A stretch of DNA of 62,398 bases, the filler included. It is 5 parts of 5 records of this genome, joined end to end, with 100 filler letters (N's around TTAATTAATTAA, not from the genome) between each part and the next. Parts side by side here need not be neighbours in the genome. Positions count along the whole stretch, not along the records: positions 36,606 to 43,664 come from SRR2962707_1845; 4 more parts are not named here. One strand, 5' to 3'. Under the pieces are notes generated by a model, which was given only the letters and a program-made list of their open reading frames with translations, did not search any database and was not told where the DNA came from. How positions within the stretch are numbered: position 1 is the stretch's first letter; each line of letters starts with the position of its first letter. A program made the position numbers and the translations under genes. Shown one piece after another: positions 1 to 62,398 of this stretch.

Positions 1-43
1 CTGGGAAATAAAACCCTCAATGAGGGATTAAAAATCAACCACA

Positions 44-877
44 ATGAAAAAAATAGTTGTTTCTCTTTTTTTACTACTGAATATTACTTCTCTTTTAGCA
101 CAAGAGACAACCTATACCACTAAAAGCGATATTCAATACTATGATGCCGCTACAAATGCTTCGGATGCCTATATTAATGAACGCTGTGTGCTAGATTTAT
201 ACTATCCTACAAACATAGAAAACTACCCAACAGTAGTTTGGTTTCATGGTGGCGGACTTACAGGTGGAGCTAAAGAAATACCTGAAGCTCTAAAAAATAA
301 AGGAATAGCGGTTGTTGGAGTTAATTATCGTTTAAACCCAAAAGTAAAATCGCCTAAATACATTGAAGATGCAGCTGCTGCTGTGGCATGGGTTTTTAAA
401 AATATTGAGGGTTATAAAGGGAATCCTTCCCTCATATTTGTTTCTGGACATTCAGCAGGCGGTTATTTAGCAAGTATGATTGGTTTAGACAAATCGTATT
501 TGGCAAAATTTAATGTAGATGCTAATGCTATTGCAGGACTCATTCCATTTAGCGGACACGCAATTACTCATTTTACCATCAGAAAAGAGCGTGGCATTCC
601 AGGAACACAACCTATAGTTGATAGTTTGGCTCCTTTATATCATGTTCGAGCAGATGCTCCTCCATTATTATTAATTACTGGCGATAGAGAAATGGAAATG
701 CTAGGACGCTATGAAGAAAACGCTTATTTAATGCGAATGATGAAAGTTGCGGGACACAAAAATACTACCTTATACGAAATGGATGGTTACGGACACGGAA
801 TGACAGAACCTGCCTTTCCACTACTTGTTAAAAATGTAAGAAGTATAGTCTCCGAACTAAATAAAGCTAAGAAATAG
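44..877 (+). CDS. Secreted alpha/beta hydrolase (HSL-like/BD-FAE-type esterase)
   Basis: N-terminal signal peptide, HGGG oxyanion motif, GHSAGG nucleophile elbow, C-terminal GHG His. Confidence 0.9.
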   Translation: MKKIVVSLFLLLNITSLLAQETTYTTKSDIQYYDAATNASDAYINERCVLDLYYPTNIENYPTVVWFHGGGLTGGAKEIPEALKNKGIAVVGVNYRLNPKVKSPKYIEDAAAAVAWVFKNIEGYKGNPSLIFVSGHSAGGYLASMIGLDKSYLAKFNVDANAIAGLIPFSGHAITHFTIRKERGIPGTQPIVDSLAPLYHVRADAPPLLLITGDREMEMLGRYEENAYLMRMMKVAGHKNTTLYEMDGYGHGMTEPAFPLLVKNVRSIVSELNKAKK

Positions 878-923
878 CTGTTTTAGTACCCTTACTAAAC
901 ACTTTTATTACCTGCTAGCATAA

Positions 924-1889
924 CTACCGCATTGTACAACGGCAAGGACCCAATCCTTGGAAAATATCTACCCCAATGGTAATCATGTGGGTTCCTGTGC
1001 TGTACGCTTGTATCTCGTTGAGAATAACTTGGTAGGAATAAGCAAAGTAAAAACTTCCCTTTTTCATCCCAATCATAGGACCAACATTTAATGGATCCAT
1101 AAATTGATCGTTTAAGAAACGGTAGCTAATTCCTGCCCAATAATAATCCTCAAAGTCCCAATACCGAACTTTCATGTTGATATCGGTACTCGATCTTCCG
1201 TCGCTTTCATAAAGTTGAAAAAACACTGATGGTTCCCATTCAAAATTAGAGCGTATATTCTTTTTAAATCGATATCCAGAATACACATAATAATTTCTGA
1301 GTCTATTAGGTTCGTTTATAGCAAAGACATTTAAATCTTTATTTAAGATATTCGAAGCATTTAAACTTGCAAAAAAACCTCCACTCCTTAATAAAACTCC
1401 CACATCAAAATTATGATTTGTAGTAGAACGATTATCGGTAATGCTAGGATCTGTATTGTCTGGAATACCATCTCCATCCGCATCAAAATTATTAATATCT
1501 AAACGAAACTGATTAATATTATAGGAGATTCCAAAGGACAAAAAACGATCTTCAGACTCGTCTAAAGTAAGGTGGTGAGCAAAAGAGAGTCTCGCTCCCA
1601 TTTGCTGTGTATTTCCATTTCTATCATTATAAAACAAAGCACCAACCCCAGATTTATCTCCCACACGAACATCTCCCACAAGGGTTTGGGTATCTGGCGC
1701 ATCATTAATACCCACCCATTGCGTTAAGGCATTCCCTCGTATTTTTACATAATCTCCAATTCCGGCATAGGTAGGGGAAATTACAAATTCGTTGTCTGCT
1801 AAATATTGTGTAAATGTAGGAAGTGTTAATTCCTGAGCTTTAACAGAAAAACCTACCGTTATTGCAATTATAAAAAGATACTTTTTCAT
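924..1889 (-). CDS. sprF: PorP/SprF-family T9SS outer-membrane barrel (SprF-like)
   Basis: QYL..N.F.I.P.YAG, QWVG..DAP.TQ and C-terminal GTHxI motifs of PorP/SprF; directly downstream of a type-B CTD adhesin. Confidence 0.88.
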   Translation of the reverse strand: MKKYLFIIAITVGFSVKAQELTLPTFTQYLADNEFVISPTYAGIGDYVKIRGNALTQWVGINDAPDTQTLVGDVRVGDKSGVGALFYNDRNGNTQQMGARLSFAHHLTLDESEDRFLSFGISYNINQFRLDINNFDADGDGIPDNTDPSITDNRSTTNHNFDVGVLLRSGGFFASLNASNILNKDLNVFAINEPNRLRNYYVYSGYRFKKNIRSNFEWEPSVFFQLYESDGRSSTDINMKVRYWDFEDYYWAGISYRFLNDQFMDPLNVGPMIGMKKGSFYFAYSYQVILNEIQAYSTGTHMITIGVDIFQGLGPCRCTMR

Positions 1890-1910
1890 TTTATTTTAAA
1901 ATTTTTATCA

Positions 1911-1953
1911 TGATGAGACTCAAACAAAAAATAATTCTGTTTGAGTCTTATCA
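1911..1953 (-). other. Intergenic stem-loop between sprB and sprF
   Basis: TGATGAGACTCAAACA (1911-1926) / TGTTTGAGTCTTATCA (1938-1953): 16-bp inverted repeat with one mismatch. Confidence 0.65.
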
Positions 1954-1961
1954 ATTTTTCT

Positions 1962-4900
1962 TTATCTATAAAGTGTAAAATGTCCAACAAACTCTCTATC
2001 GTCCTCTGCACCATTCAGCTTAATAACATACCAGTAATCTCCTGTTGGTAATAAGGCGCCGTTATAACGTCCATCCCATTCGTCTCCAACACGAAGTTCT
2101 GCAACTACCCTTCCGTAGCGATCATAGATTTTGGTAACTATTTTAGGATATAAAAGCGTGTTTTTAGGAGTCCAAGTATCGTTATTATTATCGCCATCTG
2201 GAGTGAATACATTTGGAACATCTATATCTATAAATTCCATATCAATCTGTGCAACAACTTCACACCCATTAGCATCTATAACTTTAACTTCATAAACACC
2301 ACTTTCTCTAATAACATATTTGGAATCGTTTCCATTAGAAACCCCATCAATAAAATACTCATACGGAGCAGCTCCACCAGTAGGTAAAATGGTAAACTCG
2401 TTAATATTACTTTCTCCTACCGAAAGGTTTAAAGGAACTATTGGATCTACTGTGAAATCCACAGTTTTCTCACATCCAAAGTAAGAAACAGTAACCGTAT
2501 GTTTTCCTGGGGCAAGGTTTGAGAATCTATTTTCAAACTGATCTACTCCTCCATCCAAAGTGTAAATAACATCTTCTAAATTATCTTGAGCCAACATAAT
2601 TGTAACCTCATTAACCGCACTATTGTCAAAACAATTCTGACTCATCTCTGCTCTTGGAGAAAGATCAACCGATTTATCCAATGTTACAATAACATTTGTA
2701 GAACATCCATTGGCGTCTTTAACAAAAACAACATAAGTTTCTCCCCCCTCTAAACCGTCAAACATTGTTTTATTTTCTATAAACTTATCGTCTTCTTGCG
2801 TATTTAAAGCGGTATAATAAGGAGGCGTACCCCCTTCAATATTAATTTCAAAGCTTGCTGTTTTGTCTCCAGCACAAAACTCTTTCTCCAAAATATTGGC
2901 CTTAGCAGCAACTGGACTTGGTGCAACAATCTCCTTTTTATAAACAAATGGGTTACAACCTTTAGAATCCTGAGCAATAATGGTATACGTTCCTGGCTCT
3001 AAGTCTTCAAAAACATTTTTGTTTTGGAATTGATCTAGATTTGGAGAAATTGCATATTGATATACTCCAGAACCTCCTTGAAGCTCTAATTCTATGCTAC
3101 CTAAATCGTCTGAACATATAGGATTGAAAATCACAGGTTCTTTAGAGGTTAGTTCCTCCCCTTCTTCAATCTGAATACGCTCTTGCGCTATACAATCGCC
3201 ACTTTCAACCTCAACAAAATAAACCCCAGCAGGTAAATCTGAGAATGTATTTCCTGATTGCTGTGGTCTTACCACTACATTTCCTGAAACATCGAACAAC
3301 GTATATAAATAATCTCCTAAACCACCCGTTACATCAACTTTAATATAGCCTGTTGCTTCGTCATAACAACTTACATCTGCAACTACAGTAGGTGTAATTT
3401 CTAGAGGACGTATTGGAGATATTGTTACACTATTTGAAATATTTGAAATACAACCATTAGAATCTCTTACATAATATTGATGCATTTCTGTTGTTGTAAT
3501 GGGTTCTGGGACATCAATTTGAATGCTATTACCACTCATACTCATCCAACCACTATTTGCTGAGGTACTGTATTCATAACCCGAACCTGTGCCACCTGTT
3601 ACAGTTAATTCTAACGTAGCTCCTGTTGTACACGTATTACCTGCTACTAAACGTAATGAAGCAAATACCTCCGTTGGTTCTGTAACTGAAACTGGAAGAG
3701 TGACAAAATCACAATCGTGATTATCGGTAACTGTTACACTATAATCTCCTGCTCCCAGATTATTAAATACATTTGACAATTGTGGTGCAGAGCTAGAAAT
3801 AACTCCTCCACTCTGGTCAAGTCTATTTAAGATATACAAATACTCAACCGTAGCATCAAAATCAGGTCTACCACCAGTAACTCCTGTAACCGTTATACTT
3901 CCTGTTTTATCTCCCTCACAAAGCACATCAATAGAAGTTGCAGTAGCTGTTGCATTAATAGGAATAGGTTGCGTTAGCGTAACTGTTTCTACCTCTTCAC
4001 AACCTTCAGCATCTTTTACGTATACTTCATAAATTCCTGCTGAAACATTCGTGAAAATATTATTTACGCTATAATCTCCAGTTGAAGGAGTAGCTCCCTG
4101 TAAAACTAAGGCATATTGATAGCTTCCCCATCCTCCGGTTGCAGTAGCAACAATCTCAGCTTGATTTGTAATACAACTCAAATCTTCTGTAACCACAGCG
4201 TTTAGATCTAGTCCTTTTGTAGGGGACTTTATATTTACTGTATTAGATGTAGCTGGACAGTAAGGAGAATCTAGAGCAATAACTTCAACATAATAATTCC
4301 CTGCTGGAATTCCACTTATAGCTATTGGCGTTGAAGCTATCCCTGATCCTGTCACCCCAATAGATGTTCCATTACTAGCAAACACTTCATAAGTATAATC
4401 TCCAATATAATCGCTTACGTTAATAGTAATTTCTCCTGTTGCGGAACCAATACAGCTTACCGATGAACTCGCATTAGCCGTAGCTTTGATAGTATTATAA
4501 GGATTTACTGTATATGGAGCTGTAATAAAGAAGCATCCTGTTACATTATCTGTTACTTGGAAGACATAATCTCCTGGTGTTGGCAAATCAAAGTTTATTG
4601 TTTGTCCAATTAATGGTTTTGTCGGCCCTACAGGTAGTAATTCAACTGAAAAATCTCCAGAACCTCCATCTATTGTAACGGCAACTTCTTCAGTATTAGC
4701 ACATGTAATGGCTCTTACTGGTGTAACTCCTACCGCTGTAATTTTAGGAAGTGTATTTATTGTTACTGGGTAAGTATCAAAACACCCATTTGCATCTTTA
4801 ACATATAATGTATAGGTTTCATCGTTTCCAGTATCAACTACATCAAAAACATTACTGTTTTGATAATTTGTCCCATCTATACTATATAAATAAGGTGCTG

Positions 4901-7900
4901 TTCCTGTAATAGGGTCTACATTGACTGTAATTTGCCCTACTGCAATAGTATTATCTGGGTTACATGAAAATTCTGTAGTAACCACGGCCATAAAATCTAA
5001 AGCGGATGGCTCAGTAATTTCTACAATCTCTTCATCAAAGCATCCTAAAACTGAACTTACCGTAATTGTATAGTTTCCAACTGGCAATCCTGTAAATAAT
5101 CCACTTGTATTCGTAGCCGTAATTGGACCCGTTAATACATATGTATAAGGAGGGTTTACAGATGTAGAAGAGTTTACAGTTGCTTTAATAGTTCCATCAC
5201 TTAATCCTTCACAAGAAACATTTGTTTTCTTAGATATTATTAATTCCGGAATTATAGGGGCTTCAAGCTCTAAATCTATTTGTTCATCACAACCCACACC
5301 ATCTGTAACTGTAAATATATAGGTTCCAACTTGATCTAGACCTGTAAAGGTAGCTATACTTCCGTTGTTTGCTGTAGTTCCATCAGGATATTCAACTTCA
5401 AATGTGTATGTACCATTTCCTCCAATTGCATTGATTGTAACTTGTCCTCCAAGATTATTATTAGAGGCATCACATGATATACTACTATCTATAGTATAAT
5501 TTAGTGCTATTTCTTCATATAAAGTAATTGGAGTTAATAAAACCACAGAACAATCCCAGTTATCAGAAATTCTAACTTCGTAATCTCCTGCACCTAAGCC
5601 TGTAAAAACTGTTGTCATTCCTGTTTGAGGAGCCCCAAAATCAACTCCATCTTTAATCAATTGGAATGTATAAAGTCCTCCTGAACCTCCAGTAACATTA
5701 TCTACTGTAATTTCTCCACTCAATCCTTCACAATTTTGAGTTGAAGCATTAATATCTCCAATAATTGGTGTTGGATTAATAATTCCTTCAGAAGGTAATT
5801 GAACTGAACAACCTTTTTGATCGATTACCCATATTTCATATGTACCTGTAGCCAAGCCTTGAAAACGAGGGCTATCAGAATAATTAGTAATATCATTTTC
5901 ATCTGCGATTGGCGTTGTGTCTACATAATATTTATAGCCACCCCAACCACCAGATACATTAGTGATTTCTATGATGCCATCATTTAAACTACACGTTTGC
6001 GCTGTTGCACTTGCCGTAGCAGTTATATCAACCGATGGTGTAGCAATGGTAAATATTGTAGTTTGAGTACAATAAGGAGCGTTATCTTGAACTACTTCAG
6101 CTAAATAAACTCCTGCATCAAACTGATCTAATGTAATTATTGTATTTGCTATACCAGTATCCGATTTTATAGGAGTTCCATCATCAGTCCTATCATTTGG
6201 AGTGCCATTAGTATTATAAATATATACGAAAACGTCTCCTATATAGGTTGGATCTACCAATTCTATTTCTATTTCTCCTGTTGCAGAACCAAAACAAACT
6301 ACACTAGAAGTAACATTTAAGTCGATTTCAAAAGTATTTGGATCGGTAAGTTCAGCTGTAGTGTTTAATTCACAACCTGTATTATCATTAACAACTTTTA
6401 TTTGATAATTTCCAATATCTAGTCCTGTAAAAGTATGTGTGTCTGAACTCGCAGTACGTGTATCCAACTCATTGCCAGCAGTATCATAAAGTGTATAAAT
6501 TAATATATCCGAACCTATTCCAAGAGATAAGGTAGCGTCTACTTTAATCTCTCCATCTCCACCTCTACAAGTTGGATTAGTTGGTATTGCCACTATATTA
6601 TCTAATCGGTTATATGGTAAAATTGTTTCAGTATCTGAAATAGAACATCCATGTTCGTCATAAACATTTACAACAACACTACCCCCAGCAATATTTGTAA
6701 CATTGAAAGATACTTCATCTCCCTTTTGAGTTCTGTCATCGGCTGGATCTCCTGGTGTTCCATTATCGTAAATAAACTCATAGGTATAATCTCCTGTACC
6801 TCCATTAACTCCACTCGCCGTAACTGTTGCTTTATTCAAGGAATTTCCTGTGGTACAAGCAAACTCAGTAACATTTAATGTTAAGTCTTCAAGTACTTCA
6901 GGCTGATAAATAGTTTCTGTAATGGTGGAAGAACATTGATTATTAGAATTTCCTATTACCTCAATAGTATATTCATTTCCAGCAACTGTACCTGCTAAAC
7001 CACTAAATGTAGCTTGATATGAAGGCGCAGCATTATCTGGTTGAATATTGGTAATTGAAGATCCATTTAATTCCGTAATAACAAACGTAAAGGGCCCGAT
7101 ACCATTGTCTACTGCCGAAACAGTAATCGTTCCATTGTCGGCATTAAAACAATCTACATCCGTTTTATTTTCTATTGCAGGAACTGGCTCTAATTTAACT
7201 GGTACATCTACATTTACAGAAACTGTACACCCTCCATTTGCAGCATCTGTTACTGCAATTGTATATGTTCCAGGAACATTTGCTTGTGTAAAAATTGTAG
7301 GGTTTGTAACCATGGTAACATTTGTAGCAGGGTTACTAAATCCGGCTGGTCCTGTAATTGTATAGGTAATATTTGAAAGGGCAGAACCTGAAGAGCCTCC
7401 GTTTACTTCAAAAATGAGTTCAGCATCTTCATCCCCTATTTGGCAATCTAATTTTTCATTTACATCCGCTTTAACAGTTAACGGTTCATAAATGTTTACT
7501 GCTGAAGTTCCAGTTGTAATACAGCCATTGGTATCTTTTACTAAAATATCATAACTACCTACTGCAAGGTTTGTAAACTCATTATCGTTTAACTGACCAA
7601 AAGTTATTCCATTATCGATAGAATAATAATAATCTCCTGATCCTCCAGTTGCTATAATAGTGATAGTAGAACTTCCGTCACAATTATCTGTTACTATGTC
7701 TGTAATAGATGGGGGTTGAGAAATGTTAAGTGTAACATCTCCTATATAATCTTCACATCCAAATTGGTCTACAACAGATATACTTATAGTTATCGAAACA
7801 ACTGATGGATCTAAAACATCATCAATAGAAACTTCCATTGGGTTGTTAGTAGTTCTAATTTCATCGGCAGTATCACTAACACCATCTCCATTCGTATCAA

Positions 7901-10900
7901 AATTAGTACTTGTAAGAATATAGGTGTATTCTCCACCGCCACCTGTAATATCAGGAACTTCTATTAACCCTGCTGTTTCACAGGTAATATCTCTTATGTT
8001 ATTAGGATTTCCTGAGATTGGGTCTTGTTCTTCAATAAGAATGTTTTCAGTTGCTGTAATACATGCATCCGTTCCAGCACCATCATGTTGTACAATACTA
8101 ATATAATATTCACCTGGTGCAAATAAATTTGGAATATCATATGCTTGCGGGGATGTGTATAGTACATCTGTAGGACTTGAATAGACAACTGTTCCAGTTA
8201 TTACATTAATAACCTCATAGTTAATATAAGGTTCTACAGTTCCATCGTTATCTGTAAGCTGAAATGATATTTCTGCATCATTAGCCCCTGAACAGGATGG
8301 TTCATAACTAACATCTACCTCCATTGGTAAATCAATCAAATCATTTACATTTACGTAACTTTGACGTACACAACCAGAATCATCTCTTACATAAAAAACA
8401 TAAGTTCTTCCTGGAATTAGCTTATCAAATACATAGTTACCTGGTCTTTGTGTTGTCCAAGGAAAACTAGGGTTGTCTTTATCAAAATTAGCAGGATCAT
8501 CAGTATATGTATATTGGTAGGGTGAATTTCCTTCTGATCCTTGAACAGTAACTTGGAGTTCATTACAATTAACAACAATTGCATGAATAGTTATATCTAA
8601 ATCATCTAAAGGATAAGGAATAATATATCTAGGAAAATCTGTTTGACAGATTGTATTTCCAACGCTATCTACAGTTCTAATTGATGGATATACTATCTCC
8701 CCTGATAAATACGCAGTACCTGTAAATTGAGATGAAGATTGCCATGTTGTTCCTCCATCGGCACTAAATTCAACAGTACCTATAGTAGTTGTATAATTTT
8801 CAAATTCAAACCCATAATCTGTATCAACAGCACTCACACAGCTAGCTGGTAAAATCGGATCGATAGTTGCCGTTAGTTCATCTGGAGCTATAATTGCTGC
8901 AGTAGCTGGAGCAGGACAACCATAATTATCGGTTACTGTAATGGTATAGTTTGCAGGAGGAAGATTGTAAAAAGTTCTGCTATTCCCTGTAAAATTATCT
9001 ACAGTAGCTACATTTGTAACTCCATCATTTACAACAATATCAAAAGGGCCTACGCCTCCAGAAATAGTTAATTCTAAAGAACCCTTGTCGTCATGACATT
9101 TAGGTTGTGTAGCTGTAACAGCTGTACTTATTGAAGTAACTTCTTTCACCTCAACAGTTTCCATGTAATTACATACACCGCTTCCATCTTTTACATAAAC
9201 ATCGTATAAACCTGCATTACCAGAAGTAATCGTTAAAATATTTGTGCTTATATAGTCTGCATTTGTTGGTATAACTCCATCATCCATAAAGGCATACTCA
9301 TAACTTCCGTCTCCCCCCGATGCTGTTACTTCAATAGATCCATCGTTACAAGCTATATCTGTTGGGACAACTACTGCATCTAATTTTTCCGTTATAGTAA
9401 CATCATCTAATGTAAGACTACATCCAAATCCGTCTTTAATTGTAATATCATAATCTCCTGGCACAAGTCCAGAAATAGTATGATGTGTGCCATCAATATT
9501 AAAACCCTTAAAGATTCCTCCATTGATACTTACTTGATAGTTTCCATTTCCATTTGTTACCTCAATTTCAATTGTAGCATTGTTATCGCCAGCGTAACAA
9601 GTTGTTGGAATGGCAGTAAAAGTAATAGGATTTGGAGCGGTTACTGATACTGCGGTTGATACTCCCTCACAATTATTACTGTCTTTTACACGTACTATAT
9701 AATCTCCTATTGGTAAATTGCTAAAAACTCTATTCGTCCCATTAGTAGCAAACTCATATCCGGTAATTGGGCTTCCAGAAATGTCTTCCAACTGATAAGT
9801 ATATCCAGGTGTTCCTCCAGTAGCTGTTGTTGCAGTTATGGTTGCTGTTGCTACATTACATGTTATTTCTGAAGTTATTTGTGCAGTAACCACTACTGGA
9901 TCTGGTTCTGTAATGATAAAAAGTAAATCTTTACTACACGCAAGAGAAGGGGTAACACTTTGATTATCAATATCCCGAACGGATAATGTATACGTTCCTG
10001 CTCCTAATCCTACAGAAATTGTTTCTGTAGCACTGGTTGATGTTCCTAATGCGGAAGTAGCAAAATTATCCAAGCTATATTCATATCCACTAGCACCGAA
10101 ATTGGTTACTGAAATGGTAACTTCACTATTGTTATCTCCATTACAGCTTACACTAGTTGTACCTATAACTTCTGCTGTAAACTTGTGACCGTCTTCAACA
10201 ATAACCTTAATATTTTTACTTAAAGGACATTTTTCTGGTATTTGAGTTACTAAAATATCATCTATAGTTAAATCATTTCCATCTTCTACTGTTGAATTGG
10301 TTCTAACCACCAAATCTAACTCAGTATGACCATTCGGATTTAAATCTATAATAAATTGCTCCCATTGTTCTGACTTAGGAATAATACCTGTTAAGTCTTG
10401 AGCAATAACAGCATCATTACTTGGATCTACTAATTGAATTACAATATTAGGGTCTCCTTTACTAGAACCTGTAAAAGATTCCATTAAATTTTGTCCCCAT
10501 ATAGAAACTTGTACATCTTGGTTGGGAAGGAAATCTTTTATTGGCTTTCTGTAAATAACACCACCCATTCCGGCAACACCCCCAATATTAATAGCTAAGA
10601 ATCTACCGTTCGTATTTCCTGTGTGATCTATAACATCAACCCAATCTCCAAAGTCTTGTGCTATTTTTTGAGTTACCGAATATTCACCATCGTTAATTCT
10701 AGTATCGTTTATATCTTCCTGAGATCCGCAATTTCCTCCAGCTATTTGATCTTCATAACAGTAAACTGAAGAATCAATACTTGGGATGCTTGTGTTCGGA
10801 CCCGATCCAAAATCTTCCACCAATAAAACACTTGGAGTAGCAGGTAAATTACTAATATAATTAACCGTTATATCGTGAGTTCCAGGAGCTACCCCTTCAA

Positions 10901-13900
10901 ATTCGTTAGATACTTGTTCAGTTCCTCCATTCAACTGATAAGTATAATCATACGTTGAAGGTGAAGCGTTAACAGTTATGCTTCCTGTACCATCGCAATT
11001 ATAATCAACTAGGGCATCTAATTCAGGCTCTTCTGGTCCTTCTTCTACCATAATTGGCATAGGTCCAAAAATACATCCGCTAGCATCTTTTATATATAAT
11101 TCGTATGTTCCCGGCATTAAATTTTGAGTCGCAGATGCCCCATAACTTGATCCACCATCAAAACTATATTCATATGGAATTGTTCCTCCTTGTGCATTGG
11201 TAATTCTAACATCGGCACCAACACTCGGATTGCATTCTACTAAAGCTGCCACATTTGCTGAAGCTGTTAACTCTTGCGGCTGGTTTATCGTATAAAATAA
11301 ATCTACTTCACATCCTTGGGAGTCCTTTACAACAATATTATAGTTTCCAGAGATAAGATTATTAAATACATTTGATGGTTGAAACGTTGAGCCATTATCA
11401 ATAGAATATTCAGTATAATTTCCAGAACCTCCTCCTGCAGTTATGGTTAACGTAGATGTTGTTCCATTACATAAAATTTCTGTATTTGAAGCTGTTACCT
11501 TAAGCTCAGGGTCGGCAGTAATGGTAATATCGTATTTGGCTTCACAATATCCAGTTCCTCCGGCATGATCTCTTACATATACATCGTAATCTCCAGCTGT
11601 GGTAATATTTACGGGGTTGGTTGTTGAAAAAGAATTTGGTGTGATGCCATCAGAAACAATAGCATATACATAATTTCCATCACCTCCCGTTGCTGTAATG
11701 GTTACATCTGTTGATGTCCCACAAGCTGAAATCGGATTTGCTGAAGCTATTACATCCAACTCCGGATTAACCGTAATGGTTTCTGTATCGGTACAATTCT
11801 TTTCATCAGTTACTGTAACTGTATAAGTTCCGGGACCTAACTTATCAAAGCTTCCTGTTGTATTGGTTCTCCCTCCATTTAATGTATAACTTAAAATCCC
11901 AGAACCACCAGAAATTACAGAAGCTGTTAATGTTAATCCTGTTGTGGCGTCATAACAAACATCATTTGCAGAAATAGAAAGTACTGGTGGAATAGCTGCA
12001 TCAATATTAAAATTACTTGTTGCTACATTACATCCATTAGCATCTTGTACTTCAATAGTATAACTTCCAAAAGAAAGTCCTGTAAAGGATCCTGAAGTAT
12101 TACTAGTTATTGAAGTATTTGAACTATCTAAAAGGTTATATGTATAACTTCCCCATCCTCCAGATGCAGTTATGGTTACGGATCCTAAAACTGCACCAGA
12201 TGGAGAACAACTCTCATGTGTTATATCTGGAGTGCCCAATACTAATTGTGAAGTTGGTTCTTCTATGGTAACAGTATCGGTATCTGTACAATCTGTTTGA
12301 GGGTCTGTTACAGTAATTGTATAAACTCCTGCTTCTAATCCAGTAATATCTATTATTGAATTTGTTTGTGGTGTAGCCGAAGATTGTACTTCTGTATTTG
12401 ATGCATCTACAACGGTATAATTATAATTAGTAATGAATCCGCTTACAGTATATCTTATTTCTCCATCTGATCCATTAACACAACTTACATTACTAATTAA
12501 CTGCCCTACTACTCCTATTGGAGTTGATAGAGGAATAGTTAGGTTTTCATTATAAGTACAGCCTTTTTCGTCTGTTACTTTAAAGGTATATGTATTACCT
12601 GCTGCTAAACCATTAAATATGTTATTGGTTCCATTAACAGTAACAGAAGATGCAGGTGCAATAATTTCATAATTAATTAAACCCGCTCCACCAACAACAG
12701 AAAGTGTAACATTAGACGTTTGTGCCGGACATTGAGGAACAGTTGTATTAAAACTAATATCTGTAGGAGGAGTTAAAGGATCTATTGTAATTTCATTAGT
12801 TTCTTGAACACAATCTGGATTATTCTTATCTCTATAGCTAGGAGTAAAAGTTCCAGCTGTTAGATTATTAAAAACAGGACTGTCCTGCCAATTTACACCA
12901 TCAATAGAATACTCAAAAATTCCTGAACCACCAGTTGCATTACCAAAAGTAATTTGTCCATTTTCTAAACAAGTATAATCGTTTGTTAGATTTGCATCAG
13001 CTGAAATTTGAACTCCCTCTTCTATAGTTATTATAGTATCAAAATCACAAGTTCTATTACCTTTACTCCCTCTTACAATTACATTATATTCTCCAGGCTC
13101 TAAATTATTAAAGTTTGGATTTGCATCAAATTCTTCCCCATCTATGCTATATAATACTTTATAACCATTAGCATTAATTAAATTTACTGTTATTGTTCCG
13201 TCATTTGAACCAAAGCATATTTCGTCTGTATGGTCGACAGAAAATTCTACATCAGGTTCTACAATAATGGTTACTCTATTTGAAATGACATAACAATTAT
13301 TTCTATCTAAAACTATAAACTCATATTGTCCTTGTTCTCCAAGAAATATATCAAAAATATTTCTTGTTTGGTAAGCATCTGCGGGGATGTCATCTACAGA
13401 AGCATATAAATCTCCTCCGTTTCCATTTTCATCAATATAACTCCAAATAGCGTAATTATATGGTGTTTTTCCTCCTGTTGCATTCAATAAAATATTTCCT
13501 TCTCTACAACTAACATTTTGAGAAACAACAGCGTTAAGCTCCATATTCTCTGGAGCTATAATTGTATAAGGTTCAGAAAAAGTACAGCCATCTTCTGTTG
13601 TAACTTCGATAGAATAAGTCCCAGGATCAAGCTCTGCAAATTGATGAAAATTATCATCCGATTGATTTTCATCATCAACAACAGCTCCTGCCTCATCTTT
13701 TATCACGTAGGTGTACCATGCTCTTGCGCCACTTACATTAATATCGAACGATCCTTTGGCATTACTACAAGTAGGGTTGTTTACAGTTACATCTACAGCA
13801 AATTCTCTTTTGGTAATAACTACATTTTCAAATTTGAACAAACATGGTTCTCTGTCCCCTTCTTCTAAATCAATATTTGCCTGACGAATGTATATATTGT

Positions 13901-16265
13901 AAGTACCTGCAATTTCTACTTCAAAAGAAGTTTCGTCTTGCCATGTAGCCGTGTTTGGATCAAAAATATTAGATGATAAAGCTATAGCATATTCATAACC
14001 ATTACCTATACCCGAAATATCTATTCTACCTTTTGTGTCACAAATAATATCCTCTTTTGTAATAGTAGGGTCTACCGAATTTTCGTAAGCTTTTAAATAA
14101 AACCTGTTAAAACAATTATTTTGATAACGAACTTCTAAACGATATTCTCCTGGACCTGAAAGTTCATATTGATCCCCTGTTCCCACATCATTCCAAGTAC
14201 ATGAGTTATCCTTTGAAGGGCAATCGTCTTCAATAGAGGCTGCAGAGCAGTTATCATCTAACTTTTGCCAAACTAAAGCCACTGCATCCGGAAAACTTAC
14301 ATTAAGCATTCGGTCATCATTAGTTCCGCATAAGAAAAATTTTGGCAATAAAGTCCCATCATTCGGACATGTAACTACTTGATCGGCCACAGAAGCAAAC
14401 GGACTTGTTAAATCATTACTTCTCGGTACAACTGTAATAAACTCATCATAATCTTTACATGGTTCGGTTATTTTCTTTTCAACCTTATAAGTTCCATAAT
14501 TAGTAGCTGTATACGTTTGTCCTAAAGCTCCATTAACAACTCCTGTTAATGCCCTGTAAGTTCCGTCTGGATTCTGAAAAAACCATTGATAAGTATCATA
14601 GTTTGCTCCAGCAATTAATTCAATAGAATCTCCACAAATAGCAATTTCTCTTTCGAAATTACACTCATCTAAGTTTGGTAGAAAATTTGTAGATCCAGGT
14701 ATTCCAAAATTACAAGTATCAAAACCCGATACACTAGGATCATCTGATATTTCATTATCATTTAATACACCTTGGTATGTTGCATACGCTTGATTTTGAA
14801 TTATATTGGAACATGCATCCCGTAATTTATCACAATCCTCTTGCACCCGAACATTTATCTTAATGGTATAATCATCTCGTGGAACTTCCACATAAATATC
14901 GGGAATGGTAAATATTAATTCGTTCGTTGTAATATCATGTGTGTATGTAATTTGTTGGCCCCCGATAGTAGGTGGCAATTCGGCATTTATAAAATCAACA
15001 TTAACCGGAAGAATGTCTTTAATAGTAAAATTGGTTCCATCATCATTTCCAATGTTATCAAAACTTAGTGAATATTGAATTTCTTGTCCTAAAGCTACTT
15101 CTTGCCCTTGTATATCTTTTCCATCAGTATCAAAAACTCCTTTTGCCAATTGCATATCCGGTTCTATTACTTCAACAGAAAAAGAACTAAAAAAGATATC
15201 GTATTTATCTCCTGTTGAACTAGCACGAAGGACTGCTCCAGTCTCGTCATTTGGTATAACAGAATTATTAGGATTGTTTATGGTGAATAAATCAACATCC
15301 CAACCTAGTGTATTAGTACTGTTTGGTGTTCTTGTTGTAACAAGATTATCTTCAATGGTTATATTACTATTGAAGAAATTATTACTTGGATTAGTGTTGT
15401 TACCTAGAGTTGTGAAAGTAGCGTTTCTATTAGCCTTAATGGAAAGTTGGTCTCCAGTAATTCGATTATCTCCTTCTAAAGTAGCAACGGTCATTTTAGC
15501 ATATACTGGGAATGGTGGCGGAAGCGTTATAAAACCATTATAGGGAATATCAACGCTTTCTTCGCTTTTTACACCTGCATAACCATCAAATGTTGTGATA
15601 TACTTTCCAGGTAATGTTGGATTCTCGTACACAACAACCATAGTCCATCCTGCAGAAATACCTCCTCTAATTGAACTACCAGAACTCGCCCTTACATTAG
15701 CTACAACATATTCTCCATCAGGATTTGCCATAGTATTAATTATAGAAGTAACATCTTTATAACAAGCATACGGTCCATAATCACCAAAATCAGAATCATT
15801 ATAACCGTCAAATAGCACCTCATCGGCTGTAATATCTTGATATATACCTCCTGGTATTTTAAATTTTACCTGATTAAAATCGCTCCTGTCACTCTCAGTA
15901 TATACTGCCGACCAATATAACCCAGCATAAACAATACGGCTACAATTTGGATCGGGCACAGAAAGTACAGCACTACTAGAACTAAATGTAGAACCATCAT
16001 TATCAATATCGATGTATTGCATGTTAAGATCATCATTATAGCTGGACCTACTTCCTGTAGTATTATAAGGGTTGTTAGGACGTTCTCCCCATCCTTCATT
16101 CCTATTTACAATGTTGTTGGCAATAAAGGTAAGTTCTCCCCTTATATTGTCTTGATATCGAACATCAAAGTCATTTTTAACCTGTGCTGATAAAGAGGAA
16201 ACACATGCAAAGAATATGCATGCGAACAGAATGTACGTATTTAGCGTAAAGTAGTTTTTTTTCAT
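1962..16265 (-). CDS. sprB: Giant SprB-like gliding-motility adhesin (4767 aa) with SprB repeats and a type-B T9SS C-terminal domain
   Basis: Signal peptide; dozens of Cys-containing repeats (C..G.I.V..GG..Y.YSIDG..F..L..G.Y...VKD.NGC); C-terminal VPNVFTPDGD..ND.W / YDRYGR / WDG.YNG..LP.GDYWY / GHFTLYR; position between sprD-like and sprF-like genes. Confidence 0.9.
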   Translation of the reverse strand: MKKNYFTLNTYILFACIFFACVSSLSAQVKNDFDVRYQDNIRGELTFIANNIVNRNEGWGERPNNPYNTTGSRSSYNDDLNMQYIDIDNDGSTFSSSSAVLSVPDPNCSRIVYAGLYWSAVYTESDRSDFNQVKFKIPGGIYQDITADEVLFDGYNDSDFGDYGPYACYKDVTSIINTMANPDGEYVVANVRASSGSSIRGGISAGWTMVVVYENPTLPGKYITTFDGYAGVKSEESVDIPYNGFITLPPPFPVYAKMTVATLEGDNRITGDQLSIKANRNATFTTLGNNTNPSNNFFNSNITIEDNLVTTRTPNSTNTLGWDVDLFTINNPNNSVIPNDETGAVLRASSTGDKYDIFFSSFSVEVIEPDMQLAKGVFDTDGKDIQGQEVALGQEIQYSLSFDNIGNDDGTNFTIKDILPVNVDFINAELPPTIGGQQITYTHDITTNELIFTIPDIYVEVPRDDYTIKINVRVQEDCDKLRDACSNIIQNQAYATYQGVLNDNEISDDPSVSGFDTCNFGIPGSTNFLPNLDECNFEREIAICGDSIELIAGANYDTYQWFFQNPDGTYRALTGVVNGALGQTYTATNYGTYKVEKKITEPCKDYDEFITVVPRSNDLTSPFASVADQVVTCPNDGTLLPKFFLCGTNDDRMLNVSFPDAVALVWQKLDDNCSAASIEDDCPSKDNSCTWNDVGTGDQYELSGPGEYRLEVRYQNNCFNRFYLKAYENSVDPTITKEDIICDTKGRIDISGIGNGYEYAIALSSNIFDPNTATWQDETSFEVEIAGTYNIYIRQANIDLEEGDREPCLFKFENVVITKREFAVDVTVNNPTCSNAKGSFDINVSGARAWYTYVIKDEAGAVVDDENQSDDNFHQFAELDPGTYSIEVTTEDGCTFSEPYTIIAPENMELNAVVSQNVSCREGNILLNATGGKTPYNYAIWSYIDENGNGGDLYASVDDIPADAYQTRNIFDIFLGEQGQYEFIVLDRNNCYVISNRVTIIVEPDVEFSVDHTDEICFGSNDGTITVNLINANGYKVLYSIDGEEFDANPNFNNLEPGEYNVIVRGSKGNRTCDFDTIITIEEGVQISADANLTNDYTCLENGQITFGNATGGSGIFEYSIDGVNWQDSPVFNNLTAGTFTPSYRDKNNPDCVQETNEITIDPLTPPTDISFNTTVPQCPAQTSNVTLSVVGGAGLINYEIIAPASSVTVNGTNNIFNGLAAGNTYTFKVTDEKGCTYNENLTIPLSTPIGVVGQLISNVSCVNGSDGEIRYTVSGFITNYNYTVVDASNTEVQSSATPQTNSIIDITGLEAGVYTITVTDPQTDCTDTDTVTIEEPTSQLVLGTPDITHESCSPSGAVLGSVTITASGGWGSYTYNLLDSSNTSITSNTSGSFTGLSFGSYTIEVQDANGCNVATSNFNIDAAIPPVLSISANDVCYDATTGLTLTASVISGGSGILSYTLNGGRTNTTGSFDKLGPGTYTVTVTDEKNCTDTETITVNPELDVIASANPISACGTSTDVTITATGGDGNYVYAIVSDGITPNSFSTTNPVNITTAGDYDVYVRDHAGGTGYCEAKYDITITADPELKVTASNTEILCNGTTSTLTITAGGGSGNYTEYSIDNGSTFQPSNVFNNLISGNYNIVVKDSQGCEVDLFYTINQPQELTASANVAALVECNPSVGADVRITNAQGGTIPYEYSFDGGSSYGASATQNLMPGTYELYIKDASGCIFGPMPIMVEEGPEEPELDALVDYNCDGTGSITVNASPSTYDYTYQLNGGTEQVSNEFEGVAPGTHDITVNYISNLPATPSVLLVEDFGSGPNTSIPSIDSSVYCYEDQIAGGNCGSQEDINDTRINDGEYSVTQKIAQDFGDWVDVIDHTGNTNGRFLAINIGGVAGMGGVIYRKPIKDFLPNQDVQVSIWGQNLMESFTGSSKGDPNIVIQLVDPSNDAVIAQDLTGIIPKSEQWEQFIIDLNPNGHTELDLVVRTNSTVEDGNDLTIDDILVTQIPEKCPLSKNIKVIVEDGHKFTAEVIGTTSVSCNGDNNSEVTISVTNFGASGYEYSLDNFATSALGTSTSATETISVGLGAGTYTLSVRDIDNQSVTPSLACSKDLLFIITEPDPVVVTAQITSEITCNVATATITATTATGGTPGYTYQLEDISGSPITGYEFATNGTNRVFSNLPIGDYIVRVKDSNNCEGVSTAVSVTAPNPITFTAIPTTCYAGDNNATIEIEVTNGNGNYQVSINGGIFKGFNIDGTHHTISGLVPGDYDITIKDGFGCSLTLDDVTITEKLDAVVVPTDIACNDGSIEVTASGGDGSYEYAFMDDGVIPTNADYISTNILTITSGNAGLYDVYVKDGSGVCNYMETVEVKEVTSISTAVTATQPKCHDDKGSLELTISGGVGPFDIVVNDGVTNVATVDNFTGNSRTFYNLPPANYTITVTDNYGCPAPATAAIIAPDELTATIDPILPASCVSAVDTDYGFEFENYTTTIGTVEFSADGGTTWQSSSQFTGTAYLSGEIVYPSIRTVDSVGNTICQTDFPRYIIPYPLDDLDITIHAIVVNCNELQVTVQGSEGNSPYQYTYTDDPANFDKDNPSFPWTTQRPGNYVFDKLIPGRTYVFYVRDDSGCVRQSYVNVNDLIDLPMEVDVSYEPSCSGANDAEISFQLTDNDGTVEPYINYEVINVITGTVVYSSPTDVLYTSPQAYDIPNLFAPGEYYISIVQHDGAGTDACITATENILIEEQDPISGNPNNIRDITCETAGLIEVPDITGGGGEYTYILTSTNFDTNGDGVSDTADEIRTTNNPMEVSIDDVLDPSVVSITISISVVDQFGCEDYIGDVTLNISQPPSITDIVTDNCDGSSTITIIATGGSGDYYYSIDNGITFGQLNDNEFTNLAVGSYDILVKDTNGCITTGTSAVNIYEPLTVKADVNEKLDCQIGDEDAELIFEVNGGSSGSALSNITYTITGPAGFSNPATNVTMVTNPTIFTQANVPGTYTIAVTDAANGGCTVSVNVDVPVKLEPVPAIENKTDVDCFNADNGTITVSAVDNGIGPFTFVITELNGSSITNIQPDNAAPSYQATFSGLAGTVAGNEYTIEVIGNSNNQCSSTITETIYQPEVLEDLTLNVTEFACTTGNSLNKATVTASGVNGGTGDYTYEFIYDNGTPGDPADDRTQKGDEVSFNVTNIAGGSVVVNVYDEHGCSISDTETILPYNRLDNIVAIPTNPTCRGGDGEIKVDATLSLGIGSDILIYTLYDTAGNELDTRTASSDTHTFTGLDIGNYQIKVVNDNTGCELNTTAELTDPNTFEIDLNVTSSVVCFGSATGEIEIELVDPTYIGDVFVYIYNTNGTPNDRTDDGTPIKSDTGIANTIITLDQFDAGVYLAEVVQDNAPYCTQTTIFTIATPSVDITATASATAQTCSLNDGIIEITNVSGGWGGYKYYVDTTPIADENDITNYSDSPRFQGLATGTYEIWVIDQKGCSVQLPSEGIINPTPIIGDINASTQNCEGLSGEITVDNVTGGSGGLYTFQLIKDGVDFGAPQTGMTTVFTGLGAGDYEVRISDNWDCSVVLLTPITLYEEIALNYTIDSSISCDASNNNLGGQVTINAIGGNGTYTFEVEYPDGTTANNGSIATFTGLDQVGTYIFTVTDGVGCDEQIDLELEAPIIPELIISKKTNVSCEGLSDGTIKATVNSSTSVNPPYTYVLTGPITATNTSGLFTGLPVGNYTITVSSVLGCFDEEIVEITEPSALDFMAVVTTEFSCNPDNTIAVGQITVNVDPITGTAPYLYSIDGTNYQNSNVFDVVDTGNDETYTLYVKDANGCFDTYPVTINTLPKITAVGVTPVRAITCANTEEVAVTIDGGSGDFSVELLPVGPTKPLIGQTINFDLPTPGDYVFQVTDNVTGCFFITAPYTVNPYNTIKATANASSSVSCIGSATGEITINVSDYIGDYTYEVFASNGTSIGVTGSGIASTPIAISGIPAGNYYVEVIALDSPYCPATSNTVNIKSPTKGLDLNAVVTEDLSCITNQAEIVATATGGWGSYQYALVLQGATPSTGDYSVNNIFTNVSAGIYEVYVKDAEGCEEVETVTLTQPIPINATATATSIDVLCEGDKTGSITVTGVTGGRPDFDATVEYLYILNRLDQSGGVISSSAPQLSNVFNNLGAGDYSVTVTDNHDCDFVTLPVSVTEPTEVFASLRLVAGNTCTTGATLELTVTGGTGSGYEYSTSANSGWMSMSGNSIQIDVPEPITTTEMHQYYVRDSNGCISNISNSVTISPIRPLEITPTVVADVSCYDEATGYIKVDVTGGLGDYLYTLFDVSGNVVVRPQQSGNTFSDLPAGVYFVEVESGDCIAQERIQIEEGEELTSKEPVIFNPICSDDLGSIELELQGGSGVYQYAISPNLDQFQNKNVFEDLEPGTYTIIAQDSKGCNPFVYKKEIVAPSPVAAKANILEKEFCAGDKTASFEINIEGGTPPYYTALNTQEDDKFIENKTMFDGLEGGETYVVFVKDANGCSTNVIVTLDKSVDLSPRAEMSQNCFDNSAVNEVTIMLAQDNLEDVIYTLDGGVDQFENRFSNLAPGKHTVTVSYFGCEKTVDFTVDPIVPLNLSVGESNINEFTILPTGGAAPYEYFIDGVSNGNDSKYVIRESGVYEVKVIDANGCEVVAQIDMEFIDIDVPNVFTPDGDNNNDTWTPKNTLLYPKIVTKIYDRYGRVVAELRVGDEWDGRYNGALLPTGDYWYVIKLNGAEDDREFVGHFTLYR

Positions 16266-16327
16266 AGTGTTAAGCTTTGGGGACTTGTTACTATTAATTT
16301 ATTTTATGTATGTTTTTATATAATATG

Positions 16328-18436
16328 CTATGTACTTTTCATAGGCATGATCCAAATATCATTTTTATAATTAATACTGGCTCGGTATGATTTCATGGCG
16401 TTCTGCCAATTATCATATTTGTTTAAGTACACATATTTATAATTATTTTTAGGGTTAATAAAAATATTGGCATCGTAACCTTCTTGTTTTAATTTATCAA
16501 CATAATTCCTTGCATTTTTTTCTTCTGAAAATACATTCGCTATAATATAATATCCTTTGCTTTGTGGTTTAACTTTGGATGGTTTTTCTACTACCATCTC
16601 ATCAGAATAACCTAACTCATCCGACTGAAAAATTCTAGTAACATACCTATCGGTACATTGACTCAATCCATTTTCTAAATAATCAATTTCAGTGTTTATT
16701 TCTGAATTATACTTTCGAACTTTATCAGCTTTATTCCGGCTGTTGGAAGCATAGGCTTTATCTGTATTAGATGATGGGATTGCGTTTTTATTGTTGTCAA
16801 TATTTAAAACCCAAACCGCATCAGAATAAGTTCCATTAAAATTATCTTGTTGTGCCTGTTGCGCTTCTTTTACAGTAGCATATCTTTCTATATAAACATA
16901 TTTTAAACCGTTCTTTTCAAAGTAATCAGCATCAATTCCTTTTCTTTTTAACTCCTCTAAAAATTTATTAAGGTATTCGTCCTTTTTAAATACGTTGGCA
17001 ACAACGTAAGCTCCATCATCTATATTGGCTAGGTTTGTTGTTGTTGCTGATGCAGTTATCCTTTTATCAGAGCTTACGTTAGCACTACCAACAGGTTTTG
17101 AGGAAACCTCACTCTCTTTAGATTGTGTGTTCTTAGCGTAAGATCGTTTATTTGACGTTCCTATATTGTTATAATCATTAGTGTATTTTATTTGAGCTTT
17201 CTCATAAGCTTCTTCATCAATTTCTTTCATCATGGCAACGGCACGTGCTTTTACTTCTTGCTCATTCCCTTTTCCTTTATTATCATTTACATATTTAATA
17301 ATATATGCAAAGCGCTTATTTACATCATTTTTTCGTGCTTCTTCCATAGAGTCTTGCTTAAACATCATTTCATCAATAATCATGTTATTTTCAGCAACTA
17401 ACTTACGTAGTCTAGCAATCTCTGCATCTTTATCGGTAATTGTATCTTGTGGGGTTTCGTTTTCTACTAAAAGTAGTTCTTCATCTTCTTCTAAATCTTC
17501 AAAAACTCTATTCTCGCTTAAGGTTGGTTGGAAAGAATACGCAAAGTTTATTTCGTGGGTTAGCCCAAAATTAGATACTTGTCCGCTTACCCCTTTTTCC
17601 ATTGTATAGCCTAAAGACAGTCTTTTGGTAATATTAAATCCTAACCCAGCTGCAATTCCATAATAGTCATCATAACCTGTTTGTATCCATCCTAATTTTG
17701 GTAAGTCTAATATTAAACTTCCTGATAGATTTAAATCTTCTTCTCCTACTCTTCTAACTCTTGTTAATGCAGATAGTTTGGCATCTTCCATAATACCAAC
17801 ACCATTTTTAAACCGATTGGTATACATTAAATGACCTGTAAAAGTTTTATCGTTAAAATCGGTTAAAGACTCATTGGTTCTTAAGTTATAATCAAATGCA
17901 TTCTCGGCATAAATACCAACATCAAAGCTTCCAATAGAAAGATTTATCCCTGGCTGAAAAGAAAGCAAAGAGCCATCTTGTAAATCTGCAATAGTTGGGT
18001 CGTCTGGTTGCGACGGATTAATATTGCTTTTATCAACACCGCTATTGTAATAAGACAAGTTGAAACCAAAAGTAAGGTTACTTTTTTCTGATAGTCGGAT
18101 TCCATATGCGTAATTCGCCATAACTCCAAAATTGGAGATGGTTCCAAAACGTTGGTGATAAACGCTTAATCCTAATCCTGAACGATCACTTATTCTTCCT
18201 GAATAACTTCCTAAATACGTTTGATAATTATCTTCAAAGTTTACCCATTGATTTCTATGATAAAGATTGAAATAAGAATAATCTTCGTTAACCGTTGAAA
18301 AAGTAGGATTGATTAAAAAACGATTAAACTTTAATGAGTTTTGAGCAGGAATGTCAATAGAAGCCACAGGTGCATCCTCCTGCGCAAAAAGGCAGGTGCT
18401 TAATATAAGTAGGATGTATAATAACCTGAGCTTCAT
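16328..18436 (-). CDS. sprD: SprD-like protein: N-terminal PorP/SprF barrel, coiled coil, two C-terminal SPOR-like domains
   Basis: NRFLINPTFS / RNQWV / THEINFAY barrel motifs; two repeats Y.V/IANVF..(L...G.DA..F...KYVY)...WI/V; position in operon. Confidence 0.78.
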   Translation of the reverse strand: MKLRLLYILLILSTCLFAQEDAPVASIDIPAQNSLKFNRFLINPTFSTVNEDYSYFNLYHRNQWVNFEDNYQTYLGSYSGRISDRSGLGLSVYHQRFGTISNFGVMANYAYGIRLSEKSNLTFGFNLSYYNSGVDKSNINPSQPDDPTIADLQDGSLLSFQPGINLSIGSFDVGIYAENAFDYNLRTNESLTDFNDKTFTGHLMYTNRFKNGVGIMEDAKLSALTRVRRVGEEDLNLSGSLILDLPKLGWIQTGYDDYYGIAAGLGFNITKRLSLGYTMEKGVSGQVSNFGLTHEINFAYSFQPTLSENRVFEDLEEDEELLLVENETPQDTITDKDAEIARLRKLVAENNMIIDEMMFKQDSMEEARKNDVNKRFAYIIKYVNDNKGKGNEQEVKARAVAMMKEIDEEAYEKAQIKYTNDYNNIGTSNKRSYAKNTQSKESEVSSKPVGSANVSSDKRITASATTTNLANIDDGAYVVANVFKKDEYLNKFLEELKRKGIDADYFEKNGLKYVYIERYATVKEAQQAQQDNFNGTYSDAVWVLNIDNNKNAIPSSNTDKAYASNSRNKADKVRKYNSEINTEIDYLENGLSQCTDRYVTRIFQSDELGYSDEMVVEKPSKVKPQSKGYYIIANVFSEEKNARNYVDKLKQEGYDANIFINPKNNYKYVYLNKYDNWQNAMKSYRASINYKNDIWIMPMKST

Positions 18437-18439
18437 TTT

Positions 18440-20629
18440 TTATTTAATAACTGTTATAGTTCCTTGCTTTAACGTTTCTTTTCCCTTAGTAATTCTGTAA
18501 TAATAAATTGGAGGTCTACTCCCAGAATATGTTATACTGGATGACTCTGGCCAATTGTTTTGATAATCGTTTGTTGAATATATTGTTGCACCAGACTGCT
18601 CATAGATATTAATGGTAATATCTTTTTGATATGCATACGAATTTGGAATAATCCAAAGATCATTAAAGCCATCTCCGTTTGGTGTTATAACATTTGGCAC
18701 CACATAACTCAATACATGGGTAACTTTTATGGTTTTAGAAACCTGGCAATCTCCTACCGCAACTAAAACAATGTATTCTCCTTCTTCAGATAGACTTACA
18801 GAAGGTCCATTACTTATCAATTCATTTTTAGTATTAAACCATTGGTAAGAATCTCCTCCAGAGGCTGTAACTACTTTAGAATCTCCCTCTGGAATTGCAA
18901 TTGTTCCTGAAGCATCCAATGTTACTACAGAAGTATCAAAATCGTTTATCACAAATTCATTTGAAGCTACAGAACATCCGTAAGCGGATACTTCCATTTT
19001 ATAAGTTCCTGAAAGGTTTGTAGTAAATGTTGGTTTAGTTTCTGTAAGTTCAACATTATTTCTAAACCATTTGTATTGGTATTCGCTATTTTTTACTGAA
19101 GATGTTATTTCAATCATATTGCCATTTTCACAAGTAACTGTTCCTGTTCCAGAAAGCACTGGTGTTTCAGACAATCCTAATTTTACATTAAATACATTGG
19201 ATATAATTTCTTTCCCTCCTTCTAATGAAACCTTTAAAGCATACGCTCCATTCAAGGAAGCCTTAGCAATAGTTATACTTTCTGACGTTTCTCCTGCCAA
19301 GTTTTTTTGATTATATACCCATTGGTATTTAGCATTTGTTAAAGCCGATTGAGGAAGTACATAGGGAGTTCCGTCTGAATTTGTAGTTTCAATTTTATCC
19401 AGATTTAAAACAGCAGAACTATTACTACAATCTGAATAATTAGCAGCATTGATGGAAGCCGTATAGGCAGATGGTTCTGTAACAGAAATTGCATTTGTAG
19501 TTCTACTGGCAGTACAACCATTGCTTTGAGTAACTTTAACGTAATAATCTCCAGCTACAGAAACTACTAATTCCTTAGAAATCTCATTAGCTAATAAAGT
19601 TCCATTTCTATACCATTCAAAACTCGGCGATACAGCAGTAGTATTTGCTGTTAATTTTATAGATTGTTGAGGAAGCACTAAAGTTCCATTCGGACTTTCA
19701 AGTGATAATTCAAAACCGCCTGCTTCTATCTGTACAGTAGATGTTTTTTCGTTACATCCACCCGGTCTTTCAATTTGCACATAATAATCGCCTGCAAAAC
19801 CAGGGTCATTACCCTTAACTTCCAGCGTATTACTATTATTTCTAACCAATAATTCGCCATCTTTATACCAAGCATACGTCATGGTTTCATCGGCTAAATC
19901 TGTTGTTAGTGTATAGGTTTGATCTTCGCAAAGCGATACTTTTTTGGCTCCTATTAATTCTACTCCGAGAGAATTTTCAATATAAACTTCAACTAAATTT
20001 GAAGCGGTAGAAGTAGAACAATAGCTCCCATAATCTATTTCAGCAAAATAAATTCCTGGCTCAGAAACTTCAATTGAAGGGCCGTTTTCTCCGGGAATCA
20101 AGGCCATGTCTTTGTACCAATTGTATGCCTCTTGGTTAGGATAATTATCCACCTCTAAATAAACGGTGGTAGCTTCACAGACGGAAGCTTCTTCAAAATT
20201 ATTAACCACTAGAGGTTCTTGAACTGTAAGGTAATAAGCACCAAAAGGATCGCTTGAAGGACTTGTTTTAGCTGGATTCGTGCTACGAACACGTACTTTG
20301 TAATTTTCGCCACGCACAGTCTCGGGCATTTCAAATTCAATAGTAAAGTCGAATACTGTATTTTTATCTGTTATGGTTGCTAGTGTAGTTGGGGAAGAAA
20401 AACTGCCGTTGGCATTGGAAAGCTCTAGAATAAACTCATTGTTGGATGCTACGATAGGCGTAGGATCCCACTTAAATTGTGCGGAAAAACTATTGAAGCC
20501 TTTGGAAGCACACGCATCTGAAAAACCTAAAACAGGCTTTTTTAAATCTTGTGCTTGCATACTAGAAGCCCCTAGAAGGAGCGAAAGTAGACAAAGACGA
20601 ATAGATTTTTTGGGTAAAGTTCTATTCAT
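18440..20629 (-). CDS. sprC: SprC-like Ig-repeat protein with type-B gliding-motility CTD
   Basis: Signal peptide from MNRTLPKK (ATG 20629 preferred over TTG 20653); F.LELS.A.G.F motif; Y.WY.DG repeats; C-terminal VPNVITPNGDGFNDLW...YQNNWP. Confidence 0.78.
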   Translation of the reverse strand: MNRTLPKKSIRLCLLSLLLGASSMQAQDLKKPVLGFSDACASKGFNSFSAQFKWDPTPIVASNNEFILELSNANGSFSSPTTLATITDKNTVFDFTIEFEMPETVRGENYKVRVRSTNPAKTSPSSDPFGAYYLTVQEPLVVNNFEEASVCEATTVYLEVDNYPNQEAYNWYKDMALIPGENGPSIEVSEPGIYFAEIDYGSYCSTSTASNLVEVYIENSLGVELIGAKKVSLCEDQTYTLTTDLADETMTYAWYKDGELLVRNNSNTLEVKGNDPGFAGDYYVQIERPGGCNEKTSTVQIEAGGFELSLESPNGTLVLPQQSIKLTANTTAVSPSFEWYRNGTLLANEISKELVVSVAGDYYVKVTQSNGCTASRTTNAISVTEPSAYTASINAANYSDCSNSSAVLNLDKIETTNSDGTPYVLPQSALTNAKYQWVYNQKNLAGETSESITIAKASLNGAYALKVSLEGGKEIISNVFNVKLGLSETPVLSGTGTVTCENGNMIEITSSVKNSEYQYKWFRNNVELTETKPTFTTNLSGTYKMEVSAYGCSVASNEFVINDFDTSVVTLDASGTIAIPEGDSKVVTASGGDSYQWFNTKNELISNGPSVSLSEEGEYIVLVAVGDCQVSKTIKVTHVLSYVVPNVITPNGDGFNDLWIIPNSYAYQKDITINIYEQSGATIYSTNDYQNNWPESSSITYSGSRPPIYYYRITKGKETLKQGTITVIK

Positions 20630-21058
20630 TCGTTCATGTTTTAATTTGGGCAATCACAAAGTAACAACTTTCTATAATAGAAAACCAAAGTTATAAGATT
20701 TTTTCAACACTTTTTTGCTTTTGTGGTGAAATGAGGTTTTTTATATGCCAACGATGCTTTTCATAAAGTTATTCACAATTTCAGATCAAAACATACTAAT
20801 CGGTTTATGGCATAAAAACAATAAACACGGTGTTCTTTAAACATTTTGATACTTTTAGGGTCTGAAAGAAAATTGAGCTCAAATTTGTTAATAACTCAAA
20901 AATGAAGGAGGTGAAAATCGAAAAAAAGAAATGATTTTCCACAGAAAAACTATCTTCTTGATAGAAGAAAATGATTCTTTAACCGAAAAATTATCATTTA
21001 GAACGAAGTTCAAACATTTAAATAGAGAATAACATTCTAATTCACTCTAAAATTTACG

Positions 21059-21066
21059 TAATTTTG
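21059..21066 (+). promoter_or_regulatory. Bacteroidetes -7 promoter element upstream of glnS
   Basis: TAATTTTG matches TAnnTTTG, 20 bp before the ATG. Confidence 0.6.
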
Positions 21067-21086
21067 CGGGCATAAGTTTTTATAAA

Positions 21087-22769
21087 ATGGCAGAAGAAGA
21101 AAAATCATTAAATTTTATCGAACATATTATTGAAGACGATTTAAAAGAAGGCTTCGATAAGGAAAAACTACGTTTTCGTTTTCCTCCAGAACCAAACGGT
21201 TATTTGCATATTGGTCATGCAAGTTCTATTTGTTTAAATTTTGGACTTGGCGAAAAATACGATGCTCCTGTAAATCTTAGATTTGACGATACAAATCCAG
21301 CTAAAGAAGAGCAAGAATATGTGGATGCCATTAAGCGAGATGTAGAATGGCTAGGTTATAAATGGAGTGAAGTGCGCTATGCGTCAGATTATTTCCAACA
21401 ACTATTTGATTGGGCTGTAGAGTTTATCAAAAACGGAAAAGCCTATGTTGACAGTCAGACTTCAGAAGAAATTGCAGCTCAAAAAGGAACTCCTACTACC
21501 CCAGGAACAGATAGTCCATACAGAAATCGTTCAGTAGAAGAAAATCTTGACCTTTTTCAACGCATGAAAAATGGAGAATTTGAATCTGGAACCCACGTAT
21601 TACGTGCTAAAATAGATATGAGTTCTTCTAATATGCTTATGCGAGACCCTATAATGTATCGTATTCTTCATAAGGCTCACCACAGAACTAATACCGATTG
21701 GTGTATTTATCCAATGTACGATTGGACACATGGCGAGAGTGATTATATTGAACAAGTTTCTCATTCATTTTGTACATTAGAATTTGCTATGCACCGAGAA
21801 TTGTACAATTGGTTTTTAGAGCAAGTTAGCAATCCTAACCAAGTGCAACCTAAACAACGCGAATTTGCGAGACGAAATTTGAGTCACACTATAGTAAGCA
21901 AGCGTAAACTGCTTAGATTGGTAGAAGAAGGTATTGTAAATGGATGGGATGATCCAAGAATGCCAACAATTTCTGGCCTTAGAAGAAGAGGTTATACTCC
22001 TGAATCTATTAAGAATTTTGCCAAAACAATTGGAATTGCAAAAAGAGAAAACTTAATTGATGTTTCTTTATTAGAATTCCACGCTCGTGAAGATCTAAAT
22101 AAAAAAGCGCCACGAATAATGGCAGTTTTAGACCCTTTAAAAGTAGTTATAACCAATTATCCTGAAAATACCGATGAGTATGTAGACTCTGAAAATAATC
22201 CTGAGGATGAAGTTCTTACCTACAGAAAAGTACCTTTTTCAAGAGAAATATATATAGAAAAGGAAGATTTTAGAGAAGAAGCTAACAGAAAATTCTTCCG
22301 CTTGAAATTAGGAGGGGAAGTTCGATTAAAAAATGCCTACATCATTAAAGCTGAAAAAGCAATTAAGGATGAAGATGGTAATATAATTGAAGTTCATTGT
22401 ACTTACGACCCACTAAGTAAAAGTGGTAGTGGCACCGAAGAAAGTATGCGTAAAGTAAAAGGTACACTACACTGGGTTTCTATTAAAGATGCTAAAGAAG
22501 TAGAAGTTAGAGAATACGACCGTTTGTTTACAGAAGCAGAACCAGACAGACATGAAGGAAAAGATTTCTTAGAGTTTGTAAACCCAGATTCTTTAAGAGT
22601 TATAAAAGGATATGTAGAACCAAGTGTGGAAGAAGCCAAAATAGGCGACCATTTTCAATTCCAACGCATTGGGTATTTTAATGTTGACCCAGATTCTACC
22701 AACGAAAAATTAGTTTTTAATAAAACTGTAGGACTTCGAGACAGTTGGGCCAAGATTGATAAATCATAA
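21087..22769 (+). CDS. glnS: Glutamine--tRNA ligase
   Basis: RFPPEPNGYLHIGH (HIGH), VSKR (MSKR-type), GWDDPRMPTISG, FQFQRIGYF. Confidence 0.97.
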   Translation: MAEEEKSLNFIEHIIEDDLKEGFDKEKLRFRFPPEPNGYLHIGHASSICLNFGLGEKYDAPVNLRFDDTNPAKEEQEYVDAIKRDVEWLGYKWSEVRYASDYFQQLFDWAVEFIKNGKAYVDSQTSEEIAAQKGTPTTPGTDSPYRNRSVEENLDLFQRMKNGEFESGTHVLRAKIDMSSSNMLMRDPIMYRILHKAHHRTNTDWCIYPMYDWTHGESDYIEQVSHSFCTLEFAMHRELYNWFLEQVSNPNQVQPKQREFARRNLSHTIVSKRKLLRLVEEGIVNGWDDPRMPTISGLRRRGYTPESIKNFAKTIGIAKRENLIDVSLLEFHAREDLNKKAPRIMAVLDPLKVVITNYPENTDEYVDSENNPEDEVLTYRKVPFSREIYIEKEDFREEANRKFFRLKLGGEVRLKNAYIIKAEKAIKDEDGNIIEVHCTYDPLSKSGSGTEESMRKVKGTLHWVSIKDAKEVEVREYDRLFTEAEPDRHEGKDFLEFVNPDSLRVIKGYVEPSVEEAKIGDHFQFQRIGYFNVDPDSTNEKLVFNKTVGLRDSWAKIDKS

Positions 22770-22791
22770 AAGAATAATAAATTCTATATTT

Positions 22792-22820
22792 AAAAGCACT
22801 TTTCACAAAGTGCTTTTTTT
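22792..22820 (+). terminator. Intrinsic terminator after glnS
   Basis: AAAAGCACTTT-TCAC-AAAGTGCTTTT followed by a T run. Confidence 0.85.
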
Positions 22821-22948
22821 ATTTCTTTAACATAGAGTGTTAATAATAGGCTAATTACGACGTTTTATTCGTAAAATTCTCTCATTTTATGTATCTTAGG
22901 TACTATCAATTAACACACAACATATATTAATTCAAAAAAAATAAAACT

Positions 22949-23326
22949 ATGTCAAGCAACACAGGAAATACATTATTAGCATTATTAACAGGAGCAGCAA
23001 TTGGAGCAGGAATAGGTATTTTATATGCTCCAGAAAAAGGAGATGTTACTAGAAAAAAAATTCAGAAAAATGCTAAAAAAACTCAGAAAGAGTTAGAAAA
23101 GCAATTAAAAAAAACAACGTCTCAATTAAGCACTAAAGCGGATAAAGCTAGAGTAGATTTTGAATCTAAACTTGAAGACACTTTATCTTCTATGAGTTAC
23201 AAAGCCGATGATATTTTAGTAGCTTTAGAAGCTAAATTAGAAGAGTTAAGAGAAAAAAATGCTAAACTTCAAAAAGACGGGATTGTAAATAAAATTGAAT
23301 CGAAAGTAGCAAAAGCAACTAAATAG
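22949..23326 (+). CDS. YtxH-domain protein
   Basis: LLTGAAIGAGIGILYAPEKG..TRKKI signature followed by a coiled coil. Confidence 0.88.
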   Translation: MSSNTGNTLLALLTGAAIGAGIGILYAPEKGDVTRKKIQKNAKKTQKELEKQLKKTTSQLSTKADKARVDFESKLEDTLSSMSYKADDILVALEAKLEELREKNAKLQKDGIVNKIESKVAKATK

Positions 23327-23335
23327 ACTCCATAT

Positions 23336-23689
23336 ATGTCTTTAAACAATATTTCTGAAAACGCTGAAAATCTTCATAAAAGTGCTCAAGAATATATTGA
23401 GCATAATTACGATTACTACAGACTTAGCGCTTTTAAAAAGATAACTAAAGGAACTACTTCAATGATTATGTTTATAATCATTGGAGCTGTTCTTTTTGGA
23501 GCTATGTTATTACTAACATTTGCAATAGCCTTATTTATAGGAGCTTGGTTAGATAATTTAGGGCTCGGATTTTTAATTCTTGGAGCATTCTATATTATAA
23601 TTGCCCTCATAATTTATTATGGCTTCAGAAAAACAATCGAGAGAAAAGTATTGGTAAAAGCTTCGAAAGATTTTTTTGATGGCGATTAA
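23336..23689 (+). CDS. Two-TM membrane protein, phage-holin-like/YqjE-like
   Basis: N-terminal amphipathic helix plus two TM segments; follows the YtxH gene. Confidence 0.6.
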   Translation: MSLNNISENAENLHKSAQEYIEHNYDYYRLSAFKKITKGTTSMIMFIIIGAVLFGAMLLLTFAIALFIGAWLDNLGLGFLILGAFYIIIALIIYYGFRKTIERKVLVKASKDFFDGD

Positions 23690-23756
23690 TATTATATAAA
23701 TGAGCCTTGAAGAATTAGACCTAGCTATGAGGCATTAAAACAATAAAAGTAAACAT

Positions 23757-23960
23757 ATGAAAGTTTATACTTCATTTGAAGAAATAGATAAAGACCTAAA
23801 AGTATTACGGTTACAAAAAGATATTTCCAAGGAAGAGATAAAGCTGAATTTTGAAGGCTTAAAAGAAGACCTTGGATTTCTAAATGTAGTTGGTAGAACT
23901 GCAGGATTTATCTTAAAAAGAGCCCTAGCCTTAAAAGTTGTAAAAAAAATATTTGGCTAA
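23757..23960 (+). CDS. Small conserved protein (DUF6327-like)
   Basis: YTSFEEIDKDLKVLRLQKDI motif; third gene of the YtxH trio. Confidence 0.6.
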   Translation: MKVYTSFEEIDKDLKVLRLQKDISKEEIKLNFEGLKEDLGFLNVVGRTAGFILKRALALKVVKKIFG

Positions 23961-24000
23961 AAAATAACTTCCATGCATAGAAAATGTAGTCACTGGAAGA

Positions 24001-24039
24001 AAAAAGCGTTGTTGGAATTGAATTCCAACAACGCTTTTT
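24001..24039. terminator. Bidirectional intrinsic terminator between convergent genes
   Basis: AAAAAGCGTTGTTGGAATT-G-AATTCCAACAACGCTTTTT perfect 19-bp inverted repeat with A/T tails on both sides. Confidence 0.88.
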
Positions 24040-24069
24040 ATATTTTAATAGACTCTTGTAAACTCTGCT

Positions 24070-24267
24070 TTAATTCTTCCTGTTTTTAAGCTGAAAAAAT
24101 TTTGTTGTAAACAAGACTGCAAACCCAACCCATATAAGTCTGTATAACCAAATATTAATTTCTTGACCAATAAAAGTAGGCGATTCCATTTCACCAAAAA
24201 AACTGTAAGCAATATTTCCAATAGCTAAAATGCTTAAAAAAATGTAAATTATTTTATTGAACATCAT
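24070..24267 (-). CDS. Small two-TM hypothetical protein
   Basis: 65-aa ORF with two hydrophobic segments, 8 bp downstream of the SPFH gene. Confidence 0.65.
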   Translation of the reverse strand: MMFNKIIYIFLSILAIGNIAYSFFGEMESPTFIGQEINIWLYRLIWVGFAVLFTTKFFQLKNRKN

Positions 24268-24275
24268 GCTTTAGT

Positions 24276-25208
24276 CTACTTATTATTCTTTCCATCTTGC
24301 TCCTCTCGCTGGCGTTTCATAGCTTCTCCAATTTGATTACTTGCAGTAAACGAGGCTACCATATTGTTTAGCATATCACTCCCCGCTTGTGGAGAATTTG
24401 GAAGTAAAATTAAATTACTATTAGTTTCTTCACCTATAGATTGAAGCGTGTCATAATGTTGAGTAACCACAATTAAAGCAGAAGCTTCTTGAGAGTTAAT
24501 TCCAACTTTATTTAATACTTCAACAGACTCTTCAAGACCACGTGCTATTTCTCTTCGTTGATCTGCAATACCTTGTCCTTGTAGCCTTTTGCTTTCAGCC
24601 TCAGCCTTCGCCTTTTCAACAATAAGTATTCTAGCGGCATCTCCTTCAAACTGAGCAGCAATTTTCTCGCGCTCTGACGCATTAATTCGGTTCATAGCTG
24701 CTTTTACTTGCGCATCAGGATCAATGTCCGTTACAAGCGTTTTAATAATGTCATAACCATAATCTAGCATTGCATCTTGTAATTCTTCTTTTACAGCAAT
24801 AGCAATATCGTCTTTCTTAACAAAAACATCATCTAATTTCATCTTAGGAACTTCTGCGCGTACTACATCAAAAACATAAGATGTTATTTGTTCGTGCGGA
24901 TATTCTAATTGATAAAACGCTTCATAAATTTTATTTTTCAGCACTAAAAACTGAACTGATATTTTTAGCTTAACAAAAACATCATCCAAAGTTTTGGTTT
25001 CTACAATAACATCTAACTGCTGAATTTTTAAACTTAAACGCCCAGCAATTTTATCTACTAATGGAATTTTTAAATGAAGTCCAGAGTTTCGAATGCTATG
25101 GAATTTACCAAAACGCTCAATGGTTACGGCTGTTTGTTGTTTTACAACGAAAAAGGAACTAAAAAGAATAATAATTCCGAAGAAAAAAATAGGTATTAGA
25201 AAAATCAT
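24276..25208 (-). CDS. SPFH/band-7 domain membrane protein
   Basis: N-terminal TM, ERFGKF..PGL-like, ETKTLDDVFV, LVTDIDPD..VK.AMN.INA, KAKAEAESKRLQGQGIA. Confidence 0.92.
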   Translation of the reverse strand: MIFLIPIFFFGIIILFSSFFVVKQQTAVTIERFGKFHSIRNSGLHLKIPLVDKIAGRLSLKIQQLDVIVETKTLDDVFVKLKISVQFLVLKNKIYEAFYQLEYPHEQITSYVFDVVRAEVPKMKLDDVFVKKDDIAIAVKEELQDAMLDYGYDIIKTLVTDIDPDAQVKAAMNRINASEREKIAAQFEGDAARILIVEKAKAEAESKRLQGQGIADQRREIARGLEESVEVLNKVGINSQEASALIVVTQHYDTLQSIGEETNSNLILLPNSPQAGSDMLNNMVASFTASNQIGEAMKRQREEQDGKNNK

Positions 25209-25324
25209 AATTATAAATATTTGTAAATGATTGACGTTGGTAAATTACGAATAATTAAAGAATTGTAAATAAAATATTAGAAAATAATTGATATCTAATA
25301 AAGGATACACATTATTGAAAAAAC

Positions 25325-25357
25325 AAACCCCGAAGTTGTTATACAACTTCGGGGTTT
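25325..25357 (-). terminator. Intrinsic terminator after gltX
   Basis: AAACCCCGAAGTTGT-TAT-ACAACTTCGGGGTTT, followed by a U run on the minus strand. Confidence 0.85.
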
Positions 25358-25379
25358 AGTATGGTTAAAAAAGAAGTAA

Positions 25380-26912
25380 TTATCCTAAAACTTCAACAGC
25401 TTTTTGGAGTCGGTTTACGGTTTCTTCTTTTCCAATAAGTTCTATAATATCAAAAACATGAGGTCCTTTCATTTCTCCAACCAAGGCTAAACGCAAGGGT
25501 GGCATTACTTGTCCGAAGCCAAGTTCTTTGTCGGAAATCCATTGTTTTACTACTGCCTCTATATTTTTAGAAGAAAATTCGCCTATTTCATTAATCACAG
25601 GAACGAGTTCATTTATATACTCATTAGTATTTTCTTTCCATTGCTTTTTACTAGCTTTAGCGTCATAAGTAGATGGAGCAGTAAAGAAAAAGCTACTCAA
25701 TTCCCAAAATTCAGAAACAAAACTAGCACGTTCTTTTATAAGTGAAACTACTTTTTCTACATAATCCACTTCCACATTAATTCCTTGAGCTACCAGCATT
25801 GGCATATACCGTGCAGCCAATTCCTTATCTTCTTTTTGTTGAAGATATTGGTGATTATACCATTTGGTTTTATCAGGATCAAAACGAGCTCCAGCTTTAT
25901 GTACTTTTTCTAATTCGAAGGCATTAATTAATTCATCTAAATTAAAAATCTCTTGTTCAGTCCCTGGATTCCATCCTAAAAACGCTAAGAAATTAATCAC
26001 TGCATCATTAAAATATCCATCTTCTTTGTATCCACGTGAAACATCTCCTGTTGTAGGATCTTTCCATTCTAAAGGAAAAACAGGGAATCCTAATTTATCA
26101 CCATCCCGTTTACTTAATTTTCCTTTTCCTGTTGGTTTTAAAATAAGTGGTAAATGTGCAAATTCAGGAGCTTGCCATTCAAAAGCACGATAAAGCAGCA
26201 CATGTAATGCCATTGAAGGAAGCCATTCTTCACCACGAATAACATGGGTAATTTCCATTAAATGGTCGTCTACAATATTTGCTAAATGATAGGTTGGCAT
26301 TCCATCGCTTTTAAACAACACCTTATCATCTAAAATATTAGTGTCAATTTCAATAGCTCCGCGGATAATATCTTTTAAATGAAGTTTTTCATCTTGAGGA
26401 GATTTAAAACGAATAACATAATCTTCTCCAGCATTTATCTTTTTCTGAACTTCTTCAGTAGAAAGCGATAAAGAATTTTTTAATTTTAAACGATTGTGCC
26501 AATTATAAATAAAGGTTTTCCCTTTTTCTTCATGGTCTTTGCGGTGCTCATCTAATTCCTCGGCTGTATCAAAAGCATAATATGCCCAACCATTATTAAT
26601 TAATGTATCAGCATAGTTTTTGTATAAATCCTTACGTTCACTTTGACGAAAAGGACCGTATTTTTTTTGTATTTCTTCGGAAGAACTGGGTCCTTGATCA
26701 TAAGGAATATTCAACCATTTTAAAGCAGCTACGATATATTCTTCAGCACCTTCTACATATCTATTTTGGTCGGTATCTTCAATACGTAAAAGAAAATCTC
26801 CTCCATGTTTTTTTGCAAATAAATAGTTAAATAAAGCAGTTCTAACTCCACCAATATGTAGTGGACCTGTTGGACTAGGCGCAAAACGCACACGTACTTT
26901 TGTACTCATCAT
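25380..26912 (-). CDS. gltX: Glutamate--tRNA ligase
   Basis: RVRFAPSPTGPLHIGG, LRIEDTD, ITHVIRGEEW, KLSKR. Confidence 0.97.
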   Translation of the reverse strand: MMSTKVRVRFAPSPTGPLHIGGVRTALFNYLFAKKHGGDFLLRIEDTDQNRYVEGAEEYIVAALKWLNIPYDQGPSSSEEIQKKYGPFRQSERKDLYKNYADTLINNGWAYYAFDTAEELDEHRKDHEEKGKTFIYNWHNRLKLKNSLSLSTEEVQKKINAGEDYVIRFKSPQDEKLHLKDIIRGAIEIDTNILDDKVLFKSDGMPTYHLANIVDDHLMEITHVIRGEEWLPSMALHVLLYRAFEWQAPEFAHLPLILKPTGKGKLSKRDGDKLGFPVFPLEWKDPTTGDVSRGYKEDGYFNDAVINFLAFLGWNPGTEQEIFNLDELINAFELEKVHKAGARFDPDKTKWYNHQYLQQKEDKELAARYMPMLVAQGINVEVDYVEKVVSLIKERASFVSEFWELSSFFFTAPSTYDAKASKKQWKENTNEYINELVPVINEIGEFSSKNIEAVVKQWISDKELGFGQVMPPLRLALVGEMKGPHVFDIIELIGKEETVNRLQKAVEVLG

Positions 26913-26924
26913 TTAAATTTTTGG

Positions 26925-26932
26925 CAAAGATA
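26925..26932 (-). promoter_or_regulatory. Bacteroidetes -7 promoter element upstream of gltX
   Basis: TATCTTTG on the minus strand matches TAnnTTTG. Confidence 0.6.
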
Positions 26933-27082
26933 CTTTATTTGGATTGAGTTACGAAGTTATGGATAGGAAGTTAAAAAGGAAAATAGCTAAAAGAACAATT
27001 TTGGTATAAATTTTATGTGTAATCAAAAAATGAATTGATTACACGCTACTTAAAAGAAGTTAATAAAATAAATATAGCCAGC

Positions 27083-27955
27083 TTATTTAGCAATTCTATG
27101 ATAGATTTTAAGAACAACTTGAAACACAAAAAATGCAATAAACCCTACAACCAAACCAGCAAGAAAATCCTTTAACATACTTGGCATCCATGGAAATAGA
27201 TGATGCATAAATTCAATATGATTAAAAATTCCTCCCGCAACCAACAACAAAGCAATAGTTCCAATAACACTTAAAGCCTGAATAACTTTAGGTAAGGCAT
27301 TTACTAATAACTGACCAATTTTATGCAAAAAACTTTTCTCACTTTTACTTTTAGCAATTAGTTTATAGCCTGCTTCATCCATTCTTACAATGAGCGCTAC
27401 AATTCCGTAAACTCCTACAGTTGCAATAAGCGCAATAATACTAACTACAATAATTTGATTCCATATTTCTTGACCAACAACGGTTCCGAGCGCTATAATT
27501 ACAATTTCCACAGAAAGAATAAAATCGGTTATAATGGCCGATTTAATACGTTCTTTTTCGATTGCTAAAATTTCTTCTTTTGTTTGCACTTCTTTTAATT
27601 CTTCAGCTTTAGAATTATGGTGTGGTACAAAAAAATGATATATTTTTTCGGCACCCTCAAAGGCTAAGTATATCCCTCCTATTATTAAAATAATATTAAT
27701 AGCCCATGGTAAAAAAGCACTTAAAAGAAAAGCAACCGGGAGAATAATCAATTTATTAATTAAAGATCCTTTAGAAATTGCCCATAATACAGGAATTTCT
27801 CTAGATGAAGCAAAACCAGAGGCTTTTTCGGCATTAACAGCTAAATCGTCTCCTAAAATTCCAGCTGTTTTTTTTGCAGCTACTTTGCTCATTGCAGCTA
27901 CATCATCCATAAGCGTAGCAATATCGTCTAGAATTGCAAAAATCCCTGAAGCCAT
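27083..27955 (-). CDS. DUF808 (YedI-like) inner-membrane protein
   Basis: MASG.FA.LDDIA..MDDVA, KKTAG.LGDDLA.NAE, TDFILS.EI; start placed at MASG (27955). Confidence 0.88.
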   Translation of the reverse strand: MASGIFAILDDIATLMDDVAAMSKVAAKKTAGILGDDLAVNAEKASGFASSREIPVLWAISKGSLINKLIILPVAFLLSAFLPWAINIILIIGGIYLAFEGAEKIYHFFVPHHNSKAEELKEVQTKEEILAIEKERIKSAIITDFILSVEIVIIALGTVVGQEIWNQIIVVSIIALIATVGVYGIVALIVRMDEAGYKLIAKSKSEKSFLHKIGQLLVNALPKVIQALSVIGTIALLLVAGGIFNHIEFMHHLFPWMPSMLKDFLAGLVVGFIAFFVFQVVLKIYHRIAK

Positions 27956-28131
27956 ATTTTGTATAATTAAAATTCTGTATAAAAATAGCAGAATATTTAT
28001 ATGAAAACCAAACATGTACAGCGATTTAATATAAAAACGTGAGTTCGATATAAATCTAAATATAGAATAGGATTAACTATTTTCTTTTCAATTACTTAAA
28101 TCTAATTTCATTTTTGTCTTGACACAAAAAC

Positions 28132-28231
28132 NNNNNNNNNNNNNNNNNNNNNNNNNNNNNNNNNNNNNNNNNNNNTTAATTAATTAANNNNNNNNNNNNN
28201 NNNNNNNNNNNNNNNNNNNNNNNNNNNNNNN
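28132..28231. other. Artificial contig linker
   Basis: 44 N + TTAATTAATTAA (stops in all six frames) + 44 N; abrupt AT-rich to GC-rich change. Confidence 0.98.
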
Positions 28232-28448
28232 AAACCCAAGTGGGTGTTGAACGTTTTTGCCCACTCCGGTGATTGCCGACATTCGCCGCATCACAGAAAA
28301 TCAGCAAAATGGGCTCAAACAGGCATTCGCTGTGCGGCGCACGAACGTTCGTTTTTGGGCTTTTGGGCCAGTTGATGATGTGGCGGTCAAAATCGTCTGG
28401 TGTTGGACACTTCGCCGTCCGCTAACGTTACGGCAGCCGCGCTGCGAT

Positions 28449-28462
28449 TTGTCCCAGATCAA
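28449..28462. promoter_or_regulatory. Possible FnrL/FNR-type box upstream of hemF
   Basis: TTGTC-CCAG-ATCAA versus consensus TTGAT-N4-ATCAA (right half perfect, left half has two mismatches). Confidence 0.35.
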
Positions 28463-28548
28463 GGAATTTCAGCAATGCCCCCGCTACCCGCGACCCCACG
28501 TGAACGCCGATAGGCGATAGGCCCCCGCCAATCAGACAGGACAGTGAC

Positions 28549-29442
28549 ATGACCCAAGACCTCGCCCCACAAAAAACCCGCGCCGCTGACTGGTTCCGCG
28601 AATTGCGTGACCAGATCGTTGCGACCTTTGAAACGCTCGAAGACAGCCACACCAGTGGCCCGCTGTCCGACATGGCCCCCGGCCGGTTCGAGGTGACAAC
28701 AACCAAGCGTGCCTCTGACGACGGGTCGGATGCAGGCGGCGGCCTGATGAGTGTCATGCGTGGTGGGCGGGTGTTTGAAAAGGTCGGCGTCAATGTCTCG
28801 ACCGTCCATGGTACCCTAGCGCCCCGCGCGCAGGCGGCCATGGCGGCACGCAAGGGCATTCCCGGAATGGAGGCTGATCCCCGGTTCTGGGCCAGCGGCA
28901 TTTCCCTGGTGGCGCATATGCAGAACCCCCACGCCCCGGCCGTGCACATGAACACCCGGATGTTCTGGACCCCGCACGCCTGGTGGTTCGGCGGTGGTTC
29001 CGATCTCAATCCATGCATAGAATACGCCGAGGATACCGCCCATTTCCACGCCACCCAGCAGGGCCGCCTTGATCCGCACGGCACCGGCCACTATCCGCGA
29101 TTCAAGGCATGGGCTGACGAATATTTCTACATCCCGCACCGCAACCGCGCCCGGGGTGTCGGCGGCATATTTATGGACGATTACTGCACCGGTGATTGGG
29201 ATGCCGACTTTGCCCTGACACAGGACATTGGTCGCGCCTTCCTTCCGGCCTTTGTGCCGCTGATTGAAAAACGCCGCGCCGCCCCCTGGGACGGTGCAGA
29301 CAAGGATACCCAGCTCATTCATCGCGGGCTTTATGCGGAATACAACCTTGTCTATGATCGCGGCACCAAGTTCGGGCTGGAAACCGGCCATGACGCCAAT
29401 GCCGTGTTGATGAGCCTGCCGCCCCTGGCCAAGTGGGTCTGA
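28549..29442 (+). CDS. hemF: Oxygen-dependent coproporphyrinogen-III oxidase
   Basis: VFEKVGVNVS, NPHAPAVHMNTR, WWFGGGSDL, RGVGGIF, EYNLVYDRGTKFGL. Confidence 0.96.
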   Translation: MTQDLAPQKTRAADWFRELRDQIVATFETLEDSHTSGPLSDMAPGRFEVTTTKRASDDGSDAGGGLMSVMRGGRVFEKVGVNVSTVHGTLAPRAQAAMAARKGIPGMEADPRFWASGISLVAHMQNPHAPAVHMNTRMFWTPHAWWFGGGSDLNPCIEYAEDTAHFHATQQGRLDPHGTGHYPRFKAWADEYFYIPHRNRARGVGGIFMDDYCTGDWDADFALTQDIGRAFLPAFVPLIEKRRAAPWDGADKDTQLIHRGLYAEYNLVYDRGTKFGLETGHDANAVLMSLPPLAKWV

Positions 29443-29620
29443 GTCCTGCTTGCCGCGCGTGCCCCGGGGCGCAAAAGCTTTATGCCGCCGGCGGGGATAT
29501 TGAAGGTTCGAAAAAGTCAGGGTCGCCCCCAGCGTTTGTGACTCCAAAATACCCTCATCGGCCCGGTCGCAGGCCGGGTGGGGCAGACGGCCCCCTCTGA
29601 CCGCGCGGCGGGCGCTTTGA

Positions 29621-29672
29621 CCATATAGACAGCCATACGGAAACCATACGCTTTCCATACGCGGGCCATACG
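29621..29672. repeat. Five helically phased CCATA(C/T) direct repeats
   Basis: CCATA starts at 29621, 29633, 29644, 29655, 29666 (spacing 12, 11, 11, 11); the last four read CCATACG. Confidence 0.8.
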
Positions 29673-29675
29673 GCG

Positions 29676-30251
29676 TTACATCGCCCCGTCAATCCAGGTG
29701 CCGGGGGCGATTCCGTCCAGCGACCAGGCCCCAACGGACCAGCGCACCAGCCGCAGACAGGGCAGCCCCGTATGCGCCGTCATGCGCCGTACCTGCCGGT
29801 TGCGCCCTTCGGAAATCGTGATGCGCAGCCATCCGTCCGGCACCGTTTTGCGAAATCGGACCGGCGGGTCGCGGGGCCACAGATCGGGGTCGTCGATTCG
29901 CGCCACACGCGCGGGCCGGGTTGGCCCGTCCTTTAACGTGACACCCCTGCGCAGGTCGGCAATCTGGGTGTCCGTAGGCACGCCTTCGACCTGCACCAGA
30001 TAGGTTTTTTCCAGCTTGAATTTCGGGTTGGCGATTCGGGCCTGCAGCGCGCCGTCGTCGGTCAAAACCAATAGGCCCTCGCTGTCGCGATCCAACCGGC
30101 CCGCTGGATAAACCTTTGGCACATCGACAAAATCCGACAGGGTGGCACGTTTGCTTCCCTCGGTCCCCTTGTCGGTGAACTGTGACAGCACGCCATAGGG
30201 TTTATTGAGAAGGATCACCCGGCCCGTGCCTTGGCTGGCATCCCTATTCAT
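29676..30251 (-). CDS. rluE: rRNA pseudouridine synthase, RluE-like (no S4 domain)
   Basis: [39 protein letters not shown]; start at MNRDAS, overlapping the tadA stop. Confidence 0.85.
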
Positions 30252-30702
30252 CGCCACGCCGCTCCTCAAAGAATTGGCGCAGCAGCGCCTCGGACGCCTC
30301 TGCGCCGATACCGTCATAAACTTCGGGGACATGATGGCATTGTGGGTGGCTGAACACCCGTGCGCCATGCGCCACACCGCCCGATTTCGGGTCTGACGCC
30401 CCATAATACAGGCGTCGGATCCGCGCCGCCGCAATGGCCCCGGCACACATCGCGCAGGGTTCCAGTGTCACATACAGGTCGTGATCGATCAGTCGTTCCA
30501 CCCCCAATGCTGCACAGGCCGCGCGGATTGCCACAATTTCGGCATGGGCGGTGGGATCATGGCCCAACCGCGTCAGGTTGCCCCCCGTCGCGACCACACG
30601 CCCCACCGAATCGACAACCACGGCCCCCACCGGTACCTCGCCGCGTGCGCCGGCGGCGCGCGCCTCGGTCAGGGCGGCCCCCATCTGGCTGGTAAACGTC
30701 AT
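30244..30702 (-). CDS. tadA: tRNA adenosine deaminase
   Basis: [23 protein letters not shown]. Confidence 0.9.
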
Positions 30703-30757
30703 TGATCATCCCTTGCGCAGCGGCGCTCTTTCCCAAGGACGCAATATAGGCTAGCGG

Positions 30758-31585
30758 ATGGAAATGAGCAAAGACACACAGCCCCAGAGCACCCCCGCCG
30801 GAGACCGCATCGCCAAAGTACTGGCCCGCGCCGGTGTGGCCAGCCGCCGCGAAGCCGAACGTATGATCGAGCTGGGGCGTATTTCCGTCAACGGCAAGGT
30901 CATCACCCGCGCCGCGCTGAACGTCACCGACAAGGACAAGATTACCGTCGATGGCAAACCGCTTGGCGCGCCCGATGCCGCGCGGCTGTGGCTCTATCAC
31001 AAGCCGACAGGCCGGGTGACGACGACAAAGGACGAACAGGGGCGTCTGACCATTTATGACGACCTGCCCGAGGATATGCCGCGCGTGATGTCGGTTGGAC
31101 GGCTCGATCTGAATTCAGAGGGGCTGTTGTTGCTGACCAACGACGGCGGCATCAAGCGCAAGCTGGAATTGCCCAGCACCGGGTGGCTGCGCAAGTATCG
31201 CGTGCGGGTCAACGGGCGGCCCAATGATGACATGCTCAAACCTCTGCGTGACGGGCTGGTCATAGATCGTCAACGATACCTGCCGATGATCGTGAGCATT
31301 GACCGCCAGCAGGGCGCGAATGCCTGGCTGACGGTTGGTTTGCGCGAAGGCAAGAACCGCGAAATCCGACGAGCGATGGAAGATATCGGTCTGGGCGTGA
31401 ACCGCCTGATCCGAACCTCTTATGGTCCGTTTCAGTTGGGCCAGCTGAAACCGGGCACGGTCGAGGAAGTGCGCCGCAAGATCCTGCGCGACCAGTTGGG
31501 TCTGGACGGCCCTGCCCCGGATGCCCCGGCCAAACCTGTGCCCAAACGCCGCCGCAGAACCGGCCCGGGAACGGACGAGCGTTAA
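30758..31585 (+). CDS. rluB: rRNA pseudouridine synthase with S4 domain (RluB-like)
   Basis: RIAKVLARAGVASRREAE S4 domain; VGRLDLNSEGLL; EGKNREIRR. Confidence 0.85.
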   Translation: MEMSKDTQPQSTPAGDRIAKVLARAGVASRREAERMIELGRISVNGKVITRAALNVTDKDKITVDGKPLGAPDAARLWLYHKPTGRVTTTKDEQGRLTIYDDLPEDMPRVMSVGRLDLNSEGLLLLTNDGGIKRKLELPSTGWLRKYRVRVNGRPNDDMLKPLRDGLVIDRQRYLPMIVSIDRQQGANAWLTVGLREGKNREIRRAMEDIGLGVNRLIRTSYGPFQLGQLKPGTVEEVRRKILRDQLGLDGPAPDAPAKPVPKRRRRTGPGTDER

Positions 31586-31609
31586 CCCTCCGGTCTGGCC
31601 AAGTAGGAA

Positions 31610-31624
31610 TTAACCACTTGTTAA
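31610..31624. promoter_or_regulatory. CtrA-binding box
   Basis: TTAA-CCACTTG-TTAA, an exact TTAA-N7-TTAA match in an otherwise GC-rich intergenic region. Confidence 0.7.
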
Positions 31625-31699
31625 TCAATAATTATTTTAGCCGACATTTTCCCCGGTGCCGCCGCTTTTTTGCCTAAATTGTGGGGCAAATCAGTCAGC

Positions 31700-31897
31700 A
31701 TGATGACCCAAATGATCGCCATAGCCATCCTGTCGGTAAATCTCCTGCTGCTGTTGTCGCATCTGCGGAACTTGGCAAAGGACACGTTTCACACCGTCCG
31801 CTGCACCACGTTCCGCATCCTTGGATCTGACAGGATCTGGCAGAAATTCTCGTTTGCGGCGCTCTGGTTGTTGATTTTCACGCTGGGATTGCCCTAA
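31700..31897 (+). CDS. Small membrane hypothetical protein
   Basis: 65-aa ORF (MMTQMIAIAIL...FAALWLLIFTLGLP) with two hydrophobic segments, between the CtrA box and the next gene. Confidence 0.5.
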   Translation: MMTQMIAIAILSVNLLLLLSHLRNLAKDTFHTVRCTTFRILGSDRIWQKFSFAALWLLIFTLGLP

Positions 31898-31916
31898 GCC
31901 ATACCGGGAGACGTAC

Positions 31917-32741
31917 ATGAACCGCAGTTCAGCAAAACCCTGTGATAACGAAGGTCGGCATCCCCCGCTCAGCCTGATGTTTCTGTCCGCAGGTCCCGTT
32001 GCAACATGGCCCCTGTTTGATTGGACGCCAGGGCTTTGGACGGCGCTGATGCTGTTTTGCATATTCGGCACAGCGATGGCGCTGATTGCCGAAGGTTACC
32101 GCCGCGAGGCCCTTTATGAAATGGCCGAGGTCGCCCGAAGACCGCTTTTGCCACGCAAACTTGTGGGGTCCGTTCTTATCGGCATTGTGGTGACGGCCCT
32201 TGCCACTGCAAAGCTCCACGCCGGATTACCCGCTGTGGCCTACGGTATGGTCGGGATGCTGCTGTGTCTGTTTGCCTTTGGCGTTGATCCGATGCGCGAC
32301 AAGGGCACGGAAACACCCGAATATCTGGTACGGCAGCGCGTAAAGGATCTGACCTGCACCGCTGATCGCGCACTCGAAGATCTGGTGATCCGTATTCAGC
32401 AGCTTGACGACGATGATCTGAGCCGCCGCACCGATGCGGTGCACAGGGCGGTGACACGCCTGCTGCGCACGCTTGCCCTGGATCCGGTGGCGGTCGAAGC
32501 GGTGCAAAAACCGCTGATGAAATTTCTCCACATGGCTGTGCACGAAGCGGACCGCCTGGACGAGGCATGGTTCACCGAGAGCCACAGCTTTGCGCGCCAC
32601 CGCTATATCGCAAAGCTTTCGGCCATGGCCACCGCATTTGAGGCCTGCGCCCGCCATCACGGTCTAGCCACCCGAGAGGACAGTTATGAGCTTGAAGCCG
32701 AGCTGCTGGTTGACCGATTGATGCACGAAAACGTCGCCTGA
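31917..32741 (+). CDS. Divergent XpaC-like (5-bromo-4-chloroindolyl phosphate hydrolysis family) membrane protein
   Basis: Shares ARRPxxPRK and AFGxDPxxxKG motifs and TM+helical layout with the downstream gene. Confidence 0.7.
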   Translation: MNRSSAKPCDNEGRHPPLSLMFLSAGPVATWPLFDWTPGLWTALMLFCIFGTAMALIAEGYRREALYEMAEVARRPLLPRKLVGSVLIGIVVTALATAKLHAGLPAVAYGMVGMLLCLFAFGVDPMRDKGTETPEYLVRQRVKDLTCTADRALEDLVIRIQQLDDDDLSRRTDAVHRAVTRLLRTLALDPVAVEAVQKPLMKFLHMAVHEADRLDEAWFTESHSFARHRYIAKLSAMATAFEACARHHGLATREDSYELEAELLVDRLMHENVA

Positions 32742-32917
32742 GACTGCTGTTTCACCTTTCACCCCTAGCAAGGGACGGACGATTCACCTAAGTTTGATCC
32801 TAGTTCTTTTGTCCAGGGGGTGACATGTCCGGCACCGGCCTACAAAAAGTGGCTTATGTCCTTTTGATCATACTCCTTTTTGGGGTAAGTTCTGGTTTTG
32901 TCGGGGGGCTTTAGGTT

Positions 32918-33799
32918 ATGGCGCAACGCTTTGGCGGCAAGTTCAGCCCCGATGGTAGCGGGCCATCCGACACAGATCGCCCCGCCTTTGATGGCGCGCG
33001 GATCGATCCGGTTGGGGCGCGCAGTAATCTGCTGTTCCTGCCGCCTTTCATCCTTGCCTTTACGTCACTTACTGCTGGTGCCGCCGGGTTGGCGGTTGGC
33101 CTGCTTGGTGCGGCATCGCTGACGCTCGGCGCCTGGCTGCTGCGCGACGGTTTGCGCGCCGAAGCCGAATACAACGCTCGCCGCGTTGCCCGCCGCCCCG
33201 CTATCCCGCGCAAGATCATGGCGGCGCTCCTCGCAGGGGGGGGTACGGCACTGGCGGCGTTCAAGGGTGACCCCGGTCTTGCCGCGCCGATGATTTATGG
33301 CATTGCGGCCGGGGCTCTGCATATCGGTGCCTTTGGCCTTGATCCACTCAAAAACAAAGGCATGGCAGGCATCGATACCTTTCAACAGGACCGCGTCGCC
33401 CGGGTCGTTGACGAGGCTGAAAAGTATCTTGCCGACATGACCGGGGCCGTCGCCCGCGCTGGGGACCGCCAGGTCGAAGCCCGCGTAGAACGGTTTCAGC
33501 TGCGCGCCCGCGAAATGCTGCGCACGGTCGAAGAAGACCCCCGTGATCTGAGCGGCGCACGCAAGTTCCTGGGCGTTTACCTGATGGGCGCGCGTGATGC
33601 GTCGGTGAAATTCGCCGATATCTATTCCCGCACAAAGGACGCGCAGGCCCGCACCGATTATATGATGCTGCTGACGGATCTCGAAGAAACGTTCGGCGCG
33701 AAAACCAGAAAACTGCTGCTGGATTCCAACAGCGATCTCAACATCGAGATTGACGTTCTGCGCGACCGTCTGAAACGCGAAGGGGTGCGCCTCAACTAG
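32918..33799 (+). CDS. XpaC-family membrane protein (TelA partner)
   Basis: MAQRFGGKFSP start, VEEDPRDL..ARKFL.VYL, DL.IEIDVL; directly upstream of telA. Confidence 0.85.
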   Translation: MAQRFGGKFSPDGSGPSDTDRPAFDGARIDPVGARSNLLFLPPFILAFTSLTAGAAGLAVGLLGAASLTLGAWLLRDGLRAEAEYNARRVARRPAIPRKIMAALLAGGGTALAAFKGDPGLAAPMIYGIAAGALHIGAFGLDPLKNKGMAGIDTFQQDRVARVVDEAEKYLADMTGAVARAGDRQVEARVERFQLRAREMLRTVEEDPRDLSGARKFLGVYLMGARDASVKFADIYSRTKDAQARTDYMMLLTDLEETFGAKTRKLLLDSNSDLNIEIDVLRDRLKREGVRLN

Positions 33800-33829
33800 A
33801 GGCTCCCATTCCAGAATTGAGGATTTGCT

Positions 33830-35029
33830 ATGTCTGAAAATGTCCGCGCCAAAGCGCAGGAAACGCTGGCTCTTGTCGAAGAAGTCAACGCCGTGGTTCT
33901 CCCCGAACCAAAAGATGCCGGTGCCGTTGTGCCGCTGGAACAGGCCGATGCTCATGTGGGCGAGGAAATTCGGTCGCGTATGGCCGAAATCGATATGGCC
34001 GACACCCAGTCCATTATTTCCTTCGGATCTGCCGCGCAGGCGGAATTGCAGGAAATCAGCCAAGCCATGCTGGCGGATGTGCGCAACAAGGATGTTGGCC
34101 CGGCAGGCGATTCACTGCGCACGATGGTCAGCGCGATCCGCGGTTTTTCCGTTTCGGAACTGGACGTGCGTCGCGAACGCAGCTGGTGGGAAAAGCTGTT
34201 GGGCCGGGCCGCGCCCTTTGCCAAGTTCACCGCACGGTTTGAACAGGTCCAGTTGCAGATCGACCGGGTGACTGGGGATCTAGACAAGCATCAGCATACC
34301 CTGCTCAAAGACATCAAATCGCTGGATCTGCTCTACGAAAAAACGCTCGATTTCTATGGCGAACTGGCGCTTTATATCGCGGCAGGCACTGAAAAGCTGC
34401 GCGGTTTGGACACTGTCGACATTCCTGCCAAGGACGCCGAGGTCAAGGCCGCCGCAGAGGCCGATCAGGTGATGCGGGCGCAGGAATTACGTGATTTGCG
34501 CGCCGCGCGCGACGATCTGGAACGCCGGGTGCATGACCTGAAACTGACCCGTCAGGTAACGATGCAGTCCCTTCCGTCGATCCGCCTGGTCCAGGAAAAC
34601 GACAAGAGCCTGGTGACCAAGATCAATTCGACGCTGGTGAACACTGTGCCGCTTTGGGAAACCCAGCTGGCACAGGCGGTCACCATCCAACGGTCTGCCG
34701 AAGCGGCAAATGCCGTTCGCGAAGCCAATGACCTGACCAACGAATTGCTGACCTCCAACGCCAAAAACCTGCGCGATACCAACAAGGTGATCCGTCAGGA
34801 GATGGAGCGCGGCGTATTTGACATCGAAGCGGTCAAACAGGCCAACGCCGATCTGATCGGCACCATCAACGAAAGCCTGCAAATTGCGGACGAAGGCAAG
34901 GCCCGCCGCGCCAAGGCCGAAGATGAGCTGAAAAAGATGGAACACGATCTGCGCGACACGCTGGCCTCGGCCAAAGCGCGGAGCGATGGTTTGGGCGATA
35001 CGGCCGCCACTTCGGTTCCAAAGGCCTGA
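33830..35029 (+). CDS. telA: Toxic anion (tellurite) resistance protein TelA
   Basis: FG..AQ, LERRVHDL.LTRQV..QSLPSIRLVQ.ND..L..KI, TVPLWETQ. Confidence 0.92.
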   Translation: MSENVRAKAQETLALVEEVNAVVLPEPKDAGAVVPLEQADAHVGEEIRSRMAEIDMADTQSIISFGSAAQAELQEISQAMLADVRNKDVGPAGDSLRTMVSAIRGFSVSELDVRRERSWWEKLLGRAAPFAKFTARFEQVQLQIDRVTGDLDKHQHTLLKDIKSLDLLYEKTLDFYGELALYIAAGTEKLRGLDTVDIPAKDAEVKAAAEADQVMRAQELRDLRAARDDLERRVHDLKLTRQVTMQSLPSIRLVQENDKSLVTKINSTLVNTVPLWETQLAQAVTIQRSAEAANAVREANDLTNELLTSNAKNLRDTNKVIRQEMERGVFDIEAVKQANADLIGTINESLQIADEGKARRAKAEDELKKMEHDLRDTLASAKARSDGLGDTAATSVPKA

Positions 35030-35030
35030 C

Positions 35031-35987
35031 ATGATCTGGCGCGGACTTGCAGTTGTCATTGCCTTGTCGGCCCTCGTGGCCTGCGAACCGCTGCCGCCTG
35101 CCCAGACAGATGTCACGCCGCAAGATACGATCGTGACCGGCCCCTCTGGGGACCGGCCGGTAGCAAGGCGTCTGCCGTCCGTGGCCAGCGCAGCGCTGGC
35201 CACGTATTACACGCGGGTCCAGGCCGACCTGCTGTCGCAGGGGCTGCTGCGCACCGATGGCGGCGGGCCGGACACACCGTTTACCGACACGATGCTTGTG
35301 CGCGATTTCGAACAGATCGCCCTGGCCGAAGAATACGAACGCGGTCAGGGCTTTCGTCCTTCTTCGGGGCGACTGGGCCGGATCAAAAAATGGACACAGC
35401 CAGTGCGCGTGACGGCCGAATTCGGCCCCTCTGTCACCGATGCGGAACGTCAAGAGGACGGCGCCATGCTCGCGCGCTATGTCAGGCGTCTGGCCCAGAT
35501 GACGGGGCATTCCATCACGATGTCCGACAGCAACCCCAATTTTCACGTCCTGTTCATGAGCGAGGACGACCATGCGTTGATCGCGCCGCGCATCACGGCG
35601 CTTGTACCGAACGTCAATCCGGCCTCGCTGCAGATCTTTGACAACATGCCGCGGGCAATCCACTGTCTTGTCATCGCCTTTTCCGTGGACAACGGCGGCT
35701 ACGACTATGGTCAGGCCATTGCCGTGATCCGCGCCGAACACCCCGATCTGCTGATGCGGTCCTGCGTGCACGAAGAGGTCGCACAGGGACTGGGGCTGTC
35801 CAACGACAGCCCGCAGGCCCGTCCATCGATCTTTAACGACGATGACGAATTCGCCCTGCTTACCCGGCACGACGAAACCCTTCTCAAGATGCTGTACGAC
35901 CCCCGGCTGACGCCCGGCATGACCGCCGAAGAGGCCCGCCCCATCGTGGTGGACCTTGCCAGCCGCTATGTCGGCGGAGCAATCTGA
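35031..35987 (+). CDS. DUF2927-family lipoprotein (zincin-like HEE motif)
   Basis: Lipobox LVA-C; SCVHEEVAQGLGL.ND..RPSIFNDDDEF..LT.HD. Confidence 0.85.
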   Translation: MIWRGLAVVIALSALVACEPLPPAQTDVTPQDTIVTGPSGDRPVARRLPSVASAALATYYTRVQADLLSQGLLRTDGGGPDTPFTDTMLVRDFEQIALAEEYERGQGFRPSSGRLGRIKKWTQPVRVTAEFGPSVTDAERQEDGAMLARYVRRLAQMTGHSITMSDSNPNFHVLFMSEDDHALIAPRITALVPNVNPASLQIFDNMPRAIHCLVIAFSVDNGGYDYGQAIAVIRAEHPDLLMRSCVHEEVAQGLGLSNDSPQARPSIFNDDDEFALLTRHDETLLKMLYDPRLTPGMTAEEARPIVVDLASRYVGGAI

Positions 35988-36013
35988 CCCAATGACCGAC
36001 AGGAGGCCATGAT

Positions 36014-36505
36014 ATGGGCATTTTCGATTTTCTCAGTGGACAGTTTATTGACGTCATCCACTGGACCGACGACACCCGCGATACGATGGTCTGGCGCTTT
36101 GAACGCGAGGGCCACGAGATCAAGTATGGCGCCAAACTGACCGTCCGCGAAGGTCAGGCAGCCGTATTTGTCCACGAAGGTCAACTGGCGGATGTGTTCA
36201 CCCCGGGGCTTTATATGCTCGAAACGAACAACATGCCGATCATGACATCGCTGCAGCATTGGGATCACGGTTTCAAATCCCCGTTCAAATCCGAAATCTA
36301 TTTCGTCAACACCACCCGGTTCAACGACCTCAAATGGGGCACCAAGAATCCGATCATTGCACGCGATCCTGAATTCGGTCCGGTGCGCCTGCGCGCCTTT
36401 GGCACCTATTCGACCCGCGTTAGCGACGCTGCAAAGTTCCTGACCGAGATCGTCGGCACGGACGGCGAATTCACTATGGACGAGATCAGCTATCAGATCC
36501 GCAAC
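36014..36505 (+). CDS. SPFH-domain protein (YdjI-like), 3'-truncated at contig end
   Basis: FIDVIHW, LTVREGQAAVFV, PG.Y.LET.N.P, KWGTKNPI, VRLRAFGTY. Confidence 0.88.
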
Positions 36506-36605
36506 NNNNNNNNNNNNNNNNNNNNNNNNNNNNNNNNNNNNNNNNNNNNTTAATTAATTAANNNNNNNNNNNNNNNNNNNNNNNNNNNNNNNNNNNNNNN
36601 NNNNN
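36506..36605. other. Artificial contig linker
   Basis: N44-TTAATTAATTAA-N44. Confidence 0.98.
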
Positions 36606-36709
36606 TCGGTGACAGTTCGATGACAGCCACCCGCTAAACCCGCCGTTTATTCCCGCGTCCGGCCTCTCATGGTAAGGTCCGGCGGGTTCAAGCGGGGGTT
36701 CAGGGGCGC

Positions 36710-38149
36710 GTGGAAGACAAAAAACGGGGGCCGTTCGACGTCAATTTTCTCGTCAGTCTTTTTCTGGCGCTCGCCGTCTGGATGGGCCTCAGAAACGAGA
36801 CGGTTTGGGCCAGTTTTGTGGGCGAAGCTGACCGCGAGGCAATCCAGATCGCCTTCGCCATGCGCGTCAACCGGACGCTCGAAGGCACAGGCCCCATCCT
36901 CTTCCTGAACCTCGACGATTCCGTCTGGCACGGCGAACAAAGCGACAGCCCGCCGCTCGCCTACGCCCCCCGTCCCGTCATCTACGATCTCCTCCGCGCC
37001 TCCTACGGAACACCAGGCTTTCCGCGCCCGAAAGTCGTCGTCGCCGACTTCGACCTCTTCTGGCGCACCCCCGACGAAGACGCCGAGCAGCGCATCGATA
37101 CGCTCCTGGAAGAGTGGGGCAAGGACCCCGAAGCGCCGCTCCTCGTGCTCCAGCGCGAAGTGGTAGACGGCGACGGCCGCCGTGACGCCCCCGCCGCAAT
37201 AAGACCGTCGCAACGCGACCGCTACATCGACGAAGCGCCCGAAGGAAACATCGTCTGGGCCAGCGCCCTCTTCACAGGCGACGAAGTGATCGGCGCCCGC
37301 TACTTCGAACATTTTCTCTGCCTGAAATCGGATGCCGGCCCCGGCGTCGTCGCAAGCACCGCGCTTTACGCAATGGCGGGCCGCCGCGCGAGTTCCGCCC
37401 GCGAAGCCGCCGCACAGGTCGATGCCGCAATGAAAAAGCCGCTCCGCTATTGCGCCGGTGAAGGATCCGAAACTTACGAACTCGAAATCACGGGCCGTGA
37501 GCCCGCCGGATTTCACAGCCAGCGAAGCCTGATTAACTATAGCGCGCGGCCGCAGGGCGATTTCGATTTCACGAGCCCCGGTCTTATCGCGGCCGACATG
37601 TTCGTGATCCCCGCCGCCGCGGTCAGCAGCGAAATGGTGGGTGGCCTTGCCGCAAATAACGGCATCGTGATTATCGGATCGGCATCCCTGACCGCCCGCG
37701 ACCGTCACATCACGCCCTACGGGCCGATGGGCGGTAGTCTGATCATCGCCAATACCGTACGCGGACTGGAGGTCGGCGGCCAGGTTCACCGCCTCCACTG
37801 GATCATCGAGGCGACCTTATTGTCCGTATTCGTCTCATTGATCGTTCTGGCTTTCTGGTATTGCCGTCTCGCCCGCGAAATCGTCGATATAGAGCCGGCA
37901 TCGCAGGTTCCCTGGTATGTCGAGGCCTACCAGATACCCTTCGCCCTCGTGACCAACCCCGTTATCGTTAAGATCCTGATTGGCGTTTCGGTTTTTTGGC
38001 TCGGCGCGCTCGCAACTTACTATATGCTCGACTACGGATTGTGGATCGGGTTCGCGGCACCCGCTTACGCAGCAGCGTTGAACGAGGCACGTGAAGACTT
38101 TGAAGAACTGATGGAGAATCTCCGTGAAAAGAAAGCTCGCGCAAAATAG
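36710..38149 (+). CDS. CHASE2-domain membrane sensor lacking a cytoplasmic output domain
   Basis: N-terminal TM; ILFLNLDD, PR....L, PKVVVADFD, and GIVIIGS....D.HITPYG.M.G..IIAN (CHASE2 hallmarks); about three C-terminal TMs then a 22-aa tail. Confidence 0.8.
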   Translation: MEDKKRGPFDVNFLVSLFLALAVWMGLRNETVWASFVGEADREAIQIAFAMRVNRTLEGTGPILFLNLDDSVWHGEQSDSPPLAYAPRPVIYDLLRASYGTPGFPRPKVVVADFDLFWRTPDEDAEQRIDTLLEEWGKDPEAPLLVLQREVVDGDGRRDAPAAIRPSQRDRYIDEAPEGNIVWASALFTGDEVIGARYFEHFLCLKSDAGPGVVASTALYAMAGRRASSAREAAAQVDAAMKKPLRYCAGEGSETYELEITGREPAGFHSQRSLINYSARPQGDFDFTSPGLIAADMFVIPAAAVSSEMVGGLAANNGIVIIGSASLTARDRHITPYGPMGGSLIIANTVRGLEVGGQVHRLHWIIEATLLSVFVSLIVLAFWYCRLAREIVDIEPASQVPWYVEAYQIPFALVTNPVIVKILIGVSVFWLGALATYYMLDYGLWIGFAAPAYAAALNEAREDFEELMENLREKKARAK

Positions 38150-39035
38150 GTGGATGCTCGTCCTCGGGGCGATGGCTCTTGCCGCACCGCTGGGAAGCAG
38201 CGGAGCCGCCGCGGCGATCGCGCCCTGTTCGTCCGCAACCGTCGCATTCGTGAAAAGCATCAAGGGTGAAGGCACCAATGTCGTGCTGGCGCGCGGCGGA
38301 GAGGAGGCGCAGCTCGCGCCGTTCTCGCCGCTCTGCACCGGCGACGTGCTGAAACTCAAAACCGCGGATGAGGCCGTCGTGCTCGGTCTCGCCGGCAGCA
38401 CCGCTCCGGCGGAAGTCGTCGGCCCCGTCGCCTACAATGTCGGCCCGGCAAGTTCCGGCGGTGAAGCACTGACGGAAGTGCTCGAGGATCGTCTCCTCCC
38501 GCTCGGCGAGCGCACCATCGGTCAGGGATTGGCCCGCTCCGCCGATCCGTTTGAATTCGGTCTGCTCGATCTCGAAACCGAATCCGCGCAGATCGGCGCG
38601 GGCCACCGCCCGCTCTGGGTCGGTTGGGCCGGCGGCAAGCCGCCCTTCGACATGACGGTAACGGGTCCCTCGGGCCAGACCCTTGAAATGCGGGCGCTTG
38701 AGGCGAACGACTATCTGTTTCCCGCTTCCGACATCGAACTGGGCCGCTATTCGGTTTCCATCTCGGACGCGAACGGCAGAACACGCGAAACCGGTTTTGA
38801 AGCCGTGAGCGATGTGCCGGAAGTGGCGACGGTTTCCGTTCCGGCCTGGATGGGTGCGGATTCGGGCGCGATGCTCAAGGCATTCTGTGTCGCCGCCGAA
38901 GATCCCTACACATGGTCTTTCGAAGCCGCGCAGCAACTCGCCGCCGCACCCGATGCCGGTCTCGACCGCGAAACCGCGCTGGCGCTGATCGGCTCTGGCG
39001 ATACCGTCGCGCTCTGCCCCGGCGGAAACGGCTGA
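38124..39035 (+). CDS. Secreted hypothetical protein (possible DUF928-like partner of CHASE2/CHAT)
   Basis: GGAGA SD before GTG; Sec signal MKRK...AAAA; four Cys; overlaps the CHASE2 3' end by 26 bp. Confidence 0.65.
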   Translation: MKRKLAQNRWMLVLGAMALAAPLGSSGAAAAIAPCSSATVAFVKSIKGEGTNVVLARGGEEAQLAPFSPLCTGDVLKLKTADEAVVLGLAGSTAPAEVVGPVAYNVGPASSGGEALTEVLEDRLLPLGERTIGQGLARSADPFEFGLLDLETESAQIGAGHRPLWVGWAGGKPPFDMTVTGPSGQTLEMRALEANDYLFPASDIELGRYSVSISDANGRTRETGFEAVSDVPEVATVSVPAWMGADSGAMLKAFCVAAEDPYTWSFEAAQQLAAAPDAGLDRETALALIGSGDTVALCPGGNG

Positions 39036-39058
39036 CGCGCTACTGCTGACGCGCTACT
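39031..39058. repeat. Perfect 14-bp tandem duplication at the convergent gene junction
   Basis: GCTGACGCGCTACT x2 (39031-39044, 39045-39058). Confidence 0.9.
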
Positions 39059-42000
39059 GGGCGGAAGCGAGTTTGCCGCTGCTGCGAATGAGCGGCCGGC
39101 TCGCATCGCCGATCACGACGTAAGGCCCCCAGTAATAGGGGTGGCTGAACTTCTGTTCGGCAATCAGCGACATCTGCGCCGTGCGCAACGCATTGTCCAC
39201 CGCCATGCCGTTCGAGCTTGCAAAGAAGCGCCTGACGATGAGGTCGGCCGCGGCATCGTCCGCCACCCAATGCGTCGCCATCACGGATCGCGCACCGGCA
39301 TAGATGAAGCTCCGCACGAGGCCGTCGAGCTGCGCGCCGTCGAAGACCGCGGCAATACCCTGCGCGCCTTCCGCTTCCCGCGCGGTGTCGCAGGCGGCGA
39401 GAAGCACCAGTTCCGCATCGAGCTTCAGGTCGAGGATTTCCGACGCGCTGAGAAACCCGTCACCGCCGTCCTTCGCAAGCGACGTCAGGAGCGAGGGTTC
39501 CGTGATGCAGAACCCGTCTCCGAAGAAACCATGCGTAACGAAGACAAGAACCTGCTGCTTCGCTAAATCGTCGCTGGCCAGAATGCTTCTGTCTGTGAAT
39601 TTCGAACCTGAGATATCCGTGCGGACAAAGCGCGAGGCGACGTCCCCGGCAAGCGGCGTCAGCGGTCTGGTCAGCGCGTCTTCCGAAAGGAACAGGCTGC
39701 CGCACCGGTCGGGCCGTCCTTCGGCCATCATGCGAGTGGTGAAATCGGCCGTCCATGTCGCAGATGTCTGCGGTGGATCGGGCGGCCCGAAAACCGCGAC
39801 GGTGCCGGAAGATTTCGCAGGCCCCGCTTGCCTTGCGGCAACGAAACTCGCCGCGCTCGGCGCGCTCGCGAAGTTGAACTCGGTCGCGAGGAATGCAATG
39901 CCCATATAGTCGCGGGTTCGCTGCGGCGCGCGGATGTCCTCCGGCAGCCGGGAAACGAGAATGGCGGGCGGCACCGATCCGGCGACGCCGCGCGGTGCGA
40001 ACACGATGGTGTCGATGCCTTTGGCGGTGAGTTCGTCATAGACAGGCCCGAAGATGCCTTCGAAGAGTTCATGCGCCTGCTCGACCCCGTAAGGCGGAAC
40101 GCCTGCCGCCCGGCTTCGCAAGGTGACGCGCAGCCGCCGGACGAGCGTCTCGGCAGTCTCCCGGGTCAGTCCTGTTTTGAAGACCCGCGTTTCGCCGCCG
40201 AAGATCGCATAACCGAGCCCGCCGGACCGTGTCGCGGTGAAAGCGATCAGCGCTTCATTGGGGGCAAGGGTAGCGGCGATATCTTCCGTTGCGACGCCAC
40301 GATTAACGAGCTGCATATATTCCGGCTCGGCGCGGCGCGCCTTTGCTTCGGCATCGAGAACCGCGGCTTCCGCAGCCTTCGCCTCCGCTTCGAGCGCGGC
40401 AAGCCTCTCCGGGTCGTCGACGCCCGCTTCCGCCTGCAGCGCCTGCAAGGCGTCGCCGAGTTTGCGTTCCGCGTCCTGGAGTGCCCTTATCTCCTCCGAC
40501 GCAGCTTCCGAGCCGATACGCGCGGAGGCGAGCGCCATGGCAGCGGCAGCGCGCGGTTCCACGACGGCCTCGAATGCCTGAATGTAACGCTCCTTGAGCA
40601 GGGCAGCGTCGCCTTCGTTCCGGTCGATGGCTTCGACGAGAAGCGCCAGGTACTCGCCCGCATTGTCGGGTGAGACACCGAAGGAACCTTCGACGCCAAG
40701 ATAGAGTTCGAAGGCTTCGTGATAATCGGCAAGCGCGCCCGCTTCGTCTCCCGTTGCAAGGCGTGCGCGCCCGAGGCTGGTCAGGAAGCGTGCCGTGAGA
40801 AGCGAACGAGGCTCCTGCTTGCGCCACTTCACGAGCACCGCCTGCAGCCGCCCGATGGCCGCGCTGGCGCGCCCCGCGTCGATATCGTCAAGCGCCCGCT
40901 TTTCATCCACCAGCGTTTCGAGCCACAGCACCGATCCGGCGGGGGCGGAAAGAATAAGCGCGGAGGCTTCGTCGAGCGCCGCAGCCGCTTCCGGCTGCTT
41001 TCTGAACGAAAGCGCGACTGCCCGGATATAGGCCCGGTGCGCCTTCAGCACGATAGCGCGAACTTCCGGCCGCAACTCGGTGTTCGAATAGAGGGGCGGC
41101 GCGCTGTTGCTGTCGCGCTGGTTCACATAGCCCGCCTCGCGTGCGGTGATGACGCTGAGATCGCCCGTGCCGCCATGGGTAAGCACGGCGTTCCCGTCTT
41201 CAAGGTCGATTGCGAAATCCCGCTTCGCCTCGGCGAGCGCAGCGCTGTAGTCGCCCTTGTTCAGATAGTGAACGGCGCGGTAGTTAACGATCTTGTCCTG
41301 AACCCACGCCGTCGTTTGCGAGCCGAGGGAACTCGATGTGTCCTCGAGCAGGCGCTCGGCTTCGGCGAACCGGCCCTGATTGCTGAGGTTCAGCGCGAGG
41401 TCGAGGGTGATGTCGGCGCGCCGCGCGGCATCGCCGCCGAAAAGCCCGTCCTGTATGGCGACCGCCTGAGCGTAGTCGGCGGCGGCCTGTGCAAATTCAT
41501 AGGAAATATTGCGCTGATGTCCGCGCTTCCGAAGGAGTTCCTGATCTTGCATCGCCTGCACGCCGGGCAGCAGCGCGAGTTCTTCCTCCGACAGCGCCTG
41601 CGGCGCCTCGGCACCGGTGAGAACGGCCGCCGCGCGCTGCATGGCGGGAAGGGCGCCGGGTAGTCCGCGCGCGCGAACATTGCTTTCGGTGCCGCTCATC
41701 TCTATCGCGACGTCCTGAAACAGGTCGCTCGATTGCGCGCCCGGACAGCGCATGACCGTTCCCTGCGCCGAGCTGAACTCGTCTTCCGGTATACATCCCT
41801 CAAGGAGCGAGCGGTCGAGCCCCGCCGCCTCCGCGGATTGAACCCTGACGATGGCAGCGGCCTTCCGCCATTTGCCGCAGAACAGTTCGTATTGCGCGCC
41901 GTCGCCGCCTGCGACCTCGATATCGTCGCGCCGGATCGCGCGGCAGGTTTCCGCGTCGGCGCTCGCACCGAGGTCGAGAGAGGCCGGAAATTTTTCGACC

Positions 42001-42068
42001 GGCACGCTGACGCAGCCCGCCAACAGCGGGAGAAGAAGCGCGAGGAAGATGAACCGTTTGCTCGTCAT
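39054..42068 (-). CDS. Lipoprotein TPR-CHAT (caspase-fold) protease
   Basis: Lipobox LLAG-C after MTSKRF; TPR-like helices (LALNLSNQGRFAEAE); CHAT motifs FVTHG (His codon 39531-39533), DGFLSASEI, LVLLAAC (Cys codon 39390-39392), GLVRSFIYAGARSV.ATHW.ADD, SHPYYWGPY. Confidence 0.9.
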   Translation of the reverse strand: MTSKRFIFLALLLPLLAGCVSVPVEKFPASLDLGASADAETCRAIRRDDIEVAGGDGAQYELFCGKWRKAAAIVRVQSAEAAGLDRSLLEGCIPEDEFSSAQGTVMRCPGAQSSDLFQDVAIEMSGTESNVRARGLPGALPAMQRAAAVLTGAEAPQALSEEELALLPGVQAMQDQELLRKRGHQRNISYEFAQAAADYAQAVAIQDGLFGGDAARRADITLDLALNLSNQGRFAEAERLLEDTSSSLGSQTTAWVQDKIVNYRAVHYLNKGDYSAALAEAKRDFAIDLEDGNAVLTHGGTGDLSVITAREAGYVNQRDSNSAPPLYSNTELRPEVRAIVLKAHRAYIRAVALSFRKQPEAAAALDEASALILSAPAGSVLWLETLVDEKRALDDIDAGRASAAIGRLQAVLVKWRKQEPRSLLTARFLTSLGRARLATGDEAGALADYHEAFELYLGVEGSFGVSPDNAGEYLALLVEAIDRNEGDAALLKERYIQAFEAVVEPRAAAAMALASARIGSEAASEEIRALQDAERKLGDALQALQAEAGVDDPERLAALEAEAKAAEAAVLDAEAKARRAEPEYMQLVNRGVATEDIAATLAPNEALIAFTATRSGGLGYAIFGGETRVFKTGLTRETAETLVRRLRVTLRSRAAGVPPYGVEQAHELFEGIFGPVYDELTAKGIDTIVFAPRGVAGSVPPAILVSRLPEDIRAPQRTRDYMGIAFLATEFNFASAPSAASFVAARQAGPAKSSGTVAVFGPPDPPQTSATWTADFTTRMMAEGRPDRCGSLFLSEDALTRPLTPLAGDVASRFVRTDISGSKFTDRSILASDDLAKQQVLVFVTHGFFGDGFCITEPSLLTSLAKDGGDGFLSASEILDLKLDAELVLLAACDTAREAEGAQGIAAVFDGAQLDGLVRSFIYAGARSVMATHWVADDAAADLIVRRFFASSNGMAVDNALRTAQMSLIAEQKFSHPYYWGPYVVIGDASRPLIRSSGKLASAQ

Positions 42069-43663
42069 CTGACCCCGGCTCCCCACAGGCTTTCGTTGCC
42101 GGTCGCGGCGATGCCGCCGAGATCGCCCTCGCCGTCGAGATCGTCCTCTTCGTCGTCGAAGCTCAGATCGGGCCCTGCGACATAGGGGTTGGGGTCGCTG
42201 CCCGCGACGCCCGCCGTCGGTTCGGCTTCGCGGAGGAGCGCATTGGAGCAGCTGACCGCATCTCCGATGATGCAGAGATTGAAACGATATTCCTTCGATT
42301 GCCCGAGCGGCTCCTCGACCACATTGCCGCTTCCGTCCGTCGTTCCGGGAAACAGAATGCGTGGTTCGAGACCGGCGGAGTAACTGGTCACGCGGGTGCC
42401 GTCATCGCGGATGATCACGCCGAAGAGCACGACTTTCTCCGGCCCGTTGCCCGAGGGATTGACGACCCCTTCGCCGACAGCGGCCACCTTGAAGACAATG
42501 CCGCGGCCGTCGACACCGGTACCCGTATTGAGCTGGACGATATCGCCGGGTGCATGGAGCTTCAGGTCATCCGCCGCGATAAAGATATGGTTGCGCCGGC
42601 TCTTGTAGGTGGCGGGGTTCAGTTTGCCGAGCGTCGAGAGGGATGGATCGTTGGCTTCGTAGAAAGCCCGGAACGCTTGCGGCCCGATGATGATGTCTTG
42701 CGAGGAATTGAGGGTAACGGCGCCGAGCCGCCCGGTTGCCGTGTCCCTCCCGAGTTCGCCGGGAACGACGATGAGCCCCGGGCGCCTGTCGTCTGCGCCG
42801 TCGACATAGCCGAGCGTGAGCGCATCGAGGCCCTGAACCGAACCGGCCGCAATGATCTGCGAACTGTTGCTCGCGCCAATTGACAGGTCGCCGAGCGTGG
42901 CGCCCGTGAAGTCGACATCGAGGAGCAGGGCATCGTTTGCTTCCGCGTCGATCCGGAGCGTCCCCGTCGATATGCGGGAAAGTTCGTCCGCGTCGATGGT
43001 GAGGCCGGCGGGATTGCGCAGGATCACTGTGCCCGTTCCGCCATCGCCGCCCAGCACCACGGTGGTTCCACTGTCGAGCGAGGTCAGGCGGACTTCGTCG
43101 CCCGCGCTGATCGAGCCGGACAGGTCGAGGTCGAGCGCCATGATGCTGACATTCGTGAGCGACGAGATCCTGTTGATGATGGCGTCGCCCTGACCGGCTT
43201 CGAGCAGCAGCAGGCCGCCATTGGCGGTAACGGATCCTTGCACATCGACGTCCCCCGTCAGGGCCTGCAGCGACGCCTGCCCCATCGTGACGATATCGCC
43301 GAGAACGTCTATGGCGCCCGCGACGATCGTCGTATCTCCATCGCTCTCCATGTCTCCGACCGTCGCCAGTCCAAGCTTGGCTTCGACCAGAATGTCGCCG
43401 TTTTCCGATGTCGTCTTCCCGCCGAGCGTCGCATCGCCCGCCAACGCGCGGAAGGTTGCGTCGCCGCCGGCCGTCGCGTCGCCGCTAACGTCCAGACTTG
43501 CAGCCGTCACCTCGATGGTCGTTTCGGCATCGAGCGCGGCGAGGCTTGCTTCGCCATCTGCGTCGATCTCGATGGAACCGGTCGTGGCGGTGATCGTGTC
43601 GGAGGCCGTTATGTCGCCTGCGGCTTCCAGATCGACGCTCGCCGCCTCGACGGTTCCCTGAAG
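42065..43663 (-). CDS. C-terminal part of a large filamentous-hemagglutinin-like repeat protein, 5'-truncated
   Basis: Frame is open to the contig end (LQGTVEAASVDLEAAGDITA...); Gly/Ala/Thr/Asp-rich beta-helix-like repeats; stop overlaps the CHAT start (ATGA). Confidence 0.72.
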   Translation of the reverse strand, partial: LQGTVEAASVDLEAAGDITASDTITATTGSIEIDADGEASLAALDAETTIEVTAASLDVSGDATAGGDATFRALAGDATLGGKTTSENGDILVEAKLGLATVGDMESDGDTTIVAGAIDVLGDIVTMGQASLQALTGDVDVQGSVTANGGLLLLEAGQGDAIINRISSLTNVSIMALDLDLSGSISAGDEVRLTSLDSGTTVVLGGDGGTGTVILRNPAGLTIDADELSRISTGTLRIDAEANDALLLDVDFTGATLGDLSIGASNSSQIIAAGSVQGLDALTLGYVDGADDRRPGLIVVPGELGRDTATGRLGAVTLNSSQDIIIGPQAFRAFYEANDPSLSTLGKLNPATYKSRRNHIFIAADDLKLHAPGDIVQLNTGTGVDGRGIVFKVAAVGEGVVNPSGNGPEKVVLFGVIIRDDGTRVTSYSAGLEPRILFPGTTDGSGNVVEEPLGQSKEYRFNLCIIGDAVSCSNALLREAEPTAGVAGSDPNPYVAGPDLSFDDEEDDLDGEGDLGGIAATGNESLWGAGVR

Positions 43664-43664
43664 G

Positions 43665-43764
43665 NNNNNNNNNNNNNNNNNNNNNNNNNNNNNNNNNNNN
43701 NNNNNNNNTTAATTAATTAANNNNNNNNNNNNNNNNNNNNNNNNNNNNNNNNNNNNNNNNNNNN
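43665..43764. other. Artificial contig linker
   Basis: N44-TTAATTAATTAA-N44. Confidence 0.98.
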
Positions 43765-43765
43765 T

Positions 43766-44071
43766 CATAATCAGGACAAGGTCAGCATGGGCACGATTGC
43801 CGCACGCGATTGCCTGCGCGTCCTGCAACTGACCGAACAGGTCGTGGCGGCAAACCTTTTGGCTGTTGGTCAGGCCATCGCGTTGCGCGAAAAATCTGGT
43901 GAATTAACCAAGAAACAACTCGGCCCCAAGGTTTCGGCCTTTATCGACAGCTTAAAGGAAGACATTCCTTTCATCGCCGAAGACCAACCGCTTGAAGGCA
44001 CCTTGCGCCTTCTGGTGTCGCGCATTCAGAAACGCCACTGGGCGCTCTATGATGAAGAAATCGCATCATGA
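43766..44071 (+). CDS. C-terminus of a HAL/PAL/TAL-family aromatic amino-acid ammonia-lyase (5'-truncated)
   Basis: HNQDKVSMGTIAARDC motif read from the contig start. Confidence 0.85.
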   Translation, partial: HNQDKVSMGTIAARDCLRVLQLTEQVVAANLLAVGQAIALREKSGELTKKQLGPKVSAFIDSLKEDIPFIAEDQPLEGTLRLLVSRIQKRHWALYDEEIAS

Positions 44072-44478
44072 TCAGTGCATCTGTCACCGAAACGATTCAG
44101 TTTTATCATCTTGATCCGATGAATGTCGTCTGGCACGGCAACTACGTGCAGTTCTTTGAAAATGCGCGCTGTGCGCTTTTGGAAAAGATTGACTACAACT
44201 ATCCGCAAATGGATGCATCGGGCTATGTCTGGCCGATTGTTGACATGCGGGTCAAATATGTCGGGCCCTGCACCTTTGGGCAAAAAATCACCATCACAGC
44301 AACCTTACGCGAATTCGAAAATCGCCTGAAAATTGATTATCTGATCACGGATACGAAAACGGGCACCAAACTGACCAAGGGCTTTACCATTCAGGTCGCA
44401 GTGGAAAAAGACACCGGCGAAATGCTGTTTCGCAGTCCCGACTTCCTGATTGAGAGGCTGGAGGCCATGACCCCATGA
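44068..44478 (+). CDS. apeK: 4HBT-type acyl-CoA thioesterase (ApeK-like)
   Basis: F..LDPMNVVWHGNY..FFE.AR; E.ENRLKI.Y; ape gene order. Confidence 0.82.
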   Translation: MISASVTETIQFYHLDPMNVVWHGNYVQFFENARCALLEKIDYNYPQMDASGYVWPIVDMRVKYVGPCTFGQKITITATLREFENRLKIDYLITDTKTGTKLTKGFTIQVAVEKDTGEMLFRSPDFLIERLEAMTP

Positions 44479-45125
44479 CGCACCGATGGTCAAAAGCTGT
44501 GGCATTGTTTCTGTTCTGTGCGGCGGTGCTTCCAGCATTTCCGGTCCATGCGGACGCAACAAATTTAACATCAACCGTCATGCCAACCCCGATCAGCGAT
44601 CGGCAATATCTGACCGGCACCTTTGCCCTTGACCGCCATCTTGACGGCTTTGACGCACCACTTACCTCGACCGGTGACTTTGCCCTGTCGCCCCGCAAAG
44701 GTCTGATTTGGCAAAACCTGAAACCGTTTCCCGATACCACCGTGATGAACGATCAGGGAATTGCCCGCAAACATGATGACGGCACATTTGAAACCATTGC
44801 ATCAGGTGCGCGGTTTCATCAGTTCATCGCGCTGATTTCAGCCGTTCTTGCCGGAAACTGGGAACCGCTGTCTGATCAATTCACCATCACACCCACAAAG
44901 ACCGCCACAGCATCGAACTGGCAAGTCACACTGGCCCCAAAGAACAACAACGGATTGTCCGAACAGGTCAGCCAGATCGTCATTAAAGGGGGTGAATTTG
45001 TCACCCACGTCACCCTGCACAAACCATCAGGTGATCGCGACGAAATCACGTTGAGCAACCAAACCCGCCACGACCTGCCACTCCCCGATGATCTTGCCAA
45101 TCTGCTTTCGGGAAACCCTGATTGA
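44475..45125 (+). CDS. apeL: LolA-like lipoprotein carrier (ApeL-like)
   Basis: Signal peptide; PL.S.G.F....GLIW....PF; W.VTL.P; ape gene order. Confidence 0.8.
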   Translation: MTHRWSKAVALFLFCAAVLPAFPVHADATNLTSTVMPTPISDRQYLTGTFALDRHLDGFDAPLTSTGDFALSPRKGLIWQNLKPFPDTTVMNDQGIARKHDDGTFETIASGARFHQFIALISAVLAGNWEPLSDQFTITPTKTATASNWQVTLAPKNNNGLSEQVSQIVIKGGEFVTHVTLHKPSGDRDEITLSNQTRHDLPLPDDLANLLSGNPD

Positions 45126-47437
45126 TGGCAGTGCGCGGGGGTATATGGGGCATTTTCCTGTTGATCATGGCGACCTTTGCCATTTGGCAGGTCACATCGG
45201 ACAATGCCCGGATTGATGGCGATGTCCTGTCCCTGATCGGGTTGGAAAAAACCGACGATGCTGCCGGCAAATCCGATATCGAAACCGTGCGCGACTTACT
45301 GGCAAATGATGCCAATCAGGCCATCATTATGGTGTCGACCAACCAGCAAGATATGCTTGAAACGGCAACCCGTGCGTTGGCTTCTGACATCGCAAACATT
45401 CCGGGCACAAAGTCGGTTTCTATGCCGGGATATGACGCGGGAAACCTTGCGCGGCTTTCAGATTTTTACCTGCCCCATGCGCAAAGCCTGCTGTCGGACA
45501 GGGACCGGGCTCTTTTGCGCGACGGCAACGGTGAAGCGGTTTATCAAAACGCGGTCAAAACGTTGTATGCGCCGGCTTCAATGGTCAGTGCGGCATCGCT
45601 CCGTGCTGATCCGTTTTCCCTGCTTCCCGGTTTTCTGGCCGAACTGGGCAACAAACTTGGCTCTTCCGGGATCGTGCAGAGAGACAACCACTTGCACACC
45701 CCGATCATCATATCCCTGACCCCGGACCTTCGGCGTCAAGGACGGGACATCGCATGGGTGGGCAAGGTCAATGACGCCATCGCCAACGCCCAAAGCACCG
45801 CAGATCAATCTGACGGACTCACCATCGCGAAAACCGGGCAAGTCTTTTTCGCTGTGGCCGAGGCAACTGCTGCAAAATCCGATGTCCAGCGCATCGCCAT
45901 CATTGCGACCCTTGGCATTTTTGCCATGGTGCTCAGTGTGTTTTTCTCCCCACTCCCCCTGATCGGCACCTTGATCACGGTCGGCAGCGGCTTGATCGCC
46001 GGTATTGCTGCCGTCACCCTGATTTTCGATGGCATTCATGCCATTGCGCTGGTCTTCGGGGCCAGTCTGATCGGGATATCGGTCGATTATGCGCTGCATT
46101 ATCTGGTGCTACCCGCCGATGAAAAATCACCGACGGCCCGGATTGCGACGATCCGTTCCGGCCTAAGCCTTGGCCTTTTGACCTCGGTTTGCGGCTTTGC
46201 GGTTTTAGCCATCAGCCCGGCCATCCTTCTGGCCCAAATCGCGGTTTATTCCATCGCCGGGCTTATCGCGGCCTATGTCACCGTGCTTTTCGTCCTCCCA
46301 CTTTTGCCCGTGCGAAGCGTCAAGCACCGGTCGCTCATCCCGCGTGCGTATCAGAAACTTGATGATACCTTGCGCCGCCTAAGACTGCCCCGGTTGGTCC
46401 GGGGGGTGGGTGCGCTTGCCATCCTTGGTGGATTTGCGGTCTGCGTTCTGTTCATACCAACCGATGATGACATCCGCCATCTCGGGCATGGCAACGACAC
46501 TCTGACAACGCAGGCGCGCCTGATCGGCGATACCATGGGCATGGGCGGCAACCCCGTCTTTATCCGGATTGATGGCGCAGACAGCCAAACCCGCCTTCAA
46601 ACGGGAGAGGCCGTACAAAACGCACTCCGCCCCCTGATCAAAGACGGCACTATCGGGTCTGCCTTTGGCTTGTCGGACATGATCCCATCAATCAAACGAC
46701 AGGACGAAAACCGTACCCTGATCAAAGATCAGCTCTTTGAAACTTACGCACCAAAACTGGCACCGCTGCTTCCGATCAACATTCAAACGCCCAACCCCGA
46801 CGCCCCTTATTTACACGCCGACGCAGATGCTTTTGCCCAGTTCCCGGAACTGGCAAACCTGCATGATGGCATGACCGATATCGTCCGGCTAAACGCCGTG
46901 ACCGATGCCAATGCTGTTGCCACGGCAATTGCCGACATCGACGCCGCCCGTTTAATCAACCCGCGCGCCACCATCACCGACCAGTTCGCCCATTATCGCA
47001 ACTGGGCAACGGCGGGATTGGCGATTGCCTTGTTGATTGCCGGGGTTCTTGCCATGGGACGCTATGGCATGATCCGTGGGCTATGTGTTTTAGGAACGCC
47101 TGCGGGGGCGATGCTTGTTGCACTTGGCGGGGCGGCTGCAATCGGGATCACAATCAATTTCTTTACCATCATGGCACTGTTTCTGGTGTTTGCCATCGGG
47201 GCCGATTACGTGATCTTCTTTTCCGAAAGCCAAAAGCACGGCCAACAGGATGCGACCCGGTTTGCCGTGTTCTTATCGCTGATCAGCAGCATTTTGGCCT
47301 TTGGCCTGCTCGCCAGCAGTTCTGTTCCCGTGGTCAGTGCCATCGGAACAATCATGGCCATTGGACTTCCAACTGCATGGGTGCTTTCCTATGCCATGTG
47401 CCCCACATCCGTGAAAGCCGATCAATCTGATGTCTGA
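45122..47437 (+). CDS. apeM: MMPL/RND-like exporter (ApeM-like)
   Basis: Multi-TM; L.ADPF.L, FG.SLIGISVDYA.HY, IGADY.IF. Confidence 0.85.
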   Translation: MMAVRGGIWGIFLLIMATFAIWQVTSDNARIDGDVLSLIGLEKTDDAAGKSDIETVRDLLANDANQAIIMVSTNQQDMLETATRALASDIANIPGTKSVSMPGYDAGNLARLSDFYLPHAQSLLSDRDRALLRDGNGEAVYQNAVKTLYAPASMVSAASLRADPFSLLPGFLAELGNKLGSSGIVQRDNHLHTPIIISLTPDLRRQGRDIAWVGKVNDAIANAQSTADQSDGLTIAKTGQVFFAVAEATAAKSDVQRIAIIATLGIFAMVLSVFFSPLPLIGTLITVGSGLIAGIAAVTLIFDGIHAIALVFGASLIGISVDYALHYLVLPADEKSPTARIATIRSGLSLGLLTSVCGFAVLAISPAILLAQIAVYSIAGLIAAYVTVLFVLPLLPVRSVKHRSLIPRAYQKLDDTLRRLRLPRLVRGVGALAILGGFAVCVLFIPTDDDIRHLGHGNDTLTTQARLIGDTMGMGGNPVFIRIDGADSQTRLQTGEAVQNALRPLIKDGTIGSAFGLSDMIPSIKRQDENRTLIKDQLFETYAPKLAPLLPINIQTPNPDAPYLHADADAFAQFPELANLHDGMTDIVRLNAVTDANAVATAIADIDAARLINPRATITDQFAHYRNWATAGLAIALLIAGVLAMGRYGMIRGLCVLGTPAGAMLVALGGAAAIGITINFFTIMALFLVFAIGADYVIFFSESQKHGQQDATRFAVFLSLISSILAFGLLASSSVPVVSAIGTIMAIGLPTAWVLSYAMCPTSVKADQSDV

Positions 47438-48689
47438 CAATCATTCTGAAAGCCACCTCATGACCGATTGTGACATCGCCATCATCGGTGCCGGACCGGC
47501 CGGAACGGTTGCGGCCAAATTTCTCCGTGATGCGGGATTAAACGTGATTGTGCTCGAAGCGCAAACCTTCCCGCGCTTTGTCATCGGCGAAAGCCTTCTG
47601 CCTCACTGCATGAATGTGCTTGAGCGGGCTGGTTTGCTTGTTGCGGTCGAAAAAGCCGGTTTCCAGCACAAAAACGGGGCCGTCTTTGAACGCGGACCAC
47701 TTTATCAATCCATTGATTTTCGCGAAAATTTCGAAGACAGCGGATGGGGCACCACCTTTCAGGTTCAACGCAGCCGGTTTGATCACATTCTAGCCCAAAC
47801 CACCATCGATGCCGGGGTCGATATCCGTTTTGGGCATAAGGTCACCGATGCGGTCTTGTGCGATGGTGACTGCACCCTCGACTATGAAAATGATGCGGGT
47901 CAAACCGGTCGGATAAGATCGACGTTTGTTCTCGACGCCAGTGGTTATGGCCGGGTCCTGCCCCGAATGCTCGGCATTGTAAAATCAAGTCAGTCGACCG
48001 AACGGCGCGCCCTGTTTACCCATCTGCGCGACCATATATCCGAAGCCAATTATGACCGGGAAAAAATCCTGATCACGGTCCACCCGACCTGTTCCGAAAT
48101 CTGGTATTGGCTGATCCCGTTTTCCGACGGCACGTCCTCTGTCGGGGTGATTTATCCCGATCAGTACCCGGAATTTGATGGTCTTGATGATCAGGCCATC
48201 TTTGATCGCCTGATTGGTGATACGGGCCTTGGCCCCCTTTTGGCCAAGGCCGAACCAACCCGTCCTCTTAATGCCATTGCCGGATACAGCGCACAATCGG
48301 ACACCCTTTTTGGCGACGGCTATGTCCTTCTGGGCAATTCCGCCGGTTTTCTTGACCCGGTTTTTTCATCGGGTGTGACCATTGCCATGCATTCCGCCGA
48401 ACTGGCGGCAAAGGCGCTTATTGCGCGTCACAATGGTAAGGCCGTCGATTGGGATGCGGATTACGCCATTCCGCTTAACCGGGGTGTGGAAACGTTCCGT
48501 TCATATGTCGATGCATGGTATGACGGACGTCTACAAACGATTATTTTCAATCAGCCCGATGATGATACAAAACTCAAACGTATGGTTGTTTCGATCCTTG
48601 CAGGATACGCTTGGAACCTCGACAATCCGCTGGTAAGCAAAACTGACCGTTATCTGGAGATGTTGCACGACCTATGCGATCCATCCTGA
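47430..48689 (+). CDS. FAD-dependent oxidoreductase with flavin-dependent halogenase signatures
   Basis: GAGPAG, FPRFVIGESLLP, FQHKNG, WYWLIP (WxWxIP), FLDPVFSSG. Confidence 0.85.
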   Translation: MSDNHSESHLMTDCDIAIIGAGPAGTVAAKFLRDAGLNVIVLEAQTFPRFVIGESLLPHCMNVLERAGLLVAVEKAGFQHKNGAVFERGPLYQSIDFRENFEDSGWGTTFQVQRSRFDHILAQTTIDAGVDIRFGHKVTDAVLCDGDCTLDYENDAGQTGRIRSTFVLDASGYGRVLPRMLGIVKSSQSTERRALFTHLRDHISEANYDREKILITVHPTCSEIWYWLIPFSDGTSSVGVIYPDQYPEFDGLDDQAIFDRLIGDTGLGPLLAKAEPTRPLNAIAGYSAQSDTLFGDGYVLLGNSAGFLDPVFSSGVTIAMHSAELAAKALIARHNGKAVDWDADYAIPLNRGVETFRSYVDAWYDGRLQTIIFNQPDDDTKLKRMVVSILAGYAWNLDNPLVSKTDRYLEMLHDLCDPS

Positions 48690-49297
48690 TCCTATTCATG
48701 ACCCTGTCTCTGAGCGCCTGTGTTACGGATTTTGCCGACTTGTCGGTCCCCAACCCGTTTGCGTCCAATCCTGCGTACACGGTTGCACTGGCACCGGGGA
48801 TCGCCATCGAGTTACCGGAAAACCCGTGGGACACGGCCCAAGACCTTGAGGCAACCCAACAGGTTACCGCACAATGGCGCCCCCAGAACGGTGAGCCGAG
48901 CACGGCCACTTTCCTCGCCCGAATTTCGGCACAGCCCGGTCAGGTCAGGATTGCCGTGCTTGATGATCTTGGCCGCCGGGCCATGACTATTGACTGGACC
49001 CTTGACGGGCTCAACATCGTCAAGGCCGACTGGGTGCCAGATGCCCTTGACCCTGAACGATTGCTTGGCGATATCGTCATGACCTATTGGCCCGACGATG
49101 TTGTCAGTGACGTGGTCAACCAATCCATGACCGTCGAGGAAACCATGGGTCAGCGCACCATCCGCACCAACAGTGATGGATTGGTGTTTGTTACGATTGA
49201 AAAACCGATCCGCGACCCGTGGCAGGGTGTGGCAACCCTGCGCAATGTGAAACTGGGCTATACCCTGACCATCCGGTCGCAAAGACTGGGGTCCTGA
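48674..49297 (+). CDS. apeN: DUF3261-like lipoprotein (ApeN-like)
   Basis: Lipobox LSA-C; LL.DI..TYWP motif; ape gene order. Confidence 0.75.
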   Translation: MRSILILFMTLSLSACVTDFADLSVPNPFASNPAYTVALAPGIAIELPENPWDTAQDLEATQQVTAQWRPQNGEPSTATFLARISAQPGQVRIAVLDDLGRRAMTIDWTLDGLNIVKADWVPDALDPERLLGDIVMTYWPDDVVSDVVNQSMTVEETMGQRTIRTNSDGLVFVTIEKPIRDPWQGVATLRNVKLGYTLTIRSQRLGS

Positions 49298-50520
49298 TGA
49301 TGTCAGTGACTTCGACCTTTCTGTCGGCCCTTGGCATTGTTTCCGCCCTTGGACAGGGGATAGAGCAAACATCGCGCACCCTGTTTGGCGACCGCCCGGC
49401 GGACATGATTTCCCATGACGATTTTCTGGTTGATCGCACCACCATGCTTGGCACCGTAACCGTGCCGCTTGCCCCCGTGCCCGATCATCTTACGCAATAT
49501 GATACCCGCAACAACCGCCTGCTATGGACTGCCTCGGCTCAGATCACCTCTGAAATTAACGATATGATCGCAACCTTTGGCAAAGACCGCATCGGCATCA
49601 TTCTGGGCACTAGCACCTCGGGCATTGAAGAAGGCACCACCGGGTATCAGGACATGCTGCAAACCGGCACATGGGCCCCCGGTTTTCGCTATGAGCATCA
49701 GGAAATCGGATCGCCTGCCGCGTTTTTGCGCGATGCGCTGGGTCTGTCGGGTCCGGCATATGTGATTTCGACCGCCTGCTCCTCAAGTGGTAAGGCCTTC
49801 GCATCCGCCCTGCGATTGATGGATGCGGGCATGTGTGATGCCGTGATTGTTGGCGGGGTCGACAGTCTGTGCCGTCTGACCGTGCGCGGATTTGATGCGC
49901 TTAATTCCATCTCCGAGGGCGTCTGTAATCCGCTCAGCAAAAACCGTGACGGCATCAATATCGGTGAAGGTTGTGCGCTGTTCACGCTGCGCCGGGACAC
50001 CGGCGACATTGCCCTGATGGGGGTTGGCGAAACATCCGATGCCCATCATCCCAATGCCCCGCACCCCGACGGGATCGGGGCAATTGCCGCGATGAAATCT
50101 GCACTGGCACATGCCGGTCTGACACCTGATGATATCGGCTATATCAACATGCACGGCACCGCGACGCCACTTAATGACAGCATGGAAAGCACCGCGATTG
50201 CGCAAATATTTGCCCCATCCGTCGCGGTCAGCTCAACCAAACCCATGACCGGTCACACACTGGGTGCGGCAGGCGCGATTGAGGCCGCCATTCTTTGGCT
50301 TTCACTACAACAGGCGCATGATGGCGCGCCATTGCCCCGCCATCATTGGGATGGTGTTACTGACCCGGCTGTTGCCAAAATGAATCTCGTTGAACAAACG
50401 GGGCAGCGACTTGCAGCGAACGATAGGCTTGCCATGATCAGCAATTCCTTCGCCTTTGGCGGCAGCAACGTATCAGTCATTCTCGGACGCGGTTTTATCC
50501 CCGCGCGGATGCCATCATGA
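49297..50520 (+). CDS. apeO: Beta-ketoacyl-ACP synthase (ApeO-like)
   Basis: TRNNRL, GTSTSG, STACSSS (Cys), HGTAT, GHTLGAAG, SNSFAFGG. Confidence 0.88.
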   Translation: MMSVTSTFLSALGIVSALGQGIEQTSRTLFGDRPADMISHDDFLVDRTTMLGTVTVPLAPVPDHLTQYDTRNNRLLWTASAQITSEINDMIATFGKDRIGIILGTSTSGIEEGTTGYQDMLQTGTWAPGFRYEHQEIGSPAAFLRDALGLSGPAYVISTACSSSGKAFASALRLMDAGMCDAVIVGGVDSLCRLTVRGFDALNSISEGVCNPLSKNRDGINIGEGCALFTLRRDTGDIALMGVGETSDAHHPNAPHPDGIGAIAAMKSALAHAGLTPDDIGYINMHGTATPLNDSMESTAIAQIFAPSVAVSSTKPMTGHTLGAAGAIEAAILWLSLQQAHDGAPLPRHHWDGVTDPAVAKMNLVEQTGQRLAANDRLAMISNSFAFGGSNVSVILGRGFIPARMPS

Positions 50521-51020
50521 CCAGCACATCCACAAAGACCATGCCCGCCATTGCTGAACTGGTCCCACATGCCGCCCCGATGCTGTTGATTGATCGGGTC
50601 TGTGATGCCGGGCTTGATCATCTTCTGGCCGACGTCACAATTAAACAAACAAGTATGTTCTTTGAAAAAGGACACGGTGTGCCCGCCTATGTCGGGATTG
50701 AATATATCGCACAGGCCGTCGCCGCATATGGTGGCTGGCGCGCCAAATCTGCCGATCGCGCCGCAGCTCCGCGCATCGGCTATTTGCTTGGCACCCGCAA
50801 AATGACCATGACCCGCGACTGGTTTGAACCGGGCACCCGATTAAACATATATGTCGAAAATGTTTTCGAAGATGGCGAAATGGGTGTCTTCAAAGGCGAA
50901 ATTCGCGACGGAAATGATGTGATTGTCGCAGCCCAGATTAACGTCTTTCAACCCGGTGACACAGCCGCCACGCCCCCCGCATCCCATACGACCCACAACC
51001 AAGAAACGACAACGCCATGA
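50517..51020 (+). CDS. apeP: Hotdog-fold dehydratase (ApeP-like)
   Basis: LVPHAAPMLLID, GIEYIAQAVAA, IGYLLGTR. Confidence 0.85.
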   Translation: MTSTSTKTMPAIAELVPHAAPMLLIDRVCDAGLDHLLADVTIKQTSMFFEKGHGVPAYVGIEYIAQAVAAYGGWRAKSADRAAAPRIGYLLGTRKMTMTRDWFEPGTRLNIYVENVFEDGEMGVFKGEIRDGNDVIVAAQINVFQPGDTAATPPASHTTHNQETTTP

Positions 51021-51742
51021 CAGAAACCATTCTGGTAACAGGTGCCAGCAAGGGCATCGGGGCAGCCACCGCCAAACGCCTTGCGCGCGATGGATATGAT
51101 GTCATCGTTCATTATCATTCAGACCGCGATGGCGCGCAAAGGGTCCTTGATGACGTCATTGCCATGGGCCGCACCGGGCGTCTTATCCACTTTGACATTG
51201 CTGACCGCGATGCCACCCGCACCGCACTTGAAACTGACATTGCGGAACATGGCGCGCCGTTTGGTGTGGTGCTGAATGCTGGCCTGACCCGTGACGCCGC
51301 CTTTCCCGCCCTTGAAGATGATGACTGGGATGCCGTACTGCATACCAATCTGGACGGGTTTTATAACGTCATAAAGCCCCTCATCATGCCGATGATCCAG
51401 CGCCGAAAGGGCGGTCGTATTGTCGCACTAACCTCCATCGCCGGATTGGCTGGCAACCGCGGGCAGGTCAATTATGCCGCGTCCAAGGCCGGGATCATTG
51501 GCGCGGTCAAATCGCTGGCGCTTGAACTGGCTAAACGCAAGATCACCGTCAATGCCGTCGCGCCGGGGGTGATTGAAACCCAGATGACCGATGAATTGCC
51601 CGCCGATGAGGTCAAAAAAATGATCCCGATGCGCCGATATGGTATGGCCGATGAAGTTGCCGCGACCATTGCGTTTTTGTGCGGGAATGATGCGGCCTAT
51701 ATCACCCGTCAGGTCATCAGTGTAAACGGGGGCATGCTATGA
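51017..51742 (+). CDS. fabG: 3-oxoacyl-ACP reductase (FabG/ApeQ-like)
   Basis: TGASKGIG, NAGLTRDAAFPAL, GNRGQVNYAASK, YITRQVISVNGG. Confidence 0.92.
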   Translation: MTETILVTGASKGIGAATAKRLARDGYDVIVHYHSDRDGAQRVLDDVIAMGRTGRLIHFDIADRDATRTALETDIAEHGAPFGVVLNAGLTRDAAFPALEDDDWDAVLHTNLDGFYNVIKPLIMPMIQRRKGGRIVALTSIAGLAGNRGQVNYAASKAGIIGAVKSLALELAKRKITVNAVAPGVIETQMTDELPADEVKKMIPMRRYGMADEVAATIAFLCGNDAAYITRQVISVNGGML

Positions 51743-52968
51743 CCCGGCGCGTCGTTGTCACCGGCATGGCCGGGATTACTGCACTGGGCGATGATTGGCC
51801 CACCATTTCGGCCCGGATGTATGCAGGCGAGACCGGCATTCGCCGCATGGATGACTGGGATGGGCGCTATGATCTGCGCACCCGCCTTGCGGGCCCGGTT
51901 GAGGACTTCACGCTTAAGGGCAAACTTACCCGCAAACAATTGCGCAGCATGGGCCGCGTTGCCCAGATGTCGGTTGCCGCCACCGACAAGGCGCTTGAAA
52001 TGGCCGGGCTTCGCGACGACACGAAAACATTACAGGGCGGACGCCTTGGCATTGCCTATGGGTCATCATTTGGCAGTACCCCACCGGTGATGGGCTTTAC
52101 CAAACTGATGGAAACCGGCGATAGCAACGCCATCACCGCGACCAGCTATATCCAGATGATGAGCCACACCTCGGCGGTTAACATCGGCGTTCTATACGGC
52201 ATTTGCGGGCGGATCATTCCAACATCGACCGCCTGCACATCGGGCAGCATGGGGATCGGTTATGCCTATGAAGCCATCAAATACGGCATGCAGGATTTGA
52301 TGATTGCCGGCGGGGCCGAGGAACTTTGTCCAACCATGGTCGCGGTGTTCGATACCCTGTTTGCCACCAGCGACAATAACGACCACCCCGAAATCACCCC
52401 ACGTCCCTATGATGCCAATCGGGACGGGTTGGTGATTGGCGAAGGGGCCGGGACGCTGATCCTGGAAGAATACGAACATGCCAAGGCACGCGGGGCGACC
52501 ATTTATGGTGAAATCGTCGGGTTTGCGTCGAATTCCGATGGCGCCCACATCACCCAGCCACAAGCCGGCAAAATGGAAATTGCACTGCGTAAATCGCTTG
52601 AGGATGCGGGGCTGAGCCCATCTGACATCGACATCGTCAATGGCCATGGCACCGCCACCGATCACGGCGATCTCGCCGAAAGCAAGGCCACCCGTGCCGT
52701 GTTTGAGCGCGCCATCCCGATCCATACCCTTAAGGGCCACTTTGGCCATACGCTGGGCGCCTGTGGTGCGATTGAGGCATGGCTGGGACTGGAAATGATG
52801 CGCGACGGAAAGTTTGTTCCGACCGCAAACCTGAAAATCCCCGACCCGGCCTGTGCGGAGCTTGATTATATCAAGGACACCGCACGCAGCATATCCGCCC
52901 AATACATGATGAGCAATAATTTTGCTTTTGGCGGTATCAACACATCGCTGATTTTCACACTACCATAG
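51739..52968 (+). CDS. apeR: Beta-ketoacyl-ACP synthase (ApeR-like)
   Basis: RRVVVTG, STACTSG (Cys), NGHGTAT, GHTLGACG, MSNNFAFGGINTS. Confidence 0.88.
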   Translation: MTRRVVVTGMAGITALGDDWPTISARMYAGETGIRRMDDWDGRYDLRTRLAGPVEDFTLKGKLTRKQLRSMGRVAQMSVAATDKALEMAGLRDDTKTLQGGRLGIAYGSSFGSTPPVMGFTKLMETGDSNAITATSYIQMMSHTSAVNIGVLYGICGRIIPTSTACTSGSMGIGYAYEAIKYGMQDLMIAGGAEELCPTMVAVFDTLFATSDNNDHPEITPRPYDANRDGLVIGEGAGTLILEEYEHAKARGATIYGEIVGFASNSDGAHITQPQAGKMEIALRKSLEDAGLSPSDIDIVNGHGTATDHGDLAESKATRAVFERAIPIHTLKGHFGHTLGACGAIEAWLGLEMMRDGKFVPTANLKIPDPACAELDYIKDTARSISAQYMMSNNFAFGGINTSLIFTLP

Positions 52969-53008
52969 GCATCAACCACCAGCCTTCATCTCATGGGAAC
53001 GCCTTACA

Positions 53009-53962
53009 ATGCGCATCGCCATTCTTGATGACTATCAAAACCTTGCCCTGACGTCTGCCGACTGGTCCAGGGTTAGGGCCCATGGCGACATTACCGTATT
53101 TCATGACACGCTTACAAATGGCGCGGCTTTGGCAAAACGCCTTGAACCGTTTGATGCTCTCTGTGTCATGCGCGAAAGAACGCCCTTGCCCGCATCCCTG
53201 CTCGAAACCCTTCCCAACCTCAAACTCATAGTCACCACCGGCAAACGCAACGATGCGGTTGATGTCGCCTATGCCAATCAACGCGGCATTACGGTCTGCG
53301 GGACCAACTCCCCGTCAACGGCGACACCGGAACTGACATTCGCGCTTATGCTGGGTCTGGCGCGCGGAGTTGTGCCGGAAAACACGTCCATGCGCACCGG
53401 CGGCTGGCAGGTCGGGCTTGGGCAGGACCTTGCCGGATCGACCCTTGGCATCATCGGGCTTGGTCGGCTGGGTGCAAAGGTTGCAACCATCGCCAAGGCA
53501 TTTGACATGCGCGTCACCGCTTGGAGCCAGAATTTAACCAAGGAACGCTGTGCCGAACTTGGCGTCGAATATATGCCAAGTAAGGATGACCTTTTGGCAG
53601 ATGCCGATTTCGTCACGATTCATCAACGCCTGTCCGACCGAACCGCAGGCATGATGAGCACAGATGAATTCAAACGCATGAAAAAAAACGCCTATCTGAT
53701 CAACACATCTCGTGGCCCGATTGTCGATGACGCGGCCCTGATTGAGGCGGTTAACAATGGCGAGATTGCCGGGGCCGGACTGGATGTCTATGACATCGAA
53801 CCCCTTCCAGTATCCCACCCGCTACGCACATGCGATGGTCTTTTACTGACCCCGCATCTTGGCTATGTCACACGCCATACGTGGGATGTGTTTTACGGCG
53901 AAACGGTTGAGGCCATCCTCGCATGGCTTGCGGAAAAACCGGTCCGTGTGATTACGGCATAA
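53009..53962 (+). CDS. D-2-hydroxyacid dehydrogenase family protein
   Basis: ILDDYQ, MRERTP, GLGRLG, NTSRGP, LDVYD.EPL, TPHLGY. Confidence 0.92.
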   Translation: MRIAILDDYQNLALTSADWSRVRAHGDITVFHDTLTNGAALAKRLEPFDALCVMRERTPLPASLLETLPNLKLIVTTGKRNDAVDVAYANQRGITVCGTNSPSTATPELTFALMLGLARGVVPENTSMRTGGWQVGLGQDLAGSTLGIIGLGRLGAKVATIAKAFDMRVTAWSQNLTKERCAELGVEYMPSKDDLLADADFVTIHQRLSDRTAGMMSTDEFKRMKKNAYLINTSRGPIVDDAALIEAVNNGEIAGAGLDVYDIEPLPVSHPLRTCDGLLLTPHLGYVTRHTWDVFYGETVEAILAWLAEKPVRVITA

Positions 53963-53976
53963 TTTTCCCAAACGCC

Positions 53977-54009
53977 CCGTGTCACGTTTCAATACACAAC
54001 GTGACACGG
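53977..54009. terminator. Hairpin between convergent genes (possible terminator)
   Basis: CCGTGTCACGTT-N9-AACGTGACACGG perfect 12-bp inverted repeat; no clear U tract. Confidence 0.55.
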
Positions 54010-54027
54010 ACAAATATAACAAAACAC

Positions 54028-55827
54028 TTACCCGGCCTTGTCCACGGCATCAATGTATGCCCGCCAGCTCCCAAGTTGAGTTATGTCGGTTGCCCCCATA
54101 AGCCCTGCTGTTTCGCAAAGGAAACCTTTTTGGGTCGTACCATCTTCAAGCTCAACCGTTCCAAGACAAAGAGGGGATGGAATACCCGCCAGAAAACTTC
54201 CAATCGTGGATTTCGGAACAGCCCAGACCTCAACCTCAATCGATCCACCCGCGTCGGTATTAACCAACATGCCGGGCCGCTTGGGCGGACCACCTGCCAG
54301 AGCATAAAAACTGTATTTTGCGGCAGTTCTGGTTTTGCGGAGAAGGCGCGCGCCGCGCCCAGTCAGTTCACCGTTCAACGGCAAGCCTGACATATGGGCA
54401 CCACAGACCACCATGCCAATTTCATCGTCACCAATTGTCGGCTCGGCAAATCGAGGTTCGTCGCGCGCCCATCCTGTTGCGCCAACCTTACCCGCCTCAA
54501 TTGCTGCGGCGATGGACGCGGCTTTCGCGTCTTCGCCCTTACGGGCCAGAACGGTCAAACTGCCCGGGCGACCGTCTTTTCGTGCACCGGTCGGCACGGC
54601 AATGCCACACATATCAAGCAAATTGACAAAGTTGGTGTAGGTTCCCAACCGTGAGTTCGGGCCAATCGGGTCTTGGGTAATGTCATCAACACTTACAAAA
54701 TGCGGGATGGTTGGAACGCAAACCGCATCTATCCCCTGCAGGGCTTCCTCACATTGTCGCGTAAGTGTCTGCAGGCGATAGAACCCGTTAAATGCATCAA
54801 CCGCCGAAAGTTTCAATCCCGGTTCCAGAATGGCACGGGTGGTGGGGTGAAGCGTTTCTGGCTTGTCCGTCAGACGCGCACCAACTGCGGCAACCCGTTC
54901 GGCAATCCACGCCCCTTCATAAAGCATGCTAGCAACAGCATAGAACGGGGTAAAATCGACTTCTGAAATTTCACACCCAAGGGCGCGCAGTTTTTTGACA
55001 TCCACATAGAAGTGATCGCTCTGATCCTGATCCCCAAAGGTTTCAAGGGTCCTTGCATCAGGCACCGCAATGCGTAACGGCGACATTGGCGAAAGTCCGG
55101 CTTTCTTTGGCAGATTTCTGGAATAGGCATCAAGCGGATCGTAACTCGCCGCAACATCAAACACATCCCAGGCGTCCGACACATTCAGCGCAAAAATCGA
55201 AATGGTATCTAGTGTCCGACAAGCCGGAACAACACCCGTCGCCGACAACGCGCCAAGGGTGGGTTTTAGTCCGACAATGCTGTTAAGGGCTGCCGGTACA
55301 CGCCCCGATCCTGCTGTATCGGTTCCAAGTGAGAAACTGGCAATTCCGTGTGCCACTGCGACGGCCGATCCCGATGATGATCCGCCCGGTACAATCAATG
55401 GATCGACGGCATTAAGAGGTACCTGATACGGGCTTCTGACCCCAACAAGACCGGTGGCGAACTGATCAAGGTTGACCTTCCCCAGACAAATCGCGCCCGC
55501 AGCATGTAACTCGGCAACAACAAATGCATCCTCAACCGCATCATAGGCAAAATCAGGGCAGGCCGCTGTGGTCGGCATCCCCGCAACATCGATATTATCC
55601 TTGGCAACGAACGGAATCCCCCACAATGGGCGACCATCCGGATTACCGAGCGCACACGCACGGGCCAATGCCTCATCCCGTGCCTGATGAATGAAAATGC
55701 CCGGATCGGCAACCGCTTCAAACCGACGAAAGGCTTCTTCGATAACCTGCTCGGGACGCAAGCCGGTTGCGTATGCCTGCCGCAACGCGGCAAGGGTGAA
55801 AGGAAGATCAGCAATCATTTTCGGCAT
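54028..55827 (-). CDS. atzF: Allophanate hydrolase
   Basis: KDNIDVAG.PTTAAC, NLDQFATGLVG, GGSSSGSA, GTDTAGSGRVPA, C-terminal VCGAHMSGLPLN domain; start uncertain (55827 or 55818). Confidence 0.9.
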   Translation of the reverse strand: MPKMIADLPFTLAALRQAYATGLRPEQVIEEAFRRFEAVADPGIFIHQARDEALARACALGNPDGRPLWGIPFVAKDNIDVAGMPTTAACPDFAYDAVEDAFVVAELHAAGAICLGKVNLDQFATGLVGVRSPYQVPLNAVDPLIVPGGSSSGSAVAVAHGIASFSLGTDTAGSGRVPAALNSIVGLKPTLGALSATGVVPACRTLDTISIFALNVSDAWDVFDVAASYDPLDAYSRNLPKKAGLSPMSPLRIAVPDARTLETFGDQDQSDHFYVDVKKLRALGCEISEVDFTPFYAVASMLYEGAWIAERVAAVGARLTDKPETLHPTTRAILEPGLKLSAVDAFNGFYRLQTLTRQCEEALQGIDAVCVPTIPHFVSVDDITQDPIGPNSRLGTYTNFVNLLDMCGIAVPTGARKDGRPGSLTVLARKGEDAKAASIAAAIEAGKVGATGWARDEPRFAEPTIGDDEIGMVVCGAHMSGLPLNGELTGRGARLLRKTRTAAKYSFYALAGGPPKRPGMLVNTDAGGSIEVEVWAVPKSTIGSFLAGIPSPLCLGTVELEDGTTQKGFLCETAGLMGATDITQLGSWRAYIDAVDKAG

Positions 55828-55868
55828 TCCGTCTGTAGCTTGATGGTAATTTTTATGGACGTACAAGG

Positions 55869-56870
55869 TCAGGCGATCTCGCGTTCGGCAGCAAGTGGGG
55901 CTTGCGGGGCTGCCAAAAGCAATTCACGCGTATAGGGATGTTGCGGATTTTCCATTACGGTCGCGACAGGGCCAGCTTCCACAATGCCCCCGTCGCGCAT
56001 GACAATCACGTAGTCGCATAGCAACCGAACGACATTCAGGTCATGACTTACAAACAGATAGCTGATGCCAAGCCTGCTACGCAGATCGGCAAGAAGGTTC
56101 AGAACCAACGCCTGAATAGATACATCAAGGGCCGCTGTCGGTTCATCAAGGATCAGAAAATCCGGCTCGGTCGCGATGGCGCGCGCAATCCCGACGCGTG
56201 CTTTTTGCCCTCCGGAAAGCTGATGGGGAAAACGATCCAGAAGATGATGCGGAAAGCCGGTCATCTCGGCCAGCTCCTCAGTGCGTCGAACAAGTGCTGC
56301 TCCACGCATGCCCATCAGGCGGCGCAATGGATCGCCAATTGCCTGGCGCGCACTGTGGCGCGGGTTCAGGCTGTCGGTCGCATCCTGAAATACCATCTGG
56401 ATTTTAGATCGCAACGGATGACGGGCAAAGCTAGCCGACGGCAAAGCTGCGATATCTTGACCGCGGTAAAAAATACTGCCTGATGTTGCGTCGAGTAACC
56501 TGACCAACATCGAAGACGTTGTCGACTTCCCGCATCCAGACTCGCCCACAAGCCCGACACTTTCACCTTCATGAACGGTAAAGCTCACTTTCTTGACCGC
56601 CTGAACCGGGCCGTTTTTCCCTTGATAGGTTTTGCTCAGATTAACCACATCGACCAACGGCGTTTTGCCGATGACATGCGGCTGAAGCGGCGGTCGCTCA
56701 TCTGTCGGCAACAGTGATCTAATGGTACCGCTGCGCCGCGGCGTCGCATGCACAAGTTTGCGCGTATAGGCGTGCAGCGGGTTGGTGAAAATAGACGCCG
56801 GTTCCCCCGCCTCAACAATTAGTCCATCCTTCATCACAACAATCCGGTCGCAATATTGCGATGCCAGACC
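55869..56870 (-). CDS. Peptide/Dpp-type ABC transporter ATP-binding protein (fused domains), 5'-truncated
   Basis: GESGCGKST, LSGGQ, LDEPT, SHDL, HPYT; frame open to the contig end. Confidence 0.9.
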   Translation of the reverse strand, partial: GLASQYCDRIVVMKDGLIVEAGEPASIFTNPLHAYTRKLVHATPRRSGTIRSLLPTDERPPLQPHVIGKTPLVDVVNLSKTYQGKNGPVQAVKKVSFTVHEGESVGLVGESGCGKSTTSSMLVRLLDATSGSIFYRGQDIAALPSASFARHPLRSKIQMVFQDATDSLNPRHSARQAIGDPLRRLMGMRGAALVRRTEELAEMTGFPHHLLDRFPHQLSGGQKARVGIARAIATEPDFLILDEPTAALDVSIQALVLNLLADLRSRLGISYLFVSHDLNVVRLLCDYVIVMRDGGIVEAGPVATVMENPQHPYTRELLLAAPQAPLAAEREIA

Positions 56871-56871
56871 A

Positions 56872-56971
56872 NNNNNNNNNNNNNNNNNNNNNNNNNNNNN
56901 NNNNNNNNNNNNNNNTTAATTAATTAANNNNNNNNNNNNNNNNNNNNNNNNNNNNNNNNNNNNNNNNNNNN
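56872..56971. other. Artificial contig linker
   Basis: N44-TTAATTAATTAA-N44. Confidence 0.98.
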
Positions 56972-57187
56972 GCCGTAGCCGCGATAGCCCATGGCGATCT
57001 TGGCGACCAGGCGCAAATGGCTGGTGACGAGCTTGTGTGCTGCCTTGGTGTCCTCGTGCTCGAGGAACCGCTTGGCAAGCATGTATTCCTCTTGCGGTTC
57101 CAGCATTGGGAACTTGCGAATTTCAGCGAGATAGCGGTTGAGACCGTTCTCGCCGGCAGAAATGGACGGCAATTTTACCTGGGCCAT
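56972..57187 (-). CDS. rpoH: RNA polymerase sigma-32 factor, N-terminal part (truncated)
   Basis: GLNRYLAEIRKFPMLEPQEEYMLAKR...LVTSHLRLVAKIAMGYRGYG. Confidence 0.93.
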
Positions 57188-57350
57188 GAAAGCACCCCCT
57201 TATCCCGAATTTCGGCTTCCTTGCGGCAAGCCTGCAGGCTCGGACCGAACATCGCATCCGAGTTATCCTAAGTGGCATTTAATTGTGGCGAAAGCCGGGA
57301 TCAAGGTGTGGATGCCATCACGGTCGCGTGAAAGGCGGCCTGGACCACGC

Positions 57351-58418
57351 TTAAAGGGTCGCCAGAGCCGCGCGCATGGTTTCCATATCCGCCGGCAGAG
57401 CTGCCTCAAACCGCAGTGTTTCGCCACTTGTGGGGTGTTCGAAGACCAGCAGGAAGGCATGCAGCGCCTGCCGCGGGAAATCGTTGACTATAGCGCGGAT
57501 TTCATCGGGCAGGCGGTTGGCCTTGGTGCGGAACGCCCCGCCATAATCCAGATCGCCGATCAGCGGATGGCCGATATGGGCCATGTGGACGCGGATCTGG
57601 TGAGTGCGTCCGGTCTCGAGCCGGCATTCCACCAGGCTCGCGTCGCAGGTGCCGTCAGGCTTCTCGGCATAGCGCTCGCAGACCAGGTAATGGGTCACCG
57701 CATGGCGCACATCGTCGCCTTGATCGGTGCGCACGGCGCGGCGGATGCGGTCGCGGCCGCGGCCAAGGCTGGCATTGATGGTGCCCTTCAGCCCTTGCGG
57801 CTTGCCCCAGACGATGGCCTTGTAGGCCCGCTCCAACGGACCGGTCAGCCCGTGGTCGGCAAATTGCTCGGCCAGATGGCGGTGGGTGAGATCATTCTTG
57901 GCCACCACCATGACGCCGGTGGTGTCGCGATCAAGCCGGTGCACAATGCCGGGCCGGCGGACGCCGCCAATGCCCGACAGGCTGTCGCCGCAATGGTGGA
58001 TCAGCGCGTTGACCAGCGTTCCGGTCCAGTTGCCTGCCCCTGGATGCACCACCAGCCCGGCCTGCTTGTTGATGACAATCAGGTCGTTGTCCTCATAGAG
58101 GATCTCGAGCGGAATATCCTCGCCGATGGGTTCGGGGTCTTCAGGCTCCGGCATCTCGAGTTCAACCTGATCGCCGGGATGGATCTTGTGCTTGGCCTGC
58201 TTGGCGGCCACACCGTTGACGGTCACCGCCCCGGCCTCGATCAGCGCCTTGATGCGGCTGCGCGACAGATCCGGCTCCAGTTCGGCGGCCAGCCAGGCGT
58301 CCAGGCGGCCCTCGGCGTCTTCGCCGGCCACCAGCGATTGCTTGCCGGACTGGTCTTCGGCCACGTCTTGGGCTTCCCTATCGGGCTCGGCTTCGTTAAA
58401 CGGTGTCGCGTTCTTCAC
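57351..58418 (-). CDS. rluD: RluA/RluD-family pseudouridine synthase
   Basis: S4 domain, GLVVHPGAG, RPGIVHRLD, LETGRTHQIRVH, RQALHA. Confidence 0.92.
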   Translation of the reverse strand: MKNATPFNEAEPDREAQDVAEDQSGKQSLVAGEDAEGRLDAWLAAELEPDLSRSRIKALIEAGAVTVNGVAAKQAKHKIHPGDQVELEMPEPEDPEPIGEDIPLEILYEDNDLIVINKQAGLVVHPGAGNWTGTLVNALIHHCGDSLSGIGGVRRPGIVHRLDRDTTGVMVVAKNDLTHRHLAEQFADHGLTGPLERAYKAIVWGKPQGLKGTINASLGRGRDRIRRAVRTDQGDDVRHAVTHYLVCERYAEKPDGTCDASLVECRLETGRTHQIRVHMAHIGHPLIGDLDYGGAFRTKANRLPDEIRAIVNDFPRQALHAFLLVFEHPTSGETLRFEAALPADMETMRAALATL

Positions 58419-58441
58419 TATCAGGGTCCGCCCGGCAAGGA

Positions 58442-58843
58442 ATGGAAATGTCGAAAATCAACGACGACGATCTCGATGAAAAGCCGCTTGATCCTGAAAT
58501 GGAAAAAGTCCGGCGTAAAATGGTACGGCTGCTGGCCGTGTCGATCGGCATCATGTTCATCGGTCTTATGACCGTGCTGGGCGCGCTTGTCTATAAATTC
58601 ACACGTTCTGACGATTCCGCTGCCAGCGTCGCGCAGATTTCCGGCTCCTCCGTGAGTGTCCCGTCCGATGCCCCGATTGAAGGTGTTGCGGCTCTGCCTG
58701 CCGGTTTCGCGGTCGAAAGCGTTACCCTCGACGGTCCGCGGATCGGCTTTTTCGGACGCGCGTCCGATGGTTCGATGCGGCTTATCATTCATGACATTAC
58801 GGTCGGTCGCATCGTTAGCGACATTGTCGTGATCAACCGCTGA
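58442..58843 (+). CDS. Single-TM hypothetical protein
   Basis: EKPLDPEMEKVRRKMVRLL..TM..YK motif; divergent from rluD; start 58442 or 58448. Confidence 0.75.
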   Translation: MEMSKINDDDLDEKPLDPEMEKVRRKMVRLLAVSIGIMFIGLMTVLGALVYKFTRSDDSAASVAQISGSSVSVPSDAPIEGVAALPAGFAVESVTLDGPRIGFFGRASDGSMRLIIHDITVGRIVSDIVVINR

Positions 58844-58845
58844 TC

Positions 58846-59688
58846 ATGGAATGGAGCGGGCAGGGACGGCTGATCCGGATCGAAGATCCTTCCGACCCGC
58901 GCATTGCCGAGTTTACCGCAATGCGCGACAAGGATCTCGCCGGTCGCGGTGATCTGTTCATTGCCGAGGGCAAGGTGGTGCTGCAGGCGCTGCTGGATGC
59001 GGAAGCCGGCTCGCGGCGGTTCGTAATCGAAAAAGCGCTGATTCTCGAAAACCGGATTGATGGTCTGGGGGATCTGCTGGAGCGGATAGATCCGGATTGC
59101 CCAATCTATGTCGCCGGCCGCGAGGTTCTGGACAGCGCCGTCGGCTTCGCCATGCATCGCGGTATCCTCGCCGTCGGCCGGCACGTACCGGTTGCCACGT
59201 TTGCCGATTTCCTGGCGCAACTGCCGGAACAGACATTGCTGGTAGCCGCCTGCGGGATTTCCAATCACGACAACATCGGCAGCATTTTTCGCAATGCTGG
59301 CGTATTTGGCGCCGATGGCATCGTGCTGGATGCGACCTGTTGCGACCCGCTGTACCGCAAGGCGATCCGGGTCTCTGTCGGGGCGGCGCTCAGGGTGCCG
59401 TTCTGCCGGGCTGGATCGCTTGGTGATCTGGTGGATACGTTGTCTCAGCACGGGTTTGAAGTTGCCGGTCTGTCACCGCACGGAGCGGAAACGCTCAGCG
59501 CCTACGCGCCGGGCCGCCGTCTGGCGCTGCTTGCTGGCACCGAGGGCGAGGGGCTGCCTGCCAAAATCATCCAGCGCATCAAGACACTGAAGATCGAGCA
59601 GGCGCCGGGTATGGACAGTCTGAATGTGGCAACCGCGACCGGCATCGCGCTGTGGCACGCCGCGACACGGATGGGCCGGGCCGGGTAG
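58846..59688 (+). CDS. TrmH/SpoU-family RNA methyltransferase
   Basis: FIAEG, NHDNIGSIFRNA, DPLYRKAIRVS.G, GTEGEGL, DSLNVA. Confidence 0.92.
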   Translation: MEWSGQGRLIRIEDPSDPRIAEFTAMRDKDLAGRGDLFIAEGKVVLQALLDAEAGSRRFVIEKALILENRIDGLGDLLERIDPDCPIYVAGREVLDSAVGFAMHRGILAVGRHVPVATFADFLAQLPEQTLLVAACGISNHDNIGSIFRNAGVFGADGIVLDATCCDPLYRKAIRVSVGAALRVPFCRAGSLGDLVDTLSQHGFEVAGLSPHGAETLSAYAPGRRLALLAGTEGEGLPAKIIQRIKTLKIEQAPGMDSLNVATATGIALWHAATRMGRAG

Positions 59689-59723
59689 TCACACTCTCGG
59701 GCGAATGACGCTTGCGGGCGTTT

Positions 59724-61016
59724 TCAATGGCTGCTGGCAAGCATGTCGCGGGCGCGGGCAGCCAGGCTTGGTTCGGCGTTGCCGGGTTTGGACAACGCCT
59801 CGCGGCCCTTCAAAATCTTGAAGACCGGGGAAGAGCTGCCGTCCCTGCTGGCCGTCAGCTCCACCATCATGGATGCAACCACCGCCAATTCGCGGCGCAA
59901 GGCAGCGTCATTTCCGCTTTTGTCGGCTTTCATCAATCTTTCGATGAGTGCCGCCTGACGGGCCCGAAGACGGTCAACTTTCTCTTCGTCTGACAGTTGT
60001 TCCAGATCCTGCGGTTCCGGCTTTTGCGGTGTTTCCACAACAGCATGTGGCTTTGCAGCGGCTGGAGCGGCTGTCTTCGCGACGGCGACAGTCGGCGCCG
60101 TGTCAGTTTTGCCAGCTTCAATTTCTGCAGGCTCGGGTTTTGGCGATGTCTGGCTGGTCGTGCGATTGCTTCCGTTGGCTGCAGCGGCTTTCCGGGCCAG
60201 GCTGTTGGCCTCTCGGGCCTCCTTCTTTGCAGCGCGGAGTTCGTCGGAGAGTTCGCGGTTTTTCTTCTTGAAGCGATCGACTTCGGCCACCCGCCGCTCG
60301 AGCGCGTTTTCGCGATCGCTGAGGGCCGTGATGGCTTTCGCCAGTTTCTCTTCGTTCTGGGACAGCCGCTGGTCGGTGCTTTTGAGTTTGTTTTCCAAGT
60401 CGCGACTGGTGGCTTCAGCGTCTTTGAGAGACTCGCGCAAGGCGTTGCGTTCGGTGCGCAGTTCGCGGATCTGGGATTTGAAATTTTCTGCTTCGGTATC
60501 GAGCGTCACCAGATCGATGCGCAGCTCTTCGATTTCTGTGCCGAGCCGGTTGATCTGGTCGTCTCGTGCTGCAATTTCGCGTTTCCTGGCATCTGCCAGC
60601 CGGGCGGCGTCGTTGAAATTCCCTGTCAGTGTGGTGATTTGTGCCTCGCGGTCATGCACCTGCGAATGAAGATCGCGGATGTTGGTATCACGCTCATCCA
60701 GCAGCTTCTCGGTGTTGAGTTTTTCCGCACGGATGGCGACAAGCTGGTTGCTCAGACGTGTTCCGCGCGCCGTACTTTCAGTGAGTTGATCCCGGTTGTG
60801 CTTGAGGTCCACGGAAAGGCGCGCGTTTTCGGCTGCATACGCAGCTCTGGCCATGTCCTTTTCAGCGCGGATCTCTGCGGCGGACAATGGCACGCTGGCG
60901 CGGATGCGGCGCTCGGTCAAACTGACCACGCGGCGATAAATCACCGGCGCCACGATCAGCGCAACCAGGGCCGCGGCCAGAAAACCCAGCGCAAATAACA
61001 GGACAAACTCGATCAC
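59724..61016 (-). CDS. Membrane-anchored long coiled-coil protein
   Basis: N-terminal TM (LLFALGFLAAALVAL..P), long heptad-rich helix, Pro/Ala linker, C-terminal helical domain. Confidence 0.8.
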   Translation of the reverse strand: MIEFVLLFALGFLAAALVALIVAPVIYRRVVSLTERRIRASVPLSAAEIRAEKDMARAAYAAENARLSVDLKHNRDQLTESTARGTRLSNQLVAIRAEKLNTEKLLDERDTNIRDLHSQVHDREAQITTLTGNFNDAARLADARKREIAARDDQINRLGTEIEELRIDLVTLDTEAENFKSQIRELRTERNALRESLKDAEATSRDLENKLKSTDQRLSQNEEKLAKAITALSDRENALERRVAEVDRFKKKNRELSDELRAAKKEAREANSLARKAAAANGSNRTTSQTSPKPEPAEIEAGKTDTAPTVAVAKTAAPAAAKPHAVVETPQKPEPQDLEQLSDEEKVDRLRARQAALIERLMKADKSGNDAALRRELAVVASMMVELTASRDGSSSPVFKILKGREALSKPGNAEPSLAARARDMLASSH

Positions 61017-61209
61017 TACGTACCCACAATTCCACGCGCGGCCACAGACGCCACCAGCTTAAACTTGCGAAAGCATTAAGCATGGAAGGGCTTAATCAGC
61101 AAGCGGCAAGAGGTGAATGCGGTCTGTCGGAAGTAGTTTCAAGCGACGTTGTTTGGCTCAAAAAGCGGCACATCTGTGCCGTCTTTTGCAGGTGAAAGCA
61201 CTGGCTTGG

Positions 61210-61797
61210 TCAGAATGGGTTCCAGGTTGGTGCCTGGGTCAGTTTCAAATATCCGACGTTGATACCAAGGCGTGCGCCCACGCCGGTTCGAATGGGGACA
61301 ATCAAGACGCCCTGACGCTTGAGAACAGTCATGCCGAGGCCCGCGACAATGTAGGCGGAGCCGGAGACGCCGCCAAAACGACCATACACGGCTTCCACAC
61401 TTGGCAGATTGTAGACCAGCATCATGGTGCGGTTGCCGTTTCCGCCATAATCCCAGCCAAGGGATGGACCTTGCCAGAACACTTCATGCTGTCCGGCGTT
61501 CTTGGTAAACAATTCGCCTTCGCCGTAGGTCAGTCCGCCGATCAGGGCGCCGGAGGCTTCCTGGCCCAGGATGTAACCGTTGGGCAATCCGTAGGACTGG
61601 AAAGCCTTCTCAACAACCTTGGCAAGGCCACCGGACGTGGATCCGAAAAAACCGTGACCGGCGTCGACAATCTCTTGCGCCTCGTAATGCGATGAATTGG
61701 CCTGCTGTGCGGCAGAGACTGAGGCCGTTGCTGCCATGACCAGCACGGACAGGCAAAAAGTGGCAAATGCACGAAGGCAAAAGCGGGACGTGATCAT
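61210..61797 (-). CDS. eipA: DUF1134 / EipA periplasmic envelope-integrity protein
   Basis: Signal peptide from MITSRF; GHGFFG, PNGYILG.E.SGA..GGL.YGEG, WQGPS.GWD.G, G.GARLG.NVGYLK, TWNPF; divergent from chpT. Confidence 0.85.
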   Translation of the reverse strand: MITSRFCLRAFATFCLSVLVMAATASVSAAQQANSSHYEAQEIVDAGHGFFGSTSGGLAKVVEKAFQSYGLPNGYILGQEASGALIGGLTYGEGELFTKNAGQHEVFWQGPSLGWDYGGNGNRTMMLVYNLPSVEAVYGRFGGVSGSAYIVAGLGMTVLKRQGVLIVPIRTGVGARLGINVGYLKLTQAPTWNPF

Positions 61798-61865
61798 TGG
61801 GTCCACTCCATTTATGGGACGGGGAATACCGCAGGAAATATTGATCACATTGTGGCGTGCCGATC

Positions 61866-61880
61866 TTAATAAGCGGTTTA
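61866..61880. promoter_or_regulatory. Near-consensus CtrA box between eipA and chpT
   Basis: TTAA-TAAGCGG-TTTA (one mismatch); eipA is reported to be CtrA-regulated in Brucella. Confidence 0.55.
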
Positions 61881-62035
61881 CCAAATGTGGTGTCTTTAGG
61901 GCGATATCTTTCTGGCGACTGTCGGCGACCGGCCTATATTCCGGCTTTCGCCCGCGGCGCTTGCGGTTAACGGCACCTGGTGCGATTTTGCTGCCCAACC
62001 GATTCGACGTGTGGGGCACAAGAAGGAGAATTTCG

Positions 62036-62398
62036 ATGTCGAAGAACCATAACTTGACCCTGGCGGGTCCGGACCTTGCTGCGCTGTTGTGCAGTCGCGT
62101 GTGCCACGACATCATTTCGCCGGTCGGCGCAATCAACAACGGTCTGGAGTTGCTGGATGAAGGCGGGGCGGATGCCGACGCCATGGACTTGATCCGCACC
62201 AGTGCTCTCAACGCCTCCGTTCGGCTGAAATTTGCCCGGCTCGCGTTTGGCGCGTCAGGTTCGGTTGGTGCGTCGATTGATACCGGCGAGGCTGAAAAGG
62301 CCGTGATCGACTATGTATCCGCTGACAAGAAGACCGAAGTGAAATGGAGTGGGCCGCGCGCCATCATTCCCAAGAACCAGGTCAAGCTGCTGCTCAAT
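62036..62398 (+). CDS. chpT: Histidine phosphotransferase ChpT (3'-truncated; absent from the ORF track)
   Basis: AAGGAG SD; my translation MSKNHNLTLAGPDLAALLCSRVCHDIISPVGAINNGLELLDE...LKFARLAFGASG. Confidence 0.92.
   Translation, partial: MSKNHNLTLAGPDLAALLCSRVCHDIISPVGAINNGLELLDEGGADADAMDLIRTSALNASVRLKFARLAFGASGSVGASIDTGEAEKAVIDYVSADKKTEVKWSGPRAIIPKNQVKLLLN

Follow-up and report, generated by a model that had tools for sequence, protein, structure and literature searches.

A conserved bacterial envelope module joining a predicted lipoprotein TPR-CHAT protease to a TpsA exoprotein, a CHASE2 membrane protein and a secreted partner

The segment described here occupies positions 36606-43664 of the window (the whole stretch of DNA analysed, 62,398 nucleotides long) and is flanked by artificial N44-TTAATTAATTAA-N44 linkers at 36506-36605 and 43665-43764. 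Because the segment is isolated between these linkers, the 5' truncation of its haemagglutinin-like gene is a junction artefact, and its neighbours in the window are uninformative about the locus. It encodes two convergent gene pairs, the members of each pair overlapping: a CHASE2 gene with the gene for a secreted partner, and a TpsA fragment with a CHAT gene. The four open reading frames that a sequence-only reading had placed here were all present at the same coordinates. The features are as follows.

36606-43664, whole module-bearing segment, 7,059 bp, one isolated piece between artificial linkers
36710-38149, + strand, stand-alone CHASE2-like membrane protein, 479 aa
38124-39035, + strand, secreted partner, 303 aa
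39054-42068, - strand, predicted lipoprotein protease (N-domain, TPR, CHAT), 1004 aa from ATG
39390-39392, - strand, CHAT catalytic Cys893 (LAAC), invariant in 25/25 aligned homologues
39531-39533, - strand, CHAT catalytic His846 (FVTHG), invariant in 25/25 aligned homologues
42012-42026, - strand, lipobox LLAGC, CHAT residues 15-19
42065-42068, - strand, ATGA stop/start overlap of TpsA and CHAT, read from the sequence
42065-43663, - strand, C-terminal 532 aa of TpsA (haemagglutinin-like fragment), 5' end cut by the linker
42083-42157, - strand, TpsA acidic run followed by the C-terminal motif DLGG.A..GNE.LW, conserved
42248-42274, - strand, Cys-x7-Cys of the TpsA tail (CIIGDAVSC), invariant in aligned orthologues

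The CHAT protein matches Pfam PF12770 over residues 670-994 with a score of 122.7 bits (E = 2.5e-35), against a curated cut-off of 24 bits. A TPR_12 match (8.8e-5) lies under its curated Pfam cut-off, and a profile of the CHAT family relates the TPR region to kinesin-light-chain TPRs at 8e-10. The invariance of His846 and Cys893 extends to homologues of 25% identity, and the N-domain contains four conserved cysteines (C42, C64, C92 and C108). The signal peptide ends in a lipobox, MTSKRFIFLALLLPLLAG-C. The strict lipobox pattern [LVI][ASTVI][GAS]C at the end of the signal peptide is found in 29 of 44 homologues; in 9 more a cysteine follows the hydrophobic stretch, and another 3 show SPase-I-type signals, giving a lipobox or signal peptide in 41/44. 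Judged by these signals, the family is exported, with an intact dyad, and most of its members are lipoproteins by motif, in agreement with the sequence-only reading. That reading had also presented an exported CHAT protein as unusual, a point that must be softened because all 12 cyanobacterial TPR-CHAT genes examined encode a signal peptide. The characterised CHAT proteases (HetF, type III-E Csx29/TPR-CHAT and the gasdermin-activating proteases) share the Pfam CHAT domain and its His/Cys dyad but, unlike this exported family, are cytoplasmic. In Csx29, the N-terminal TPR region positions the substrate. Solved CHAT structures gave no sequence match, either with the CHAT protein or with its family profile.

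A Pfam scan of the 532-aa haemagglutinin-like fragment returned no match. The fragment is identical to the last 532 residues of a 1763-aa TpsA (P0216) that carries the TPS domain PF05860 in precomputed Pfam annotation. This domain lies outside the window, the gene being cut at 43664, and scores 75-85 bits in the full-length orthologues L003, L002 and L004. A gene for a ShlB/FhaC-type TpsB, an outer-membrane transporter of the Omp85 type that is also outside the window, and one for a TPS-domain TpsA lie directly upstream of CHAT in relatives; in L003, TpsB (4532-6271) matches ShlB (PF03865, 1.2e-20) and POTRA_2 (PF08479, 2.5e-14). The ShlB/FhaC transporter anticipated from the truncated gene is thus found upstream of the full TpsA gene. 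The beta-helical shaft of TpsA varies in length while its last ∼480 aa are conserved: close relatives with 86% identity in the tail range from 1154 to 1763 aa. The conserved part closes with a Cys-x7-Cys loop, an acidic run and a GNExLW terminus, and both Cys-x7-Cys and GNE[SAG]LW are present in 28/28 database homologues and in 20/20 aligned orthologous loci. The C-terminal domain is recognisably conserved only within a Parvibaculum-like clade; the distant L138 TpsA has a related tail (C-x6-C ... GNGDLW) and a weak, domain-level match (i-E 0.11). The ATGA overlap at 42065-42068, noted in the original reading, was kept in 19/19 orthologous loci (20/20 with the window). As judged from this overlap, CHAT is translationally coupled to TpsA.

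The CHASE2 protein of the window matches PF05226 with 25.6 bits (E 1.1e-5), just under the curated cut-off of 26.3 bits, and homologues that align with it over their full length score 52-66 bits (52.7-66.1). A crude Kyte-Doolittle scan placed hydrophobic segments at residues 9-27, 364-382 and 411-429, with a further hydrophobic stretch to about residue 470. The predicted layout is an N-terminal transmembrane helix, a periplasmic CHASE2 domain and C-terminal transmembrane helices; in the window's clade the cytoplasmic tail is only ∼20 aa long and has no output domain. The CHASE2 and partner genes share 26 nt, provided that the GTG at 38124 is the start of the partner. The partner has a signal peptide and four conserved cysteines (C35, C71, C255 and C298). 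Its N-terminal part is rich in beta structure, an Ig/PKD-like sandwich occupies the centre (∼aa 145-230), and the C-terminal part is helical. The membrane anchor of CHASE2 and the signal peptide of the partner bear out the envelope location previously proposed for both. Two database proteins (P0146 and P0173) carry CHASE2 and partner fused in one ORF, which may reflect frameshifts or gene-calling artefacts.

No Pfam family matched the partner, and the suggestion that it belongs to DUF928 was not supported. DUF928 (PF06051) gave no match at E ≤ 0.01 with the window partner or with 54 full-length homologues, was absent from the best 25 of 39 families at E ≤ 1 for 76 partner members, and reached a probability of only 0.26% when an 81-sequence partner profile was compared with 30 DUF928 sequences by hhalign.

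Comparison with relatives identifies a five-gene module in the order TpsB > TpsA > CHAT, facing partner < CHASE2, of which the window segment appears to be the distal two thirds. Within one alphaproteobacterial family, 17 of 73 genomes carry the partner, the same 17 carry CHAT, and the two genes are adjacent in every case. TpsA, CHAT, partner and CHASE2 are kept together in all 17 of these family loci, with the CHASE2 gene present in each, and TpsB is visible in 13, the remaining 4 ending at contig edges. Two more genomes in a 401-genome sample of the class have the same cluster. The expectation that the four genes travel together was therefore borne out, since they are found adjacent across genomes.

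A distant partner subfamily (47 metagenome loci, partner homologues of ∼25% identity) extends this picture. CHASE2 lies directly upstream of the partner in 32 of the 33 loci with at least 300 bp of upstream sequence, and 15 of the 46 loci that gave a partner match also carry CHAT. Where at least 5 kb is available on both sides (n=5), CHAT is found in 4 loci and TpsB/TpsA in 4; L138 has the same gene order as the window. In four loci (L112, L117, L126 and L144), the visible sequence around a CHASE2-partner pair contains neither CHAT nor a TPS gene, and the distant genome L107 combines partner, CHAT and CHASE2 but lacks a TPS gene within 10 kb. The tightest link is therefore that between CHASE2 and partner, followed by CHAT, and TpsA may be just one client among several. 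Literature searches found no paper describing the module, which is conserved yet unstudied.

The closest functional parallel is the Pseudomonas aeruginosa type Vb adhesin system CdrA/CdrB-LapG/LapD. As described in PMC4694147 and PMC13405001, the TpsA CdrA loses its C-terminal retention module (the 'cysteine hook') to the periplasmic cysteine protease LapG, which LapD sequesters through its periplasmic domain. The two systems share a TpsB/TpsA pair and a Cys-containing C-terminal TpsA module, whose retention role in the present module is inferred. Removal of this module by a periplasmic cysteine protease, and the holding of that protease by an inner-membrane protein with a large periplasmic domain, would be shared only as a proposal. 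The parts themselves differ: LapG is transglutaminase-like, whereas the present protease combines a CHAT domain of predicted caspase fold with TPR and a lipid anchor; LapD is a HAMP-GGDEF-EAL protein, whereas the present CHASE2 protein has no cytoplasmic c-di-GMP module. The present module also has an extra, obligatory secreted partner and a protease gene translationally coupled to tpsA. Scanned against Pfam and NCBIfam, the four window proteins matched only CHAT, TPR and CHASE2, with no homology to LapG or LapD. Because the parts are not homologous, the circuit would be analogous and built from different folds, its likeness to the Lap system being functional rather than one of descent.

Uncharacterised cyanobacterial clusters offer a second comparison. 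In 5 of the 14 CHAT loci examined (L024, L025, L035, L038 and L042), a TPR-CHAT protein with a signal peptide or lipobox adjoins a TPS-domain protein, ShlB, CHASE2 and a ∼260-aa secreted protein. Unlike the output-less CHASE2 of the window, these CHASE2 proteins have guanylate-cyclase or GGDEF outputs; DUF928, which has no detectable relationship to the partner, stands in its place, and a Cys-rich N-domain is missing from their CHAT proteins. In Bordetella FhaB/FhaC, the C-terminal part of the TpsA is removed by SphB1, an envelope-anchored lipoprotein protease. SphB1 belongs to the subtilisin autotransporters and not to the CHAT proteins, and that system, unlike the present module, has neither a CHASE2 nor a partner component.

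We tentatively favour, at somewhat less than even confidence, a functional analogue of CdrA/CdrB-LapG/LapD made of unrelated parts, in which CHAT would cut the periplasmic tail of TpsA under the gating of CHASE2 and its partner. The CHAT lipoprotein would be placed in the periplasm, at a membrane. Kinesin light chain TPRs bind acidic Trp/Tyr peptides, and the kinesin-light-chain-like TPR domain of CHAT could dock the C-terminal tail of TpsA, which is acidic and contains Trp. By cleaving the C-terminal retention module, the caspase-fold domain would then mature or free the exoprotein, much as LapG acts on CdrA. CHASE2, having no output domain, would join its obligate secreted partner in a periplasmic receptor complex that restrains or activates CHAT when a cue arrives from outside the cytoplasm, the part that LapD plays towards LapG. 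A bolder proposal, a purely extracytoplasmic signalling-proteolysis circuit in which CHAT reads the TpsA tail through its TPR domain and is gated by output-less CHASE2 and partner, is doubtful.

Proteolysis might instead generate the signal. The CHAT substrate would then be the partner or CHASE2, and TpsA would serve as a surface antenna: contact or load on it would activate the coupled CHAT, which would clip the partner, and CHASE2 would read the product. The conservation of CHASE2-partner as the tightest pair (32/33), the usual position of CHAT as the partner's convergent neighbour, the TPS-less trio in L107 and the cyclase or GGDEF outputs of CHASE2 proteins beside cyanobacterial CHAT all fit this scheme. 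It is rather unlikely; against it, the strict ATGA coupling joins CHAT to TpsA and not to the partner, and the ∼20-aa tail of the window-clade CHASE2 leaves the signal without an obvious destination. Less likely again, CHAT may not process TpsA, acting either as TPS-aided cargo or effector (an exoprotease for external or neighbour-cell proteins) or as a TPR scaffold that aids TpsA secretion without catalysis. Co-export would also be compatible with translational coupling, lipoproteins can be surface-exposed, and the strong variation in shaft length is expected of a surface interaction protein. However, the invariant dyad speaks against a purely structural role, TpsB exports TPS-domain proteins and CHAT has no TPS domain, and the conserved TpsA tail would be left unexplained.

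Transpeptidation is known for cysteine-protease folds of the caspase/gingipain clan, and a sortase- or PorU-type CHAT could recognise and remove the GNExLW signal of TpsA and join the exoprotein to a component of the envelope by a covalent bond. The invariant motif at the extreme C-terminus, following a spacer, does resemble a sorting signal, and the cyanobacterial cluster L024 includes a PEP-CTERM protein. This scheme is improbable: it gives the CHASE2-partner pair no role, its acceptor molecule has no support, and CHAT domains were not found reported as transpeptidases in the literature searched. A conflict system, whether an anti-phage caspase-like effector triggered by an envelope sensor or a CDI toxin locus, is the most improbable reading. 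The patchy distribution of the module (17/73 genomes) would suit it, as would the fusion of caspase-fold and CHASE2 domains in predicted conflict systems and a metacaspase-CHASE2 fusion, as given in PMC8195603 and PMC2853523, respectively. Against it, an exported CHAT would have cytoplasmic targets out of reach, and PADLOC-DB 2.0 models gave 0 matches with six proteins at E ≤ 0.001. The CdiA/CdiB/CdiI type was rejected: the TpsA C-terminus is conserved in 28/28 homologues rather than polymorphic, VENN occurs in 0/28, and the gene after TpsA is CHAT, with no small immunity-like gene there.

If the purely extracytoplasmic signalling-proteolysis circuit is correct, CHASE2 domains would in this module act through protein partners and not small molecules. 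The CHAT/TPS/CHASE2/DUF928 clusters that are widespread in cyanobacteria would then be explained in the same way.

The module lies on a single segment of the window and comprises two convergent gene pairs. The four open reading frames of the sequence-only reading, and the ATGA overlap between two of them, were recovered as follows:

36710-38149, plus strand: CHASE2-like protein, 479 aa; Pfam CHASE2 at 25.6 bits against a cut-off of 26.3.
38124-39035, plus strand: secreted partner protein, 303 aa; start within the 3' end of the CHASE2 gene; KRK-hydrophobic signal peptide.
39054-42068, minus strand: CHAT protein, 1004 aa; N-terminus MTSKRFIFLALLLPLLAG-C; Pfam CHAT at 2.5e-35 and weak TPR matches.
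40659-41560, minus strand: TPR region of the CHAT protein (residues ∼170-310 and 400-470), nearest to kinesin-light-chain TPRs by family profile.
His846 (FVTHG) and Cys893 (LAAC), minus strand: CHAT dyad residues, both read from the sequence.
Open up to the linker at 43663, minus strand: TpsA fragment, 532 aa; TGA stop within the ATGA at 42065-42068.
28132-28231, 36506-36605, 43665-43764 and 56872-56971: four artificial linkers, N44-TTAATTAATTAA-N44.

The linkers separate five segments (1-28131, 28232-36505, 36606-43664, 43765-56871 and 56972-62398). The module fills one complete 7,059-bp segment, so the DNA outside 36606-43664 is unusable as its context. G+C content is ∼0.33 before the first linker at 28.1 kb, rises there to ∼0.58 and is ∼0.55-0.65 over the remaining window. 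The low-GC segment (1-28131) is 89-94% identical to genome G001 and has no counterpart in the Parvibaculum-like genomes G002 and G003; G001 matches this segment only and has no CHAT orthologue. The fourth segment (43765-56871) shows weak similarity to G002 and G003 (68-71% over short stretches) and no match to G001. These segment-wise matches to different genomes indicate that the window segments stem from at least two organisms.

NCBIfam returned nothing meaningful for any of the four window proteins, and the 532-aa fragment had neither a Pfam nor an NCBIfam match. The fragment was assigned through a database homologue, P0216 (1763 aa), whose C-terminal end is exactly the window's 532 residues and which carries a signal peptide and a precomputed TPS domain. 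The cut gene is therefore a TpsA, the exoprotein of a two-partner secretion system. An orthologous locus from a Parvibaculum sp. MAG (L003), with a CHAT protein 90% identical to that of the window, displays the complete arrangement: a ShlB plus POTRA_2 transporter (TpsB, 4532-6271), a 1232-aa TPS-domain protein and CHAT, facing convergent partner and CHASE2 genes. The transporter is thus encoded upstream of the cut gene in orthologous loci such as this one, and not in the window.

Genomic surveys show that these genes travel together. In the family of G002 (73 genomes), the partner profile and the CHAT profile identified the identical 17 genomes, with the two genes adjacent and convergent in all of them. 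Local profiles recovered TpsA-CHAT-partner-CHASE2 in 17/17 family loci and TpsB in 13; the remaining four loci end inside TpsA. One locus (L005:7610-9059) has its CHASE2 gene split over two frames, either a frameshift pseudogene or an assembly error. A class-level sample of 401 genomes gave six full-length partner matches, four from the same family and two from further genomes with the same cluster. The phylum-level sample (401 genomes) added one more, G591, whose cluster is made up of the partner gene, an unknown gene of 268 aa, CHAT and a stand-alone CHASE2, with no TPS gene within 10 kb. Local HMMs of the Parvibaculum-like clade detected no partner, CHASE2 or TpsA beside 56 other CHAT loci, a sample of unrelated CHAT proteins.

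A distant partner subfamily, ∼25% identical to the window partner, was surveyed in metagenomes using a three-sequence partner alignment as query (47 loci; the broad partner alignments had no conserved stretch). Of the 33 loci that extend 300 bp or more upstream of the partner gene, all but L140 (32/33) have a same-strand CHASE2 gene that immediately precedes and overlaps it. CHAT was found in 15/46 loci with a partner match, in 11/24 with at least 1.5 kb downstream or at least 3.5 kb upstream, and in 4 of the 5 flanked by 5 kb or more on each side; TpsB/TpsA were likewise present in 4 of these 5. Gene order at L138 is that of the window, TpsB/TpsA are divergent from CHAT at L136, L143 and L149, and CHAT is upstream of CHASE2 at L118, L120, L130 and L150. 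The association thus outlasts rearrangement of gene order, which argues for a functional link. At L112, L117, L126 and L144 the CHASE2-partner pair has neither CHAT nor TPS genes in view, which counts against a universal five-gene unit. A trypsin-like peptidase gene lies divergently upstream of the L144 pair (7379-8329), an arrangement which hints that CHASE2 and partner may work with other protease classes. At L111 (1-7648, minus strand), TpsB stands beside CHASE2-partner, and the gene after it encodes a protein longer than 2200 aa that has GLUG motifs and no recognisable Parvibaculum-type TpsA tail; the contig stops before any CHAT could appear.

Comparable clusters occur in cyanobacteria, where 14 of 18 CHAT loci were surveyed. 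In five of the 14 (L024, L025, L035, L038 and L042), a TPR-CHAT gene lies beside at least one of a TPS-domain protein, ShlB, a CHASE2-cyclase/GGDEF fusion or DUF928. Of the cyanobacterial CHAT proteins, 12/12 judged by eye bear a signal-peptide-like or lipobox segment at the N-terminus. The window module is one variant of this broad, undescribed association. DUF928 is highly paralogous in the genomes of L025, L042, L038, L024 and L036 (G075-G079), with 5-20 matches each, all above the Pfam cut-off, and 0 matches in 14 control genomes.

The CHAT protein is conserved both in its catalytic residues and in its export signals. A 25-sequence alignment reaching down to 25% identity shows His846 and Cys893 to be invariant and four N-domain cysteines to be nearly so, a pattern expected of extracytoplasmic disulfides. 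Among 44 homologues fetched using the non-CHAT part of the protein, 29 fit a strict lipobox pattern, three have SPase-I-type signals and nine have a cysteine after a hydrophobic segment with unusual -2/-1 residues; of the rest, one is N-terminally truncated and two are of other architecture. In the module's distant metagenomic CHAT proteins the N-domain motif is retained, and the signal peptides are of the ordinary type. Named relatives in culture, Pyruvatibacter mobilis among them, encode the protein. By sequence (phmmer with CHAT, and the family profile, against PDB sequences) no solved CHAT structure was detectable; the profile matched TPR proteins only, namely kinesin-light-chain TPR domains at 8e-10.

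The C-terminus of TpsA is constrained as well. Its last ∼480 residues are conserved, while the length of the shaft varies among loci from 1125 to 2231 aa. Database homologues P0216-P0226 share 86-100% identity over the C-terminal 532 aa, yet range from 1154 to 1763 aa, indicating that the beta-helical shaft gains and loses repeats fast between close strains. The protein ends in an invariant N.C.IGD..SCS motif (Cys-x7-Cys), an acidic run and then DLGG.A..GNE.LW; all three features are present in 20/20 aligned loci and in 28/28 database homologues, and the distant L138 protein ends with C-x6-C and GNGDLW. In one locus (L071:5761-9070) TpsA is split over two frames, again a frameshift pseudogene or an assembly error. 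The peptides bound by kinesin-light-chain TPRs are acidic and contain Trp. The TpsA tail combines an acidic run with GNE.LW, and of four cyanobacterial TpsA tails encoded next to CHAT, three contain a VEW motif. A possible match of binder and peptide between the TPR region and this tail is, from the sequences, a lead only.

The partner belongs to a large family: a word-indexed search returned 22 clusters, and an exhaustive profile search 1683 proteins at E <= 1e-3 (418 at E <= 1e-10). The matches are of two kinds, full-length relatives of ∼290 aa and giant proteins repeating the central unit of ∼60 residues, which is an Ig/PKD-like sandwich according to profile matches to solved Ig-like domains. 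Pfam gave 0/54 significant matches on full-length relatives, bar two CHASE2-containing fusions, and weak Ig-type matches only on 76 family members. DUF928, one of the profiles that the sequence-only reading listed for checking, was ruled out as the partner's identity within the reach of the method, the partner having no Pfam match and an hhalign probability of 0.26% against an alignment of 30 DUF928 sequences from cyanobacterial genomes. A FecR-like N-terminal region, suspected from the sequence pattern, was dropped for lack of Pfam support at E <= 1. Another 17 genomes of the class sample encode short proteins or domains matching only the first ∼100-150 partner profile positions (E 1e-7 to 1e-10); residues ∼1-150 (38124-38573) may form a separate, more widespread domain. 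An ESM Atlas feature search with the partner homologue P0018 puts the family among unnamed Pseudomonadota clusters. The nearest named clusters are MtxA-type (DUF7354 / MtxA_IG-like / MtxA_C; scores 0.78-0.82, below the reliable level), a weak lead.

Judging by gene arrangement, the tightest links are CHASE2-partner, whose genes overlap (32/33 loci) and are fused in two ORFs, perhaps artefacts, and TpsA-CHAT, through the ATGA overlap in 20/20 loci (19/19 orthologous loci plus the window). All module products are predicted to be extracytoplasmic, and the window CHASE2 has no output domain. For the steps after localisation, we infer the simplest scheme, which is tentative and rather less than evenly probable: CHAT would cut the TpsA tail, and CHASE2-partner would gate CHAT. 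CHAT would be tethered in the periplasm with its TPR domain binding the TpsA tail, would remove the retention module, and would be controlled by the CHASE2-partner complex via protein contacts. The TpsA tail is reminiscent of the retention module ('cysteine hook') of CdrA, which is cut by the periplasmic Cys protease LapG, itself sequestered by LapD (PMC4694147, PMC13405001).

A CDI or anti-phage defence system was rejected: PADLOC-DB 2.0 gave 0 matches for six proteins at E <= 0.001, the TpsA C-terminus is conserved and VENN was found in 0/28 homologues. Caspase-CHASE2 fusions in the literature concern cytoplasmic caspase domains (PMC8195603, PMC2853523). Targeted and broader searches of the literature on the CHAT domain with CHASE2, two-partner secretion, DUF928 or filamentous hemagglutinin, supplements and subscription journals aside, gave no description of the module. 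The sequence-only observation is confirmed, and its interpretation, a four-gene extracytoplasmic protease system, stands in part: co-occurrence of the four genes across genomes and a ShlB/FhaC transporter upstream of TpsA were both borne out; a DUF928 identity of the partner found no support. The module, conserved and uncharacterised, is best read as a variant of the regulated proteolysis of TPS proteins outside the cytoplasm, with folds that had not previously been linked to such a role.

Genomes commonly encode exported CHAT proteases, CHASE2 domains and partner-family proteins, but no envelope function has been assigned to any of them. The five-gene module is a compact, genetically tractable case with clear predictions, and could yield the first substrate of an extracytoplasmic caspase-fold protease and the first CHASE2 binding partner. 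If the analogy with CdrA and LapG/LapD holds, control of surface adhesins by regulated periplasmic proteolysis would have arisen on two or more occasions from unrelated parts. The module would also offer a way into the far larger CHAT/TPS/CHASE2/DUF928 clusters of cyanobacteria.
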